From positions 16,398-80,397 of the forward strand of contig CALFER010000076.1 in the NCBI GenBank assembly GCA_937951895.1: a stretch of DNA of 64,000 bases, written 5' to 3'. Each line of letters opens with the position of its first letter. Position 1 is the stretch's first letter. The notes beneath the pieces are model-generated. The model was not told where the DNA came from and did not search any database. It saw nothing but the letters and a program-made list of their open reading frames with translations. A program made the position numbers and the translations under genes. This document shows positions 1 to 64,000 of the stretch, in pieces. This stretch comes from an uncultured bacterium (lineage in GTDB: Bacteria; CSSED10-310; CALFER01).

Positions 1-2
1 TG

Positions 3-2558
3 TCCTCCTATAACGACATCGGCACCGGAGGCGATCTGGCCGATGTCGACATCAGCATCGATGGCGGCGCTACATGGACCAATTTGCTGCGTTGGGATTC
101 GGATCACAGCCCGGACGGCCCCGGTGAGCCTGTCAGTCTGGATCTGACGGCCTACGCCGGTCAAACGAGCGTGATGATCCGTTTCCACTATTACGTCGCC
201 ACATACGACTGGTGGTGGGAAGTGGACCAGGTCAGGGTTCGCGGATGCTACATCGCCGGTGCGGCACCGGATATCGACGTGACTCCGCTGACCATATCCC
301 GGACCCTCTATCCCGATCAGACCGCCGATCAGGCCTTCAATATCGCCAACGTCGGCCTGATACCGCTGAACTGGACGTTGGACGAGGGATGCGGCACTCC
401 GGTCGCCTGGCTGGCTCTCGACCCGGTCGCGGGCACGCTGCCGGTCGGGAACAACGTCGATGTGTCTGCGGGATTCGACAGCACAGGATTGACCGCCGGG
501 ACCTATACAACGACAGTTTGTGTCGATTCGGACGATCCGGATGAACCGGAAATCGTCGTCGATGTGACACTGATAGTCGCCAGCCCGCCGTTGATCGATG
601 TGACGCCACTCAGCCTGTCGGTCGATCTGTGTTCCGACGCGACCACAACCGAGCAAGTCACCATTTGCAATAGCGGCGCCGAACCCCTCACCTGGCAGTT
701 GCGGGAGACGAATCCGACTGCGCCCTTATCGAGATCCGGCAAAGTGACACCGAGGTTTCCGACCGATATCGGGTACGCCCAGGACATCGGATACGTCTCG
801 GATAATTTCGTCCAGTTCACTCTGAACGACTTTTCCGGCCAGACCGTTGTCGGGACCAGCACCAACCCTTATTATGGTATGGACTTCGATCCGTCCGCGA
901 CGACTCTGTACGCGCTCAACGACACAACGGATGAACTCGGTACAATCGACCTGAATACGGCTGCATTCACCGCTATCGTGTCCTGTCCGCCCGGCGGCGG
1001 CGCAGCCAATTGGACCGGGCTGAGCATCGATCCGGTCGACGGAAGCTTCTGGGGTTGCACAGGCACGGATCTCTACGCGATCGATCCCGCCACAGGAGCC
1101 TCGACTCTCGTCGGCCCGTTCAACGCCGGCGGCACGATGATCGAGATTGCGATCAACGCAGAAGGACTGATGTATGGCCATGACATCACGACAGATTCGA
1201 TCTACACAATCGATCGGGCTACCGGTGCAGCGACTCTCGTCGGTCCCACCGGTTATGCCGCGAATTATGCTCAGGGAATGGATTTCGACAACAGCGACGG
1301 AACGCTGTACATCTTTCTCTACCTGGGCTCCGGACAGAATGTCTTCGGTACGGTGGATCTGCTGACAGGTGCCGTCACGCCGCTGACCACCAGCAGTCCG
1401 CAGGGCGAGTTCGAAGGCGCGATCAAGGTGGCGTCCGACATCACATGGCTGAGCGAATCACCGATCTCGGGCACCGTCGCACCCGGCGACTGCGTGACAG
1501 TGGACGTCACGTTCGATTCGGCCGGCCTGATTCCCGGGGCATATTCTGCTGACCTTTTGATCATCAGCAACGATCCATACAATCCGCAGGTTTCAATCCC
1601 GGTCAGCATGACCATCGTCACGCCGATCGACGACGCTGACTTCACCTGGGATCCGTTCTCGCCGGTTGTCGGTGAGACCACTGCATTTGCCGGAACGGTC
1701 ATCGGAGGTGGCATTTCGATCGATATCAGTTGGGATTGGGGGGATGGCACAACGCCTGGAAGCGGATTGAACCCGACCCATATTTACGCCGCACCGGGGA
1801 TATTTATGGTGATCATGACGGCGAGCAACGCTTGTGGATCCGTCCAGGCGCAGTATGACCTGATTGTCGATGCGCCGACTGCGACCCCGACCGGAACGAT
1901 CGCACCCACGAACACACCCACACCGACAGCGACAGCGAGCAGTACCGCCACGAGCACACCGACCCATACACCCTCGTTGCCTCCGACTGCGACCCCCACG
2001 AGGACTCCCACGGCGACTCCCACACGAACGGCGACACCGACTTCGACCCGGACCGCCACGCCGACCGGAACGCCGACCGTTTTCCCGACGTCTCCTCCCA
2101 CCATTACTCCCACAGAAACCCCGGAGCCGCCGACCCCCACCATCGCGGAGCCAACCTGGACGCCAACCGAAACCCCCGTGCCTCCGACATCGACACCGGA
2201 ATGCAGTACGCTGGGAGTGACCCTGAGTATGCCGGGTGATCTGTTCAGTCAGGGTGATGTGTGTTGGGTGCAGGCAATCATCTGCAATGACGGGTCCGAG
2301 ACGATCAGCGGGATCCCGCTGGTTGTGGTGCTGGATCTGGCTGGATCCTTCTGGTTCTGGCCATCATGGACTCCGGCGTTTGACTATGAGTTGATGTCGT
2401 TCGAACCGGGGCAGACGATCGTCGAAATCATCCCGGAATTCATCTGGCCGATCTACAGTCCCGCGTTTAGCGATGCCGTGTTCTACGGAGCGATGCTCAA
2501 TCCGGAAATGACCGCCATCCTCGGAGAGATGGATACCTGGAGTTTCAGTTGGCTCTGA
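3..2558 (+). CDS. 5'-truncated secreted multidomain protein with beta-propeller-like repeats, a PKD domain, a Pro/Thr-rich linker and the novel ~115-aa C-terminal domain
   Basis: The reading frame is open from the first base of the window (no stop upstream of the Leu at 84), so the gene is 5'-truncated. A PKD-like motif '[21 protein letters not shown]' is present. There are repeated 'LVGP...G' propeller-like segments. A PT-rich linker is encoded at ~1870-2200. The C-terminal 115 aa match the domain shared with 10 other proteins in the window. Confidence 0.7.
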
Positions 2559-2581
2559 GGTGATTTTGAACGTTCCGATTG

Positions 2582-2609
2582 GAGAGCAGGCCGGAGACGG
2601 TCTGCTCTC
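2582..2609. terminator. Possible bidirectional hairpin between convergent genes (GAGAGCAG-N12-CTGCTCTC)
   Basis: An 8-bp perfect inverted repeat lies in the 214-nt gap between the stop of the + strand gene (2558) and the stop of aspA (2773). There is no clear U-tract. Confidence 0.3.
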
Positions 2610-2772
2610 GTCTTGCCGGACATCGCCGATGAAGCGGTCGGTGGTGTCGACTCCCATTGTCCGGCACATGTCGCGCATGGCGGGATCGAGTGTCCGGAGA
2701 GGCGCGCCGCATCGATCCGATTAAAGCATGAGAAGGCGGAGTGGCGCAACGGACCCTTGCGCATGCCGGCCG

Positions 2773-4221
2773 TCAATGCCCCGTGTCCGACCGCTCCGAC
2801 GAAGGTTCTTTCGGATTCCGGTGAATGAGCCGCGGCCGGGTCATCGCTTCCGGCGACAGGGCATCATCGAGTTCTGCCTTGGTCATGACACCTCTCTCGA
2901 GAACGATGTCGTACACCGAGCGGCCGGTCCGGATCGCCTCAGCGGCGATTTCCGAGGATGTTTCATAACCGAGTAATGGATTGAGGGCGGTCACGAGTCC
3001 GATGCTGTTTTCGACCATCTTCCGGCAGACGTCCCGGTTCGCCGTGATTCCCTCGATGCAGCGCTCGGTCAGTGTCCGGCATGCCCGGCCGAGAATATCC
3101 AGCGACGTGAACAGATTGTACGCGATCACCGGCTCCATGACGTTGAGTTCAAGCTGGCCGGCCTCGGCTGCCATCGATATCGTCAGATCGTTTCCGATGA
3201 CCTCGAATGCCACCTGATTGACGACTTCGGGAATGATCGGATTGACTTTTCCCGGCATGATGGATGATCCCGGCGCCATCGGCGGCAGGTTGATTTCGTT
3301 CAGACCGGCGCGCGGTCCCGAGGAGAGGAGTCTGAGATCGTTGCAGATTTTGGACAGTTTGATCGCGACGCGTTTCAGAACGCCTGAAAGCTGAACATAC
3401 GCGCCCGTGTCCTGCGTCGCCTCAACGAGATTTTCGGCGAGAAATACCGGCAATCCTGTCAGTTCGCGGATTTTTTCCGTCACCAGTCCGGCATAATCCG
3501 GGTGTGCATTCAGGCCCGTCCCGATCGCGGTCGCTCCCATGTTGATCTCGTGTATCAACGTCTGCGAATCGCGAACACGCTCGATGTCTTCACCCACGGT
3601 GGTCGCCCAGGATCCGAATTCCTGCCCCAGCGTCATCGGAACGGCGTCCTGCAACTGTGTTCGTCCCATCTTGATTACATCCGCAAACGCAACGCTCTTC
3701 GCCACCAGCGCGTGCCGCAATCCCTCCATCTCGCGCACCAGCCCATCCATCTTGCGGCTGAGTGTCAGGCGCAGTGCGGTCGGATAGACATCGTTCGTGG
3801 ATTGAGACAGATTGACATGGTTGAGGGGATGGATGATGTCGTATCGGCCTTTTTCATATCCCATGAGTTCATTTGCCCGGTTCGCGATGACTTCGTTCGC
3901 GTTCATGTTAGTCGATGTGCCTGCGCCTCCCTGAATGACATCGACGACGAATTCGTCATGCAGTTTCCCGTCGATGATCTCGTCGCACGCGCCGGAAATG
4001 GCCGATGCGATTTCGGCACTCAGCAGCCCCAGTTCGCTGTTTGCCCGGGCCGCCGCTTTTTTGATGCAGGCGAGTGAATGCAGCAGGCGGGGATAGTGCG
4101 AGATCGGAATACCGGTGATTCTGAAGTTTTCGAGGGCGCGCAGTGTCTGAATGCCGTAATAGCGATGCGCCGGCACCTCACGCTCGCCCAGCAGATCATG
4201 CTCTTTTCTCATCGAATCCAT
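2773..4221 (-). CDS. aspA: Aspartate ammonia-lyase (aspartase)
   Basis: The protein is near full length and collinear with the aspartase/fumarase class II family. It carries the signature 'GSSIMPGKVNP'. The N-terminus 'HDLLGEREVPAHRYYGIQTLRALENF' and blocks 'DVIQGGAGTSTNMNANEV', 'MGRTQLQDAVPMTLGQEF' and 'KICNDLRLLSSGPRAGLNEINLP' match AspA rather than FumC. A GGAGGA Shine-Dalgarno lies 6 nt upstream of the ATG at 4221. Confidence 0.88.
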   Translation of the reverse strand: MDSMRKEHDLLGEREVPAHRYYGIQTLRALENFRITGIPISHYPRLLHSLACIKKAAARANSELGLLSAEIASAISGACDEIIDGKLHDEFVVDVIQGGAGTSTNMNANEVIANRANELMGYEKGRYDIIHPLNHVNLSQSTNDVYPTALRLTLSRKMDGLVREMEGLRHALVAKSVAFADVIKMGRTQLQDAVPMTLGQEFGSWATTVGEDIERVRDSQTLIHEINMGATAIGTGLNAHPDYAGLVTEKIRELTGLPVFLAENLVEATQDTGAYVQLSGVLKRVAIKLSKICNDLRLLSSGPRAGLNEINLPPMAPGSSIMPGKVNPIIPEVVNQVAFEVIGNDLTISMAAEAGQLELNVMEPVIAYNLFTSLDILGRACRTLTERCIEGITANRDVCRKMVENSIGLVTALNPLLGYETSSEIAAEAIRTGRSVYDIVLERGVMTKAELDDALSPEAMTRPRLIHRNPKEPSSERSDTGH

Positions 4222-4546
4222 CGTTCATCCTCCGATCGGAAATTGATTCCGATGCCCGTTCAACTATTTCTCGAGTTCTTCGAACATTCGGATCGAGTAT
4301 TTCAGGATATCTTTGTACGTCATGAAGGAAGCTCCTTTCTGAATCCCGGAATACGATGTTCTGATCCATGATGCGATACTAGTCGATCGGATTTCGTCCT
4401 GCAATGACCGGGGTTTTTTATCGGGTCGGACCGGAGTGTACGCCTTGTCAACGAATGCTGTGCCAAGTAAGATATCTCTCGTGTACCGGATCCACGGGAT
4501 CGCGTGGAATGCATCAGACCCCAAGTCGCCATGAAAGGAAACACCC

Positions 4547-5701
4547 ATGAAGTACCGCCCGTTCGGCAAACTGGATTTCGATGTGTCTGTTCTCGGGTTC
4601 GGCGCGATGCGCTTGCCCGTCCTGGACGGTGACCATGGGAAAATCGACGAATCCCAGGCGGAAAAACTCGTGTGCCGCGCAATTGACGGCGGAATCAATT
4701 ACATCGACACCGCTTATGTGTATCATCAGGGCAACAGTGAAACATTCCTCGGAAAGATCCTTCACGGCGAACGCAGGAACAAGGTCCGAATCGCAACGAA
4801 GCTGCCCTGCTGGCAGGTCAAGGAATACGGGGATTTCGACCGGCTTCTCAACGAGCAGCTCGGCCGGTTGCGAACCGACCACATCGATTTTTATCTGCTG
4901 CATTCCCTCATGAATCGATTCTGGTCTCGTGTCCGTGATCTGGGGATCCTGCAATGGGCCGAAAAAGCGAAACAGGACGGCCGGGTCGGGCATATCGGGT
5001 TTTCATTCCACGATAAACTCGATGTCTTCAAGAGCCTCATCGACGAGTATCCGGGATGGGAGTTCTGCCAGATTCAATACAATTACATGGACATCGAGAA
5101 TCAGGCGGGGCGGGAGGGGCTCCGGTACGCAGCCGCGAGAGGAATTCCGGTCATCGTGATGGAACCGGTTCTTGGCGGCAATCTCGTCAATCCTCCTCCC
5201 CATGTGAAACCACTGTTCGATGCCCGCCCGGATGGAAGAACCCCCGCGGATTGGGCGTTTCAGTGGATCTGGGACCAACCGGAGGTCACATTGGCGCTCA
5301 GCGGGATGAGTACCCTTGAGCAACTTGAAGAAAACCTGGCGAGCGCGGATCGATCGGGAGCGGGAACGTTATCCGATGCGGATCGGTCATTCATCGATCG
5401 TGTCCGGGACCGGTACCTGGAAAAGAAGCCGATTCCCTGCACGCAATGTGAGTATTGCATGCCGTGTCCGCACGGGGTCATGATCCCGATGAATCTGGCG
5501 ATCTACAACGATGGTCTGGTGTTCGGGAACATGGAGCAGGCGAAAGGTCTTTACAATCATTTCTACCGCAGGGAAACACTGGCCGGAGCCTGCACGCAAT
5601 GCATGGAGTGTCTGCCGAAATGTCCGCAGCAGATCGAGATTCCGGACTGGATGACACGCATTCATGCCGCGCTGGCCGAAACACCGCCGGCACAGGCTTG
5701 A
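4547..5701 (+). CDS. Aldo/keto reductase family oxidoreductase with C-terminal Cys-rich (Fe-S/ferredoxin-like) extension
   Basis: The N-terminal AKR fold is recognisable ('LGFGAMRLP', 'GINYIDTAYVYHQGNSE', 'DHIDFYLLH'). The C-terminus has two Cys clusters, 'CTQCEYCMPCP' and 'CTQCMECLPKCP'. An SD-like AAAGGAAA site precedes the ATG. Confidence 0.75.
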   Translation: MKYRPFGKLDFDVSVLGFGAMRLPVLDGDHGKIDESQAEKLVCRAIDGGINYIDTAYVYHQGNSETFLGKILHGERRNKVRIATKLPCWQVKEYGDFDRLLNEQLGRLRTDHIDFYLLHSLMNRFWSRVRDLGILQWAEKAKQDGRVGHIGFSFHDKLDVFKSLIDEYPGWEFCQIQYNYMDIENQAGREGLRYAAARGIPVIVMEPVLGGNLVNPPPHVKPLFDARPDGRTPADWAFQWIWDQPEVTLALSGMSTLEQLEENLASADRSGAGTLSDADRSFIDRVRDRYLEKKPIPCTQCEYCMPCPHGVMIPMNLAIYNDGLVFGNMEQAKGLYNHFYRRETLAGACTQCMECLPKCPQQIEIPDWMTRIHAALAETPPAQA

Positions 5702-5735
5702 TCGATTTCCCTTCAAGGTCGCGGGCGACTGCCCG

Positions 5736-6791
5736 TCAATTCAGAACCACCTGCGTCAGATTGAAATAGGGCAGGAACATGCCCAGCGCGATCAGGGCGA
5801 CCAGGATACCCATCACGAGCGTGAGAATCGGTTCCAGGACAGTTGTCAGATTGGACACCATGTCATCCACATCCCGCAGGTAAAAATCCGCCACCTTTTT
5901 CAAAACCGTGCCGACCGCACCGACTTCCTCGCCCACGCCGATCATGTCGATGACCAGAGGAGGCAGTGCGGGATGCTTCGTCAGTGCCTGCTCGATATTG
6001 CTCCCTTTGTCGATTTCTCCGCACGAACGGAGGATCGCGGCCTTGAGAACACTGTTCCCGGTGGCGGCGGCGGCAAGATTCATCGTCGGAAGTATCGAGA
6101 CACCGCTTTCGATCATCGTGGAGGTGATCGATGCGAAGCGGAACGTTGCCAGTTTGATCATCAGTGTACGGACAATCGGTGTTTTCAAACTCAGGGAGTC
6201 CATGAATGCGGTCAACCGGAGCCATCTTCCGGATTTGTGGAAGAGTAGAAAAGCGAAGACTGCCGCGAGCAGGATGATCCACCAGTACGATTGGACGAGT
6301 TGCGAGGATTTGATCAGGCTTTTCGTGATGAACGGAAGCTCGACACCTGCATCGGAGTAGACGGACGCGAAGATGGGAATGACATAGATCAGCAGGAAGA
6401 TGATGACGGCGAAGGCCATCAGGAGGGTGATCAGGGGGAACGCCAGTGCTTTCTGGATTTTGCCTCCGAGAGCGTCTTCTTTTTCGAGATAATCCGCGAG
6501 CTGGTTCATGACCTCGGAAAGCTGCCCGCTCTCTTCTCCGGCCTGGACCGAGGTCACGAAAAAATCTCCGAAAATCGTACGGAATCTGCCCAGCGCGTGC
6601 GACAGGGATTCGCCCTGTTCGACGATTTGACCGATATTCCCGACGATCGTCTTCAATCGGCGGTTCGCGGTGCGTTGGGAGATGATGTTCAGGGCTCTGA
6701 GAACGGTGACACCGAGATCGAGCATGAGAGCGAATTGTCGTGAGAACACCGCCAGGTCTCGTCGCGTGATCCGTTCGAATAGGTGCAGCAT
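5736..6791 (-). CDS. Type II secretion / type IV pilus platform protein (GspF/PilC family)
   Basis: Two T2SSF-type repeats each carry three TM helices and 'GE.SG.L' like segments ('AGEESGQLSEVMNQLADY', 'GVGEEVGAVGTVLKKVADFY'). The start is refined to the ATG at 6791, preceded by AAGGAGA, and lies 13 nt downstream of the ATPase stop. Confidence 0.8.
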   Translation of the reverse strand: MLHLFERITRRDLAVFSRQFALMLDLGVTVLRALNIISQRTANRRLKTIVGNIGQIVEQGESLSHALGRFRTIFGDFFVTSVQAGEESGQLSEVMNQLADYLEKEDALGGKIQKALAFPLITLLMAFAVIIFLLIYVIPIFASVYSDAGVELPFITKSLIKSSQLVQSYWWIILLAAVFAFLLFHKSGRWLRLTAFMDSLSLKTPIVRTLMIKLATFRFASITSTMIESGVSILPTMNLAAAATGNSVLKAAILRSCGEIDKGSNIEQALTKHPALPPLVIDMIGVGEEVGAVGTVLKKVADFYLRDVDDMVSNLTTVLEPILTLVMGILVALIALGMFLPYFNLTQVVLN

Positions 6792-6804
6792 GAAGGTCTC
6801 CTTA

Positions 6805-8976
6805 TTATGCGAGACTGATTTCCCGCAGAACTTCTTCGGGGGTGGTGACAGCATCCCTGAGTTTTCGGATGCCGTTCACGGCGAGTGTCTGCATGCCCCC
6901 CTTGACCGCAGCGGCTCGGATCTCCTCGTCGGTCGCTCCAGCCGCGATCATCCGGCTGATATCCGGGTTGATCACCATCAATTCAAAAATTCCGGTACGT
7001 CCCCGGAAACCGGTATGAAAACACGCATCGCATCCCACTGCTTTCCCGATCCTCAGGTCCGGATCGTCATCCCATCCAAGAAATCGACGGAGGGATTCGG
7101 ACGGCGGCACCAGGGTTTTGCAGGTGTCACAGAGTTTTCGCACGAGACGTTGGGCGACGACACCCACAATGGAACTCGACAGAAGAAAGCGTTCGACTCC
7201 CAGATTGCCCATCATGGCAACTGCGCTGGCGGCATCCTTCGTGTGGAGCGTGCAGAACACGAGCTGGCCGGTCAGTGCGGCCCATGTTGCCACTTTCGCA
7301 GTTTCACTGTCCCTCACTTCACCCACCATGATGATATCTGCGTCATGTCTGAGAAGCGCACGCAGCCCTGTTCGGAAATCCAGTCCGATGTCCGGGTTGA
7401 CCTGGATCTGATTGATGCCCGCCAGGCGATACTCCACGGGATCCTCGATCGTGACGATATTCCTGTTCAGGATATTGGTCTGATTCAGGGCGGCGTAAAG
7501 TGTCGTCGTCTTTCCGCTTCCGATCGGTCCCGTGACCAGGATCATGCCGTGCGGCATTTCGATCAGGGATTCCATTTTCCTGAGATCCTCCGATTCCCAT
7601 CCGAGTTGCCGCAACCCGGTCAGTACGCGGCTTTCGTCCAGAAACCGAATCGTCAGTTTTTCTCCGAGATAGGTTGGAATGGATGCCGATCGGAAATTGA
7701 AGTTGCGATTGCGCAGTTCCATTGAAAAGTTGCCGTCCTGCGGGCGCCGTTTTTCCGTAATGTCCATATTCGACAAGAGTTTGATTCTGGACAACAGGGG
7801 TAATTCGAGCGCTTTCGGAATCGTCATGACATCATACAGAAGTCCGTCGATCCGGTACCGTACCCGCATTTCGGGAATTTGCGGTTCGAGATGAATGTCG
7901 GTTGCGCGCGCGTTGATCGCTCCATCGATAATCGAACTGGCCAACTGAACCGCGGATACATCGTCTGTGGACAGAGATCCGGCTCGCGTGCCCTCGCGCA
8001 ATTTCTTCTCGAGTTCGGACCCCGTGCCGGCGATCGCCCGTGAGGCATACAGTTTCCCGACGTGTTTCTCCCAGTCGTTCGCAAGAATGAGCGTCGGAAT
8101 CAGTTCGAACCCGGTAACCAGCCGCGCTTTCTGAATCGCGATTTCGTCCAGCGGATCGACCATTCCCAGTACGAGTTTACCGTTTTTCATCTTGATCGGC
8201 AGCAGTTTGTGCATTCGGATCACATGTTCCGGTATCACGAATGCCATCTCCTCGTTCGGCGGGTTTTTATTCAGGTCGATGAATGGAATATCGAGCACTT
8301 TTTCGAGGGTTGCCGAGACTTTCTCAGGAGACACCGCCTTGTTTGAAATCAAGGCGGAAATAATGGGCATTCCATCCTCTTCATGCAGTTTCCGGGCTCT
8401 CTCGACATCGTTGGCGCTCACGAGATTCGTGTTGAGCAGAACATCGATGACCAGATCTTCCTTGGCATGTGACACACCGATTCCGACTCGGGATTTCATG
8501 AGGTCGGCAATCGTGGAGTGACTGACCATCCTGAGATTCAGCAGGACACGCCATAGTGGAAGTCCGCTGGCCGTCTCCTGAGCGCGGGCCCGCTCCAGTT
8601 GCTCGGAGGTGATGATCCCCTTGGAAACGAGGAGTTCGCCGAGTTGCTGATCGTCGTCCGACGCATCGAGCGCTTTTCTGAGTTCCTGATCGCTGATGAT
8701 CCCGGACTCGATCAGCACATTGCGAACCTCTTTCTTATCCCGGGTCCTGAAAAACGGGAGCGGTACCTCGTAGAGTAACAGAGACTTGAGACTATCGATG
8801 CTGACTTCCTGCTTCAGGATGTCCTTGATATCCTTCCCGGATTTTTCCTGCTGTTTGAGCAACTGGTCCATTTTCTCCGAGGTCACCAAACCGGCTTCCC
8901 TCAATACTTCACCGAGCTTGAATTCCATCGTCGTTTCACTCGGCTTCGATTGGGTCTGTTTCTGATCCTGATTCAT
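6805..8976 (-). CDS. Type II secretion / type IV pilus ATPase (GspE/PilB family) with N-terminal tandem MshEN-like domains
   Basis: Walker A 'TGPIGSGKTTTLYA', the GspE signature region, and a C-terminal Cys tetrad ('CDTC...CDAC') are present. The N-terminus has repeated ~70-aa modules containing 'KLGEVLREAGLVTSEKMDQLLKQQ' and 'QLGELLVSKGIITSEQLERARAQ'. A GGAGGGAA SD precedes the ATG at 8976. Confidence 0.85.
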   Translation of the reverse strand: MNQDQKQTQSKPSETTMEFKLGEVLREAGLVTSEKMDQLLKQQEKSGKDIKDILKQEVSIDSLKSLLLYEVPLPFFRTRDKKEVRNVLIESGIISDQELRKALDASDDDQQLGELLVSKGIITSEQLERARAQETASGLPLWRVLLNLRMVSHSTIADLMKSRVGIGVSHAKEDLVIDVLLNTNLVSANDVERARKLHEEDGMPIISALISNKAVSPEKVSATLEKVLDIPFIDLNKNPPNEEMAFVIPEHVIRMHKLLPIKMKNGKLVLGMVDPLDEIAIQKARLVTGFELIPTLILANDWEKHVGKLYASRAIAGTGSELEKKLREGTRAGSLSTDDVSAVQLASSIIDGAINARATDIHLEPQIPEMRVRYRIDGLLYDVMTIPKALELPLLSRIKLLSNMDITEKRRPQDGNFSMELRNRNFNFRSASIPTYLGEKLTIRFLDESRVLTGLRQLGWESEDLRKMESLIEMPHGMILVTGPIGSGKTTTLYAALNQTNILNRNIVTIEDPVEYRLAGINQIQVNPDIGLDFRTGLRALLRHDADIIMVGEVRDSETAKVATWAALTGQLVFCTLHTKDAASAVAMMGNLGVERFLLSSSIVGVVAQRLVRKLCDTCKTLVPPSESLRRFLGWDDDPDLRIGKAVGCDACFHTGFRGRTGIFELMVINPDISRMIAAGATDEEIRAAAVKGGMQTLAVNGIRKLRDAVTTPEEVLREISLA

Positions 8977-8994
8977 CTCGTTCCCTCCATTTGC

Positions 8995-9420
8995 TTAGAG
9001 TTCATCGACGTCGAGAATCCGGATGGAGTCATTCGAAAGCGCGATCCGCGCTTCCTGTCGCACCATCGTCTCGCGGGCATGTCCGGCGAATCGGCCTTCA
9101 ATGCGAACGAGCCATTCCCCGGGATTATCGAACGGCGTGCAGGTTACCCGATCCCATCGCATTGCCGGAACATCCGGAAGACCCTGCAGGATCACTCGAT
9201 CTGCATCCGGTTGCGGGATCATCGCCGGCTGGATCGCTCCGGGTAACCGCTGCCAGACTCCGGCCATCAGAATCCGGCAGGTCATCCGGTCGTTGAAGGC
9301 GTCGATCGTCCGGTAGTGCCGCTGAGCAGACCAATCGAATGCCATTGCGATGCTCATGATGAGCATCAGAAATGCAAGAGCCATCGGGAGTGCGGCGCCA
9401 CGATCCGAATGACGTCTCAT
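8995..9420 (-). CDS. Small membrane-anchored protein, possible minor pseudopilin / GspK-like component
   Basis: The start is refined to the ATG at 9420 (AAGGAGAGGG SD), which overlaps the upstream stop as ATGA, indicating translational coupling. The N-terminus is hydrophobic ('ALPMALAFLMLIMSIAMAF') but lacks a canonical G-F-T-L-E prepilin motif. The long N-terminal extension in the ORF track was rejected. Confidence 0.4.
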   Translation of the reverse strand: MRRHSDRGAALPMALAFLMLIMSIAMAFDWSAQRHYRTIDAFNDRMTCRILMAGVWQRLPGAIQPAMIPQPDADRVILQGLPDVPAMRWDRVTCTPFDNPGEWLVRIEGRFAGHARETMVRQEARIALSNDSIRILDVDEL

Positions 9421-9980
9421 ACGCCCTCTCCTTGTTGCGGTCTTGTACTGTCGTCGATTCCCGCCGGAACGTCCACCGTCAGAACGAAAGGCTGCAGGAC
9501 GACACTCCCGGACGGCTTGGGAGAAACCGTCATTCGAACGGCGGCGGGCGGTCGATCCGACTCCCATCGCTCGATCCAGTCAGATCCCCGTAGATAGGCG
9601 AATGTGATCGAACACGGAAAACTCCGCTCAACGGCCGGTTCCCGATCGTTCGGTTTACGAAGATACGAACTCGTCGAATCCGCATTGGAGTGGATGCGAA
9701 CCTCCTGCATGATCCGGCCACGTCGGACCGTGAAGGCACATTCATGTGTGCTGAATTGGATGGGGTATTCAGGCGCGAGTCGCATCAGGTCGGAAGCGGT
9801 CAGATCCAGCAATCGAACCGATGCGTCGACACCGTGCAATCGGGTGTCCCCGGTTCTGCTGATCCGTACAAATCGTGAAAGAAGTCCGAACAGCAGGGAA
9901 ACGATCATGCCCAGAATCGCGATGACGGTCAGTATTTCCAGCAGAGTGAATCCTCTGGAGGAGTTTCGATGGCTCATCAT
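9417..9980 (-). CDS. Prepilin-type N-terminal cleavage/methylation domain pseudopilin
   Basis: The N-terminus 'SRGFTLLEILTVIAILGMIVSLLF' carries a class III signal with Glu at +5. A GAGGAGGG SD is present. The start overlaps the upstream gene stop. Confidence 0.7.
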   Translation of the reverse strand: MMSHRNSSRGFTLLEILTVIAILGMIVSLLFGLLSRFVRISRTGDTRLHGVDASVRLLDLTASDLMRLAPEYPIQFSTHECAFTVRRGRIMQEVRIHSNADSTSSYLRKPNDREPAVERSFPCSITFAYLRGSDWIERWESDRPPAAVRMTVSPKPSGSVVLQPFVLTVDVPAGIDDSTRPQQGEGV

Positions 9981-10363
9981 CTCGATCCCTCCTCAACATC
10001 AAACCCGTCAAGGGCATCGCGGACGAAATAATACGTTCGTGTAAACTCGTTGCGGTATCGGAGTTTCATGGCCAGTACGTCCGGTTTTCCCGGGAGCGGG
10101 GGGCTGGAGTCATCGAAGGTTACGTGAAAGCCGCTTGACGAGTGTTTCCCTTCCGAAGCTTGGTCGACGGGCTTCCGGAGGCGGGCATCGACACGGATGG
10201 AGGACGCTTCGAGCGCGCTCCTCGCGAGCATTTCTGTCCGATGAACAGCGTTGTTCGACCGGATGAGCAGGCTGAAAACGGCCGATAATCCTATCCCGAT
10301 GACCGCAAGGGCAACCAGCGTTTCGACAATTGAGAATCCCGCGCAGGTCCAGGTGCGTTTCAT
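9977..10363 (-). CDS. Prepilin-type pseudopilin (GspI/GspH-like)
   Basis: The N-terminus 'AGFSIVETLVALAVIGIGLSAVFSLL' is a class III signal. The gene lies 12 nt downstream of the FGE-domain gene stop. Confidence 0.7.
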   Translation of the reverse strand: MKRTWTCAGFSIVETLVALAVIGIGLSAVFSLLIRSNNAVHRTEMLARSALEASSIRVDARLRKPVDQASEGKHSSSGFHVTFDDSSPPLPGKPDVLAMKLRYRNEFTRTYYFVRDALDGFDVEEGSR

Positions 10364-10375
10364 CGTTGAACCTCG

Positions 10376-11680
10376 TCAGGGTGCTGTGCGGACCAGCCGG
10401 AATCCGATCCAGAACCTTGTTGAGTTGGGTTCGAACAGCTGACGATTGGCGCATCGGCAAACTGCGGCAGAACTTCCCCATTCACCACCCCGGATGATCC
10501 GGTAATCGCCGGTCGATGGCCCCTGATAATCCGTAACGGCCCCCTCTGGATACTCGGCTTCATACCAATCCCAGACCCATTCGAACACATTTCCGAGTGT
10601 ATCCTTCAAGCCCCTCGGATTGGGTAGTTTCGATCCGATAACAGCAGCAGAGCCGCCCGCATTCGCGTGGTAGACACAATACTGCTCCAGAACCGTATGC
10701 GTGCCCTCTGTCGCCGAGTTGCAATTGCCGGCATGGTAGTTCGGCTCGTCGCAGAAAAAGGGTCCCTGTGTTCCGGCGCGGGTCATGAATTCCCATTCGC
10801 CTTCGGTCGGAAGCCGGTACCCGTTCGCAGTGAAATCACAGAAAAACGGACCGATCGAATAATTGGTCCGATCGACCGGAACCGTAAAGGAGGCATTTGT
10901 ATAGTAGCAACGGTTGTAGCCGTTCTGGAGGGACAGGAGATTGGCGAACAACACGGCATCATACCACGTGACCCGATTGATGGGATGATTCATGGTTGGA
11001 CTGTAATCGGTGTCGCTCGAATCCGACGTCAGTGTCGATTGAACTGCCTTGAGATCCGCCCACATCTGGCGGGATAATTCGGTTTCCATGACCAGGAGGT
11101 TCCGGATGAGTATATGTGTGAACGGATCTTCATCATCGCTCCGGCATGCTTCTTCATCGGGTGAGCCCTGCACGAAGGAACCGACTGTGATGGGGATCAT
11201 GTTTCCGACTGAAACGGGATGAGAAGGGTTCGGTGTGGGGGTGAATGGAGAACCGGACGTCCAGCTGAACGTGACATCAGCGAGGTTGCTGATGAGATTG
11301 CCCTGGGACACGACAGCGGCATAGAACAAGGCACCTGAAAACTCGCCTGCTCCGGATGGCCAGGCAAACTCCGGAATGATCGTCCTGACATCCTGGTAAT
11401 CAGCAGGAAAACTCGTCATCTCGAAATCGATATCCGGAGGATAGGTGACCCAACCGGGGAAAAACCAGAAATCACCGGTTCCGACAGTCAGAGCGACGAA
11501 GAGTTGTGCATCATTAATGGAAGAGCCGGTGTTGACGATGTCGAGAACCAATGAAAAGCCGACTCCGGGACTGAACGTATCTGTCGGCATCTGCAGGTCG
11601 AGTTCGATGTCTTGCGCCTGAATCGCAGTGCACACGGTCAACAAAATGAAACTCTGGAAAATACGATTTCTCGTGAACAT
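10376..11680 (-). CDS. Secreted FGE-sulfatase (formylglycine-generating enzyme family) domain protein with the novel ~115-aa domain at its N-terminus
   Basis: The start is refined to the ATG at 11680 (GGAGG SD), giving the signal peptide 'MFTRNRIFQSFILLTVCTAIQAQ'. The novel domain ('LQMPTDTFSPG...LFVALTVGTGDFWFFPGW...IIPEFAWP...FSW') follows. A short P/T linker and an FGE-type domain ('GYRLPTEGEWEFMTRAG', 'RGGEWGSSAAVCRC', 'GFRLVRTAP') complete the protein. Confidence 0.75.
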   Translation of the reverse strand: MFTRNRIFQSFILLTVCTAIQAQDIELDLQMPTDTFSPGVGFSLVLDIVNTGSSINDAQLFVALTVGTGDFWFFPGWVTYPPDIDFEMTSFPADYQDVRTIIPEFAWPSGAGEFSGALFYAAVVSQGNLISNLADVTFSWTSGSPFTPTPNPSHPVSVGNMIPITVGSFVQGSPDEEACRSDDEDPFTHILIRNLLVMETELSRQMWADLKAVQSTLTSDSSDTDYSPTMNHPINRVTWYDAVLFANLLSLQNGYNRCYYTNASFTVPVDRTNYSIGPFFCDFTANGYRLPTEGEWEFMTRAGTQGPFFCDEPNYHAGNCNSATEGTHTVLEQYCVYHANAGGSAAVIGSKLPNPRGLKDTLGNVFEWVWDWYEAEYPEGAVTDYQGPSTGDYRIIRGGEWGSSAAVCRCANRQLFEPNSTRFWIGFRLVRTAP

Positions 11681-11780
11681 CAAAACCTCCGTTGTTGATA
11701 GACCTTCGGTGGTCAATTCCCGGTTCCTGTTATCAATATGTAGAAGAGTCGTGAATTTTGCAAATGAAGTCGTCGGTGGC

Positions 11781-13988
11781 TCAGCGATCAATTCCCATCC
11801 CGGATAATACTCCCCGGGCTTCAAGGAGTGTCTCCCTGATATGGAGCGGAATATGCCTGGTTCCTCGCAACTCGATCATCCTGCACAGACGCTCCAGATC
11901 GGCTTTCTTTTCTTCATCCATCGGTTCGATTTGCGTCAGGGTGAGCAGTCTCCAGATCTTCAATCGAGCTAACTCGAGCTGGTAGCTTGAGTAACCGGAC
12001 TGGTAAACCAGTTCTTCAAGAATTCGAATGGCGATATCGTAATTTAGAATCATTTCCCGGCAGCTCATCGAGCGTTCATGTGTTCCGATGAAATTCGTGA
12101 TCAGGAAGACCTTGGTGATTCGAACATCCGGTGAATCCGCTTCGAGCGGTTCCAACATAGCAATCGCACGCTCAAATACGGCTCGGCTTGCATCCACAAG
12201 ATTCACTTTGTTGTAGCACATTGCAAGATTGTTACTGATCCTGGTGATTTTTACGGCATGGATCGGATTCGAGGGATCATAGGCATCGTAGTACCATGTT
12301 TCTGCCTGCTGGAGATAGGGTAATGCATCGGAATATCGCTTCTGTTCGTACAGCGTCAAACCTTTCCCGCCCAGTTGGTATCCGATGGCGATGGTCTGAT
12401 CATCGAACGTGCCTTCCGTGAGGAGTCTCTTTTTGATCTCAAGGCCTTCGTCCAGCAACCGCTCCGCTTCTTCTAACTGTCCCAGTGAAATGAGCACGGT
12501 TGATCTGTTGTACGTGATCTTGGTCAACAGTAAATCCAGTAAAGACCTGGGATATCTTTCTGTTGCGGAAATCTCCTCAAGAAAGCGTAATCCTTCGTCA
12601 TAGGTCTCGAGAGAACGAGTCATTTCGTTGGAACAGGATAACAGGTTTCCATGATCAACGAACAGATTGACTGCAAGCCTGATCCACTCCTCCGAACGCT
12701 CATCAGCAGGTGTAAGCCGCACATACATTTTACCGGTCGCGTAGGCGTGGTCTGCTCCTTCCGAATCCATCAGTGCTTCGAGAATCAGTCCTTTTTGATA
12801 CAAGGCTTGGGCACATTCCATTGCAGTCCGTTCCATCCCGCTCTCGAACTGCTCCTGAGCAACACGGCTGTAGGTCTGATTGATCTCCAGATCGAACAGG
12901 ATCTTCCCGTAATTCGATCTGGGTTTCTGAGTTGCGAAAACACCGGCATCCGAGGGCCCGGTGCGTTCGAGGAGTTTCATCAGATTGATCTGCGGGTCCT
13001 GCCAACGTGAACCCGAAACGAGACTTCGTCCGGCTCTTTCTTCCAGTGATGCCGCTTTGGGGATCGGTTCCACATTTGAACGAGGATAGTCGTTTCCGGT
13101 GTATTCGCTGTATGTTTCTTCCAGTACGGCAACGGCATCGCCGATTCGTTCCCAGCGATCGGCGGGATTCGGTTTGAAGCACCTCTCCAAAACAAGGATC
13201 AGCTTTGGAGGAATAGTGATTCGGGGGGTGGATCGGAGAGTCAGATTTTCCAGTACATGCGGTGCGAGAATGCCGATTTGCCAGGTGATCGCGCCTGTCA
13301 CCATATGAAGAATCGTCACGCCCCAGTTCCAGAGATCGCTCTGGAAGGTGATCTTTCGTCCGGAAGCCTGTTCAGGTGAACAATAAGCAGGGGTCATTCC
13401 TGCGGAACTGACGAGCGGCGTCATGCTCCGGAGGTCTTGATCCGGTCCGGGTGACATCGGTAACGATCGCGCCAGCCCGAAATCGGTGATTTTCACAACT
13501 CCGTCCACAGTCACCAATGCATTCGCGGGTTTGATGTCCTGATGAATGACTCCCCAGTCATGCGAAACCTGAAGACCCCTGCCCAGTTGGATCCCTGCAT
13601 CCAGAACGGCTTCCAGCGTGTTCAGCCGACCGGATTTTATGGATGCTTCCAGAGTGCCGCCGTTAACATACTCACAGCAGATTGCAATCTGGTTCTCGAT
13701 CGAACGGATAAAGCGGCATGTCGTGATATTGGGGTGGATCGGCAGGTCGATCCACGAATAGAGTTCTCGAAAGAACGAAGCTTCAGGTGAGATGTCATTC
13801 CGATGATCGCTTCGGAGTATCTTGACGGCATAATGGTGGCCTGTCAGGGCATCATGAACGAGATACACCCGGCCGAAACCGCCTTCTCCAAGCAGGCGAA
13901 CGATCGTGTAGTTTTTAAAGAGAACCTGATCGTCCTTCCATACAGGTCGGTCTTCCCGGAGACTCGGCAGGGTGGTATCTGCATTCAT
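11781..13988 (-). CDS. Ser/Thr protein kinase with C-terminal TPR-like repeat region
   Basis: Glycine loop 'LGEGGFGRVY', catalytic Lys 'YAVKIL', catalytic loop 'HQDIKPANALV' and 'DFGLAR' are present. About 450 aa of helical repeats follow. The gene lies 100 nt upstream of the FGE/T2SS-like operon on the same strand. Confidence 0.8.
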   Translation of the reverse strand: MNADTTLPSLREDRPVWKDDQVLFKNYTIVRLLGEGGFGRVYLVHDALTGHHYAVKILRSDHRNDISPEASFFRELYSWIDLPIHPNITTCRFIRSIENQIAICCEYVNGGTLEASIKSGRLNTLEAVLDAGIQLGRGLQVSHDWGVIHQDIKPANALVTVDGVVKITDFGLARSLPMSPGPDQDLRSMTPLVSSAGMTPAYCSPEQASGRKITFQSDLWNWGVTILHMVTGAITWQIGILAPHVLENLTLRSTPRITIPPKLILVLERCFKPNPADRWERIGDAVAVLEETYSEYTGNDYPRSNVEPIPKAASLEERAGRSLVSGSRWQDPQINLMKLLERTGPSDAGVFATQKPRSNYGKILFDLEINQTYSRVAQEQFESGMERTAMECAQALYQKGLILEALMDSEGADHAYATGKMYVRLTPADERSEEWIRLAVNLFVDHGNLLSCSNEMTRSLETYDEGLRFLEEISATERYPRSLLDLLLTKITYNRSTVLISLGQLEEAERLLDEGLEIKKRLLTEGTFDDQTIAIGYQLGGKGLTLYEQKRYSDALPYLQQAETWYYDAYDPSNPIHAVKITRISNNLAMCYNKVNLVDASRAVFERAIAMLEPLEADSPDVRITKVFLITNFIGTHERSMSCREMILNYDIAIRILEELVYQSGYSSYQLELARLKIWRLLTLTQIEPMDEEKKADLERLCRMIELRGTRHIPLHIRETLLEARGVLSGMGIDR

Positions 13989-14184
13989 CGTTCAACGATA
14001 CCGCATCATTGCCATCAATCACAAGGGTGGATCGATCGGATCCATGCAGATTCCGTGCGGGAAATGCGGGTGTCCGGGAAAGCGGATGCCAGTCTGTGAT
14101 TTGTTTTTCTACCTCGTCACCATTATTACCGAATAGTATTCACCCGGATCGGATTCAGATCCGGTCGAAAGAAATGGAGACGGG

Positions 14185-16119
14185 ATGAAGGTAACAGGGA
14201 AATCAGTCGGATCGATCGGATTCGGGTTGGTTCTGTGGATGATGTGGACCCCGAAACTCCATGCCATGCATAGTCCGCAATGGATTTGGGAAGACCCCAG
14301 GAGCTCACTTGGGATGAATCTCGATATGAGCGCATCGGGCAATGAGATGGTGGTGGGCACATCATCCGGGGATGACAACCGCATGGTGGTGGCGTACTTC
14401 AACCAGGAATCGTCCTTTCCCGTGGCTCGAATCGAGTATCCCGGCGCCGGGAGCATCGGCAGCGTATCGATTTCCGATGATGGATTCCGATACGCGTGTG
14501 CGTTCGGTCATGAGATTCATGTTTATCAGGCGCCCGACACGGAAATCTTCACGTTCCGGGATAACGACCTGCTCCTGTCTCAAGTCGCTCTGAACACGGA
14601 CGGCAGCAAACTGGTCGTGACCAGTCTCCACAATCAATCTCTGCCCGGACGTGTCCTGTTCTTCGACGTGGATACCCAGGCATTGCTGTGGCAGGACGAT
14701 CCGTCGGAGGAAGTATCCGTCAACGGCGCGTACGCTCCGTCACGAATCTCAGCGGACGGCACCCGTGTGCTGGTGCTGTTTGCGGGCCGTCAGATGGGGA
14801 ACCCGGCGTATGTCGTGCTGTATCAGACCGACTCGGTCGACCCCGGAGCGCCCGTATGGATCAGCCAACCACTGGAAGCCTGGGGGCGTCAGATCGAGAT
14901 GTCTGCGGACGGGAACTTCTTCATCACGATCCTGGCAAACATCATCTCGTGTTTCGATATGTCGCCGCCGATAGCCGGCGTTAAAACACCGCTCTGGGAG
15001 GCAGAGGGGAGTGGATATGATACATTGAATCACTTCGGAGGCATTTCCGACGATGGTTCGGTCGTGGCCCATTTCGGTGAAACCTCGACCGGATCCTGGG
15101 TTGAAATCTACGACGGCGCGAATGGATCGATCCATTGGATGTCCTACGTGTTTCTGGAAGAGATAAGAGGGTGTGTCTCGGGAGACGGAACCCGTGTCGC
15201 GTATTCATCCTGGGAGAATCCCGAACCGGTGAATCACTTTGTGTATGATATCGGGGAGGGATCGGTGATCTGGTCAGAACCCGGTTACGGTCTGGTTGCG
15301 ATGAACACGACAGGTGATCGGCTTTTTCTTACGGATGGCAGTGACGACGAATCACCGCCGACGCGATTGATGAGGCTGGAAGATAACCTTCCGCCGCAAT
15401 GCAGTATCGAGTCGCCCCTGCCGGGCGAGACAGTATCAGGGATGGTGCATCTCACCGGTTTAGTCGCCGATGTCGATGATCTGATCGAACGTGTCGAGGT
15501 ATTGTTGCCATCCGGTGTGACGCTCGCGAACGCACCTTCAGGAGCTTCGGGAGAATGGTCGGCGGATATCGACGTGTCTGCTTATGCGGGAAGCCTGTTG
15601 CTGATCAAAGCCCGTGCGATCGATACCCGGTACAAGCATGGTCAATGGGCGGAGGTTGGTGTCGCTGTCGTGCCCGATGGGACTCCGACTCCGGGACCCA
15701 GCGCAACATCGGCCGCCGAGTTTACTCCAACCCCCACCCCACCGTCTCCAGCCGGGCTCACACTGTCGCTGGCTCTCTCACAGAACCTGTTCATGGCCGG
15801 GGATGCCTTCTGGCTGGACGCGATGATCGACAATCCGCAGGAACCCCTCACACAAGTTCCATTGGTCGTGCTGCTCGAGATCCACGGCGCATTTTTCTGC
15901 TGGCCGTCCTGGTCGGCGCTGGAAGTTTCCGGCGAGGGATTTGATTACTCCTTGCGCAATATCCCACGCGGGACGCATCGATTCGAGATCATCCAGCCGT
16001 TCTTCTGGCCGGAAACCGGTGGTTGGGGAATCGGACTCCTTTTCTATGGGGTTTTACTCGATCCTCAATTCTCAAACCTGTTGTGCGATATCGATGTCGA
16101 GATGTGGTCGTATCGCTGA
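14185..16119 (+). CDS. Secreted beta-propeller-like repeat protein with Ig-like region, P/T linker and novel C-terminal domain
   Basis: An N-terminal hydrophobic signal is followed by repeated strand-like segments. The linker is 'PDGTPTPGPSATSAAEFTPTPTPPSP'. The C-terminal 115 aa ('PLVVLLEIHGAFFCWPSW...FFWP') match the shared domain. Confidence 0.6.
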   Translation: MKVTGKSVGSIGFGLVLWMMWTPKLHAMHSPQWIWEDPRSSLGMNLDMSASGNEMVVGTSSGDDNRMVVAYFNQESSFPVARIEYPGAGSIGSVSISDDGFRYACAFGHEIHVYQAPDTEIFTFRDNDLLLSQVALNTDGSKLVVTSLHNQSLPGRVLFFDVDTQALLWQDDPSEEVSVNGAYAPSRISADGTRVLVLFAGRQMGNPAYVVLYQTDSVDPGAPVWISQPLEAWGRQIEMSADGNFFITILANIISCFDMSPPIAGVKTPLWEAEGSGYDTLNHFGGISDDGSVVAHFGETSTGSWVEIYDGANGSIHWMSYVFLEEIRGCVSGDGTRVAYSSWENPEPVNHFVYDIGEGSVIWSEPGYGLVAMNTTGDRLFLTDGSDDESPPTRLMRLEDNLPPQCSIESPLPGETVSGMVHLTGLVADVDDLIERVEVLLPSGVTLANAPSGASGEWSADIDVSAYAGSLLLIKARAIDTRYKHGQWAEVGVAVVPDGTPTPGPSATSAAEFTPTPTPPSPAGLTLSLALSQNLFMAGDAFWLDAMIDNPQEPLTQVPLVVLLEIHGAFFCWPSWSALEVSGEGFDYSLRNIPRGTHRFEIIQPFFWPETGGWGIGLLFYGVLLDPQFSNLLCDIDVEMWSYR

Positions 16120-16344
16120 ACACCGGCATCGCTTCAAATTCTATCGTATCGGACGCTCCAGGATTTGATCGAACCGATTGATCTCGATCGATTGGTCTGA
16201 TAGATTCACAATAAACTGATCGCGAGACCCTGTTGGAAGTCGCGTCACGATCATCTCCGATTCCATTTGGAGATGGATTGGATGAGACGGGAACTGCGAT
16301 TCGGGTTGTCGCGGTATTCAGACACGATGCGAGGAGGGCGAGTC

Positions 16345-19191
16345 ATGAAGGTAGCGAGTACCATGTGTTTGATCCCGATCATGATCTTCGGAATGATCCC
16401 GATTTGTGATGCATCTTCCTACAAGGTTCGTGTTCCGCATACGATTGAATTCATGTGTGAAGAGGGAACCGGAGGTTATACCGGATATTGGGGGCTCAAG
16501 GTCGTTTGGGGACCCTATCCGGATGCTGCCGGGTATCAGGTGATTTCGCATCATGGCGCGTATGGGGGCGGTTTAGTTGCAGGCAATGTACATGAATGGA
16601 GCATCGGAGGGGGGAGCCCGGTCGCACCCGGCGGATGTCCTGCGATCGAAGCGTCGGTCAATCCCGCCTGGTATCAGAATATCTATGAAGTATGGGGAAC
16701 CTTTCCCGAAGGCGGGAATCTCGAATTGCATAAAACAGACAACATATACGGTGCTGCCCATCCCGGCGACGAAGTGCGATACTTCCTGATCTACAAGAAT
16801 ACCGGGAAGTATCCGTTGCTCGATTGTATCGTCGAAGAAACATGGCCGGACTACATGGAGTTTGTTGCCGGAGGCAGTTCAACCGGTCCGAATACCGTGA
16901 TCTGGAACTTTGGTACGCTGTATCCCGGACAATGGGTCCAGGTCGAACTCGTGTTGCGAATCAGTGAAGATCTCCCGCAATCGATCACGGAAATCTATAA
17001 TGTCGCGGTCGCACATCCCGCTCCTTCACCCTCGCCGGCACCCGGCGGCACACCCGGGTCGGGTATTTCGACCGTCAGCGGCTACGCCGTTTCGCACTGC
17101 GATGCGTTGCGATGCAACTTCGTGACGGGCGACACGGATTGGATCGATCGACCGGACTTCTCCAGTTATCAGGATCTCGTTCCCTATGACGTCGTGCGGG
17201 GGAATGATGATGTGTTGCTCAATTCCGGCTTTACCTCGTTCAACCATACTGTCGCGACAGGAACGCTTCTCCTGTATCAGGGCGGTTTCCACCTCACGAA
17301 TTGTCCGGATCTTCCGGATCAGGTGTTATCCGAGATCATTCTCGACACGCCCGCGTCCATCGAGCATGCTGTATCCGGTATCATGAGCCCAGACGATCAT
17401 GTCAGAGTGCTCGGTCAGTTCCTCACCGTGGAAATTCATGAAGGGCGATATACGCTCAGTGACGATGCGGCCAGCGAATTCGTGGAGGTTGAATCCGGAG
17501 GGATCACGGTGGTCGACCCGCTCGGCGATCGGCATGACCTGACGTCGGGTGACACGTTTACATGGCCCCCGTTGATCGGTCCGAAGAACGGCAGCAACGG
17601 CCCGACGCTGACCGGAACCTCACCGGATCCATTCGGTTCGGTCGAAGTCGGTCATATCGCGATTCAATACGAGTTCGATGAAGCGGTGTCTTCAATCGGC
17701 AATGCGAGCAGTTTTGCGATCGGAGAGACGTCCGGTGTGTGGCATGGGTCGGGCACCCTGACCGATCTCGCATCCTATGTTTCCATCTCCTGGAATGCCG
17801 AAAACACCATTATGACTCTTACAGTAAACTCGACATATCCATGGTTCGGTATGGATCTGGCGGCAGGAATGACCCTCATCACCGGATTGCATCTCGTGGA
17901 TGTCACCGGTCCTTCCGGCACGACACCCGAGATCTATCAGACGATTCCGATCTTTGTCACATCAACGACTTCGTCGCTCGGATGGGTGAGTTGCGAGTAT
18001 GAGCACTTCAGTTTTATCACTCAGGGAAATGACCTTCTATCTCCGGGCGCATCCTGGCATGTCCAGCAACTTCCGTCGCTTCCGGGAGCTGTCCCTGCCG
18101 GTATGTATCAGGCCAGTCCAGCTTTCGAGTTTCAATTCGACGGAACCGTCCTGGATCACTACTGGCTTCAACTCCGTCCCGGTACGCCATGGGGACTTCC
18201 GCAGGGTAACGCGGGCGGTGGACTCTATGTGTGGAGTGGTGCGGAATGGGTCATGCAGCGCGAAGGATTCGGGCTCGAGTGGACCTGGTCGAACCCGCTG
18301 ACGGATCCCCATCAGATCATCGTGCTGCTTTCGGTGTGCGAGCGTCCTGAAGCACCCGGAATTGTTTCGATCGTTCCGAACGCGGGGAGTGGTCCCGTAT
18401 CACCGGATAGCGCAATCGTGATTCAGGTGGCGGCCCGTTCCGGAATCCGTGAACATACAGCGGATATCCGCATCAACGGACAGCGGACGCTTTCATTCGA
18501 TCCGGCAACCGGACAGCTCCAGGGATGGATCGTTGAAGAAAACGATGGGGTGACGACGTTCACCTATACACCGGAAACAGAGTGGCAGGACGGGCAGATC
18601 GTCTTTGTCAGTTACTATCTGGCAGCTCGCTTCGGTTTGATCTCCACGGAAGGGTCGTTTGCATTCCAGGTGGTCTGTTCGGATCCGACCGATGGCGATG
18701 GGGACGGGATGCCGGACAAGTGGGAGACAGCGAATGGAACGAATCCGTCCGGCTTCGACCGGGATGCGGACCCCGACGGTGATTCGCATGCGAACATTAC
18801 AGAATATACACATTGCAGCAGCCCATCGTCTTCGATCTCGTTGCCCGCATTTCCACGGATCGATATCGTCGCGAATCAGGAAGCGTACTATGCCTCCGAT
18901 GAGATGCTCGTCAAGGCACGTGTCACCAGCGGACCTGTCTCCCTGCCGGTCGATCTGTATGTCGCACTCGAGCTGTATGGCGGGTTTTACTTCTGGCCTG
19001 CATTTTCGACCGACGTCGTTCCGATATCCTTCACTATGCCATCGGGAATCGATGTTTCATTCGATCTGTTCTCATATACCTGGGACACGATTCCTGCCGC
19101 GATGACTCTCACGTGGTATGGTGTGTTTGTCGAACCTCAATCCATGTTTCTTTACAGCCTGGATTCACTCTCGATGATTCTGGCGCTCTGA
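16345..19191 (+). CDS. Large secreted protein with DUF11-like Ig-like domain, thrombospondin-type-3-like Ca-binding Asp-rich repeats and novel C-terminal domain
   Basis: The start is refined to the ATG at 16345 (GGAGGAGGG SD), giving the signal 'MKVASTMCLIPIMIFGMIPICDA'. The protein carries 'DGDGDGMPDKWETANGTNPSGFDRDADPDGDSH'. The C-terminal domain is 'PVDLYVALELYGGFYFWPAFS...FSYTWD'. Confidence 0.6.
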   Translation: MKVASTMCLIPIMIFGMIPICDASSYKVRVPHTIEFMCEEGTGGYTGYWGLKVVWGPYPDAAGYQVISHHGAYGGGLVAGNVHEWSIGGGSPVAPGGCPAIEASVNPAWYQNIYEVWGTFPEGGNLELHKTDNIYGAAHPGDEVRYFLIYKNTGKYPLLDCIVEETWPDYMEFVAGGSSTGPNTVIWNFGTLYPGQWVQVELVLRISEDLPQSITEIYNVAVAHPAPSPSPAPGGTPGSGISTVSGYAVSHCDALRCNFVTGDTDWIDRPDFSSYQDLVPYDVVRGNDDVLLNSGFTSFNHTVATGTLLLYQGGFHLTNCPDLPDQVLSEIILDTPASIEHAVSGIMSPDDHVRVLGQFLTVEIHEGRYTLSDDAASEFVEVESGGITVVDPLGDRHDLTSGDTFTWPPLIGPKNGSNGPTLTGTSPDPFGSVEVGHIAIQYEFDEAVSSIGNASSFAIGETSGVWHGSGTLTDLASYVSISWNAENTIMTLTVNSTYPWFGMDLAAGMTLITGLHLVDVTGPSGTTPEIYQTIPIFVTSTTSSLGWVSCEYEHFSFITQGNDLLSPGASWHVQQLPSLPGAVPAGMYQASPAFEFQFDGTVLDHYWLQLRPGTPWGLPQGNAGGGLYVWSGAEWVMQREGFGLEWTWSNPLTDPHQIIVLLSVCERPEAPGIVSIVPNAGSGPVSPDSAIVIQVAARSGIREHTADIRINGQRTLSFDPATGQLQGWIVEENDGVTTFTYTPETEWQDGQIVFVSYYLAARFGLISTEGSFAFQVVCSDPTDGDGDGMPDKWETANGTNPSGFDRDADPDGDSHANITEYTHCSSPSSSISLPAFPRIDIVANQEAYYASDEMLVKARVTSGPVSLPVDLYVALELYGGFYFWPAFSTDVVPISFTMPSGIDVSFDLFSYTWDTIPAAMTLTWYGVFVEPQSMFLYSLDSLSMILAL

Positions 19192-19252
19192 AACAGCCCT
19201 GTTCACGGAATGAGTTTTCGTCCAAGATCCACCGCCATGACCGCCACGATCT

Positions 19253-20179
19253 TCATGAGCGCTTCCTTCTCTGATCGACAAGATGGCGCAACGATTCGGG
19301 GATGTCCCATCCTTCCGGATGATCGTGTACCTTCCATCGTTGATGGAACCAGAGCCATTGCCCGGGATGTTCGCGAATCCAGCCCTCGATGATGTGGTTC
19401 AATCGCTGGGTGTTGTGCCTGAGATTCTCGGTGTGATCCGAATGAGGACTTTCGAGTTCGAACGGAGCGAAGAACCTCCCGACATGCTTCCCGGTATGAC
19501 CGATGCGGTAAATATAGGCGGGGAGTATGACGGCGCCGGTTTCATAGGCGAAGCGAGCGGGCGCGTGCGAGGTTGACGCGAGAAGATCGAAGAATGTGCA
19601 GACAACGGATCGGTACTTTGCAGCATGCTGATCGACCACAAAACAAACCAGTTTGTTTTCACTGAGGAGTTGCTGGATCAGGTCCTTGGATTTTCTGGGA
19701 GGAATGAGCGTGACACCCGTGCTGGAACGGACCGCCGAGAGAAACGCGTTGAGGGATTTCGAGTGAATGTCTCGGGCGGTCACGCAGACCGGCAATCCCC
19801 GCAGAGCGAGTCCGCATCCGGCATAATCCGTATTGTCCATGTGGGATGCCATGATGATCACGCCCTTCCCTCGCGCAAGGGCCGCATCAATATGCTCCAA
19901 TCCATGATACTCGATGATCGAATCACACGTTTCGCGAGTCAGACTCGGCAGTCGGAGCAGTTCGATGCCGTACATGCCCTGCTGCGCATAACAATCCCGC
20001 GCGATCCGACGCACGTCGGAGCGTGGCAGATCTTCGCCGAACGCTCGCCGGATGTTCCGAACCACGACGGAGTATCGGATCGGCAGGCAGTAGAAGCAGA
20101 GCAATCCGAGAAAACGTCCCAGGTCGATAGCGGTCTGGAGCGGAAGTTTTGAAATCCAGTGGCTGAGCAGGAGAAGCAT
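19253..20179 (-). CDS. Lysophospholipid/lipid A acyltransferase family protein (LpxL/HtrB-like)
   Basis: An N-terminal membrane anchor is present. An HX4D acyltransferase motif ('ASHMDNTD') is present. The overall architecture resembles Kdo2-lipid IVA lauroyl/myristoyl transferases. Confidence 0.65.
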   Translation of the reverse strand: MLLLLSHWISKLPLQTAIDLGRFLGLLCFYCLPIRYSVVVRNIRRAFGEDLPRSDVRRIARDCYAQQGMYGIELLRLPSLTRETCDSIIEYHGLEHIDAALARGKGVIIMASHMDNTDYAGCGLALRGLPVCVTARDIHSKSLNAFLSAVRSSTGVTLIPPRKSKDLIQQLLSENKLVCFVVDQHAAKYRSVVCTFFDLLASTSHAPARFAYETGAVILPAYIYRIGHTGKHVGRFFAPFELESPHSDHTENLRHNTQRLNHIIEGWIREHPGQWLWFHQRWKVHDHPEGWDIPESLRHLVDQRRKRS

Positions 20180-20271
20180 GATTGGTCTCCGGAGAGGAAG
20201 AACGTCGCGTTCGTCTCATCCCATCTCAACCGACATGACGCGGATTGTCAACCTTCGTTCATTCGTCCCGG

Positions 20272-21786
20272 TTAATGCGACTCGTCCCAACTGAAATCCC
20301 AGGAATCCATCGCGCCGACCAGAAATGAGAACTCCGCATCGGTCATGCCTGCATACCAGATGAGTCCTGACACGCTACCGGCGTTGTCGGGAAAACTGAA
20401 CGGAGGAACGACCACCTGTTCCGTGATTCCGGGCATCAGGGATTCGAAGAGATAGTGATCGAATGCCGTGAATCCGGGCGCGAAGTAGTACTGGCCGAAT
20501 GCATCCAGAACGACAAAGAGGGGGACATGCTCCATGGCCTGTGGTCCGGGATTGCACACATGGACGATGCAGGAACAGGGATCACCGGGGTGAAAAAAGT
20601 GCGACGGCATCCACAGTTCGACTCCGAGACTCCCGCAGGACGCCGTCGGAGATGCTGAGGGCGTCGCGGTGGGTGTGGGCGTTGCCGTTGGAATGGCAAC
20701 TACAAGATAATGATACCCCATATCGACCATTCCAAGATCCGTAATCTGATCCGTCCGGGTGGTATATGAATCGAGACAGGATGGCGGTTCAACACCTGGA
20801 AAGCAAGTGTCCTGTGCCGGACTGTCACCCGAATCGATGCATGGGCTGTCCTGTGCCTGTCCGGCCGAGGTTGACGACAGGTAATATTCGCCAAGCGGGC
20901 CTGGCGTGAAGAGCGGTATTGCATCGATGTTCCCATCCCCTTCATAACCGCCTCCGATGTTCGAGTAACGAATGGTCGGATTCCCCCCGATGTTGGTTCC
21001 ATAATTATGAACGATCGAGTTGACAATCAAAGCTGATCCCTGAATGCCTCCGGTTCCAGAAAGGGACGCTTCTCCACTATTGTTCACGATCGAGCAGTTG
21101 CTGATATGCGCCGTATCACACCGTATTCCTCCAACTGCTCTCCCCGCCGGATTGTCCCATGCCGCCGCGTCATTATCTGAAATGATGCAATTGAAGAACG
21201 ATGGATCGCCTCCGATCGCCCAGACACCGGCCACGACTTCAGCGTCGAACAGATACCAATCTTCGCATTCGATCATGTTTTGCGTGATCCAACAGCTCAG
21301 AAAGATGGCCTGCGACGACCCGAGATAGACACCCGCCCCGGCATGCTCACCATCTCCGCACCAGGCCGAATTGTAGATGATTTTGCAGTTCGAGATGACT
21401 GGAGAGGCACTTTCGATCTGCATGCCGGTTCCGTAATCGCCATACTGAAGAAACTGCGTGATGGTAAAGCCGTTCAGACGCGATGCATTCCCTTCTTCAT
21501 GATCAAAAATGAATCCGATGTGGTTGACCGCATAGTTGCCGTTGACGATGGTGTCGTCAGGACCGGTTTCCGAGGTGACGGTGATGGCTTTTCCGAGAAA
21601 ACGAATATCTCTGTTGCCGTCTCCGGAATAGACACCCGGAGCGACCAGAACGGTATCATAATCCCCGGCGGCATCGATACCGGCCTGGATGGTCGGTTGA
21701 TCTCCCGGCACCCGGATCACCAGAGCGTGTCCGGCAACAGGAAGAAGCAGAATCAGTGACAGGATGAATAGTGTGTGTTTCATCAC
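20272..21786 (-). CDS. Secreted right-handed beta-helix (adhesin / choice-of-anchor-Q-like) protein with novel C-terminal domain
   Basis: The signal peptide is 'MMKHTLFILSLILLLPVAGHA'. 'IRVPGDQPTIQAGIDAA..DTVLVAPGVY' is the typical start of beta-helix adhesin-like proteins. Parallel beta-helix repeats are present. A post-helix module 'YYLSSTSAGQAQDSPCIDSGD...TTRTDQITDLGMVDMGYHY' follows. A PT linker and then the C-terminal domain complete the protein. Confidence 0.7.
   Translation of the reverse strand: MMKHTLFILSLILLLPVAGHALVIRVPGDQPTIQAGIDAAGDYDTVLVAPGVYSGDGNRDIRFLGKAITVTSETGPDDTIVNGNYAVNHIGFIFDHEEGNASRLNGFTITQFLQYGDYGTGMQIESASPVISNCKIIYNSAWCGDGEHAGAGVYLGSSQAIFLSCWITQNMIECEDWYLFDAEVVAGVWAIGGDPSFFNCIISDNDAAAWDNPAGRAVGGIRCDTAHISNCSIVNNSGEASLSGTGGIQGSALIVNSIVHNYGTNIGGNPTIRYSNIGGGYEGDGNIDAIPLFTPGPLGEYYLSSTSAGQAQDSPCIDSGDSPAQDTCFPGVEPPSCLDSYTTRTDQITDLGMVDMGYHYLVVAIPTATPTPTATPSASPTASCGSLGVELWMPSHFFHPGDPCSCIVHVCNPGPQAMEHVPLFVVLDAFGQYYFAPGFTAFDHYLFESLMPGITEQVVVPPFSFPDNAGSVSGLIWYAGMTDAEFSFLVGAMDSWDFSWDESH
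20280..20650. repeat. ~370-nt direct repeat (~90% nucleotide identity) with 21865..22235, covering the C-terminal domain coding regions of two tandem paralogs
   Basis: Direct comparison of the two stretches shows long identical runs, e.g. 'ggaatccatcgcgccgacca', 'gaactccgcatcggtcatgcctgcataccaga' and 'gatagtgatcgaatgccgtgaatccgggcgcgaagtagtactggccgaatgc'. Confidence 0.85.
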
Positions 21787-21854
21787 AGACCTCCTTGATC
21801 ATTCGATAGATCTCGCAGAAAAGGAGTTCTGTTTTGGTTTGTTTCGTGCAGGTC

Positions 21855-24647
21855 CTACGGATGATCTCCCCAGCCGAATTCCCAGGAATCCATCGCGCCG
21901 ACCAGGAATGAGAACTCCGCATCGGTCATGCCTGCATACCAGAAGAGTCCTTCCACGGTGCCGACATTTTCGGGGAAGCTGAACGGAGGAACGACCACCT
22001 GTTCCGTGATTCCGGGCATCAGGGACTCGAAGAGATAGTGATCGAATGCCGTGAATCCGGGCGCGAAGTAGTACTGGCCGAATGCCTCCAGAACGACGAA
22101 GAGAGGGACATGCTCCATGGCCTGCGGGCCGGGGTTGCACACCCGGACGATACAGGAACAGCTATCACCGGGGTGGAAAAAGTGTGAAGGCATCCACAGT
22201 TCCACTCCGAGAATTCCGCAGGGCGCCGTCGGAGAAGCAGTCGGCGTTATGGTGGGAGAGGGGACAGCCGACTGCGTCGACTCGGGTGTCGATGTGGCAG
22301 GCGCGGTCGGCGAAGGCGTGGCCGAGATCGTCGCCGTCGGTGACGGGCCTGCCGTGCGTGTTGGCGTCGGAGTCTCGGATACGTTCAATGGGTAGTGGTA
22401 TCCCATGTCAACCATGCCGTTATCGCAGACTCGGTCGGTTCGGGTCGTCATGGAGTCCATGCAGATTTCCTCATTGGAAATGTCGTGACACACATCGACT
22501 GCCGATGCACTGCCTGTTTCGAAGCAGGGGCTGTTCGATTCCTGCCCCGAGGCGATCTGGCTGAGGCAGAACGCGTCGATCGGCCCATTGGTGAACAGGG
22601 GATCCTGATCGATGTTGCCGGATCCCGCCCATCCGCCCTGAACATCGGAGGAGATCACGGTCACGAACTGCGTGTCTCCGCCAATCGGACTTGGTTGCCC
22701 GCCCCAGAGAATACTGTTCTCGACAGTGATCGCCGGCGAATCATGACAGAACAATGCGCTTCCTGTGGTGTCGGCCGTGTTGAAAGCCAGTGTGCAGGAG
22801 CTGATGCCGGTCGTCGTACTGCTGCTGAAGTAACACGCGCCTCCCGAGTCGGATGCATGATTCGAATCGATCAGGCAACCCCAGATGTCGGCCGAAACAT
22901 CCCAGCCGCCGAAGATCGCTCCGCCATTGGAGCCGGCTATGTTTCCAGACAGCACGGAACGGGTGATAACCGCGAGGACACATTTCGCGCCGAGATCGAT
23001 TGCGCCTCCATTCTGGCCGGCCGCGTTGTCGATGAACCGGCACTGGTCGAACGTCTGCAGACTGAACATCCGGTTGCTGTACCCTCCACCGGATCCCGTT
23101 TCAGCGCCATTTCCGATGAAACTGCATCTCAAAAACGAAGGGTTCGCTTCACCGTCGTTCTGAATCCCGCCACCGCTTTCATATGCGGAATTGCTGGAGA
23201 GAATGCAATCGGTAAAAGCGGGTGAGGAGTTCTCGATGTACACCCCGCCGCCCGATTCCATGGCCGTGTTGTTTTCGATCCGGCATCTGAGAATCGAGGT
23301 GTCGCTTCTGGTGAGATAGATCCCGCCTCCGGCTCGCGCTCTTCCGCCACGGATTGTCAGATCCTGAATCACCGCGGAGTGATCGATATGCCCGTAGAAG
23401 ATCCGCTGGATGTCTCCGGCATCGATGATGGTCGATTCGATGCCGCTCCCGGCAAGGGTCACGTGATTGACGATCGGAAGTGGAAATGATTCACCGGTCG
23501 TCATGGCGGAGAAGACACCGGGGCCGATATGAATCACGACGGGAAGATCCGGGGATCCCAGGATTCGTTCGAGTGCGTGCCGGAGGGTGAGGAAGGACGA
23601 TTCCCATGAGAGCCCGCTGTTGAGGTCGTTTCCGGTGCAGGACACATAGACATCCTGGGTGATCGCGTCGGTCTGACTCGTGCAACCGGTCCGATCGAAC
23701 GCGTCCGGTGGCGAAACATAATAGTCGGAATCGTGCAGACCGCTGAATCCATTGTATTGAGCATTGAACGGCTCCTGAGGATCGAAAACCATCGAGGCCA
23801 GATCGGCACCGCCTCCCGCCTGGTTATCGCTGAAGGAATTGCCATCCGATGGACTGCCTCCGATGATCGGAGTCGCTCCGTAGTTGCAGAACAATGCGCC
23901 ACCCAGATGATCGGCGACATTGAGTTGAAACTCGCAATTCCGTATCTGTCCCGAAGCCCAGGAATCGAAAAAGAGGGCACCCCCGTACAGGGTCGCCGTG
24001 TTGGAAATGAAAAATGAAGAAAAAATCGTCGGATTGGAATCGTACGTCATGGAAGCGCCTGCGCCGAGTTCGGCGGTGTTGTTCCGGATGATGCAGCACG
24101 TGACAGAAGCGCCGGATTGCGAGAAATTGAAACCACCGCCGTCCCGGGAGGCGAAATTCTGTTCAATGTAACAATCCACAATCTGGGGTGCGGCATTGCG
24201 CAGACACGCCACTCCCGCTCCATACGTGGCGGTGTTGAGGATAATTCTGCAATTGACGATGCCGGGTGACGAGGCGTAATCGCAGAGAATCCCTCCGCCA
24301 CGTCCATCGATCCAGCCGTTTCGGATCGTGAACCCTTCCAGAGTGGCTTGAGAGGTTTCTCCACTCGTGAAGATAAACCCGCGGTGAGGGTCATCGATCG
24401 ATCCCTGACAGTCGATCGTGCAGGATGTGTAACCCCATTCCGAAACAACCCGGATATTCTTGCCCTGGAAGCTGATGTCACGGTTTCCCGGGCCGGTGTA
24501 ACAGCCTGACATCACCTGAACCGTGTCTCCCGGTTGCGCAACGTCGATACCGGCCTGTATGGTCGGTTGATCGGCGGGAACATGGATTGTAACGGCTTGT
24601 ACAAGCGGACCTATCAACAGGGCGGCAAGGATGGCCAGACGATTCAT
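21855..24647 (-). CDS. Large secreted right-handed beta-helix protein (two beta-helix blocks) with novel C-terminal domain
   Basis: The start is refined to the ATG at 24647 (perfect AAGGAGG SD), giving the signal 'MNRLAILAALLIGPLVQA'. 'IHVPADQPTIQAGIDVAQPGDTVQV' follows. Many 'GGGIY/GGAIF' beta-helix repeats are present. The C-terminal 120 aa are ~90% identical to those of the neighbouring paralog. Confidence 0.7.
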   Translation of the reverse strand: MNRLAILAALLIGPLVQAVTIHVPADQPTIQAGIDVAQPGDTVQVMSGCYTGPGNRDISFQGKNIRVVSEWGYTSCTIDCQGSIDDPHRGFIFTSGETSQATLEGFTIRNGWIDGRGGGILCDYASSPGIVNCRIILNTATYGAGVACLRNAAPQIVDCYIEQNFASRDGGGFNFSQSGASVTCCIIRNNTAELGAGASMTYDSNPTIFSSFFISNTATLYGGALFFDSWASGQIRNCEFQLNVADHLGGALFCNYGATPIIGGSPSDGNSFSDNQAGGGADLASMVFDPQEPFNAQYNGFSGLHDSDYYVSPPDAFDRTGCTSQTDAITQDVYVSCTGNDLNSGLSWESSFLTLRHALERILGSPDLPVVIHIGPGVFSAMTTGESFPLPIVNHVTLAGSGIESTIIDAGDIQRIFYGHIDHSAVIQDLTIRGGRARAGGGIYLTRSDTSILRCRIENNTAMESGGGVYIENSSPAFTDCILSSNSAYESGGGIQNDGEANPSFLRCSFIGNGAETGSGGGYSNRMFSLQTFDQCRFIDNAAGQNGGAIDLGAKCVLAVITRSVLSGNIAGSNGGAIFGGWDVSADIWGCLIDSNHASDSGGACYFSSSTTTGISSCTLAFNTADTTGSALFCHDSPAITVENSILWGGQPSPIGGDTQFVTVISSDVQGGWAGSGNIDQDPLFTNGPIDAFCLSQIASGQESNSPCFETGSASAVDVCHDISNEEICMDSMTTRTDRVCDNGMVDMGYHYPLNVSETPTPTRTAGPSPTATISATPSPTAPATSTPESTQSAVPSPTITPTASPTAPCGILGVELWMPSHFFHPGDSCSCIVRVCNPGPQAMEHVPLFVVLEAFGQYYFAPGFTAFDHYLFESLMPGITEQVVVPPFSFPENVGTVEGLFWYAGMTDAEFSFLVGAMDSWEFGWGDHP

Positions 24648-24817
24648 GGTAACCTCCTTATGTTCTGTGAAAACAAATTTGCAAAAAATATGCCATGTAT
24701 TCAATTCACCAACCGGGAAAAATAATCGGAAACGTGTTATAAAATGGATATGGCGTGAGCCGGATCGTGATTTCATTATCGGAGCAGTCAGTTTCCGGAA
24801 TTTTGCAAGGAGGAAAC

Positions 24818-27469
24818 ATGCGTGATGCCACAGTGCGGCTCATCACCCTCTGCCTGATTATAGGCATCGGGATCCCCAAAAGTTACTCTGCCGAACTCCA
24901 TGTCCCTGCTCAGTTCGCGACCATCCAGGCTGCCGTCGATGCGGCAATCCCGGGTGACACCGTCTTGGTTGCAGATGGCACCTGGAGCGGTGTCGGAAAC
25001 GTGACCATTCATCCGGATGGCAAAGCCATCACGATCCGGTCAGCATCAGGGGATCCCGAGGCTTGTACCATCGACGGTTCGGGAATCGATCAGGGATTTG
25101 TCTGCGCGTCGGCTGAAACGCGTGACACGGTCATCATGGGATTCACCTTGTATCGATGCGGACGCGATCCGAACCTTGGACCCGTCGACGGTGCCGGTAT
25201 TTCGTGCGTGAACGCGTCGCCGACGATTCGGCATTGCCGGTTTGTGGACGGGTATGCATCGTGGAGTTATCCGGGACCGGGAAGTGGCATGTATGGTTCC
25301 GGAGGAGCCATCGCCTGCTCCGACGGCGCGGCTCCCGAGATTGCCGACTGCGTATTTATCACCTGCATAGCCGGCGAATCCGGCGGCGCGATTCATGCCC
25401 GGGACGCGGCCCCCGTGATCCTGGATTGCGCCTTCACGGACAACCGGTCGTATGGCCGCGGAGGCGCAATCAATCTGAAGGACTCGCCTGCGGTAATAAA
25501 CGGTTGCGTCTTCACGGACAACCGCGCTGTGAACGGAGACGGAGGTGCACTCTGTCTGGATGCATCGTCAGCCGAGATCACATTGAATGAATTCACGCTG
25601 AACCGATCCTTGAGAGGCGGAGCAGTCGCATGCCTCGGCGCAACCCCGATCATCGGCGGGGCAAGTGATCTTGGGAATCGTTTCGACCGTAACTATAGTG
25701 GCTCCGGAGCCGACCTGTTCGCCCAGGTGCCTGCTTCCACCATCGATGCCCGATTCAATACGTTCACCGGGCTCATGATGTCGGATTACTGTGTTTCACC
25801 TCAGGAAACCTTCGATCTGTCCGGCTCTCAGACCACCGCGACTCCGATACAATCCGACGTCTTCGTGGCTCAGGATGGCAGTGACGAAAACAGCGGCCTG
25901 TCAATCGATGCACCGTTCCGCACGATCCAGTTCGCGCTCAGTCGGGTGCTGCCGACCGAAGCCTCTCCGATCACCATCCATATCGCCTCCGGCGAATACT
26001 CGGCTTTCACGACGGGTGAGGCGTTCCCTCTGCCTCTGTTGAGCCACCTCTCGTTGTCCGGTGCGGATCAGTGCCGCACCCATCTGAACCCCTCATATCA
26101 ATCGGTGTGCCTGTTCGGTCATCATGATACGGATGTCCGCATCGACGGGATCGATATCCGGGGAGGCAGCGGTGAATCCGGGGGCGGGCTGCATGCCAGT
26201 GACTGTCAGGTGGAACTCACGAATCTGACGGTCCGTGAGTCGGTTGCAGAAAAGGGCGCCGCCATGTATCTGTCCGGAACGGATGCCTCGATGAGATCCG
26301 TTCTCATCATGGACAACTACAGCCGTTACATGGGAAGTTCCGCCGGCGTGGTCGCCATCGGAGGGCATCTCCGGATACTCGACAGCGTCATCACCCGCAA
26401 TGCTTCCGACGGTCCCGGCGGCGGTGTGTATGTTCAGGGAGCCGCTCTGATCGCCTCCTGCAGGATCACCGAAAACGAAGCGCGTCGTGCCAGTGGCGGC
26501 GGTGTTTTCTGTGCGGACGGCCCTCTGGAAATGGTGAATTGCGAACTGATCCGGAACCGGGCGATTCTCGGAGGCGGGGTCTTCGTGACCGGCCAATACG
26601 ACCTGCTCAATTGCCTGATCGCGGAAAACACCGCGGTACTGTCCGGTGCCAGTTTCCAGTCATTCGATGCCTCGGGTCTCATCCGGCACTCGACCATCGC
26701 GGCCAATACAACCAGCGGATCGGTCGTTTCGAGCGTTTTCTTCGAACAAAGCGATTCTACCGTGAGTGACTCGATTGTCTGGAACGAATCGGGAGCCGAG
26801 ATCCAGGTCGAAGACGCACAACTCTCGGTGACGAATTGTGATGTGAGGGGAGGTTTCGAGGGAGCCGGGAATATCGACAGCGATCCGCAATTCACAGCGA
26901 TGCCGATGTCGAACTATTATCTGAATACCGGCGAGTCAGGTGATCCGATCAGCCCCTGTATTGATGCCGGTGGCAAAATGGCCGCTGAGTGCACCTATTC
27001 CGGATTGTGGGGGGAGATCGACCTGGAGAGGTGGACCGCCGGCTCCGATTGGTTGCGGGATTCCGGAGTTGTCGATATCGGCGTTCACTGGGATCATGCT
27101 CTTTTCAGCGGAGTCAGACTGGATCTGACGACCCGCATGCTCCATCCGGGAGATCGGCTGCGGCTGGATGCGGTTGTGCTCAACCACAGCGGCGTTGATT
27201 GGAGCGACAGTCGCCTTTTCGTCATTCTGGATGTCTACGGCAGTTACTGGTTCGCACCGTCATGGGCGTACATGGACGATGGTTTCGACTGGTATTCGAT
27301 GGATCTGGCCCCCGGTGCAAGGAACATCGTCAGCGTGATTCCCGATACCGTCTGGCCCGAAGGTGTCGGCAGCGCGGACAATCTGGCGTTCTGGGGTGGC
27401 CTCACGGATGGCGCTTTCCTCAATCTCCGCGGGGATTTCGACAGGGTCATCTTCGGGTATCGGGACTGA
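24818..27469 (+). CDS. Large secreted right-handed beta-helix protein with novel C-terminal domain
   Basis: The start is refined to the ATG at 24818 (AGGAGG SD), giving the signal 'MRDATVRLITLCLIIGIGIPKSYSA'. 'LHVPAQFATIQAAVDAAIPGDTVLVADGTW' follows. Beta-helix repeats are present. The C-terminal domain is 'LFVILDVYGSYWFAPSW...VWPEG'. Confidence 0.7.
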   Translation: MRDATVRLITLCLIIGIGIPKSYSAELHVPAQFATIQAAVDAAIPGDTVLVADGTWSGVGNVTIHPDGKAITIRSASGDPEACTIDGSGIDQGFVCASAETRDTVIMGFTLYRCGRDPNLGPVDGAGISCVNASPTIRHCRFVDGYASWSYPGPGSGMYGSGGAIACSDGAAPEIADCVFITCIAGESGGAIHARDAAPVILDCAFTDNRSYGRGGAINLKDSPAVINGCVFTDNRAVNGDGGALCLDASSAEITLNEFTLNRSLRGGAVACLGATPIIGGASDLGNRFDRNYSGSGADLFAQVPASTIDARFNTFTGLMMSDYCVSPQETFDLSGSQTTATPIQSDVFVAQDGSDENSGLSIDAPFRTIQFALSRVLPTEASPITIHIASGEYSAFTTGEAFPLPLLSHLSLSGADQCRTHLNPSYQSVCLFGHHDTDVRIDGIDIRGGSGESGGGLHASDCQVELTNLTVRESVAEKGAAMYLSGTDASMRSVLIMDNYSRYMGSSAGVVAIGGHLRILDSVITRNASDGPGGGVYVQGAALIASCRITENEARRASGGGVFCADGPLEMVNCELIRNRAILGGGVFVTGQYDLLNCLIAENTAVLSGASFQSFDASGLIRHSTIAANTTSGSVVSSVFFEQSDSTVSDSIVWNESGAEIQVEDAQLSVTNCDVRGGFEGAGNIDSDPQFTAMPMSNYYLNTGESGDPISPCIDAGGKMAAECTYSGLWGEIDLERWTAGSDWLRDSGVVDIGVHWDHALFSGVRLDLTTRMLHPGDRLRLDAVVLNHSGVDWSDSRLFVILDVYGSYWFAPSWAYMDDGFDWYSMDLAPGARNIVSVIPDTVWPEGVGSADNLAFWGGLTDGAFLNLRGDFDRVIFGYRD

Positions 27470-27487
27470 TGCGTCGCACTCGGGGGA

Positions 27488-28096
27488 TCAGGAACCCTGA
27501 CGATTGGCGACGAGTTGGTCGAAAGCGGTGAGTTCCTTCAGCATGCCGCGGATCACGGCCGTCGTTCCCGGGGTCGATTCGCCGATGTACCTCGATTCAA
27601 TCGATTTGCCGTCTCCGGATTTCACGCCGCGGAACAGCTCCAGGAACTCCTTCTGTTTAAAGCGCTGATCGCGTTCCCGGGACCGTTGGATGTACAGATC
27701 GACGATGGTGTTCGATCGATCCATGCCGAAGACGAACTCCACAGCGCCATACTCGCCTTTCTGCGAACCCGCGATGATCGTTCCGATCACCTCACCCGCC
27801 GGGCCGGTCATCTCGAAATACTGAAACTGATCCCGCTGGCCCGGCAGCAATTCATGCCCGATCGCTTTTTCGATTGCCGCGCGTTTCGCATCGTCCAGAT
27901 CCACCGTGACGGTCCGATAGTCCTTCGCATCCGGAAAGATCCGGGTCATCGTGCGCTCGGGATTGCGCCAGACGCACAGATAGACTTCCTGAGCCGTCGA
28001 TCGGGGCGGTCCGATCGGCAGAACGCTAAAAAGGAACAGACAGCATGCGATAGATCTGAAGCGAAACGATGTGTTCGTCTGTTTCCGAATGAGCAT
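27488..28096 (-). CDS. Secreted protein with FMN-binding-domain-like segment (last gene of ABC exporter cluster)
   Basis: The start is refined to the ATG at 28096 (GGAGG SD). The signal peptide is 'MLIRKQTNTSFRFRSIACCLFLFSVLPIG'. The segment 'IIAGSQKGEYGAVEFVFGMDRSNTIVDLYIQ' resembles FMN_bind domains. This assignment is tentative. Confidence 0.4.
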   Translation of the reverse strand: MLIRKQTNTSFRFRSIACCLFLFSVLPIGPPRSTAQEVYLCVWRNPERTMTRIFPDAKDYRTVTVDLDDAKRAAIEKAIGHELLPGQRDQFQYFEMTGPAGEVIGTIIAGSQKGEYGAVEFVFGMDRSNTIVDLYIQRSRERDQRFKQKEFLELFRGVKSGDGKSIESRYIGESTPGTTAVIRGMLKELTAFDQLVANRQGS

Positions 28097-28988
28097 AGGT
28101 GTAGCCTCCTCGAATCGTGAACCAGGGCAGGCGGTATCCCAGACCGAAATACCCGTAGCCCTCGGTGGATTGGTGATACCGGACGAGTCTTCCGGCAATG
28201 GTCAGATCCAGATCCGGCAACACGGCCAGATCGGTCATGGCGAACGCACCCCGCGCCGACCGTCCGTCGATTTCACCACCCTGAATCTCGACGCGGGCCG
28301 TCCACCATCCGGGTTGAATGGTCATGTCCGCCGATACGATCCTTCGGTCGATCCAATGGTTGCGGTGATGTTCCGATTGGATTTTGCCGTCGAGCGCCGA
28401 CAGGCCGAGCCTCACATCACCCGAATCGCCGAGTGTCATGCCGACCCGTCCCGAATATACCTCCGGGCCCTCGAACTCGGGCGTCATGTGACCCCCATAG
28501 CCCTGTGTCGCCGCCAGACCATACTCGAAATCCCCCAGCACCCCCGACACCATCAGACCGCTGTCCACATCCATTCCAATCATGTGAGGTGTCAGCGATT
28601 CGAACAGGAGTCGTGACGTCGTGAAATCGGTCAGCAATCCGAACGGAAGCCCGAAGCGACCAAGCGTCAGATTCCATTTTCCCATTGGCCCTTTGTAGCG
28701 ACCGTAGACTTCATGCAGCATCCGCTCGGAAAAATCGTCATGTTCTTCGAACAGCGCAAACAGGATGAGTCGGTCGCCGCCCTCATCCGCAATCGTATTC
28801 CTGAGCGACAATCCCAGTATGTTGATTTCGCCGCGGGCTTCCTCCCGGTCGCTGTCAGTCAGGCGGGCGTCGAGATCAGCGGAGAAATTCCAGGATGCCT
28901 GTGCGCCCGGAACCATGAGCATGAGCAGGACCGGCAGGATGGCCAGACAACGGGAGAATGCATCAGTTCCGAATGCTGCCGTCTTCAA
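28026..28988 (-). CDS. Outer-membrane beta-barrel protein (porin-like)
   Basis: A signal peptide, alternating amphipathic strands and a C-terminal aromatic residue ('...SVPF') are present. The gene sits inside the ABC exporter cluster. Confidence 0.5.
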   Translation of the reverse strand: MKTAAFGTDAFSRCLAILPVLLMLMVPGAQASWNFSADLDARLTDSDREEARGEINILGLSLRNTIADEGGDRLILFALFEEHDDFSERMLHEVYGRYKGPMGKWNLTLGRFGLPFGLLTDFTTSRLLFESLTPHMIGMDVDSGLMVSGVLGDFEYGLAATQGYGGHMTPEFEGPEVYSGRVGMTLGDSGDVRLGLSALDGKIQSEHHRNHWIDRRIVSADMTIQPGWWTARVEIQGGEIDGRSARGAFAMTDLAVLPDLDLTIAGRLVRYHQSTEGYGYFGLGYRLPWFTIRGGYTYAHSETDEHIVSLQIYRMLSVPF

Positions 28989-29631
28989 TGTGCACCGTCC
29001 GTGAGCACCGCTTCACGATATCGGCATTGTGCGTCACCATGACGATCGTCAAGCCGGTGCGGTTGAGGTGTTCGAACATCGACATGATGGTATCGGCGTT
29101 ATGCGAATCGAGATTCCCGGTGGGTTCATCCGCCAGCAGGATCTGCGGGGCGTTGATCAGGCTACGGGCAATCGCCACACGCTGCATCTCACCTCCGGAT
29201 AACTGATCCGGCAGATGATTCATCCGCTGGCTCAGTCCAACCTTCTCGAGAAGCTCAAAGGCTCGCGATCGCGTGGTGTTTCCCGCAAACAGTCCGGGTA
29301 GCATCACGTTCTGCAGAACTGTCAGCGTGGGAATGAGAAAGAACTGCTGGAACACGAATCCGATCGTCCCCTTCCGGATCTGTGTGAGTTTTTTTTCGGG
29401 ATAGTTCTGGATCTCCCGACCGGCAATACGCACCATTCCTTCCGAGGGGCGGTCGAGGCATCCCATGATGTTCAAGAGCGTGGTCTTGCCGGAACCGGAA
29501 TGTCCCACGATCGCCACGAATTCGCCCGGCGATATACTCAGAGAGGCCCTGCGAAGCGCCAGGATGGTTTCGGAGCCCCGGTGGAACTTTTTTGAAACCG
29601 ATTCGAGATGAATGATGTGGCCGTTATTCAT
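28963..29631 (-). CDS. ABC transporter ATP-binding protein (MacB/LolD-type)
   Basis: Walker A 'GHSGSGKTTLLN', the signature 'LSGGEMQRVAIARSL', Walker B 'LLADEPTGNLD' and the H-loop are present. Confidence 0.9.
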   Translation of the reverse strand: MNNGHIIHLESVSKKFHRGSETILALRRASLSISPGEFVAIVGHSGSGKTTLLNIMGCLDRPSEGMVRIAGREIQNYPEKKLTQIRKGTIGFVFQQFFLIPTLTVLQNVMLPGLFAGNTTRSRAFELLEKVGLSQRMNHLPDQLSGGEMQRVAIARSLINAPQILLADEPTGNLDSHNADTIMSMFEHLNRTGLTIVMVTHNADIVKRCSRTVHIEDGSIRN

Positions 29632-30811
29632 TGCGCAGTACCTCCATCGGAACGATGCGGGAAGCCCTCAGGGCAGGATAAAGTGAACACGTCACCCCGA
29701 TCAGCGTGCAAGCGGAGAAGGCGAACAAGGCAATGGGAATACTTGGAGTGATAACGGGACTGGAGGGGATGAAGGCGACCAGAAGCGAGCGCATGAAGTG
29801 ACCGAAAGCCGGGCTGAGCACGAGACCCGCAGAAGCGCCGATCATGCTCCCTGAGAGGCAGATCGCCAGAGTTTCAAAGGTGATCAGCTTCAGAATGTCG
29901 ATCCTGCCGGCCCCGACGCATTTCAGATAGGCAATCTCGCGACGCCGCTCCAGCACCGCCATCAGCATGGTGTTGATGATTCCGAAGACCGAGATGACAA
30001 ACGCGACCCCGACCATCACGAACATGATCACCCGGGTCGATTTGAAAAATTGCAGGATCCCTTCGCTGAGTTCCCGTGAGCCCAGCACGAAATAGTCCGC
30101 CGGCAACATGGCCCGAATCTCGTTCCGGCTCTGATCCAGCTTCCCGATATCTTTCAGCTTGACGGCGATCGCCGTTAATTTGCCCTCACGATCGACCAGT
30201 TTCTGAGCCGTCTTGAGGGGGATGAACATCGTTCCATCGTCCTGACTGTAGTTTCGCTCCAGAATGCCGGAAACCGTAAACTCGCGATCAAACTGCTCCG
30301 AGTATGTCCGGTCGCCCACCGCGAGGCTTTCGATGCGGGCGAGTTCCGCTCCCAGGATGATGGACGATTCAGATTCGAACCAGCCTCCGGATTTGAACGC
30401 CCAGTCGGGCCGGATCTTCTGAATCGTGTCCGTGATACCCATGAATATGTCCGTTCGCGAACCGTCCTCGGTCGTCACCGTAAAGAGCTGAAACGGCATG
30501 ATCACATCGACGTTCGGGTGCCTGAGCAGTCGCTCGGTCAGATCCTCGGTGACATACAGAGGACTCAGGCCCCCCTGGGCAATCACCGACGCGGCTTCGA
30601 TCGGGCACCCTTGTTTCGTGATGTACATGTGAACCCCGGTCTTGTTCACCAGTTCGTCGGTGACCGCGGAGGAATAACCCTTGTCGAGTCCGAGAACGAC
30701 GGTCAGCGTGATGGCGGATATCGCGAGACTCAACCCGGTGAGCAGACTCCGGATCGGGTTGCGGCGCAGATTGCTCCAGGAAACCGTCATGAAGTTCATA
30801 GGCCACCTCAA
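29624..30811 (-). CDS. ABC transporter permease, FtsX/MacB family
   Basis: An N-terminal TM helix, a large periplasmic domain and a C-terminal FtsX-like 3-TM bundle are present. An ATGA overlap with the upstream lipoprotein gene indicates translational coupling. Confidence 0.8.
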   Translation of the reverse strand: MRWPMNFMTVSWSNLRRNPIRSLLTGLSLAISAITLTVVLGLDKGYSSAVTDELVNKTGVHMYITKQGCPIEAASVIAQGGLSPLYVTEDLTERLLRHPNVDVIMPFQLFTVTTEDGSRTDIFMGITDTIQKIRPDWAFKSGGWFESESSIILGAELARIESLAVGDRTYSEQFDREFTVSGILERNYSQDDGTMFIPLKTAQKLVDREGKLTAIAVKLKDIGKLDQSRNEIRAMLPADYFVLGSRELSEGILQFFKSTRVIMFVMVGVAFVISVFGIINTMLMAVLERRREIAYLKCVGAGRIDILKLITFETLAICLSGSMIGASAGLVLSPAFGHFMRSLLVAFIPSSPVITPSIPIALFAFSACTLIGVTCSLYPALRASRIVPMEVLRNE

Positions 30812-31224
30812 TCGATCTTGAGTCCGAGCGCGGACAGTACGACCTGCTCATCTCCGACGGTCGCCTGAACGTAAACGGTCACCGGCTTTCCGACAGGCAG
30901 TTTCGGGAATTTGAATCCCTGCGGGTAAATGGTGGCCTTGTAGACTCCGTCCTTGAGAACGAATTCGCAATACGATGCGCATTGCGAGGAGATCACGCCC
31001 TTCATGACGAACGTTTTTCCATTGAAACTGGAAGGAGACGCCAGCACGCTCGAAAGCGTCACGATCTGCGCGTCGGAGGGGATGGATACGCCGAGATCCA
31101 TGGTTCGGGCGCTGGAACATCCCGAGAGTATCAGCACGAACCCGAGGATGGCAATCGGACCGGAACGGAAGAGTGAGCCGTTCCCGATCCGGTGAATGAC
31201 CTTGGATTTTTGAATCGATTTCAT
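30808..31224 (-). CDS. Small lipoprotein (lipobox LSGC) with CxxxC motif, unknown function
   Basis: The start is refined to the ATG at 31224. The signal is 'MKSIQKSKVIHRIGNGSLFRSGPIAILGFVLILSGC'. The mature protein is ~110 aa and contains 'CASYC'. Confidence 0.5.
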   Translation of the reverse strand: MKSIQKSKVIHRIGNGSLFRSGPIAILGFVLILSGCSSARTMDLGVSIPSDAQIVTLSSVLASPSSFNGKTFVMKGVISSQCASYCEFVLKDGVYKATIYPQGFKFPKLPVGKPVTVYVQATVGDEQVVLSALGLKID

Positions 31225-31347
31225 ACATTGACCCTTTCCCTGCACACCGTCATGCGTTCGTTACTGATCCGAACGAATCGACAATCGGCATGCCAGTATG
31301 CGACGATATTTTTACGTTGCTACCGTGTTGAGACGGACAGGAAAGGT

Positions 31348-31743
31348 CTAGATGCGCAGAACGACCGATCGGGCCGTGGCGCAGAAGAGGTCACAATCTC
31401 CCGTATCGGGCGGAGGCGCTCCCGAATGCAGAATCAATGGCGTGAACGTGGACAGAGAGAGAATGAGCATGTCCGGTCGCGAATCGAAGGTGCGCACGAG
31501 GTTCAGGTTCAGGGATGGCGGCGGAGGCGGAAACGGGGCAGGATCGGAGTTGCAGATGAAGCAATTGCAGGTATCGTGCGATGGTTCGGTGGTCGACTGT
31601 GAATCACAACAGCAGTTCGATTCACTGACACGCATCCGTTCGGTGGCGCGGCAGGTGCAGATCGACGCGAGGAACAGAAAAACCGGAATACACACCGCGA
31701 TCGTCAGAATGAACGCTGTGGATGTGGATATCCGATTCGCCAT
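31348..31743 (-). CDS. Hypothetical small Cys-rich membrane protein
   Basis: One TM helix is followed by a Cys cluster 'CCCDSQSTTEPSHDTCNCFIC' and a poly-Pro tract. A GGGAG SD-like site is present. The gene could equally be non-coding. Confidence 0.3.
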   Translation of the reverse strand: MANRISTSTAFILTIAVCIPVFLFLASICTCRATERMRVSESNCCCDSQSTTEPSHDTCNCFICNSDPAPFPPPPPSLNLNLVRTFDSRPDMLILSLSTFTPLILHSGAPPPDTGDCDLFCATARSVVLRI

Positions 31744-31921
31744 GAATCACTCCCGGCCTCTCGGGCCTCATGCTATCATGCTAAGAATCTTGAGAAAAAA
31801 AGTCAACCGACCCTGAGGATACACCGGAGAAAACTCGATAGATACCTGTGGGTGCGGCACCTGTCTCCGGACTCGAACCCCCGGATCAGTCGATCGGATC
31901 GTCGATTTCAGATGAACGCAT

Positions 31922-33529
31922 TCATCGACGCGGACAATCGATGCGCACGACGTCTCTGAACACCGCCCGAAATGCCTCGACAACATCGGGATCGAACTGG
32001 GATCCCGCGCATCGGATCACCTCGGTCAGGGCCTGTTCGCGAGACATGCTGTGGCCGTAGGGACGCTGCCACGTCATCGCCTCGAACGAATCCGCAACCG
32101 CCAGGATGCGTGCACCGAGCGGGATGGCCTCTCCTTTCAACCTGCTCGGATAACCGCTCCCGTCCCAGCGTTCGTGATGATGGCGGACGAAGGCCGTCAC
32201 ATTCCCGAAAAACTCGATCGGCGTCAGAATCCGCGCTCCGATCTCACTATGTCGCTTCACTTTTTCATACTCGTCCGTCGTCAACCGGTCGGCCTTCAGC
32301 AGAATCGCTTCCGGAATGCCGATCTTGCCGATATCATGCAGATGCGCCGCCACCCGGATCTGCTCGATGGTTTCATCATCCAGCCCCATCTGTCCCGCGA
32401 TCCGAACGGCATACTCCGATACACGGAAACAGTGCCCGATCGTCTCCGGATCCTTCGCCTCGACGGTCTCACATAACGATTTGATCACCTCGAGATACAA
32501 CTCCTGAACGGTGTGAAACAGATGGGCTTTTTCCAGAAAAACGGACATCTGCTGAACGATCGTTTTGAACAGGAGCAGATCCTCCATCGACAGGTCACGC
32601 ACGGCCGGATCGCGCACCTCGATCACCCCGAGCAGTTTGTTGGGAAGAAACAGCGGCGCGGCGATGGCGGTGTTGAACCCGTCGTAATCCGCCGGAGGCA
32701 GCGATCGATAGACATCGAGATCTTCATTGGAAACCATGGTGGTCCGCCGCGTTTCCGCCACATACGATATCAATCCCTCCCGGAACGGTATCCGAAGCTT
32801 CCCCGTGAGGGGTTCACGCATGCCGATCGCGGCGGCGAGTTCGAAGCAGCGGTCGAGACTGTCGTAGAGAAAGATCGAGCAATCCCCGAAATCGAACAGT
32901 TTGTGAGTCTCACGGGTGATGATCCGGAGGATGTCCCGCGTCTCGAGATTGGTGCCCATCACCTGTGTGATCGAATGCAGTGCTTCCAGTTCGTATGCCC
33001 GGCGCTGCACGTCCGCATGAGCCTTCGCGTTCGAAATGGCGATGGCGGCCTGCGATGCGAGCAAAGAGAGCATGCGGGCATCATCATCATTGAAATCGTT
33101 GCCCGGTACTTTATTGGCTGCATCGAGCACTCCGATGGATTTGCCGTCCAGGATCATGGGGACATCCATCAACGATACAATTCGATCCACTACTGCACCT
33201 TTCCGGACGAATTTGGTGTATTTTTTCAGATCATTGGTGATGATCGGTTTCTGTTCCGAATATGCGGACCCGATCGTCCCTTCGCCCGGCGCAAAGGCGT
33301 GTGTTCCGACCTCCTCCCAGGTAAATCCATGGATGTTCGTTGGATGAAGCAGACCCGTATCTTTGTTGAGGAGCCACAGGATGCAACCCTGACTGGGAAG
33401 CATTTCCGTCACAGCTTTGACAATGCGCTGGAGCAGTTCCTCCAGCTCCAACGTCGATGTCATCGCCTTGGTCACGTCCAGCAACGTCAACACGCGTGGG
33501 TCGATTCCGTGCGGTTGCATAGATGCCAC
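31922..33529 (-). CDS. GAF-GAF-HD-GYP domain cyclic-di-GMP phosphodiesterase
   Basis: Two N-terminal GAF-like domains are present. The HD-GYP domain carries the 'HLHDIGKIGIP' HD motif and 'HHHERWDGSGYP'. A GTG start is possible at 33529, with the next ATG at 33520. Confidence 0.85.
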   Translation of the reverse strand: MASMQPHGIDPRVLTLLDVTKAMTSTLELEELLQRIVKAVTEMLPSQGCILWLLNKDTGLLHPTNIHGFTWEEVGTHAFAPGEGTIGSAYSEQKPIITNDLKKYTKFVRKGAVVDRIVSLMDVPMILDGKSIGVLDAANKVPGNDFNDDDARMLSLLASQAAIAISNAKAHADVQRRAYELEALHSITQVMGTNLETRDILRIITRETHKLFDFGDCSIFLYDSLDRCFELAAAIGMREPLTGKLRIPFREGLISYVAETRRTTMVSNEDLDVYRSLPPADYDGFNTAIAAPLFLPNKLLGVIEVRDPAVRDLSMEDLLLFKTIVQQMSVFLEKAHLFHTVQELYLEVIKSLCETVEAKDPETIGHCFRVSEYAVRIAGQMGLDDETIEQIRVAAHLHDIGKIGIPEAILLKADRLTTDEYEKVKRHSEIGARILTPIEFFGNVTAFVRHHHERWDGSGYPSRLKGEAIPLGARILAVADSFEAMTWQRPYGHSMSREQALTEVIRCAGSQFDPDVVEAFRAVFRDVVRIDCPRR

Positions 33530-33577
33530 CCCCCATTCCTATTGTAAACAAAAGGAGACGATTCGTCGAATCGACGG

Positions 33578-34930
33578 TCAGGGGAGGGTCCGGACGAGTC
33601 TGAATCCGAGAATATTACAGCGATAATCCGGCGTGTCCGAGTATCGCACAGAGGATCGGCAACTGTACGCCCGATCGGACCACCCGCCGCCTCTCCAGAT
33701 CCGCTTTGTTCCGGAGTCCGGTCCCCGATAGTCGATCCGATGCGATGCGGGATACGCGCCATACCAATCCCAACAGGATTCCCACAGGTTGCCGTGCATG
33801 TCATACAGGCCCCAGGGGTTGGGAAGCCGGGAAGCCACTGTCTCGGTTATCCCCGGTTGATTGGCGCAAAAAATACAGTGTTGTTCGAGAGTGGGAAGAA
33901 TGCCCGGCTGGCAGAGAGTATAGAGGCAATCCTGAGTGAAATAGAGCGGTTCGTCGCATGAGAATGGTCCGGAGGTGCCCGCTCGCGCCGCATATTCCCA
34001 TTCGCCTTCGGTCGGAAGACGATATCCGGCTGCGCTGAAATCACAGAAGATCGGGTCGGATTCGAAGTTTGAGGCATCCACCGGGATCGAAAAGGAAGCA
34101 TCCTTGAAGTAACAGGGGTTCAGGCCGTTTTGATCGGATAACAGGTTCGCAAACAAAATGGCCTCATACCAGGAGTTGTTCTGAACCGGGTGCTGCATCG
34201 TCGGACTGAGAAACAGAACACTGGGATCGTCCGGAAGCGAGGGCTGAAGACTCTTCAAATCCGCCCACATCTGCCGTGTGATCTCGGTTTCCATCACTCC
34301 GAGCGCGTGACTCAGCGCATGCGTAAACTGAGACTCATCCGGACCGCGACACGGTTCGTCCGGAGGTGAACCCTGAAGCCAACTGCCTTGCGGAACACAC
34401 CTCAGTTCCCCGATGATCCCGTCGGTCGCGATCAGTCCCCCTCCCGTGCAGTCCGGAATCGGAGTCGGTGTCGTGACCTGATCCAGCGTGATGTCCTCCA
34501 GTTCATACTCTCCATCCCCGATCTCGATCCCGATCCTCATGCCGGTATGATATCCCGGTGATGCCGCCAGGAGGTCGTACGTTCCCGGAGTGACATCGTT
34601 GAACCAGTAATATCCGTTCAGATCGGTCGAGCCGGTATACATGAGCGCCGCTCGGGCCAGCATGCAGACGGCAAGGAGACACAGAGAGCCGCCCGAAACA
34701 CGACTCTTCATCCGGAGCAGACAGCATCCGAATCCGATAAGAAGCAGCGCGGCGGTATAAGTCCCCATGGCGGGGAGCGCCTGGTGGGGGGCGAGTTCCA
34801 CCGATATTCCGGAGTGATCCGTCTGACCCTCCAGAAAGGCATGCCCCGTGACCATGGAAGCATGTGCGATCGGCTGGTAAAGAAGAAACATGATCACAAT
34901 CGACGATGCCGGAATTCTGATGGGACTCAT
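33578..34930 (-). CDS. Membrane-anchored FGE-sulfatase domain protein with carboxypeptidase-regulatory-like beta-sandwich domain
   Basis: The N-terminal region has 2-3 hydrophobic helices. 'GSTDLNGYYWFNDVTPGTYDLLAASPGY' resembles a CarbopepD_reg-like domain. The FGE-type domain is 'GYRLPTEGEWEYAARAG...RGGGWSDRAYSCRS...GFRLVRTLP'. The start is uncertain. Confidence 0.7.
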   Translation of the reverse strand: MSPIRIPASSIVIMFLLYQPIAHASMVTGHAFLEGQTDHSGISVELAPHQALPAMGTYTAALLLIGFGCCLLRMKSRVSGGSLCLLAVCMLARAALMYTGSTDLNGYYWFNDVTPGTYDLLAASPGYHTGMRIGIEIGDGEYELEDITLDQVTTPTPIPDCTGGGLIATDGIIGELRCVPQGSWLQGSPPDEPCRGPDESQFTHALSHALGVMETEITRQMWADLKSLQPSLPDDPSVLFLSPTMQHPVQNNSWYEAILFANLLSDQNGLNPCYFKDASFSIPVDASNFESDPIFCDFSAAGYRLPTEGEWEYAARAGTSGPFSCDEPLYFTQDCLYTLCQPGILPTLEQHCIFCANQPGITETVASRLPNPWGLYDMHGNLWESCWDWYGAYPASHRIDYRGPDSGTKRIWRGGGWSDRAYSCRSSVRYSDTPDYRCNILGFRLVRTLP

Positions 34931-35226
34931 ATCAATGCTCCATTTGTTTTCCACATTGATTATCCGCTGTACGTCCTGAATGTAGCAGAAATCAGTTCCC
35001 GATGGAACGGCATTTATACACGGCACCATAATACCTCGCGAACCCTTATGCAATTGCACCACCGTGTGCCTGACTCGGCGACGGACGTGTAGAATGATCC
35101 ATGCGCAAAGATAAATGTCGCCGATTGCAATTCATTTTACATGTAAACTGATCGGGACTATTGTAGGTTAATGCGCTGCTCGTGCGTGTAGGATGATTTT
35201 TTTTTGATCGATGAGCGAGGTTTATC

Positions 35227-37956
35227 TTGATGTGCTGGCCGAGACTCAAATGGATTTCCTTTGTGGCTCTGCGATTGTACGCCCTGCCGGTTTTCGTTCT
35301 TGGGTGGATCGTTCTGGGTTCAGGTTGCACTATGCCCGATGGGATCCCCTCTGAGAACGACTCCGGGGATCATTCGATCCGGATCCTGGTTCTGTCGGGC
35401 AGTCCGGCGTTTTCACATGAAACCGGCAGTCATTTTCGCCAGAGCTGGAATCTGGGGGCTGAGACATCCGTTCACAGTGAGATTCCCGATGCAGCGGAAG
35501 CGGCGGCCTGGGACCTGATCGATCTGTCGTCCGAATTCGCGCGGAGCAGGGACGCATCGATCCGTGATCTCCAAATTTTCTGCCGGAAAGCCGCTGACTC
35601 CGGCGCGCTGATCTTTCTGGAAGCGGATGCCCCCCTCCACAACATGCAGAACCTTGCCGGTCTGACCGATGTCAGTCCGAACGAGCCGACTCTCGTGCTT
35701 CCGATCTTTTCCCCCTTCCCGCCTCTGTTGAAGCATCTGGAAACCATTCTCCGTGTCGCGTCCATCGAGTCGCCGACCGGCAACCGAACGAAGTATGAAC
35801 AGACCCATCTCCCGTCGTTCGTCGACACCACGGAACAGGAGTGTCGATGGATCCGCGGCTTCACGGCACGCGCGGATTCCGCCCGGACACTCGTCGCGGA
35901 TGCACAGGGAAATCCGCTGATGACCTTCCGCCGGATCGGACGCGGCGCCGTCATCTGGGCCGCCGATTTCAGCCGCAGATCGATCCCGTTTCACGGTGTC
36001 GAGACAATCCGGGATTTCCGGCTGGGATTTCCGGATCCCGAGGCGGCCAACTTTCACTTCGGTGCGGCCGGCCTGGAGTATCTCTTCCGCGATCGCCTTG
36101 TCGATGTGGCGGCCAAACTGAAGTATGGATTCTCCATCAGACGGGTTCCCGGGCCGAACGGGGCACCGGGTTGCGCCTTCCAGAACCATCTCGACGCAAC
36201 CGACAACTGGTCGGCGCGCTACGCGATCCGCTGGAGCCGGATCCTGCTCGAACGCGGACTGATCCCCTCCTTCACGGTCCGATCGGATCTGACGCAGTTC
36301 GATCGCCCGGAAATGGCGGGGTCCTCGAACCATGCGCGCGATGCAGCGGATTATTGCAGGCAGCGCGGGATTCCCCTCAACCTGCATCTGACGTTCGAAC
36401 CGACCGACTCACGCGAAACCGAGCTGAACAAGATTGACCGGGACATCGCGAATCTCGAGGCGATCGGTATTGTGCGCACTGAAATCACGGGCGGCGATCA
36501 TCATGTGTTTTACACGCATGCCAGACCGGTCTGGCAATCGTATCATTCTCTGCTGGAGCGGCATCTGTTTCATGATTTCGGCGGTGAAACGCTCTCATGC
36601 TTCGATCTCTTTCCGTATTCCTTCTGCACCAGTTCGGCGTACGCGCCATACGCCCCCCCGTTCATGCTCGAAGACGCCGCCGGACGCCTCCTGCCGATTG
36701 TCGTCGGTTCGCCGCTTCCCGCTCACCCGCTTTTCGGCGCTTTCGTGAACCGAACCGAACTTCCCGCCGCTCTCGGAATGCCGGTCATGCAGTACTTCCA
36801 CCCCGAATTCATTCATGAGGCGGACCGTTTCGATCAGCTCGCCCCCGAATTCCAGACCATGATCCAGTCTCTCGAGTGGCTCCGCGACGTGAGGGGATAT
36901 GTTCCGCTGACCGAGCCGCAGGTCGCGCGATCGATCATTGCCGCCCGGACGGCGGCCATCCGCGCGTATTCTCAGGATGAGGGGCTCATCCGGTTCCATG
37001 TCGATTCCTCGGTCGCGATGTCCGAGGCGGGTTCCTTCCGCAGCGCCCCGGGTGTTCGGATCGAGGTGTCACCGGAACGTGCGGGAGGCGTTCACTGGAC
37101 GACCGATGCACGAGTGCATCGGCTGGATCCCCTTGACGGCGCATTCGAGATCGGCCTTCGCCCGGACGGCGACACGACGGTCCGCATGAACGGCGGGCAA
37201 AAGGACGGATTCCATATCGAACGGATCAATCTTCCGTTTGAATGGGTCGATCACGAAGACGGCGCCGAGATCATCGTGAGTGAACCGGGACTGCGGTGGA
37301 TCCGATTGCCGTTCGATCCTGACGAAACAAGCGGGTGGCTTCCCGAGACATTTTCCGGCACCGTCGTCCGGCGCGCCCGGGCAATCGATTTCTACCAGGC
37401 CGGAAGGGATCCCCTCCGGATCCGATTCCGGAGATGCAACGGTATTGAATTCAACCGCGCATTGCGCAGACTGATTGATACGATGCCGGAAGTCGAACCG
37501 GTGATGGAACTGGACTTCGGTATGCCGGAGGTGCGGCCGATGCTGGGTGAGGGGTGGTGCATCATCGATGAAATCAGCGAAGGGAGATCCGTCACATGGT
37601 CCTCGGGAGGGCTGCACAGCGAGATCATGATTCCTCTGGACAACGCGCATTCCCTCCGAGCCGAATTGGATGTGAATCCGTATTCGATCGGCAAGCGGAC
37701 GCCTCAGACGCTGACCGTCCGGATCAATGAATGGCCCGTTCCGGAAACCATCACGCTGAAACCGGGATGGCAGCGTGTGGCGTTTGACATGCCGTCCCAC
37801 GCGCTGATACATGGTTTGAATCGGATTGAATTTGTGTATGGATACACCGGTTGTCCCGGCCTGGATCTGCCGGAAACCAATGATTTCAGGTTGCTGGCGG
37901 TCATGCTCGATCGTCTCCGATTTTCTCTGACGGGAACGAAAGGAACCGCTCCATGA
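35227..37956 (+). CDS. Large lipoprotein (lipobox LGSGC) of unknown function
   Basis: The ATG start is preceded by an SD. The signal/lipobox is 'LPVFVLGWIVLGSGC'. No domain could be assigned confidently. The stop overlaps the downstream sulfatase-like gene start. Confidence 0.5.
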   Translation: MMCWPRLKWISFVALRLYALPVFVLGWIVLGSGCTMPDGIPSENDSGDHSIRILVLSGSPAFSHETGSHFRQSWNLGAETSVHSEIPDAAEAAAWDLIDLSSEFARSRDASIRDLQIFCRKAADSGALIFLEADAPLHNMQNLAGLTDVSPNEPTLVLPIFSPFPPLLKHLETILRVASIESPTGNRTKYEQTHLPSFVDTTEQECRWIRGFTARADSARTLVADAQGNPLMTFRRIGRGAVIWAADFSRRSIPFHGVETIRDFRLGFPDPEAANFHFGAAGLEYLFRDRLVDVAAKLKYGFSIRRVPGPNGAPGCAFQNHLDATDNWSARYAIRWSRILLERGLIPSFTVRSDLTQFDRPEMAGSSNHARDAADYCRQRGIPLNLHLTFEPTDSRETELNKIDRDIANLEAIGIVRTEITGGDHHVFYTHARPVWQSYHSLLERHLFHDFGGETLSCFDLFPYSFCTSSAYAPYAPPFMLEDAAGRLLPIVVGSPLPAHPLFGAFVNRTELPAALGMPVMQYFHPEFIHEADRFDQLAPEFQTMIQSLEWLRDVRGYVPLTEPQVARSIIAARTAAIRAYSQDEGLIRFHVDSSVAMSEAGSFRSAPGVRIEVSPERAGGVHWTTDARVHRLDPLDGAFEIGLRPDGDTTVRMNGGQKDGFHIERINLPFEWVDHEDGAEIIVSEPGLRWIRLPFDPDETSGWLPETFSGTVVRRARAIDFYQAGRDPLRIRFRRCNGIEFNRALRRLIDTMPEVEPVMELDFGMPEVRPMLGEGWCIIDEISEGRSVTWSSGGLHSEIMIPLDNAHSLRAELDVNPYSIGKRTPQTLTVRINEWPVPETITLKPGWQRVAFDMPSHALIHGLNRIEFVYGYTGCPGLDLPETNDFRLLAVMLDRLRFSLTGTKGTAP

Positions 37957-40160
37957 AGCGCATCATGCAACTCATGCTGATAATCTCGATTTTTCTTCAT
38001 GTCGAGGCGTGCACGGACACGATTCCGAATCGACTGCCGGAATCGAGCCTCACCATGCTCGACGGAAAAACGCCGATGACGATTGCCGAGCGAGCGACTG
38101 ATTACGACATGGGTGACGCGAAGGGGCGCGCGATTCTGAAGGAAGGCCAAATCGACGATGGGGACGCGGTGCGTACCGATGCAGGAAAACTCGTCATCGA
38201 GCTGCCGTTCGCCACCGTCCGGGATCGATTGCTGCGGTTTCGGTTGAAATCCCCGGAACCGGTTCAGATCTCGGCGCGTCTCGACGGTCAGGCTCTCCCT
38301 GCACTCGCGCCGGTCGTCGACAGCGATTCCATCACGGTGGATCTCGCATGCCCCGCTTCGATGACCCGGCCCGGCATAAATCGGATCGAGGTCGAATTCA
38401 CACCTCACACGGCGTGTCGCATCGAACGCATTTCGGCGCTCGATGGAGGCGCCCGGCTGGGGTGGGCCGCCGTCTGGGAAGATATCCGGCACGCAGTGAT
38501 CGGGTATCCGTTCGTGACGGTTTCGTTTCGCTCGACGTTCGGAAAGGAACGGAATGTTCTCGCGTTCTCGACGGGGTTGGACGATTACGCTCAGGTGCAG
38601 AAATCGGACGGCGGCCGCGTGCGCATGATTGTGCGTGCGGGAACGCTGGAGCAGGTCGGCGACTGGATCCCGGTGCGGCCGGGTGAGAAATGGGCCGAGC
38701 ATGGAGTCGAGATTGACCGGGGTTTCGCGGGGAAGGAGTGCGAGATTGCGTTTGAGTTCGATGCGGGAGAGAAGGGCGATCCGACCGGCGATCTGCTCGC
38801 ACTGGCGGATGTTCGGGTGGTCGGTGAGGATGTTCCGAAAGGTCCGCCCGGCAGGCCGAGCATCATTCTCATCACGATGGACTCCTGCCGGATCGACAGG
38901 CTGGGTTTTGGCGGCGATGACATCATCCTCTGCCCGGCGCTCGATCATCTGGCGCGGCGTGGCAATGTGTTTTCGGATTGCATCTGCCAGATCAACAACA
39001 CGCCCCCGTCGCACTACACGATACTGACTTCCAAGCGTCCGCATACGCATGGAGTCTATGATATGGTGACGCCGTTGAGCGATCGTCATCCCACCGTCGC
39101 TCGATTGCTGGCTCCCGAGGGGTACCGGTGCGCAGCGGCGACGAGTGCCGCCTGGTTGTCCGCGCGAACACACGGTCTCGGGCCGGGATTCGAGCGATTC
39201 TACGCTCCGGGAGAGGCGCAGCGGCGTGCTCCGGTCACCTATCGGACGATTGCAGGCTGGCTGCGCGAACGCGCTCAGGCAAGCGCCTCGCAGCCGTTCT
39301 TTACCTGGCTCCACTTTTTCGATCCGCATACGCCGTTCGACCCGCCGAAACCGTACGATGCGATGTATTATGCGGGCAACCCCCGCGATCCCGCCAATCA
39401 TTCGATGGACACGGTCGGCTTTTCACCCGAACAGGTCGAATACATGAAAAGCTGGATCGGGGACATCACGGATATCGACTATATCAAGGCGCAGTATCGC
39501 TCCGAGATCACCTATATGGATGCGACGATCGAAAAACTGATGCGGATGCTGGCTGAAACCGGTGCGGACCGGAATACCTGGCTCGTGATCACTGCCGATC
39601 ACGGCATCAGTCTGGACGAGCACAATCTGTATTTCATCATGGCCGGGATGTATGAGCAGCAGATGCATATCCCCCTGCTGGTCGTTCCGCCCGGAGAACA
39701 GAAAGCGGGGCGTGTGTTCGGGCAGACCGTTCAGTCGCTCGATATCGCTCCGACGATCATGAGCATAGCAGGGGAGGCGATCCCGTCCGATTTCGAGGGC
39801 CGGAACCTGCTGCCGCTGCTGTCCGGAGAGTCGATTCCCGCGATTCCGCATGTCATATCCGAACATGCGAACAATCAGGCCGTGATGCTGCGGGAGCCGG
39901 AGTATAAATACGTTCATTACTTCGGGCAGCCCTACTACATGGAGCCGGAGGTCGGCCTGTACCATCTCCCGGGCGATCCGATGGAAATGATGAATCTGAT
40001 TGGGACGCAGCCGGAAAAAGAAGCCGACATGAGCAACCGTGTCGGGGAGTTCTATGCGAAACCGATCGGAGAGGCGGACACCGGAGCGGCCCACAGCGAT
40101 GCTCTGCAGAAGAAGCTCGAAGCGCTGGGTTATATCGAACCGGGCGGGCACGAAAAATGA
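37953..40160 (+). CDS. Sulfatase-family (alkaline-phosphatase superfamily) protein with N-terminal extra domain; Thr-Pro-Pro-Ser-His in place of the Cys/Ser-x-Pro-x-Arg formylglycine motif
   Basis: A lipoprotein-like N-terminus is followed by a ~300-aa unknown domain. The sulfatase core is 'PSIILITMDSCRIDRLGFGG', 'FSDCICQINNTPPSHYTILTSKRPHTHGV' (position-for-position with 'F.D...C.PSRA.LLTGRYPH..GV') and 'WLVITADHGISLDEHN'. Confidence 0.7.
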   Translation: MKRIMQLMLIISIFLHVEACTDTIPNRLPESSLTMLDGKTPMTIAERATDYDMGDAKGRAILKEGQIDDGDAVRTDAGKLVIELPFATVRDRLLRFRLKSPEPVQISARLDGQALPALAPVVDSDSITVDLACPASMTRPGINRIEVEFTPHTACRIERISALDGGARLGWAAVWEDIRHAVIGYPFVTVSFRSTFGKERNVLAFSTGLDDYAQVQKSDGGRVRMIVRAGTLEQVGDWIPVRPGEKWAEHGVEIDRGFAGKECEIAFEFDAGEKGDPTGDLLALADVRVVGEDVPKGPPGRPSIILITMDSCRIDRLGFGGDDIILCPALDHLARRGNVFSDCICQINNTPPSHYTILTSKRPHTHGVYDMVTPLSDRHPTVARLLAPEGYRCAAATSAAWLSARTHGLGPGFERFYAPGEAQRRAPVTYRTIAGWLRERAQASASQPFFTWLHFFDPHTPFDPPKPYDAMYYAGNPRDPANHSMDTVGFSPEQVEYMKSWIGDITDIDYIKAQYRSEITYMDATIEKLMRMLAETGADRNTWLVITADHGISLDEHNLYFIMAGMYEQQMHIPLLVVPPGEQKAGRVFGQTVQSLDIAPTIMSIAGEAIPSDFEGRNLLPLLSGESIPAIPHVISEHANNQAVMLREPEYKYVHYFGQPYYMEPEVGLYHLPGDPMEMMNLIGTQPEKEADMSNRVGEFYAKPIGEADTGAAHSDALQKKLEALGYIEPGGHEK

Positions 40161-40233
40161 GATGAGTCGACTCCTTTTCTTCAGTGGTGTGCGCGAAGCG
40201 GTCTGATCGGGACCGGATCGGAAGGAGAAGACC

Positions 40234-41967
40234 ATGAAAGCGTTTTTACTCGCGGCAAGCATCATGATCGTCATCGGATCGCCGGTATCGGCCGCCGTCA
40301 TCCGAGTGCCCTCGGATCAACCGACCATCCAGACGGGACTGGATGCAGCCCTGTCCGGCGATATCGTTCTGGTCGCTCCCGGAGTGTATACCGAGTCGCT
40401 CGAATGGCCCGGTCTCGCAGTATTGACCCTTCGAGGCGAGTTTCCCGAAAACCGTCCGGTTGTCTCGGCACCCGCAGATAAGCGGTGTCTCCACTACACA
40501 CCGGGAGTCTCGGGTACGGAGATGCGGCTCGAGCATGTCGTGTTTGAAAACGGTGCTCCTGTCAATCAATCCGGAGGAGCCTTGTACGTGACCGGTTGTC
40601 GGGTGCAGATTGACGATTGCGTGTTCCGGAACAATGACGCGGGGCAGGACGGTGGCGGCGTCTATTTCTCGACATGTGAGGTCTCGATCGCAAACTCGAC
40701 GATCTCGGACAACCATTCCATCGATCATGGGGGAGGCGGGTACTTCGCCGATTGCGGCATCGCGCTCCTCGACTGCACCGTCGAGCGAAACGATACGGGA
40801 GTTGCCGAGCATGTGTACAGCGATGGTCTCGGGCTGTATCTGAACGATTGCCACGGGTCGGTCTCGCATTGCGCGATTCGGGATCATGGCAATGCTTACA
40901 TCGATGGCTCCGGGATCTATGCACGGGGTGATATCGATTTTGTCGGCAATACATTCGAGCGCAACGAACAGCAGGGCAGTGACTATTACGGCGGTGCGCT
41001 GAATGTCTGGGGATCCTGCCTGGTCCGGAACAATCTTTTTACGGACAACGTCGGGATCGGATCGGCGATCGTCGCGGGAGGTGGTGTGGACATCGAGAAT
41101 TGTCTGTTTCTGGGAAATGCGAGTTCATTCCCGGGAACCGGGGCGATTCTCGCGCTGGATCAGACCGATGTCTCTTTCTGCACTTTTGTCAGCAATACGT
41201 CTGCCGGTGTGCAGGTGCTCAACAGCATGGATCCGGTGCCGATCCGGCACTGTATCTTCTCCGGCAATCAGGTCGGTATCGCGAATTACAACGGCAATTC
41301 ATCGGTTCATTCCGGATACAACGCCTTCTGGAACAACGGGATGGACTATAGTGCCGTGAACCCCGGAGCCGGTGATCTGCGAGGATCGGATCCACTGTTT
41401 GTCACGGGGTCTCAAGGCGCGCATTATTTGAGTCAAACAGCTTCGGGGCAGAGTCAGACGAGTCCGTGTGTGGATGCGGGGGATCCCGAGACCGGGGCTT
41501 CGCCCGGTGGGACGACCCGTACCGACGAGGTGCCGGATGAAGGCAGAGTCGATCTCGGGTATCATTTTTCTGCTCCGGATTCACCTCCCGTTCCCGCGCC
41601 CACTGTGACACCGGCCACGTGGACAGGTGTTCGACTGACGCTTCCCGACACGGATCTTCAGGCGGGGGATCGGTTCGTTCTGACCGCGACCTGCCGGGCG
41701 CCGGCCGGGCATGCAGCCGCGGATCTGTATGTCGTTCTGGATGTCTTCGGCGAGTATTTTTTCTATCCGTCCTGGTCGAATACTCCGGGATCCGAAAGCA
41801 TCGTGCTGGCACCGGATGCGGCGGTCGAGCGGAGAATTCTGGATTTCGTCTGGCCTGCGGGTGATGTCGGAGTTGTGACCGACCTGCAATTCCGGGGAGC
41901 CATTCTGGAACCCGGGACAACGTCCGTGATCGGGGAGATCGATTCCGTTTCGTTCGGGTATCGGTAG
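40234..41967 (+). CDS. Secreted right-handed beta-helix protein with novel C-terminal domain
   Basis: A GGAAGGAG SD is present. The signal is 'MKAFLLAASIMIVIGSPVSA'. 'VIRVPSDQPTIQTGLDAALSGDIVLVAPGVY' follows. Beta-helix repeats are present. A post-helix module 'HYLSQTASGQSQTSPCVDAGDPE...TTRTDEVPDEGRVDLGYHF' follows. The C-terminal domain is 'LYVVLDVFGEYFFYPSW...FVWP'. Confidence 0.7.
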   Translation: MKAFLLAASIMIVIGSPVSAAVIRVPSDQPTIQTGLDAALSGDIVLVAPGVYTESLEWPGLAVLTLRGEFPENRPVVSAPADKRCLHYTPGVSGTEMRLEHVVFENGAPVNQSGGALYVTGCRVQIDDCVFRNNDAGQDGGGVYFSTCEVSIANSTISDNHSIDHGGGGYFADCGIALLDCTVERNDTGVAEHVYSDGLGLYLNDCHGSVSHCAIRDHGNAYIDGSGIYARGDIDFVGNTFERNEQQGSDYYGGALNVWGSCLVRNNLFTDNVGIGSAIVAGGGVDIENCLFLGNASSFPGTGAILALDQTDVSFCTFVSNTSAGVQVLNSMDPVPIRHCIFSGNQVGIANYNGNSSVHSGYNAFWNNGMDYSAVNPGAGDLRGSDPLFVTGSQGAHYLSQTASGQSQTSPCVDAGDPETGASPGGTTRTDEVPDEGRVDLGYHFSAPDSPPVPAPTVTPATWTGVRLTLPDTDLQAGDRFVLTATCRAPAGHAAADLYVVLDVFGEYFFYPSWSNTPGSESIVLAPDAAVERRILDFVWPAGDVGVVTDLQFRGAILEPGTTSVIGEIDSVSFGYR

Positions 41968-42064
41968 ACGGTTCGGGATTCAATCTGCGGACATTATACA
42001 ATCAGCACCTGTTCGACTATAGTATATCCTCCGGGCATTTCGCTTGTGGAGGAGGCCTTCCGGA

Positions 42065-43513
42065 ATGAAAGCTCTCGGTGTCATCATTGCTTTTGCTCTC
42101 GTTACGGGTTGTTCACACCTGAACACGCACCCGAGATCCCTGTTTCACCGGTTCTCATCGGACGCCCTGACCACCGATTTTTCGCTGATCCGATCTGCAC
42201 TCGAGGAGGCTCATCCCGGGTTGTATGACTTCCGTTCGAGGGCTGAAATGGATGCGTTGTTTGATCGGCTCCAGTCGGAATTGAGCCGGGACATGACCGA
42301 ACTGGAATTTCTGCAGCGGATCGCGGTTTTGAACGGAGCCATCGGCTGTGGTCATACCGCAATCGTTCCGTCGCTCGGCACCCGCAATCAACTCATGAGC
42401 ACCGCCGGATTGTTCCCCGGTGATATCCGGATTGTGGACGCGCGGATGTTTCTCCTCCGATGCTATGCACCCGGCTCCGAAGCGCTCGATGGGAGTGAAA
42501 TCCTGGCTGTCAACGGTTCACCGGCCGGAATGCTGCTCGAGCGGTTTCTCGATGTGCTTCCGTCGGACGGCGTGAATGTCACGCACAGGTATCGGATGCT
42601 GGATGAGCGGATGCGGTATTATTACGCGGCGTTCGTCGGAACTCCGGAGACGTTTGAAATCCGGTTGAGGAGACCGGATGGCGCTGAACAGACAGTGACC
42701 GTTCCGGCGATGGCCGAACATGCCATGCGGACGCATGCGCGATACATGGATCCCGACCGTGAGGATCCTGAACCGTATGCGCTGGAGATATCCGAGGACA
42801 CGTCCACTGCCGTGCTGACCATCCGCACGTTCGGCATGACCGATCGCTACGAGTCTTTTCTGGCCGACGCCTTCGGAAAACTCCGGGACCATGCGATCCG
42901 CAACCTGATCATCGATCTCAGGGGGAACGGCGGCGGAGAAGACGAATACGGGGCGAAACTGGTGTCGTATCTGATCGATCAGCCGTTTCGATATTACCGG
43001 TCATTGGAGACCCGTACGGATCGGATTCATTTTCAGGAATACACGGACATTACACCGGAGGAAGTGCGTGAATACCAATCGATTCTGGAACCCGGAACGG
43101 ACGGGGGTTTTCAGGTCGCTATCGGGCAGCATCCCTGCCTGTCGGAAATCCCTCCGACCGAACCGGTTTTTCGCGGTCGTGTTCTGGTGTTGATCGACGG
43201 AGGCAGTTTTTCGGCGACATCGGAGGTGTCCGCTGTGCTGGATCATCTGGGCCGGGCGGAGTTTGCCGGTGAGGAGACCGGGGGCCGTTACGACGGGAAC
43301 AACAGCGGGTACATGCCGACGCTGACATTGCCTGCGACCGGCATTCGTGTGTTCATCCCGCTGATGAAGTATGTTGTCGCTGTGGATGATCCGCCGATAC
43401 GGGGGCGGGGAGTGATGCCGGATTACACGATCGAACCGAGCCTTTCTGACGAGATGACCGGGATGGATCGGGTCATGAACGAGGCACGGGCGATCGTTGC
43501 GCGAACTGAGTGA
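42065..43513 (+). CDS. S41 family peptidase (C-terminal processing / tail-specific protease-like), lipoprotein
   Basis: The lipobox is 'ALVTGCS'. The S41 catalytic region 'RVLVLIDGGSFSATSEVSAVLDHLGRAEFAGEETGG' is present. The ATG at 42065 is preceded by GGAGGAGG. Confidence 0.75.
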   Translation: MKALGVIIAFALVTGCSHLNTHPRSLFHRFSSDALTTDFSLIRSALEEAHPGLYDFRSRAEMDALFDRLQSELSRDMTELEFLQRIAVLNGAIGCGHTAIVPSLGTRNQLMSTAGLFPGDIRIVDARMFLLRCYAPGSEALDGSEILAVNGSPAGMLLERFLDVLPSDGVNVTHRYRMLDERMRYYYAAFVGTPETFEIRLRRPDGAEQTVTVPAMAEHAMRTHARYMDPDREDPEPYALEISEDTSTAVLTIRTFGMTDRYESFLADAFGKLRDHAIRNLIIDLRGNGGGEDEYGAKLVSYLIDQPFRYYRSLETRTDRIHFQEYTDITPEEVREYQSILEPGTDGGFQVAIGQHPCLSEIPPTEPVFRGRVLVLIDGGSFSATSEVSAVLDHLGRAEFAGEETGGRYDGNNSGYMPTLTLPATGIRVFIPLMKYVVAVDDPPIRGRGVMPDYTIEPSLSDEMTGMDRVMNEARAIVARTE

Positions 43514-43532
43514 TTATCGGTTGGAGCGATGC

Positions 43533-44912
43533 ATGAGCACGAGCAGGAAAAAGCGATCGGTGAAGCCGGAAGCCACGCAGGCGATCCTCGAAAGCATCTC
43601 GGACGGAGTGTTTACCGTTGATTCCGACTGGCTGGTGACATCGTTCAATCGTGCTGCCGAGATGATTACCGGTGTGCCGAGACGAGAGGCGATCGGACGT
43701 CGATGTTCGGATGTGTTTCGTTCCAACATGTGCGGATCCGCCTGTGCACTCGCCCGGACGCTTAAAACCGGTAAACCGATCATCGGGAAAGCCGGCTTCA
43801 TCATCAATTCGGAGGGGCGACGGATCCCGATCAGCATTTCGACGGCCGTGCTCAGAGACGAACAGGGGCGGGTGATCGGAGGAGCCGAAACGTTTCGGGA
43901 TTTATCCGAGATCGAGGCCCTGCGGCAGGAACTGGAAAGCCGGACGCGTGTCGGTGATCTGAGCAGCCGCAGTCCTGTCATGCATCGGATACTGGAGGTT
44001 CTTCCGGCGATTGCGGCGAGTCCGAGTACGGTGCTGATCTGCGGTGAAACCGGGACGGGCAAAGAGCTTGTTGCTCGAACAATTCACTCGCTCAGCCCGC
44101 ATCAGAAAGGCCCGTTCATTGCCGTGAATTGCGGTGCGATACCGGATGCGCTGCTGGAATCGGAGTTGTTCGGATATAAAAGTGGCGCCTTCACCGGAGC
44201 GCTGCGCGACAAACCCGGCCGTTTTGCCCTCGCGCGTGGAGGAACCCTGTTTCTCGATGAAATCGGTGAGATCAGTGCGGCGTTGCAGGTGCGCCTCCTC
44301 AGAGTGCTTCAGGAACATACATTCGATCCACTGGGGGCGACGCACTCCGAGTCGACCGATGCCCGGGTGATCGTTGCGACACACCGTGATCTTCTGGAGT
44401 GCATGAGAGCCGGAACGTTCCGGGAAGATCTCTATTATCGGATCAATGTGGTGCGGATCGAGTTGCCGCCGCTTCGACGCCGCAGGGAAGACATTCCTCT
44501 CCTCATCGACCAGTTCATCGCACGGTTCAACCGGCTTCAGCAGAAATCCATCCGGGGAATCTCCACCGATGCACTCTCGCTGTGTATGACCCACGACTGG
44601 CCGGGCAATATCCGGGAACTCGAAAACGCTATCGAACACGCGTTCGTTCTGCGGTCCGAGGGCACGATCGAGATTGCGGATCTTCCGGGCGAGTTCACCG
44701 CTCGGTTCGGATTTACGTGCCGGGATATCCCCATCCGATCCTCCCGCGATGTGCTCGATGCTCACGCCATCCGAGCGGCTCTCGAACGTAATCACAACAA
44801 CCGTCTGGCTGCCGCCCGGGATCTCGGGATCCATAAAACTACGCTGTTCCGCAAGATCAAAAAACTCGGGATCCGCCTCGCGAAGCAGGACGGACGGCAC
44901 AGAACACGTTGA
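43533..44912 (+). CDS. Sigma-54-dependent transcriptional activator (PAS - AAA+ - HTH, NtrC family, no receiver domain)
   Basis: An N-terminal PAS domain is present. The AAA+ module has 'GETGTGKELVA' and the GAFTGA motif ('GYKSGAFTGAL'). 'ESELFGY' and the R-finger region are present. The C-terminal Fis-type HTH is 'RLAAARDLGIHKTTLFRKIKKLGI'. Confidence 0.85.
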   Translation: MSTSRKKRSVKPEATQAILESISDGVFTVDSDWLVTSFNRAAEMITGVPRREAIGRRCSDVFRSNMCGSACALARTLKTGKPIIGKAGFIINSEGRRIPISISTAVLRDEQGRVIGGAETFRDLSEIEALRQELESRTRVGDLSSRSPVMHRILEVLPAIAASPSTVLICGETGTGKELVARTIHSLSPHQKGPFIAVNCGAIPDALLESELFGYKSGAFTGALRDKPGRFALARGGTLFLDEIGEISAALQVRLLRVLQEHTFDPLGATHSESTDARVIVATHRDLLECMRAGTFREDLYYRINVVRIELPPLRRRREDIPLLIDQFIARFNRLQQKSIRGISTDALSLCMTHDWPGNIRELENAIEHAFVLRSEGTIEIADLPGEFTARFGFTCRDIPIRSSRDVLDAHAIRAALERNHNNRLAAARDLGIHKTTLFRKIKKLGIRLAKQDGRHRTR

Positions 44913-45053
44913 TAGAGTAGCGATATAGAGACTGTAGCGAATCGACAAGGTAGTGTTTGCGCTACTCATTTGTGGTGTCTTCTCCACGGAGAATCTCATT
45001 CGAATCATTTCATATCAATACGTTAGAGCGTATTATCCGTTGAGCGACCCGGT

Positions 45054-45069
45054 TGGCATCAGCTTTGCT
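45054..45069 (+). promoter_or_regulatory. Sigma-54 (-24/-12) promoter TGGCAT-N5-TTTGCT upstream of the Fe-S operon
   Basis: GG lies at 45055-45056 and GC at 45067-45068, so the spacing is exactly the canonical 10 nt between them (consensus TGGCAC-N5-TTGCW). The element lies ~30 nt upstream of the AAGGAGGG SD and the ATG at 45100. It lies immediately downstream of the sigma-54 activator gene. Confidence 0.6.
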
Positions 45070-45099
45070 CTTATCACTTTCCGGAAAGGAGGGCGCATC

Positions 45100-45603
45100 A
45101 TGATCGCTTTCGCCTGTTGGGACAATCGCATCGCACCGGTTTTCGATACCGCCGAAACCCTTGTCCTGCTCGAAACGCGATCCGATTCCGCTCATCGTCG
45201 GCAGGAATCCCTGCCGTCCGGGAGTTCGATGCAACAGATTCGGATGCGCCTGACTGAATGTGCTGTCGACACGCTGATCTGCGGGGCGATTTCGCGCCCG
45301 CTCTTCGATCATCTCACGTTCAGCGGAATGCGGGTCATTCCGTTCGTTTCGGGTGATCTGGACGAAGTAATCGAGGCTTTTTGCCGGAATCGGCTCGATT
45401 CCGACCGGTTTTCGATGCCGGGATGTTGCGGCCGCGGACGCAGGGCGGCGCACGGGCGTGGAAGCCATATACGCGGGAATGCCGGACCCGGCGGAGAATG
45501 CGGATGTCCGGCTTGTGGCTATCGGGAACCTCACGAGAGTGGGATTCCCTGTGTGGAACGTGTGTGTCCGAACTGCCGTACCGCGTTGGTGCGGCTGTCA
45601 TGA
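45100..45603 (+). CDS. NifX/NifB-C-terminal-like (dinitrogenase FeMo-cofactor family, Nitro_FeMo-Co) domain protein with Cys-rich tail
   Basis: The start is refined to the ATG at 45100. 'MIAFACWDNRIAPVFDTAETLVLLE' fits the NifX-like fold. The C-terminal Cys cluster is 'CGCPACGY...CPNC'. Confidence 0.65.
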   Translation: MIAFACWDNRIAPVFDTAETLVLLETRSDSAHRRQESLPSGSSMQQIRMRLTECAVDTLICGAISRPLFDHLTFSGMRVIPFVSGDLDEVIEAFCRNRLDSDRFSMPGCCGRGRRAAHGRGSHIRGNAGPGGECGCPACGYREPHESGIPCVERVCPNCRTALVRLS

Positions 45604-45617
45604 AAGGAGATTTGAAC

Positions 45618-45932
45618 ATGCCAAGAGGAGATGGAACAGGACCGAGAGGAATGGGACCGATGAGCGGTCGTAGAGCGGGATTCTGTGCGGGTTTCGGTAT
45701 GGCGGGCTATGCCAATCCGATTCAGGGTCGTGGAATGGGGATGGGTTTTGGGCGTGGGATGGGTCGCTGGCGCGGGTTCGCGGCCTATCCGCCGCAACCG
45801 ATGGCCGTTGAACCGGAAATGGAAGCCGACACGCTGCGAAACCAGCTTGATGCCCTGAAAACGACGCTCGACACGATCCAGAAGCGACTCGATCAGATCG
45901 AAAAGAGCGCGCCAAAGGAGGCGACCACGTGA
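45618..45932 (+). CDS. DUF5320-like Gly/Met-rich protein with C-terminal coiled coil
   Basis: The N-terminus is 'MPRGDGTGPRGMGPMSGRRAGFCAGFGMAGY'. Proteins with this N-terminus recur beside NifX-like/MinD-ferredoxin genes in anaerobes. The C-terminus is helical ('LRNQLDALKTTLDTIQKRLDQIEK'). An AAAGGAGA SD is present. Confidence 0.6.
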   Translation: MPRGDGTGPRGMGPMSGRRAGFCAGFGMAGYANPIQGRGMGMGFGRGMGRWRGFAAYPPQPMAVEPEMEADTLRNQLDALKTTLDTIQKRLDQIEKSAPKEATT

Positions 45933-46291
45933 AAGTCGCTCTGACCACAACCGGCTCCAATCTGTCAGATCCTCTCGAACCGCGATTCGGTCGCGCCCCC
46001 AAATTCCTCGTCTACGATCTCGATTCGGATACCTTCATGGTCCTCGACAACAACAAGAATCTCAATGCGGTTCAAGGCGCCGGCATCCAGTCCGCCGATA
46101 CCATCGCCCGGATCGGCGCTTCGGCACTCATCACCGGGCATTGCGGGCCCAAAGCCTTCCGCGTTCTCAGTGCGGCCGGTGTCAAGGTGTACGCGTCGTC
46201 CGCTCGAACGGTCGAGGAAGCGATCGATTTGTTCCGGCAGGGTAAGCTCAACGAGACCCAATCTGCGGATGTCGAGGGACATTGGGTGTGA
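45929..46291 (+). CDS. NifX/NifB-like (Nitro_FeMo-Co) domain protein
   Basis: 'MKVALTTTGSNLSDPLEPRFGRAPKFLVYDLDSD' is the classic start of the family. The gene has a GTG start with an AAGGAGG SD. Confidence 0.75.
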   Translation: MKVALTTTGSNLSDPLEPRFGRAPKFLVYDLDSDTFMVLDNNKNLNAVQGAGIQSADTIARIGASALITGHCGPKAFRVLSAAGVKVYASSARTVEEAIDLFRQGKLNETQSADVEGHWV

Positions 46292-47130
46292 TCATCGCGA
46301 TCGCATCGGGGAAAGGTGGAACCGGAAAAACAACTCTCTCTGTCAATCTCGCACTCGCCGCACATGAACCCATCCAGTTGCTGGATTGTGACGTCGAAGC
46401 ACCCAACGCGCATCTGTTTCTGAACCCTTTCGTCATCGAGTCGACTGTCGTGCACGTGCCGATCCCGGTGGTCGACGAATCGGCCTGCGATGGGTGCGGT
46501 GAGTGCGGAAGGATGTGCGAGTATCACGCGATCGTCTCGTTCGGCAGCGTCCCGCTCGTGTTCCCGGAGATGTGCCACGGATGCGGAGGCTGCATGCGGG
46601 TGTGTCCCCGGCATGCAATATCGGAAAAAGGACATCGGATTGGAGAAGTCCATGTTTCGACGGTTGGGCATATCACGCTGATCGAAGGCAAAATCGATGT
46701 CGGAATCGCCATGGCGCCGCCTCTGATCCGGGCGGTCAAATCGCGACTGTCAGCCTCCGTCCCTGTCCTGCTCGATGCCCCCCCGGGGACATCCTGCCCC
46801 GTCATTGCATCGATTCGCGATGCTGATTTCGTCATTCTGGTGACCGAACCAACCGCCTTCGGTCTCCATGACCTGAGTCTTGCGGTCGACATGACGCGCG
46901 CCCTGCATCGTCCTTTTGCCGTTGTTGTCAATCGGATGGGGATCGGCGATGATCGCGTGCATCGATTCTGCCGGGAGGAGGGGATCCGGATTCTGGCGGA
47001 AATTCCCGATGACAGGCGGATCGCCGAGGCGTATTCGGAGGGCAGATCGATTGTCGATGCGATTCCTGCGTATCGCGGCCTTTTTCATTCCATCCTGAAT
47101 CAAATCGGTATCGTGTCCCTCTCACTTTAA
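46282..47130 (+). CDS. MinD/ParA-superfamily P-loop ATPase with 2x[4Fe-4S] ferredoxin insert (COG1149-type)
   Basis: The P-loop is 'ASGKGGTGKTT'. Two ferredoxin motifs are present: 'CDGCGECGRMCEYHAI' and 'CHGCGGCMRVCPRHAI'. Confidence 0.8.
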   Translation: MGVIIAIASGKGGTGKTTLSVNLALAAHEPIQLLDCDVEAPNAHLFLNPFVIESTVVHVPIPVVDESACDGCGECGRMCEYHAIVSFGSVPLVFPEMCHGCGGCMRVCPRHAISEKGHRIGEVHVSTVGHITLIEGKIDVGIAMAPPLIRAVKSRLSASVPVLLDAPPGTSCPVIASIRDADFVILVTEPTAFGLHDLSLAVDMTRALHRPFAVVVNRMGIGDDRVHRFCREEGIRILAEIPDDRRIAEAYSEGRSIVDAIPAYRGLFHSILNQIGIVSLSL

Positions 47131-47141
47131 GGAGATCAGTC

Positions 47142-47402
47142 ATGCCGACATACGAATACGTTTGCGGGAAGTGCGGGTCACGTTTCGAACGGAGGCAATC
47201 GATATCCGATCCCCCGCTGGTCGAATGCGATTCCTGCCATGGCCCGTTGAAACGGGTGATCAGCGGCGGTGCGGGGTTCATCATGAAAGGCGGCGCTCAG
47301 CATCATTCGTCTCGGACCGGATGTTCGCTTGAGACACACGGCAGAACCTGCTGCGGGCGCTCGGAACGGTGCGGAAAACCCTCCTGCGATGATCCTGCAT
47401 GA
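47142..47402 (+). CDS. FmdB-family zinc ribbon protein
   Basis: 'MPTYEYVCGKCGSRFE...CDSCHG' matches the FmdB-family zinc ribbon. Confidence 0.7.
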   Translation: MPTYEYVCGKCGSRFERRQSISDPPLVECDSCHGPLKRVISGGAGFIMKGGAQHHSSRTGCSLETHGRTCCGRSERCGKPSCDDPA

Positions 47403-47409
47403 ATCCCCA

Positions 47410-48417
47410 ATGAATCAACACGATCACAGATTCGCTTTCGGGGTCGTCCCCTCACGGCGACTCGGAAACAGTCTCGGGATTAACTCGATTCCTTATAAAA
47501 CCTGCAGCTACGACTGTTCGTACTGCCAGGTCGGTCCGACTGTGGGTCGGACGATTGACCGGCGGCGTTTCTTTCCGGTCGAAACGATCATCCGGGCCGC
47601 ATCAGGATGCATGGCACCTGAGCATGCTCCTCCTCCCTGCATCGACTTCATCACGATAGTCCCGGATGGTGAACCGACACTCGACGCCGAACTCGGTTCC
47701 CTCATCGAGCAGCTTCATACGCTCAGTCACCGCGTCGCCGTGATCACAAACGGATCGTTGCTCTGGCGGGAGGATGTCAGGGAAGACCTCATGGCAGCTG
47801 ACTGGATCAGTGTCAAGATCGATACGATCGATCCGGATATCTGGCGACGGATCAACCGCCCTCACGAGTCGCTTGATCTCACACGGATTCTCGAAGGGAT
47901 AAGTCGCTTTGCACAAGCATTTACCGGAACACTGGTTACTGAAACCATGCTGGTCGATGGATTCAATCACTCCGACACATCGATCGAAAATCTCGCAGGA
48001 TTCATCCGATCGCTTCACCCTTCCAAAGCCTATCTCAGCATTCCGATTCGGCCGCCTGTTCGGAGCGGCGTGCGTCCACCCGACGCAAGCAGGTTGACCA
48101 GAGTGATTTCGATCATGGCTGAACACGGTGTTCCGGTTGTCGACCTGTTCGAGCATGAATCCGATCCCTTCCAGATATCATCGGATCTCGAAAACCAGTT
48201 GCTCGGCATCACCGCCGTTCATCCGATCCGGGAAGAGGCATTGCTGGATATCGTGACCCGTTCTGGAATGGATTGGGAGGTGATCCGAAACATGATCGAA
48301 AACGGTCTGTTGATTCGAACCGTTCACAACGGGCACGTTTTTTATCGGAAGGCACACAGGCAAAAGGATATCTCGGGAACAGAACCAATCGGGGGTAAGG
48401 AGATGGTCGATGCATGA
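47410..48417 (+). CDS. Radical SAM domain protein
   Basis: The start is refined to the ATG at 47410. The CxxxCxxC motif is 'CSYDCSYC'. The Gly-rich SAM region is 'IVPDGEPTL'. Confidence 0.7.
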   Translation: MNQHDHRFAFGVVPSRRLGNSLGINSIPYKTCSYDCSYCQVGPTVGRTIDRRRFFPVETIIRAASGCMAPEHAPPPCIDFITIVPDGEPTLDAELGSLIEQLHTLSHRVAVITNGSLLWREDVREDLMAADWISVKIDTIDPDIWRRINRPHESLDLTRILEGISRFAQAFTGTLVTETMLVDGFNHSDTSIENLAGFIRSLHPSKAYLSIPIRPPVRSGVRPPDASRLTRVISIMAEHGVPVVDLFEHESDPFQISSDLENQLLGITAVHPIREEALLDIVTRSGMDWEVIRNMIENGLLIRTVHNGHVFYRKAHRQKDISGTEPIGGKEMVDA

Positions 48418-49288
48418 GTATGTCATTATCAGCGGAAAGGGTGGGACGGGTAAAACGAGTATGACCGCGTCGTTTGCGTATCTTGCGGGGCAATCCGTCA
48501 TCGTGGACTGCGACGTCGATGCCGCCGACCTGCATCTCGTTCTGTCCCCCCGGATCGTCACGCAGCATGAGTTTTTCAGCGGACATGAAGCGCGTATCCG
48601 CGAGGATCTCTGTACCGGATGCGGGGTATGTCACGAGGTGTGTCGCTTTGAAGCGGTTCATGACATTTCGAAACCCGATGGAACAACAGGGTACCGCATC
48701 GATCCGATCGCCTGTGAAGGCTGCGGGGTCTGTGTGCGATTCTGTCCGGCGAAGGCGATTGACTTTCCGGAAAAGCGCTGCGGGACGTGGATGATTTCCG
48801 AAACCCGCTGCGGTCCGATGGTGCATGCCCGGTTGGGGGTTGCCGCCGAGAATTCCGGGAAACTGGTGTCGACGGTCCGCCGGGAAGCGCGTCGGCTGGC
48901 TGAAACGCAGCATCGGTCGCTGATCCTGGTCGATGGTCCGCCCGGGATCGGCTGCCCCGTTATCGCATCCCTGACCGGCGCCACAAAAGTGCTCGTGGTC
49001 ACCGAACCGACCGTATCGGGTGAGCACGATCTGAAGCGGGTGCTCGCCTTGACCCGCCATTTCAGAATCCCGACTGCGATCTGCGTCAACAAATGGGATC
49101 TCAATCCACACCTGACGGACCGGATCGAAGCCGTCGCTCTCGAATCGGGCGCACGCGTTGCCGGCAGGGTGCGATATGATTCCGGAGTAACCGCCGCGCA
49201 GCTTCAGCAGCGATCAGTAGTTGAAACTTCCGCGCCGAGCGCGCGCGATATCGTAACGACCTGGCATCAAATTCAGGAGGCATCGTAG
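48410..49288 (+). CDS. MinD/ParA-superfamily P-loop ATPase with 2x[4Fe-4S] ferredoxin insert (second copy)
   Basis: The P-loop is 'ISGKGGTGKTS'. The ferredoxin motifs are 'CTGCGVCHEVCRFEAV' and 'CEGCGVCVRFCPAKAI'. Confidence 0.8.
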   Translation: MHEYVIISGKGGTGKTSMTASFAYLAGQSVIVDCDVDAADLHLVLSPRIVTQHEFFSGHEARIREDLCTGCGVCHEVCRFEAVHDISKPDGTTGYRIDPIACEGCGVCVRFCPAKAIDFPEKRCGTWMISETRCGPMVHARLGVAAENSGKLVSTVRREARRLAETQHRSLILVDGPPGIGCPVIASLTGATKVLVVTEPTVSGEHDLKRVLALTRHFRIPTAICVNKWDLNPHLTDRIEAVALESGARVAGRVRYDSGVTAAQLQQRSVVETSAPSARDIVTTWHQIQEAS

Positions 49289-49289
49289 T

Positions 49290-50588
49290 ATGAATTCGAA
49301 TCCGATCACCGGTATGTCAGCTCTGGCAACCGAACTTGCCGTGCATCCAAAAAACGCGAACCCTCTCCCGGATTTCAGTTCCCATGGAACGATCAAAGGT
49401 CCCTGCGGAGACACCATGGCGATCTGGCTGGCATTCCGAGGGGATCGTGTGGCTGGCGCCTCGTTCGTGACCGACGGGTGCGGATCATCACGGGCCTGTG
49501 CCAGCATGGCCACGATCCTGGCTGAAGGCAAAACACTCGATGAAGTTGAAGCAATCCGCCAGGAGGACATATTGACCGCATTGGGAGGTATTCCGGCGGA
49601 GTATCAGCATTGTGCATTGCTGGCAACGGATACGCTGAAAAAAGCGTGCAAAAGCTACCGTCAGAACCGAATCGTTTTCAAATCGGCCGCTCCCCATGCC
49701 GCATCGTCCTGCTCCTCATGTAAAAATGCGGATTGCAGCGCGGCATCCAGACTGAAAGATGAGACTGACGAAGACTATGCAGATCGCCGGCAATTGCAGG
49801 CCAGATTGTGCCGGATCGAGCGGAAAATCGTCGTGCTGTCCGGAAAAGGCGGCGTCGGGAAAAGCACTGTCGCGGTCAATCTCGCCTGTGCACTCATGCT
49901 CTCGGGTAAAAAAGTCGGATTGCTCGATGTGGATATTCACGGTCCGAGCATTCCCACCATGTTGAATCTCTCCGAAGCGCGACTCCAGGGAAACCGCGAC
50001 GGTTTCCTGCCGATCGAAATCGGTGATCTCAAGGTCATGTCTCTGGGATTTCTTCTCAGGAACCAAGACGATGCCGTGATCTGGCGCGGGCCGATGAAAA
50101 TGGGTGTGATCAAACAGTTTCTGAAGGATGTTCAGTGGGGCGATCTGGACTATCTCATCATCGATTCTCCGCCGGGAACCGGTGACGAGCCGCTCTCGGT
50201 ATGCCAGCTCATCGGCTCCCTCGATGGCGCCGTCATCGTCACGACACCTCAGAAGGTCGCTTCGGTCGATGTGCGCAAATCGGTTTCCTTCTGCAGGCAA
50301 CTGCGCGTGCCGGTGATTGGTGTCGTCGAGAACATGAGCGGATTTGTGTGCCCGAAGTGCGGGGAGATCACCCAGATTCTGCCGGCTGGCGGTGGACGGG
50401 CGATTGCTCAAGACATGAATGTGCCGTTCCTGGGTGCTATTCCACTGGATCCTTCGATCGCCGAGGCGGGTGACGAAGGCAAGGCATTCATTCATCACTG
50501 GATGGATACCGCGACCGCGCAGATCATGAACCGTATCATATCGAACATCGCATCGATCGATCCCGGCACACCCTCGCAGGGATCATGA
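49290..50588 (+). CDS. NifU/IscU-like scaffold domain fused to Mrp/NBP35/ApbC-type Fe-S cluster carrier ATPase
   Basis: The N-terminus carries the three Cys positions of U-type scaffolds: 'GPCGDTMAIWL', 'DGCGSSRAC' and 'HCALLATD'. The C-terminal Mrp-like domain has the P-loop 'SGKGGVGKST', 'DIHGPSIP' and the 'CPKCGE' CxxC motif. Confidence 0.8.
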   Translation: MNSNPITGMSALATELAVHPKNANPLPDFSSHGTIKGPCGDTMAIWLAFRGDRVAGASFVTDGCGSSRACASMATILAEGKTLDEVEAIRQEDILTALGGIPAEYQHCALLATDTLKKACKSYRQNRIVFKSAAPHAASSCSSCKNADCSAASRLKDETDEDYADRRQLQARLCRIERKIVVLSGKGGVGKSTVAVNLACALMLSGKKVGLLDVDIHGPSIPTMLNLSEARLQGNRDGFLPIEIGDLKVMSLGFLLRNQDDAVIWRGPMKMGVIKQFLKDVQWGDLDYLIIDSPPGTGDEPLSVCQLIGSLDGAVIVTTPQKVASVDVRKSVSFCRQLRVPVIGVVENMSGFVCPKCGEITQILPAGGGRAIAQDMNVPFLGAIPLDPSIAEAGDEGKAFIHHWMDTATAQIMNRIISNIASIDPGTPSQGS

Positions 50589-50604
50589 ACGAAGGAGAAT
50601 CAGG

Positions 50605-50943
50605 ATGAAGATCGCTATTCCATTGGCTCAAGGAAAATTGTCGCTGCATTTCGGTCATTGCGAGCAGTTCGCGATGATCGATGTTGACGCCGGTACGAAG
50701 ACAATCGTTCACAGAGAGGATATCGTCGCCCCGCCGCATGAACCCGGCCTGTTGCCGAGATGGCTTGCCGAGCGTGGAGCCGACATGATCATTGCAGGCG
50801 GCATGGGGCAGCGCGCGCAGAGTCTTTTCGAGCAGAATCGGATCGAGGTGTTGATCGGCGCTCCTTCCGACACGCCGGAGCGACTGGTGGAGGCATACCT
50901 CGGTGGAACACTCCAGTCCGGGGACAATGTGTGCGACCATTAA
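50605..50943 (+). CDS. NifX/NifB-like (Nitro_FeMo-Co) domain protein (third copy)
   Basis: 'MKIAIPLAQGKLSLHFGHCEQFAMIDVD' matches the family. A GAAGGAGAA SD is present. Confidence 0.75.
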   Translation: MKIAIPLAQGKLSLHFGHCEQFAMIDVDAGTKTIVHREDIVAPPHEPGLLPRWLAERGADMIIAGGMGQRAQSLFEQNRIEVLIGAPSDTPERLVEAYLGGTLQSGDNVCDH

Positions 50944-51081
50944 AATAATCAGCCATCGGGGCGAATACTGAGACGATACTGAGACGATCGTTCCGTACGT
51001 TCATCACAGGGATGCCTGCTTGGATCAATGTGTCCGGCATGCCAGGGAACATATGGATGATTCCGAAGGAGGAACGATCGC

Positions 51082-53319
51082 ATGAAACAAATGGAGTTCG
51101 TCTGCGCGCGACCGATGGGATGGATTGAGTCGACAGATCATGAGCGGGAAGCAGGATGTCGGTTCGCGACACTGATCATCCTGAGTATCCTGGCTCTCTG
51201 TATTGCCTGTGGACCCATGCAGGCGATGGTTGCTCAGGATAATCCGGACGTCCGGGTCCTGATGCTCATTCCTCATCATTGGGGAGCGAACACGATTCTC
51301 AATCTCAACAACTTCAAAAGCATGGGTTGGAATCTGACTGCGGCGGGTCTGACTCAGGATGTCGAGCCGTGTGCATGGTTCAAAAACAGCACCGGCGTCT
51401 CCTCTTTCCATACGGACGTTCTGATCTCGGACATCGACGATGTCAGCCGGTATGATGTCCTCGCGATCATGTCATCGAGCAGTCGGTATGGACAGAATCC
51501 CTACGGCGATCTTCTCGGGAGTCCCGAAACACTGACTCTGGTGCAGTCTGCGGTTCAGAACGGATTGGTTGTCTGGGCGACCTGTGCCGGTGTGCGGGTT
51601 CTGGCTGCGGCGGATGTGATCGAGGGTCGCAACGTGGTGGGATCGGCTCGATTTGCCGCCGAGTATGCCGCTGCCGGCGCAACCTTTCTCGGCGACGACC
51701 ACGCCCCGGTCATCGATGGCCCGATCGTGACGGCTGTTCGTGGTAACTACTATAACTATCACATCGCCGAGGCGATCGCCGTGGCTCTCGAACAACAGCC
51801 TGCCCGGTATCGACCCCTCGGAAAAGAAACGATCGAGTTGAATCAGCGGGATCTGCAGTGGTCGAACATCGACTGGGGAAAGGCGTTCGGGACGGACGCA
51901 TCGATCTGCGTGCGCGGTGTTTGTGCCGGCGAGGATGGCGGGTACGCCCTGGTTGGAATGATATCGACAATCGGGGGTTCAGATCTGATTCTGATCCTTG
52001 TCGATGCGTCCGGGAATCTGATCCGGTCGAAACAATTCGGCGGGGAACGCACGGATGACGGACACGCGATCTGCTCAGCCGCGGACGGGGGATATGTTCT
52101 TGCTGGTGTCAGCAACTCGTTTTCGTCGGATGGAAACCGTGATTTTTATGTTGTCCGGACAACGGCCCGGGGGGATCTCGTGTGGCAGAAGACCTTTGGC
52201 GGTTCCGCACTCGACTCGGCAAGCTCGGTTTGCCGGATCGAAAACGGCGGATATGTCATCTGCGGACGGACGGAAACCAAAGGTGCGGGTGAAGACGATG
52301 CCTGGATCATCCGAATAGACGATACGGGCGGGATGGTCTGGGAGGCGATTTTCGGCGGAACCCGCACGGATTCAGCAACGTATGTGACGGAATCCCGCGA
52401 TGGCAATGTTCTCGTGAGCATCGCCTGCGGATCTCCGGAATACAGCTCGAAAAACATGGATGATGCCATCCTTGCACTCGATTCATCCGGCCGTCCGCTC
52501 TGGTGGCATACATACAACAACGAATCCGGAGAAGGGTACGATTATCCGATGTCCCTCATCGAGACGGCTGATCGCGGGATCGTGATCACCGGATCGAGTG
52601 ACACGACTGTTCCGGTGGATTGCACGATCATCAAAACCGGACCGGATGGTACCCCGGAATGGACTCGGACCGAGGAAGGATCCTTTCATGAATTCGGAAT
52701 ACACACGATCGAATTGAATGATGGAACCATAAGCCTCGCGAACATCGATCAACCGGATCAATGGAATACCGACGCATGGCTGATCCGCCACGAGCGCACC
52801 GGCTCGGTTCGATGGGATCGGATCGCAGGAGGTGTTGAACATGATTGGGCGACCGCCATGTGCCGATCGACTGATTCCAGTATCATTGTCGTCGGTCACA
52901 CACAGTCGGTTTCATTGGATTGCCATGAGGCATTCATTGCGAAAATCCCCGCGGATTTCCTGTCTGTTCCTTCGGTCGAACTCGTGATGCCATCTGATTC
53001 GTTCGGCCCCGGTGATCTGTTTTCGATGGATGTCAGGATCTGGAACCCTGGCCTTGAAACGGTTCACTCGATTCCGCTATTCGTGATCCTGGACGTTTAC
53101 GGTGCGTTCTTTTTCTTCCCCGGATGGACTCGAGAGGCGGATTGGGAGAAAATCGATGTCCGGCCGGGAGCGGATCAGCACAGCGTGATCGGTCAATTCG
53201 AATGGCCCGGAGATGCTGGTTCAGCCGAGGGAATCGGAGTCTACGCCGCTATGACCGATTCTGCTGTGACCGAACTCTGGGGTGAATACGATCATCTCAC
53301 GTTCGGCTGGCATCCATGA
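51082..53319 (+). CDS. Secreted DJ-1/PfpI-like (class I glutamine amidotransferase-like) domain - SBBP beta-propeller repeats - novel C-terminal domain protein
   Basis: An AAGGAGG SD is present. The N-terminal domain has the nucleophile-elbow-like 'VVWATCAGVRVLAAADVI'. About 6 SBBP-type repeats are present ('DGGYVLAGVSNSFSSDGNRDFYVVRTTARGDLVWQKTFGG'). The C-terminal domain is 'LFVILDVYGAFFFFPGW...FEWPGD...FGWHP'. Confidence 0.65.
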   Translation: MKQMEFVCARPMGWIESTDHEREAGCRFATLIILSILALCIACGPMQAMVAQDNPDVRVLMLIPHHWGANTILNLNNFKSMGWNLTAAGLTQDVEPCAWFKNSTGVSSFHTDVLISDIDDVSRYDVLAIMSSSSRYGQNPYGDLLGSPETLTLVQSAVQNGLVVWATCAGVRVLAAADVIEGRNVVGSARFAAEYAAAGATFLGDDHAPVIDGPIVTAVRGNYYNYHIAEAIAVALEQQPARYRPLGKETIELNQRDLQWSNIDWGKAFGTDASICVRGVCAGEDGGYALVGMISTIGGSDLILILVDASGNLIRSKQFGGERTDDGHAICSAADGGYVLAGVSNSFSSDGNRDFYVVRTTARGDLVWQKTFGGSALDSASSVCRIENGGYVICGRTETKGAGEDDAWIIRIDDTGGMVWEAIFGGTRTDSATYVTESRDGNVLVSIACGSPEYSSKNMDDAILALDSSGRPLWWHTYNNESGEGYDYPMSLIETADRGIVITGSSDTTVPVDCTIIKTGPDGTPEWTRTEEGSFHEFGIHTIELNDGTISLANIDQPDQWNTDAWLIRHERTGSVRWDRIAGGVEHDWATAMCRSTDSSIIVVGHTQSVSLDCHEAFIAKIPADFLSVPSVELVMPSDSFGPGDLFSMDVRIWNPGLETVHSIPLFVILDVYGAFFFFPGWTREADWEKIDVRPGADQHSVIGQFEWPGDAGSAEGIGVYAAMTDSAVTELWGEYDHLTFGWHP

Positions 53320-55981
53320 TGATCTCGCTGAGCCGGGATAATCTGACACTGATTTCTTTGATACCGAGCGGATTGACGATCTCCCGGGCCAACGTGAGTG
53401 CCTCTTCATACAACGTTTGAGCCAGGGATAGCTCTCCGCTGCGCATCGCCACTCTTCCCAGACCTTGCAGACAATTGATCATGCCTCCGAAATCGGCGTC
53501 GATTCCGCGGCGCAGGTCGAGACTGTCGCGGTAGTACCGGTCTGCCCGTTCATCATCCGATGCATCCTCGAAAAACCGGCCAAGCATCTCGAGAGACATC
53601 GCGATTCCCCATTCATCTCCGATTCTGCGCCGGATCGACAGGCTCTCCTCGATTGCGGCATGCGCTGCCGACCAGTCTCCCAATTCGTAGAGGTGTGCGC
53701 CGACGGCTTCGAGATTCATCGCGACACCCCAATCATCTCGCCGACTGCGAAAGATCGTATCGACCCGGCGAAGTCGATCGAGATGATCCGGTATCGGTTC
53801 GGTTGATCCAATGAATGAACACAGATCAAACACGACCGCCCACTCGGCAGGATCCAGCTCCGGAGAGAGTTGCTGCAGTGCCTGATTCAGCAGTGTCTGC
53901 GCATTCTCTTTGCTGGCGAATCGCTGAAACCATCCATCGAAAGCCCGGCACATGGCGCTGATTCGCCTGCGTTCATCGGAGGTGGGATTCGATTGCCATC
54001 CCGGTCCGAATAAAGCGCACGCGTCCATGTTTCGGCTTCCGAGATCGAAAAAAATGAACAGAGGAAGAAGACATGCATCGATGGCGCGCAGTGCGTCGTG
54101 CTCGATCGCCCATCGCCATGCGAGCCTGATGTTGTCGATCTCTGCAACCAATGCACGCAATGCGTCCTTCTGGCGTGTTCCCTTCAGGTCGTCACTCAGC
54201 GATTGAACCAATCCCAGAAAATACTCCGCGTGAATTCGTTCCGCACGATCCCATTCGACCGGATCCGATTTCAATCGATCCCAGGCGAACTGGCGAATGA
54301 TCTCATGAATTTCAAACCGACTGTCTGCGGCTTTCCGGACCAATGATTTATCGATCAGGCGCGCGAGATCCTGCAGGTCGATCCCGGTAACTGCGCGCGC
54401 CGAATCCAGCGTGCATCCGCCACGCATGACGGCCAATCGGTTCAGGGTGGTCCGGTCTCCGGGGTCGAGTAAATTCCAGGAGTGATCGAAAACCGCCCTG
54501 AGCGACCGGTGACGTTCCGGACTGTCCTGATGCCTGCTGATCAAAAACCCCAGACTGCGCTCAATTTCACTCGCAATCTCATCACATGACAGCACATTGA
54601 TCCAAGAGGCCGCGAGCTCGATCGCCAACGGATTGCCCCCGACGAGCGAGCAGATTCGGTCGACTGCATCCGGATTGAACCGAGTCGATTCGGACTGACT
54701 GGAATTGCGGTGTGCGACGAGAATAAAAAACGGGATTGCGTCGCACTGCATGCCGGCAAGCTCATACACATGTTCCGCATCGAGATTGAGTCGCTCGCGT
54801 GAGGTGACCAGCACGCGGATGTCCGGTGCCGAGAGGAGTAACTCAGGCAGAAACGCCAGCCCCTCCACGAGATGATCCGCATTGTCGATGATCATGAGAA
54901 GATGCTTCGGTCTCAGTGCGTCGCGGATCCGCGGAGTATGCAGATCCAGTGCATCCTCGATTGCAGAGAGAATGAATTCCGGTGAGGTGACCGGCGCCAG
55001 ATTGATCCAGATTGCGCCATCCGAATACTGCTGTTCGATCCGATGGCCGGATTCCAGAGCCAATCGTGTCTTGCCGCTGCCGCCCGGTCCGGTCAGGGTC
55101 AGGAGCCGGATGGCTGGATTCGACAGCATCGCGATGAGATGGTCGAGTTCCTGCTGTCGACCGAAAAACGGCGTCATCGATTCGGGCAACGTGAAACGAC
55201 GGTTGAATTCTCGCCGTTGAGGTGCCGTATGTGACTGAATACGGTTCAGAAGCACCGAGGTTTCTCTGGACGGTGAAGCGCCTGTTTCATCCCGCAAAGC
55301 ATCGCGGCATATCTCAAATTGCCGGATCGCATCGGCGGTCCGGCCGGTCTGCCACAGTATCGACATGACGGTGCGATGCGCCTTTTCATCCGCCTGGTCC
55401 AGAGCGAGCAGACTCCGCGCATGCCGGATCGCTCGATCGAAGTGGCCGCGATTGTAATAGTCATCGATCAGCAGATTCAGCAAGTGTGTCTGTTCCGTCT
55501 GGAACCGGGCGACCTGCCCGGAGACCCAATGCTCGAACTCAACACTATCCCTCAGTGAATATCCGTTCATGAACGGTGCAAAATGGAGCGCGATGGCAGC
55601 CTCGATTTGGTCCCGATTGGAAGCGCTCAAGGGTCCCGCGGATGGAGGATTCGATGAAAAGAGTGAGTAACAGGTCCGGAATTCCAGCGCATCGATACGG
55701 ATTGAGCGGGTATTCAGTTGCACGTTCTGTCTGCCGGCCGTGAAAATGCCGGCAATGGGAGACCGATTCATTTCGTACAACGTATTGCGGAGTTGTTTGC
55801 GTGCCTGCTCCGGATTCGCTTCCGGCCATAGCAACGCCAGAAGTGTTTCTCGCGGGCAGGGATTCCGCTCGAGCGCCAGAAAGGCGAGAAGCGCGAAAGC
55901 GGCACGGCGTTCCAGAGCCAGGGCAGTGCCTGCGACCTGGAGGCGCGGAGGACCGAAAAGAGCGAGAAGCGGAACATCCAT
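53297..55981 (-). CDS. AfsR/SARP-family transcriptional regulator (winged-helix DNA-binding + BTAD + NB-ARC/AAA ATPase + TPR)
   Basis: The N-terminus 'ALFGPPRLQVAGTALALERRAAFALLAFLALE...LLALLWPE' is an OmpR/SARP-type winged-helix domain. A BTAD helical region follows. The P-loop is 'GPGGSGKTRLALE'. A C-terminal TPR-like region is present. Confidence 0.7.
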   Translation of the reverse strand: MDVPLLALFGPPRLQVAGTALALERRAAFALLAFLALERNPCPRETLLALLWPEANPEQARKQLRNTLYEMNRSPIAGIFTAGRQNVQLNTRSIRIDALEFRTCYSLFSSNPPSAGPLSASNRDQIEAAIALHFAPFMNGYSLRDSVEFEHWVSGQVARFQTEQTHLLNLLIDDYYNRGHFDRAIRHARSLLALDQADEKAHRTVMSILWQTGRTADAIRQFEICRDALRDETGASPSRETSVLLNRIQSHTAPQRREFNRRFTLPESMTPFFGRQQELDHLIAMLSNPAIRLLTLTGPGGSGKTRLALESGHRIEQQYSDGAIWINLAPVTSPEFILSAIEDALDLHTPRIRDALRPKHLLMIIDNADHLVEGLAFLPELLLSAPDIRVLVTSRERLNLDAEHVYELAGMQCDAIPFFILVAHRNSSQSESTRFNPDAVDRICSLVGGNPLAIELAASWINVLSCDEIASEIERSLGFLISRHQDSPERHRSLRAVFDHSWNLLDPGDRTTLNRLAVMRGGCTLDSARAVTGIDLQDLARLIDKSLVRKAADSRFEIHEIIRQFAWDRLKSDPVEWDRAERIHAEYFLGLVQSLSDDLKGTRQKDALRALVAEIDNIRLAWRWAIEHDALRAIDACLLPLFIFFDLGSRNMDACALFGPGWQSNPTSDERRRISAMCRAFDGWFQRFASKENAQTLLNQALQQLSPELDPAEWAVVFDLCSFIGSTEPIPDHLDRLRRVDTIFRSRRDDWGVAMNLEAVGAHLYELGDWSAAHAAIEESLSIRRRIGDEWGIAMSLEMLGRFFEDASDDERADRYYRDSLDLRRGIDADFGGMINCLQGLGRVAMRSGELSLAQTLYEEALTLAREIVNPLGIKEISVRLSRLSEIIMDASRT

Positions 55982-56122
55982 ACCGGAATTCTAGCCGTTC
56001 TTCAGTCGCCAGTCCATTGTCCCGCTCCACGAGTACCGCTTTCCGCCGTTTGACTTGGGGAGCAAATTCAGATCTAATTCAGCTATCCAAATGGATTCGA
56101 ACAGGGCGGTCGGGAGGAGGTC

Positions 56123-58051
56123 ATGATGAATCACCGGTACTTGCCTGTCGTGCTGGTCGTGTTACTCACGTCACTGGCACAGGGTGCCACGATAACTGTC
56201 GGGCATACTGCTGGCTACGATTTCAAATCGATCACGCATGCCATGGCGGCTGCCGTCGCGGGGGATCAGATCCGCGTGGCGATGGGGACGTACAGTGCGG
56301 ATCATCCGGAGTATCCGGAAACATTTCCGATTGCCCTGAAGCCGGGCGTTACATTGATTCGTGCGACCGAGGACATCCTGCCCATCATCGATGCCAATCA
56401 GACCGCTCAGGTGCTGATCTGTGAAGATGCTCCCGCATCGAGTCATACGCGCATCGAAGGCTTTGGAATCACCGGTGGCCATCTCGTTTCGACTCCCGAG
56501 GTTTCCGGCGCCGGAGTGTTCGTGATCAATTCATCGCTCGTGATCGATTCCTGCGAGATTTCAGGGAACGTGTCCGAAACCGCGGGTGGCGCTATCGGGA
56601 TCGCACCTTATAGCCACCTGGAACTGCTGGATTGCAGGATCAGCAGCAATTCGTCCAGTTCTTTCGGGGGTGCAATATTCGAGTCGACTGCAACCCTGGA
56701 CATCGAAAACTGCACCTTCGATGGCAATCACGCGCCGACATCGGGAGGCGCCATTCACAGTCGGTATGCATCCCTGAACGTTTACAAGTGCCAGTTCAAT
56801 TCAAATTCGACAGACGGTTCCGGGGGGGCCATCTATTGCGGTTATCCACACGCGGATGATTCGGTTGCCGTCGAACGAAGCACGTTTTCCGGGAACTCCG
56901 CCGGCGAAGATGGTGCAGCGATTTTTCTCTCACATGCCACCGAGACGACACCCATGGTCGTGTCATGCACGTTCATATCGAACACCGCCGTCACGTCCGG
57001 GGGAGGCCTGTATTCGAACATCGCCAACTTTGTCATGGCCTTCAGCAGATTCTCGAACAACAACGCCGGATTCGGGGGCGCCGGGGTCTACTGCTACTCG
57101 GCGACGGCAGCGTCCATATGCTGCAAATTCACGGCAAATCAGGCAACGACCGGGGCCGGGTGCTACATCGATACCAGTAATATGCAGTGGTTGAATTGCC
57201 TCTTCGATTTGAATGATGCGGACGAGTTCGGTGGCGGCATGTACTGTCTGAACTCAGAGGCGTCCGTAACCAACGCAACATTTACTCACAATCATGCGAG
57301 TGACGACGGAGGGGCGATCGCGCTGAATACCACGGATCTGACCATGCGCAATTCGATTCTCTGGCAGAATGAAATTTCCGAGATTCATGCTCCGGGGCTG
57401 ACTCCCGATATCCGGTACTGCGACATCCAGGGCGGATTCGCCGGAACCGGGAACATCAACACGGAACCCTCGTTTTGTTCGGGAGTGAACGGGCAACACT
57501 ATCTGTCTCAAATCGCATCGGGCGAAGCGATCGACAGCCCGTGCGTCAACACCGGAAACCTCCCTGTCGACCAGATTTCATACTCTCATTCCGGAAATAC
57601 ATTCCGATTGATCGAATCCAGCACCCGAACGGATCGGGCGGATGATGCAGGTATCGCGGATATGGGATTCCATTACTATTATGACCGGACCGAATGCTGT
57701 GATACGGGATGCGTCGTGTTCATGCCATCCGATACGTATGGCCCGGGCGATCTGTGCTATGTCGATGTCCAGGTCTGCAGTGTTGAAGATGACACATTCC
57801 CGGACGTTCCGGTTTTTGTACTCCTTGATATTGCCGGTTATTTCTTCTTTGCACCGGAATTCGACGACTTCGCATTTTATCGGATGAGTGTTCATCCCGG
57901 TATACAATACATTCATGTGATCCCGCGATTCACGTGGCCTGCCGGAGTCGGATCCTACTCGGGAGCCGTATGGTATGCCGCGATGACGAACAGTGACATT
58001 ACAGCGCTGTTCGGCAGTTTCGGCCAGTTCGATTTCGGGTGGCATCCCTGA
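56123..58051 (+). CDS. Secreted right-handed beta-helix protein with novel C-terminal domain
   Basis: A GGGAGGAGG SD is present. The signal is 'MMNHRYLPVVLVVLLTSLAQGA'. Beta-helix repeats are present ('SGGAIHS', 'GGAIYC', 'DGAAIFL'). A post-helix module 'HYLSQIASGEAIDSPCVNTGN...STRTDRADDAGIADMGFHYY' follows. The C-terminal domain is 'VFVLLDIAGYFFFAPEF...FTWPAG...FGWHP'. Confidence 0.7.
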   Translation: MMNHRYLPVVLVVLLTSLAQGATITVGHTAGYDFKSITHAMAAAVAGDQIRVAMGTYSADHPEYPETFPIALKPGVTLIRATEDILPIIDANQTAQVLICEDAPASSHTRIEGFGITGGHLVSTPEVSGAGVFVINSSLVIDSCEISGNVSETAGGAIGIAPYSHLELLDCRISSNSSSSFGGAIFESTATLDIENCTFDGNHAPTSGGAIHSRYASLNVYKCQFNSNSTDGSGGAIYCGYPHADDSVAVERSTFSGNSAGEDGAAIFLSHATETTPMVVSCTFISNTAVTSGGGLYSNIANFVMAFSRFSNNNAGFGGAGVYCYSATAASICCKFTANQATTGAGCYIDTSNMQWLNCLFDLNDADEFGGGMYCLNSEASVTNATFTHNHASDDGGAIALNTTDLTMRNSILWQNEISEIHAPGLTPDIRYCDIQGGFAGTGNINTEPSFCSGVNGQHYLSQIASGEAIDSPCVNTGNLPVDQISYSHSGNTFRLIESSTRTDRADDAGIADMGFHYYYDRTECCDTGCVVFMPSDTYGPGDLCYVDVQVCSVEDDTFPDVPVFVLLDIAGYFFFAPEFDDFAFYRMSVHPGIQYIHVIPRFTWPAGVGSYSGAVWYAAMTNSDITALFGSFGQFDFGWHP

Positions 58052-58172
58052 TCGAACGGACCATCGGCGGAACATTGCGGCAGGCTTCGGAACCGAATCC
58101 TGAACATTCATGAAACGCTCACGTATCCGGAATTGATCAGTCCTGTATGACTGGATCGAGGAGGATACCATC

Positions 58173-60353
58173 ATGTCCATCAGATGTACGTTTGTGCTGT
58201 TATTCGTTCTTCCGTGCTGTTCGATTCCGTCTCTGGCCGTCGATGCCGGGAACATTCAATCGCTAATCGAGAGTGGCTCGGTCGATGCCCTTCGAAGCGC
58301 CATTGCGGCAGACAGTCCCCTTCTCGAGGAGAGACTTCCATCCGGAATGACCCCGCTCAATTATGCCGCGATGCTCGGGAAAACCGACATCATTGCCTAT
58401 CTGCACTCGATCGGAGCACGTCTCGATTCTGGAGACAACGAGGGCAGCCAGGCCATGCACAATGCAGCCGCCGGCGGTCATCTCGACACGATCCGTTTTC
58501 TGCTCGCCAACGGAGCCGTTCTCGATGCACGTGATAATAACGGCATGACACCCCTCAACTTCGCCTGTCAGAGAAACCGGTTTGATGTTGCCCGGTATCT
58601 GATGGAGCAACATGCCGATGTGAATGTGAAATCGATCACCGGGATGACTCCGTTCATGAGTGCGATTCTGGCGGGTAATCCTGAGATGGCCGAGTATCTG
58701 CTGGCGCATGGAGTCAAATGGAACAGTGCGACATCGGAAGGGCTCAATTCTCTGCATCTCGCGGCACAACGAGGGCTTACAAAGGTGGTCGACACACTGC
58801 TGGGTCTCGGCATGAAGCCGGATCTCGCGACTCCCGACGGCGTCACACCGCTTTTCTGGGCCGTCGGACCCCGGTCACTCGATGCGGCGAAACGATTGAT
58901 CGAAGCAGGTGCCGATGTCCGACATGTCGATCACAGGAAGAGGACCGCACTGCATTTTGCAGCCAATCGCGGATCTGTCGAAATCATGTTGATGTTGCTC
59001 GAAAAGGGAGCGGATATCGATGCAGCGGATGAAGACGGTTTCACCCCATTGTCGCTCGCGGTGAGCGGACAACTGAATGCCGCGCGATGTCTGATCCTGC
59101 ATGGCGCATCGCTCAATCCGCACCGGTGCGCATCGTCCGATCCGAAATGCCGCTGCGGGAACGGAATGACTCCGCTTCACTTCGCGAGCCGGCACGCGGA
59201 TCTCGAGATGGTTCGATTGCTCGTCGAGAACGGTGCGCTGATCAATGTGCGGGATCACGCCGGGCGAACACCGCTGTACTGCGCAGTCCAGACCGGTCAT
59301 TCGGATGTTGTCAGGTATCTGCTCGACCATGGCGCGATTCCCGGCGCTCAGGATACCGAATTGGAACGCAGCGACCTGCATGTGGCGGCATCGACAGGGC
59401 GACAGGAGATCGCCGATGCGCTTCTGGACCGCGGCGCCGATCCGGATCAGCCGGATCGACAGGGCCTGACCCCTCTCGACCAGGCGTTTTCCCATAAATT
59501 CAAAAAGCTTGCTTACGATCTCATCGCCAGTGGTGCAGATGATGCACGGCTGCCGGAGCAGCTCACCGCGTTTCGCTCGAAACAGACCGAACCGTCCGAA
59601 GGACAGGCGAATGTGTGGTATCTGGGCCACAGTGCATGGGCGATCAGGACCCGGAACCATCTGCTGGTGTTCGATTATGCGCCGGATCTCCGGTCCCCTG
59701 TGCCGGATGAAGCCTCTTTGTTCAGCGGGTTCATCGTTCCGGAACAACTGAGGGATCTGGATGTCGTTGTGTTTGTCACGCATCGCCATATCGATCATTA
59801 CTCAGCCGCCTGTTTCGATTGGGCGGAGACCATCCCGCACATCCGCTTCGTTCTCGGATTCGATCCCCAACGACCGCATGATGCATACACCGTCATGGGC
59901 CCGGGCAATGTCGAATCGATGGGTGATATCGAGATCACCACGATCCGGTCCACGGATGAGGGCGTGGCGTATCTCGTCTCGACCGACGGCGTGACGGTGT
60001 TTCATGCCGGAGATCATGCGTGCGGGCGGGAGGAGACGAAGCGCTTGTATCGAGAGGAGATCGATCGATTAAAAGGAAAGCCCATCGATATGGCATTCTT
60101 TCCGGTAACGGGATGCGGCATTGGTGAGAAGGAGATGATCCGGGAGGGGATCGCGTATGCCGTCGGTGTATTGAATCCCGCGCTGATCGCCCCGATGCAT
60201 GCGGGTGACCAGTATGGCGAGTATGTCGATTTCGGACGATTCGCTGAAGAGAAATCCTGGACGTGCCGGGTGGAATGCCCGTTGAGTCGAGGGGATCATT
60301 TCGAATACGAGCGACCGAAGAAAACAGCCAGTGGGATCAATCCGTCCATGTGA
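58173..60353 (+). CDS. Secreted ankyrin-repeat protein (~13 repeats) fused to C-terminal MBL-fold metallo-hydrolase-like domain
   Basis: The signal peptide is 'MSIRCTFVLLFVLPCCSIPSLA'. Repeated ANK motifs are present ('GMTPLNYAAMLGKTDIIAYLHSIGA', 'G.TPLH.A...GH.D.V..LL..GA'). The C-terminal region 'YLGHSAWAIRTRNHLLVFDY...VVFVTHRHIDH...FHAGDH' is MBL-like. Confidence 0.7.
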   Translation: MSIRCTFVLLFVLPCCSIPSLAVDAGNIQSLIESGSVDALRSAIAADSPLLEERLPSGMTPLNYAAMLGKTDIIAYLHSIGARLDSGDNEGSQAMHNAAAGGHLDTIRFLLANGAVLDARDNNGMTPLNFACQRNRFDVARYLMEQHADVNVKSITGMTPFMSAILAGNPEMAEYLLAHGVKWNSATSEGLNSLHLAAQRGLTKVVDTLLGLGMKPDLATPDGVTPLFWAVGPRSLDAAKRLIEAGADVRHVDHRKRTALHFAANRGSVEIMLMLLEKGADIDAADEDGFTPLSLAVSGQLNAARCLILHGASLNPHRCASSDPKCRCGNGMTPLHFASRHADLEMVRLLVENGALINVRDHAGRTPLYCAVQTGHSDVVRYLLDHGAIPGAQDTELERSDLHVAASTGRQEIADALLDRGADPDQPDRQGLTPLDQAFSHKFKKLAYDLIASGADDARLPEQLTAFRSKQTEPSEGQANVWYLGHSAWAIRTRNHLLVFDYAPDLRSPVPDEASLFSGFIVPEQLRDLDVVVFVTHRHIDHYSAACFDWAETIPHIRFVLGFDPQRPHDAYTVMGPGNVESMGDIEITTIRSTDEGVAYLVSTDGVTVFHAGDHACGREETKRLYREEIDRLKGKPIDMAFFPVTGCGIGEKEMIREGIAYAVGVLNPALIAPMHAGDQYGEYVDFGRFAEEKSWTCRVECPLSRGDHFEYERPKKTASGINPSM

Positions 60354-63300
60354 ACGGGAATGAGTCCATCTGGCCGAAGATGGCGGTCATGTCCGGAGTG
60401 GTCAATGCGGAGTGCCAGGTGGCTGATCCGGTCGATCCTCCGGTGTCCGGCCAGATAAAAGCCGGAACGATCTCGATGTCCGTCTCTCCGGGAAGAAAAG
60501 CGGGATACAGGGACAGATAATGGTCGAAACTGTCGAATGACGGCGCGAAGTAAAACAGCCCGTTGAATTCAAGAAGGACGAACAGCGGATAACCGGTCAT
60601 CGGTTCATTTTCCGTGACACATACCGTCACTCGGCACTCGACGGTATCTCCGGGAGCGATGACAGAAGCCGGCATCCAGAGGGTTGTGCCCGGTGTCTCG
60701 CAATCGTCATCGTTCGGTGTTTGCGTCGGTGACGGCTGGGCCGGTGGAGTGATCGGAGACGGCCCAGTCGGTGTCGGTGTGTTCGATGGTATTGGAGGTG
60801 TTGACGTGAAGCTGGGGGCTTGTGTGGGCGTGAAGCTGGGGAGTTGTGTAGGCGTGTATGAAGGATCAGGCGTTTCTGTCGGTGAAGGAGTCATCGATCC
60901 GGTCGGAGTCGATGTCGGTTGAGGCGTATATGTCGGAGGCCAGGGTGTCCATGTAGGTGGCAATGTTGGTGTACGGGTTGGCAGAGAGGGGGTGGGAGAT
61001 TGATCCGGGATGATTCCGCAGATTGGTGTGATCGCGTATGTATGGAGCAACATCCCGCCTGATTCCGGCAGATTTGAACCAACGGTGCCTCGGTACAAAG
61101 AGGGTGATTCCAACGTTCCACTGATTGCGGTGATAATCGGATCGAAGGAAGAAACGGTGTTGCAGCTATCGAATCGCCCAGTCTCGTCGGTTTTCAGCAG
61201 GTAGACGCTGGTTGAACCTGCATGAGCGGCGAAGACGTAGTCATTTGTTCGGGTTTTTGCGGAAACTACTTCCGATAACTCTGTGACTGAATCTGTCTCC
61301 ATTCGATAGGCCCAGTCCAGATTCCCATTGATATCCCAGCGCATGACATACAAATCCGAGTCATGGCAGCAGATCAGAAAGTGTGTATCATCGATAAAAC
61401 GTATGCAATCGGTTCCAGGTTTCAGCGCATCGATTTTCCGTATCCACTCGACCTGATCGAGTGCCGAATTTACTTTGATCAATTGCGTGGCAGAAGGACT
61501 CGAGAATTGTCTGGCGAGGATATAGTACGATCCATCCGGACCGACGGTGATCGAGTTCCCCTGAAGAGACAATCCGCCGTCAACACTCGTAACGAAATAG
61601 TCATCAGGATTGCTGTAGATCATCAGAAGGGCATTCGATCCGCACACGCCTGTAATGACTGCATCGCCATCTTGGTTTGTCGTCGCCGATGTCGCTATCA
61701 TCAAAGATGTATCCGTTGCGGAGAAATATGCACCGGTATCGGATGCACTATTCAGATCGAATGAATCGATTACGATTGACGCTTTTGCGTTGATTCTATA
61801 ATTCGTGATCGAAGCGAAATGATTGGGTTGTGTCTCCACCAGACACGCCCTCGCTGCGGGATGGTTGCCTGACAATGTGATGTTTCGAACCCTGCTCCAT
61901 GCGATCGATCCGGAGGGGCGGATTACAGATGTGTAAGACGCCTGATAACTGGTATCGCGATTCTCATCGAGGAAAAAATGGGGTGGGCCAGAAGGGATAT
62001 CCTGCTGTGTGAATGATCCATTCACGATTCGCGTGTTGTCATCCAATGCGATCATCGATCCGACATGAAATCCCGTCAGGTCGAAATCATGATCAAAGAA
62101 CATGAATCTCTGATTTGCGACCCAGCCGTTGCCGCATATGTTCAGGAAGTCGAATCCGGTCGAAGATGCGATCCCGATGTGAAACCCCGCATCGAGATCC
62201 GGTTCCAGGAAGAGACTGGTAACGGCTTTGGGTTGCTGAGTCTCGTTCAGAACGCTCAAGGAGTAGTAAAATGAAGGTGGTTCAGGACTTGGTGTCGGCG
62301 TCGGAGTGGCTGTCTCAGGGGCACAGACGACCGTCGGATTCACTGTCATCGAACCCCAGCGAAGCCAAGCACCACCCTGGCATAGCGGCTCGAAGATTTC
62401 AGAACTCATGACGTTCGTCGAGACGACACCGAACAGAGTCGTAATCTGGGGTAAGTATGGGGAAACAGCCGGGCATTCAGGATACTGCCCGGCGGGATCG
62501 GTCTGAAGAATACTCAGACTCGTGCCGGGAGTAATTCCGACGACTGCAATCCTTCCCGCGGTCGTTCTGCAGGATGTCACACGCGCGATCGGCGATCCGC
62601 CGGAAACCTGATACGACCATTCGAGTTCTCCGGATATCGACCACTTCATGACAACCATGGCCTGATCTGCACCACAGAGTACGAAATGACTGTCGTCCAG
62701 AAACGGAATCCCGTTTTCAGGCGGTGTCACTCCCCAGATCTTTCGGATCCAATGGATCTGCTGGAGTTGGGGATCCAGGCGCATCAGAATGGTTCCCCTT
62801 CCTGAGTCCGGACGAGCCGCGACGATGAGGGATCCATCCGCGCATTCCGCGATCGCCGCTCCGGTCAGTGGCTCGATTGCGGACAGATTGACGGAGCATG
62901 CCAGATGTTGATCCGGACTGCTGATGGAGGCGATCAGAAGATTGAAACCGATTTTTCCTGCGATCAGGATTCTGTCACCTGATCCTATATGCAATCCCCT
63001 GCCCAACAGGGTTTGATTCTCAATAGTATAGAGATTTGATGCCTCGAGATTGCCATTCACGTCGAACTTGGCGAGCACGAGACCCCCTTCTCCATTGATC
63101 AGCGAGATGAGACCTCCCGTTCCGAGCATGGCGAGTCGGTGATCCACAAATGTGTACCCTGTAGGAACATCAAGAGGGCGATCCACCTGCCAGTCGATGG
63201 ACGCATTCGGTAAACCTGAGACGAGAGAGCTTCTGATATGCCATGATCGCGGTCCGATGGCGTGAGGCGGCCCCCCCTGGCTGAATACGAGTGAACCACC

Positions 63301-63702
63301 CAACACCAATGTGTCAGTCGAGTCCAATGTTACGAGTGATCCCAATTCGAAATATTCGGTGTTGTAATAACTTCCGTCAAAATATAAATTCCGGAATTGC
63401 CCAATCCCGGCGGCACTGCCGTCATCCAGAATCTGAATCCATTTCATGATGGAGGATTGCTCATTTGAATAAGCGATGTAAATACCATCACTCCTCGACG
63501 GACAGATCGCGAAATCTGTTGCATTGATCGTAGGCCCGATCGAGAACGTGTAAAAGTAAGGGGATGGTGCGGTCATCGCTCTGTCACCATTCGAGTCACC
63601 CATCACTGTAATCTCGGGAGTTGCGCAGATCCCCCGACAAAATCCCAGCACGCTTGCACACACCATCAACGAGACAAGGATACTTGAATGAGCGTGATTC
63701 AT
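60337..63702 (-). CDS. Very large secreted repeat protein (beta-propeller/SBBP-like repeats) with long P/T/S linker and novel C-terminal domain
   Basis: An AAAGGAGGA SD is present. The signal is 'MNHAHSSILVSLMVCASVLGFCRGICA'. About 90 aa of linker is encoded at ~60700-61010 ('PTPSLPTRTPTLPPTWTPWPPTYTPQPTSTPTGS...'). The C-terminal domain is 'LWMPASVIAPGD...PLFVLLEFNGLFYFAPSF...FIWPD...FTWTD'. Confidence 0.65.
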   Translation of the reverse strand: MNHAHSSILVSLMVCASVLGFCRGICATPEITVMGDSNGDRAMTAPSPYFYTFSIGPTINATDFAICPSRSDGIYIAYSNEQSSIMKWIQILDDGSAAGIGQFRNLYFDGSYYNTEYFELGSLVTLDSTDTLVLGGSLVFSQGGPPHAIGPRSWHIRSSLVSGLPNASIDWQVDRPLDVPTGYTFVDHRLAMLGTGGLISLINGEGGLVLAKFDVNGNLEASNLYTIENQTLLGRGLHIGSGDRILIAGKIGFNLLIASISSPDQHLACSVNLSAIEPLTGAAIAECADGSLIVAARPDSGRGTILMRLDPQLQQIHWIRKIWGVTPPENGIPFLDDSHFVLCGADQAMVVMKWSISGELEWSYQVSGGSPIARVTSCRTTAGRIAVVGITPGTSLSILQTDPAGQYPECPAVSPYLPQITTLFGVVSTNVMSSEIFEPLCQGGAWLRWGSMTVNPTVVCAPETATPTPTPSPEPPSFYYSLSVLNETQQPKAVTSLFLEPDLDAGFHIGIASSTGFDFLNICGNGWVANQRFMFFDHDFDLTGFHVGSMIALDDNTRIVNGSFTQQDIPSGPPHFFLDENRDTSYQASYTSVIRPSGSIAWSRVRNITLSGNHPAARACLVETQPNHFASITNYRINAKASIVIDSFDLNSASDTGAYFSATDTSLMIATSATTNQDGDAVITGVCGSNALLMIYSNPDDYFVTSVDGGLSLQGNSITVGPDGSYYILARQFSSPSATQLIKVNSALDQVEWIRKIDALKPGTDCIRFIDDTHFLICCHDSDLYVMRWDINGNLDWAYRMETDSVTELSEVVSAKTRTNDYVFAAHAGSTSVYLLKTDETGRFDSCNTVSSFDPIITAISGTLESPSLYRGTVGSNLPESGGMLLHTYAITPICGIIPDQSPTPSLPTRTPTLPPTWTPWPPTYTPQPTSTPTGSMTPSPTETPDPSYTPTQLPSFTPTQAPSFTSTPPIPSNTPTPTGPSPITPPAQPSPTQTPNDDDCETPGTTLWMPASVIAPGDTVECRVTVCVTENEPMTGYPLFVLLEFNGLFYFAPSFDSFDHYLSLYPAFLPGETDIEIVPAFIWPDTGGSTGSATWHSALTTPDMTAIFGQMDSFPFTWTD

Positions 63703-64000
63703 GTGTCCTCCTTTTACCCACTCGATCAGTGACTAGATTCAGTATATGGAAAGGATTTTCTTGATGCAAGTCAAGTTTGATGGTGGCAACTATTCTCTTT
63801 TGTGTTCAGGTCCGGTATCACCGAGTTTGGAACTCGCTTGAGATACCAATCAACTTAAAAACCCAGGTTCGATGTCCTGAGAAATCAGCAGATCAATGTC
63901 CCTGAGATTCTTCAGTTTCTCGGAAATGCAAACGAAATCGCGATGCCGGATGCACATTGGGGGCGAATCAGCAAAATGGCGTAATCGGTGGATGCAGCGA

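Follow-up and report, generated by a model that had tools for sequence, protein, structure and literature searches.

Positions 43533–50943 of the 64 000 nt stretch of DNA analysed here (the window) most probably contain the genes of an orp (ORange Protein) cluster in a single sigma-54 operon, together with the gene for an OrpR-type regulator (probability about 0.8). In this region, a gene for a PAS/AAA+/HTH activator is followed by nine densely spaced genes, here g1 to g9. All are on the forward strand, as are the other features located below, and the gene junctions, read off the sequence, range from a 10 nt overlap to a 16 nt gap. The first-pass annotation had described nine same-strand genes behind a −24/−12 element with the activator gene directly upstream, and both the coordinates and the Pfam domains bear this out. 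It had also described a gene set without an assigned role. However, this is the ORP system, which has been under study from 2011 onwards and whose physiological role is putatively in cell division.

The orp cluster of Desulfovibrio vulgaris Hildenborough is DVU2103–DVU2109 (Fievet et al. 2011; PMC3897727, PMC6345978, PMC8359166). Both clusters have a gene for a dedicated PAS-AAA+-HTH activator beside the target, together with two MinD-ferredoxin ATPase paralogues, an orange-protein homologue, an MrpORP carrier (56–58 % identical) and, probably, a DUF5320 (Orp5-like) protein. The sigma-54 promoter and the palindromic enhancer upstream of it in D. vulgaris have putative counterparts in the window. 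However, in D. vulgaris two divergent operons flank the regulator gene, whereas the window has one co-directional operon. Among the related loci (denoted by L numbers), the divergent arrangement was found only in an Acidobacteriota locus, L018. The D. vulgaris cluster also differs in the sequence of the enhancer half-site and lacks the additional zinc-ribbon and radical-SAM genes that lie between the ATPase genes in the window, and the host of the window lies outside the Deltaproteobacteria.

The homologies, the motifs and the conservation of promoter, enhancer and gene order were established in the present analysis. A check on gene order in other genomes found the order of the window cluster in L005, and the same order with changes in L068 (five genes inserted) and L072 (a CGGC gene added and the NifU domain missing). 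The extended layout is also found in further uncultured anaerobes, and about 17 related loci, which belong to several phyla, share the predicted promoter, the two tandem palindromes and g1.

The activator

The activator gene (43533–44912) encodes an OrpR-type sigma-54 enhancer-binding protein of 459 aa, with an N-terminal PAS domain (PAS_9, residues 23–126) followed by Sigma54_activat (145–310), AAA_lid_14 (315–389) and a C-terminal Fis-type HTH (HTH_8, 408–445). No receiver domain was found in the Pfam search, and the earlier description of a receiver-less PAS activator adjoining its target operon stands. The AAA+ domain includes an intact GAFTGA loop, whereas DVU2106 has GAFTDA (PMC4641369).

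OrpR (DVU2106) is a [4Fe-4S]-PAS redox-sensing enhancer-binding protein in which C52, C61, C65 and D/E54 ligate the cluster (PMC8359166). The PAS domain of the window activator contains C58-x-D60-x6-C67-x3-C71, with spacing identical to that of the OrpR ligands. This motif, C-x-[D/E]-x6-C-x3-C, was present in all 120 of the 120 closest activator homologues, and in all loci with a g1 homologue behind the activator gene. That C58/D60/C67/C71 match the cluster-ligating motif of OrpR is consistent with the earlier guess that the PAS domain may sense redox state directly. The two proteins also share the three-domain order, the absence of a receiver domain and a position adjoining orp genes. OrpR-type proteins are characterised by binding to palindromes in front of the sigma-54 promoters of neighbouring orp genes, to which their regulon is limited. 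The putative DNA site differs, the window palindromes being unlike the OrpR site GGGCGYRTTTTGCGCCC (PMC8359166). The proposed link to OrpR is based on the order of the domains, the spacing of the motif residues and the genomic neighbourhood.

By analogy with D. vulgaris OrpR, which is active while the potential is low and loses its activity when the potential rises by ~140 mV (PMC8359166), oxidation of a cluster in the PAS domain would turn the activator off. The opposite response, in which cluster oxidation would switch the activator on and the operon would rebuild damaged Fe-S proteins as an oxidant-induced repair or protection regulon, is considered unlikely. It accords with the gene content of other lineages, where the activator/g1/DUF5320 core is followed by genes for catalase-peroxidase (KatG; Vibrio, L008), peroxiredoxin (AhpC; L065, L068), ferritin (L006) or rubrerythrin (L068). 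However, the published behaviour of OrpR runs in the other direction, no detoxification gene is part of the window operon, and KatG in Vibrio is linked to the core by gene order.

Genes for the predicted ORP complex

The first gene, g1 (45100–45603), encodes a NifX-like (Nitro_FeMo-Co) protein with a Cys-rich tail, assigned using Pfam, synteny and an alignment of 17 homologues. The protein includes an MPGCC motif, a Gly/Arg linker and, at the C-terminus, a CxCPxCG...PC...CPxC knuckle. In the related loci, no other gene stands between g1 and the promoter. The product of g2 (45618–45932; MPRGDGTGP...) is a DUF5320 protein (Pfam, E value 1e-26), tentatively and probably the counterpart of Orp5 (DVU2105), an Orp5-type small protein homologous to the [2Fe-2S] protein Dde_3197. 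It starts MPRGDGT and DVU2105 starts MPYGDGT, a comparison limited to seven residues, with the DVU2105 start read from a published primer. An orange-protein (ORP/Orp8) homologue of 120 aa with a single Nitro_FeMo-Co domain is encoded by g3 (45929–46291). Its best solved relative is the ORP of D. gigas (PDB 2WFB; E value 5e-19, g3 residues 2–107 of 120).

Two MinD-ferredoxin ATPases, identified using Pfam, are encoded by g4 (46282–47130; start at 46288 according to the gene callers) and g7 (48410–49288). The g4 protein is a MinD-type P-loop ATPase (CbiA/MinD) with an inserted 2×[4Fe-4S] ferredoxin domain. The g7 protein is 33 % identical and 50 % similar to it, and both contain CbiA/ParA and two Fer4 domains. 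From their domain content, they would be Orp3/Orp4-like paralogues (PMC6345978).

The MrpORP carrier in two genes

[quoted passage not shown] In the window, these are split over two genes, and an IscU-type scaffold is fused to the N-terminus of the P-loop domain. The product of g8 (49290–50588) comprises NifU_N and the MrpORP P-loop (Mrp/NUBPL ParA), joined by a Cys-rich linker, as found using Pfam, NCBIfam and alignment with DVU2109. Its IscU/NifU-type scaffold domain has three Cys, in GPCGD, DGCGS and QHC, and the P-loop domain contains GKGGVGKS and CPKC. It matches positions 2–250 of the NCBIfam MrpORP model NF041136 (388 bits) and is 56 % identical to residues 71–327 of DVU2109 (E value 2e-98). 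The Di-Nase domain (Nitro_FeMo-Co) is encoded separately by g9 (50605–50943), which has its own Shine–Dalgarno sequence and matches positions 265–365 of the same model (132 bits) and residues 376–487 of DVU2109 (58 % identical, ungapped).

The deviant Walker A, CXXC, N-terminal Cys-rich stretch and Di-Nase motifs (HFGHCE, PPHxPGxxP and terminal CDH) of MrpORP are all represented. In g9, HFGHCE, PPHEPGLLP and the C-terminal CDH match the published Di-Nase motifs, with Ser in place of the first Cys of CxHFGHCE (PMC6345978). As MrpORP passes Fe-S clusters to Orp3/Orp4 in vitro (PMC6345978), a role in metallocluster maturation or delivery, put forward in the first-pass annotation, would agree with what is known of the D. 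vulgaris protein.

The NifU-Mrp fusion was found in 120 of the 120 closest g8 homologues and is common among close homologues. A 2019 survey that covered 17 511 members of the family has a single NifU_N plus P-loop architecture, provided that IPR002871 is NifU_N.

Zinc-ribbon and radical-SAM genes

Two further genes lie between g4 and g7. The product of g5 (47142–47402) is an FmdB-family zinc-ribbon protein (Pfam Zn_ribbon_8, NCBIfam TIGR02605) with a Cys-rich C-terminal tail, and a homologue is also found between both ATPase genes in L006, L068 and L072. A radical-SAM enzyme (Pfam Radical_SAM) is encoded by g6 (47410–48417; alternative start at 47389) and has one CxxxCxxC cluster site and, at the C-terminus, a winged-helix-like domain. 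The enzyme is COG0731-like, and profile searching assigned it to no specific subfamily.

In having a radical-SAM gene in one operon with a NifU domain and three Nitro_FeMo-Co proteins, the cluster is reminiscent of the NifB/NifX/NafY system for FeMo-cofactor assembly, where a radical-SAM gene accompanies Nitro_FeMo-Co carriers and a NifU-type scaffold. A split NifB-like pathway, in which g6 would make a complex metal–sulfur cofactor from Fe-S units of the NifU domain, with the three NifX-like proteins as its carriers to a target enzyme, is likewise considered unlikely. The best fold matches of the g6 model (pLDDT 84) include the NifB structures 7bi7, 7jmb and 6y1x. However, the fold search returned only generic radical-SAM cores, with PFL activase, TYW1, RlmN and viperin matching alike (14–19 % identity, TM about 0.5), and the NifB model is absent from the NCBIfam matches of the window proteins. 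The only invariant cysteines among 36 g6 homologues are the radical-SAM three (C32, C36 and C39), and this leaves no ligands for the auxiliary K-type clusters of NifB. No nitrogenase genes or nitrogenase-like target were seen nearby, and the radical-SAM gene is dispensable, as it is missing from many orthologous clusters, namely L006, the Desulfobacterales loci and D. vulgaris (the latter from PMC6345978).

Predicted promoter and upstream sites

Sigma-54-dependent promoters have the consensus TGGCAC-N5-TTGCW. The predicted sigma-54 −24/−12 promoter element, TGGCATcagctTTGCT (TGGCATCAGCTTTGCT, 16 nt), is at 45054–45069. Its −12 GC (45067–45068) is 32 nt upstream of the g1 ATG at 45100, and a Shine–Dalgarno-like AAGGAGG (45086–45092) precedes this ATG. 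The coordinates and GG-N10-GC spacing in the first-pass annotation were correct, but the string typed there had 17 letters, with one extra T. Two exact matches to TGGCAY-N5-TTGCW were observed in the 64 kb window versus 0.12 expected, and none of 100 shuffled sequences had at least two. A second well-placed −24/−12 element is at 24680–24695.

Conservation upstream of orthologous clusters had been set in advance as a test of the promoter, and a −24/−12 element was found at a similar distance from g1 in most related loci. In L005, L006, L009, L011–L015, L035, L065, L068, L069 and L072, it precedes the start codon of g1 by 36–53 nt, and a weaker element is present in L008 and L070. The loci with the position-conserved promoter are from unclassified MAGs, Desulfobacterales and Eisenbacteria, with the weaker form in Vibrio and Syntrophus.

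Two putative enhancer (UAS) sites, AGTAGCGATATAGAGACT (44916–44933) and GGTAGTGTTTGCGCTACT (44949–44966), lie upstream of the promoter. From the centre of site 1 to the predicted start of transcription, further downstream, is about 155 nt. They are 33 bp apart, about three helical turns, and are the only two matches to AGTAGC-N6-GCTACT in the 64 kb, allowing up to two mismatches. Related loci also have paired sites, with a tandem palindrome consensus of AGTWGC-N6-GCWACT and a conserved spacing of 32–33 bp. In 13 loci, palindrome density was 4.9 per kb in the regions between the activator gene and g1, versus 0.6 per kb elsewhere, an 8-fold difference. The paired palindromes, being conserved, would fit an enhancer. 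Between them and the promoter, there is a match to the IHF consensus (WATCAR-N4-TTR), TATCAATACGTTA, at 45013–45025; two such matches were found in the 64 kb versus 1.9 expected, so that it is not significant alone. IHF sites are placed in the same way in the D. vulgaris orp promoters (PMC3897727).

That the −24/−12 match arose by chance, and that the genes owe their transcription to read-through or to a sigma-70 promoter, is very improbable, as the sequence and position of the element are conserved across phyla together with paired enhancer sites and an adjoining activator gene whose GAFTGA loop is intact, and although neither rpoN nor an RpoN box was found within the 64 kb window and a weak sigma-70-like sequence (9/12 positions) overlaps the region at 45009–45036, the sigma-70 scan was no richer than shuffles (5 versus 3.7 matches).

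Proposed function and distribution

The model for a sigma-54-dependent orp operon draws on the work on D. vulgaris for the binding of the cluster, for whether oxidation turns the activator on or off, for the transfer of Fe-S clusters and for the role of IHF. The activator PAS domain would hold a redox-sensitive [4Fe-4S] cluster ligated by C58, C67, C71 and probably D60, and the protein would bind the two tandem palindromes at 44916–44966. The product of the operon would be an ORP-type metalloprotein complex made up of the ATPases g4 and g7, the orange-protein homologue g3, the NifX-like g1 and the DUF5320 protein g2. The g8 protein may be the built-in supply line of this complex, its IscU-type scaffold assembling [4Fe-4S] clusters and its MrpORP carrier delivering them to g4 and g7, and the Di-Nase subunit g9 would be the partner of g8. 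The g5 and g6 products would be an accessory pair.

The orp system itself was already known from Desulfovibrio, and the window has it in a single-operon form with three parts that were previously undescribed. The nearest named relative of the activator is from a Lentisphaeraceae MAG and not from a deltaproteobacterium, and members of the OrpR-type family were found in Vibrio, Acidobacteriota, Planctomycetota, Spirochaetaceae, Fibrobacterota, Eisenbacteria and KSB1. The family is far broader than the published restriction to the delta-Proteobacteria (PMC8359166). As genes for KatG, AhpC, ferritin or rubrerythrin follow the core in other lineages, the direction of the redox response may differ between lineages.

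Gene content and identity

Gene calls and profile annotation place ten genes on the + strand of this region. The first, at 43533-44912, encodes the activator (459 aa), which has PAS, sigma-54-interaction AAA+, AAA-lid and Fis-type HTH domains and lacks a receiver domain, as stated in the first-pass annotation. A spacer of 187 nt separates it from the nine genes g1 to g9, which are tightly packed, with junctions ranging from a 10-nt overlap to a 16-nt gap. The predicted products are NifX-like with a Cys-rich tail (g1, 45100-45603), DUF5320, beginning MPRGDGTGP (g2), NifX-like (g3), MinD with two Fer4 domains (g4), an FmdB zinc ribbon (g5), radical SAM (g6, 47410-48417), a further MinD with two Fer4 domains (g7), NifU_N joined to Mrp (g8), and NifX-like (g9). 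A terminator scan found no convincing intrinsic terminator 3' of g9. Directly downstream, 51082-53319 encodes a 745-aa DJ-1/PfpI-domain protein, convergent with the gene for an 894-aa BTAD-AAA-TPR regulator (53297-55981). A DJ-1/PfpI gene is also found near the activator in the related locus L071.

In Desulfovibrio vulgaris, MrpORP is known as Orp9, a member of the ORP (ORange Protein) complex, the genes of which form two sigma-54 operons under the activator OrpR (PMC6345978, PMC3897727, PMC8359166). The NCBIfam equivalog for MrpORP (NF041136) is matched by g8 at model positions 2-250 (388 bits) and by g9 at positions 265-365 (132 bits). MrpORP of D. vulgaris (DVU2109), transcribed from the supplementary alignment of PMC6345978, was also compared directly. 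Residues 173-424 of g8 are 56% identical to its residues 71-327 (E 2e-98), and g9 is 58% identical, free of gaps, to its residues 376-487, with CDH ending both. The Di-Nase motifs HFGHCE, PPHxPGxxP and terminal CDH (PMC6345978) are all found in g9. Among solved structures, g3 is closest to 2WFB, the orange protein of D. gigas (E 5e-19), and g4 and g7 are paralogues (33% identity) of the MinD-with-ferredoxin type reported for D. vulgaris Orp3/Orp4. As the start of DVU2105, taken from a published primer, is MPYGDGT compared with MPRGDGT in g2, g2 may be the counterpart of Orp5, though the link is weak. A full-text literature search on DUF5320 returned nothing relevant.

What the first-pass annotation observed is confirmed and its interpretation supported, except that the gene set is already known, as the orp/OrpR system. 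Here, the architectural variant and the lineage are new. To our knowledge, the ORP system has been studied in only two Desulfovibrio species.

Gene order in related loci

Related loci were collected from a genome scan with the activator (60 loci) and from homologue look-ups (eight loci). The nine-gene order, which the first-pass annotation had proposed looking for elsewhere, is exact in L005, from the same lineage and with a 98% identical activator. It recurs with insertions in L068 (AhpC, CGGC, rubrerythrin, methyltransferase and one small ORF) and in L072, an Eisenbacteria MAG (a CGGC gene), where MrpORP has the canonical fusion of two domains and no NifU. L006 lacks the radical SAM gene and the Mrp domain, and contains inserted ferritin, DUF4405, ARMT1 and methyltransferase genes. 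In Desulfobacterales loci, the activator is still followed first by g1 and the other genes are shuffled. The constant core is the activator, the promoter, g1 and DUF5320.

Alignment of g1 homologues revealed that the tail in the window clade carries CxCPxCG...PC...CPxC knuckles after a Gly/Arg linker, and that Desulfobacterales versions lack the knuckles and instead have MPRGDGTGP, the signature of the DUF5320 N terminus, together with a tail rich in Gly and Lys. In L010, a small ORF of its own encodes the knuckle part.

The genes found behind the core include catalase-peroxidase KatG (L008:10001-14958, Vibrio sp. MAG), peroxiredoxin AhpC (L065:5456-9990 and L068:10001-15236, the latter also with rubrerythrin), ferritin (L006:10001-13334) and ARMT1 (L070). 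The KatG, AhpC, rubrerythrin and ferritin genes connect the activator family, in some lineages, with peroxide and iron defence. A less likely alternative, raised by the peroxide-defence neighbours in other loci, is that the operon is an oxidant-induced repair regulon, and these neighbours provide new systems in which to test what the regulator family senses. Because of the KatG and AhpC neighbours, the H2O2-sensing activator PexR (PMC12754779) was considered as a relative; it was rejected, as PexR senses via a GAF domain and not a Cys-PAS domain.

The activator

We consider that the best explanation is an Fe-S-based, OrpR-type redox switch, which would drive sigma-54 transcription of the ORP complex. 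OrpR senses redox potential via a PAS-domain [4Fe-4S] cluster that requires C52, C61 and C65, with D/E conserved at position 54, and it is on at low potential and off upon oxidation (PMC8359166). In the window activator, C58, D60, C67 and C71 are spaced identically. Its 120 closest homologues all carry the motif C-x-[DE]-x6-C-x3-C (120/120), as does every related locus with a g1 homologue behind the activator gene. Assignment to the OrpR type rests on motif spacing and genomic context. By analogy with the D. vulgaris experiments, the window activator would bind a cluster and respond in the OrpR direction.

Activator homologues at 36-42% identity (L028-L032 and L046) have a different PAS pattern with four Cys, CH.VF.G.FCGG.CSFC, and no adjacent NifX-like gene, and could represent a sister family, with activators that sense Fe-S or metal. 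Several close homologues (P0002, P0008, P0011, P0016 and others) are about 800 aa and have additional PAS domains. In a Desulfobulbia locus (L020:10001-12007), there are three tandem activator N-terminal segments, with the Cys motif in 2/3.

The NifU-Mrp fusion

The NifU-Mrp fusion, zinc ribbon and radical SAM protein are parts not described for the Desulfovibrio ORP system. The N-terminal domain of g8 retains the three IscU cysteines. Since all of its 120 closest homologues (120/120) are NifU_N-Mrp fusions, and about 25 of these, at about 555 aa, also include a Di-Nase domain, g8 and g9 together are a three-domain protein split into two genes. The IscU-Mrp fusion is common in uncultured anaerobes. 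A 2019 survey of 17,511 Mrp/NBP35 proteins listed a single NifU_N plus P-loop architecture, a count that depends on IPR002871 being NifU_N, as we assume.

Covalent fusion of the scaffold to the carrier argues for dedicated, direct cluster hand-over. A dedicated IscU-MrpORP supply line would be transcribed together with the ORP complex, the Fe-S transfer itself being extrapolated from D. vulgaris.

Zinc ribbon and radical SAM genes

The g6 product is a member of a large protein family (about 320 aa) that JGI labels COG0731, "wyosine synthetase (radical SAM superfamily)". The nearest relatives have about 50% identity; some relatives are within OrpR-type operons (L065) and others are stand-alone (L066 and L067). 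No NCBIfam equivalog was found for g6, the best partial matches being viperin-like (42 bits), MoaA (37) and TYW1 (27), and a PDB sequence search gave only marginal matches. An AlphaFold model (pLDDT 84) predicts a partial-barrel radical SAM core and a C-terminal winged-helix-like domain, and a Foldseek search with this model retrieved generic radical SAM cores. Homologue alignment identified only three invariant cysteines and no auxiliary-cluster ligands, and NifB identity was rejected for want of such ligands. A NifB-like cofactor pathway was likewise rejected, on the cysteine content of g6 and because the radical SAM gene is dispensable.

The genes in the g6 slot of L068 (16478-17422) and L072 (7067-8032) are only 31-34% identical to g6, compared with 57-75% for the surrounding genes, and the nearest relatives of g6 include stand-alone genes, which suggests displacement or fast evolution at this slot. 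The position of g5 is the same in L006, L068 and L072. In at least three lineages, the zinc ribbon and radical SAM pair is located between the two ATPase genes, which points to candidate ORP components not yet described.

Putative promoter, enhancer and IHF sites

The sigma-54 promoter-like element at 45054-45069 is TGGCATCAGCTTTGCT. The coordinates and GG-N10-GC spacing in the first-pass annotation were correct; the string typed there had one T too many. The -12 GC is 32 nt 5' of the g1 ATG, and AAGGAGG is at 45086-45092. Exact TGGCAY-N5-TTGCW has 2 matches in 64 kb (0.12 expected). The element is conserved upstream of g1 in most loci compared. TGGCA(T/C)-N5-TTGC(A/T) is found 36-53 nt 5' of the g1 start codon in L005, L006, L009, L011-L015, L035, L065, L068, L069 and L072, in weaker form in Vibrio (L008) and Syntrophus (L070), and farther upstream in L016; there is no clear match upstream of g1 in L022 and L071. 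A chance match is rejected because of this conservation.

In nearly all loci, two copies of AGTWGC-N6-GCWACT, spaced by 32-33 bp, are located about 100 nt 5' of the promoter. In the window, these putative enhancer sites (44916-44933 and 44949-44966) are the sole two matches at <=2 mismatches in 64 kb, and the second coincides with a terminator-like match. Across 13 loci, the density is 4.9 per kb in upstream regions versus 0.6 per kb elsewhere. The architecture parallels that of the D. vulgaris OrpR site GGGCGYRTTTTGCGCCC, but the sequences differ. Between enhancer and promoter, a perfect IHF consensus match (45013-45025), expected by chance and not meaningful alone, has the same position as in D. 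vulgaris (PMC3897727), from which a role for IHF would be carried over.

Six-frame searches of the window found no RpoN box (ARRTVAKYR-type) and only one GAFTGA protein. The second exact sigma-54 consensus, TGGCATATTTTTTGCA (24680-24695, minus strand), is 34 nt 5' of the AGGAGG and ATG (about 24646) of a secreted beta-helix-type protein, with neither an activator gene nor an AGTAGC-type palindrome in its vicinity, and suggests that sigma-54 may be in use elsewhere in the genome. The large secreted proteins encoded at 40234-41967 (Pfam Beta_helix match), 20272-21783 and 21855-24646 share a signal peptide followed by V(I/T)(R/H)VP(S/G/A)DQPT, and look like a paralogous family.

Implications

The operon is homologous to the orp/OrpR system and its cis-elements are conserved; none of these findings overturns current knowledge. 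A broader reading, to which we give as a whole roughly one chance in five, is that the activator, NifX-like first gene and DUF5320 form a core module, redox-gated and shared across phyla, whose cargo is interchangeable: genes for the ORP complex, for defence against peroxide, or for ferritin. The extended form found here would encode a self-contained assembly line, with the IscU scaffold fused to the MrpORP carrier, so that cluster assembly would be independent of housekeeping ISC/SUF, and the conserved zinc ribbon and radical SAM pair would modify or load an ORP-complex Cys-rich peptide or metallocluster.

The IscU-Mrp fusion bears on the question raised in the MrpORP paper, namely whether MrpORP receives its clusters from the general ISC/SUF machinery or works in parallel with it. 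OrpR has been viewed as confined to Deltaproteobacteria (PMC8359166); the ORP system and its Fe-S-based redox regulator range well beyond them.
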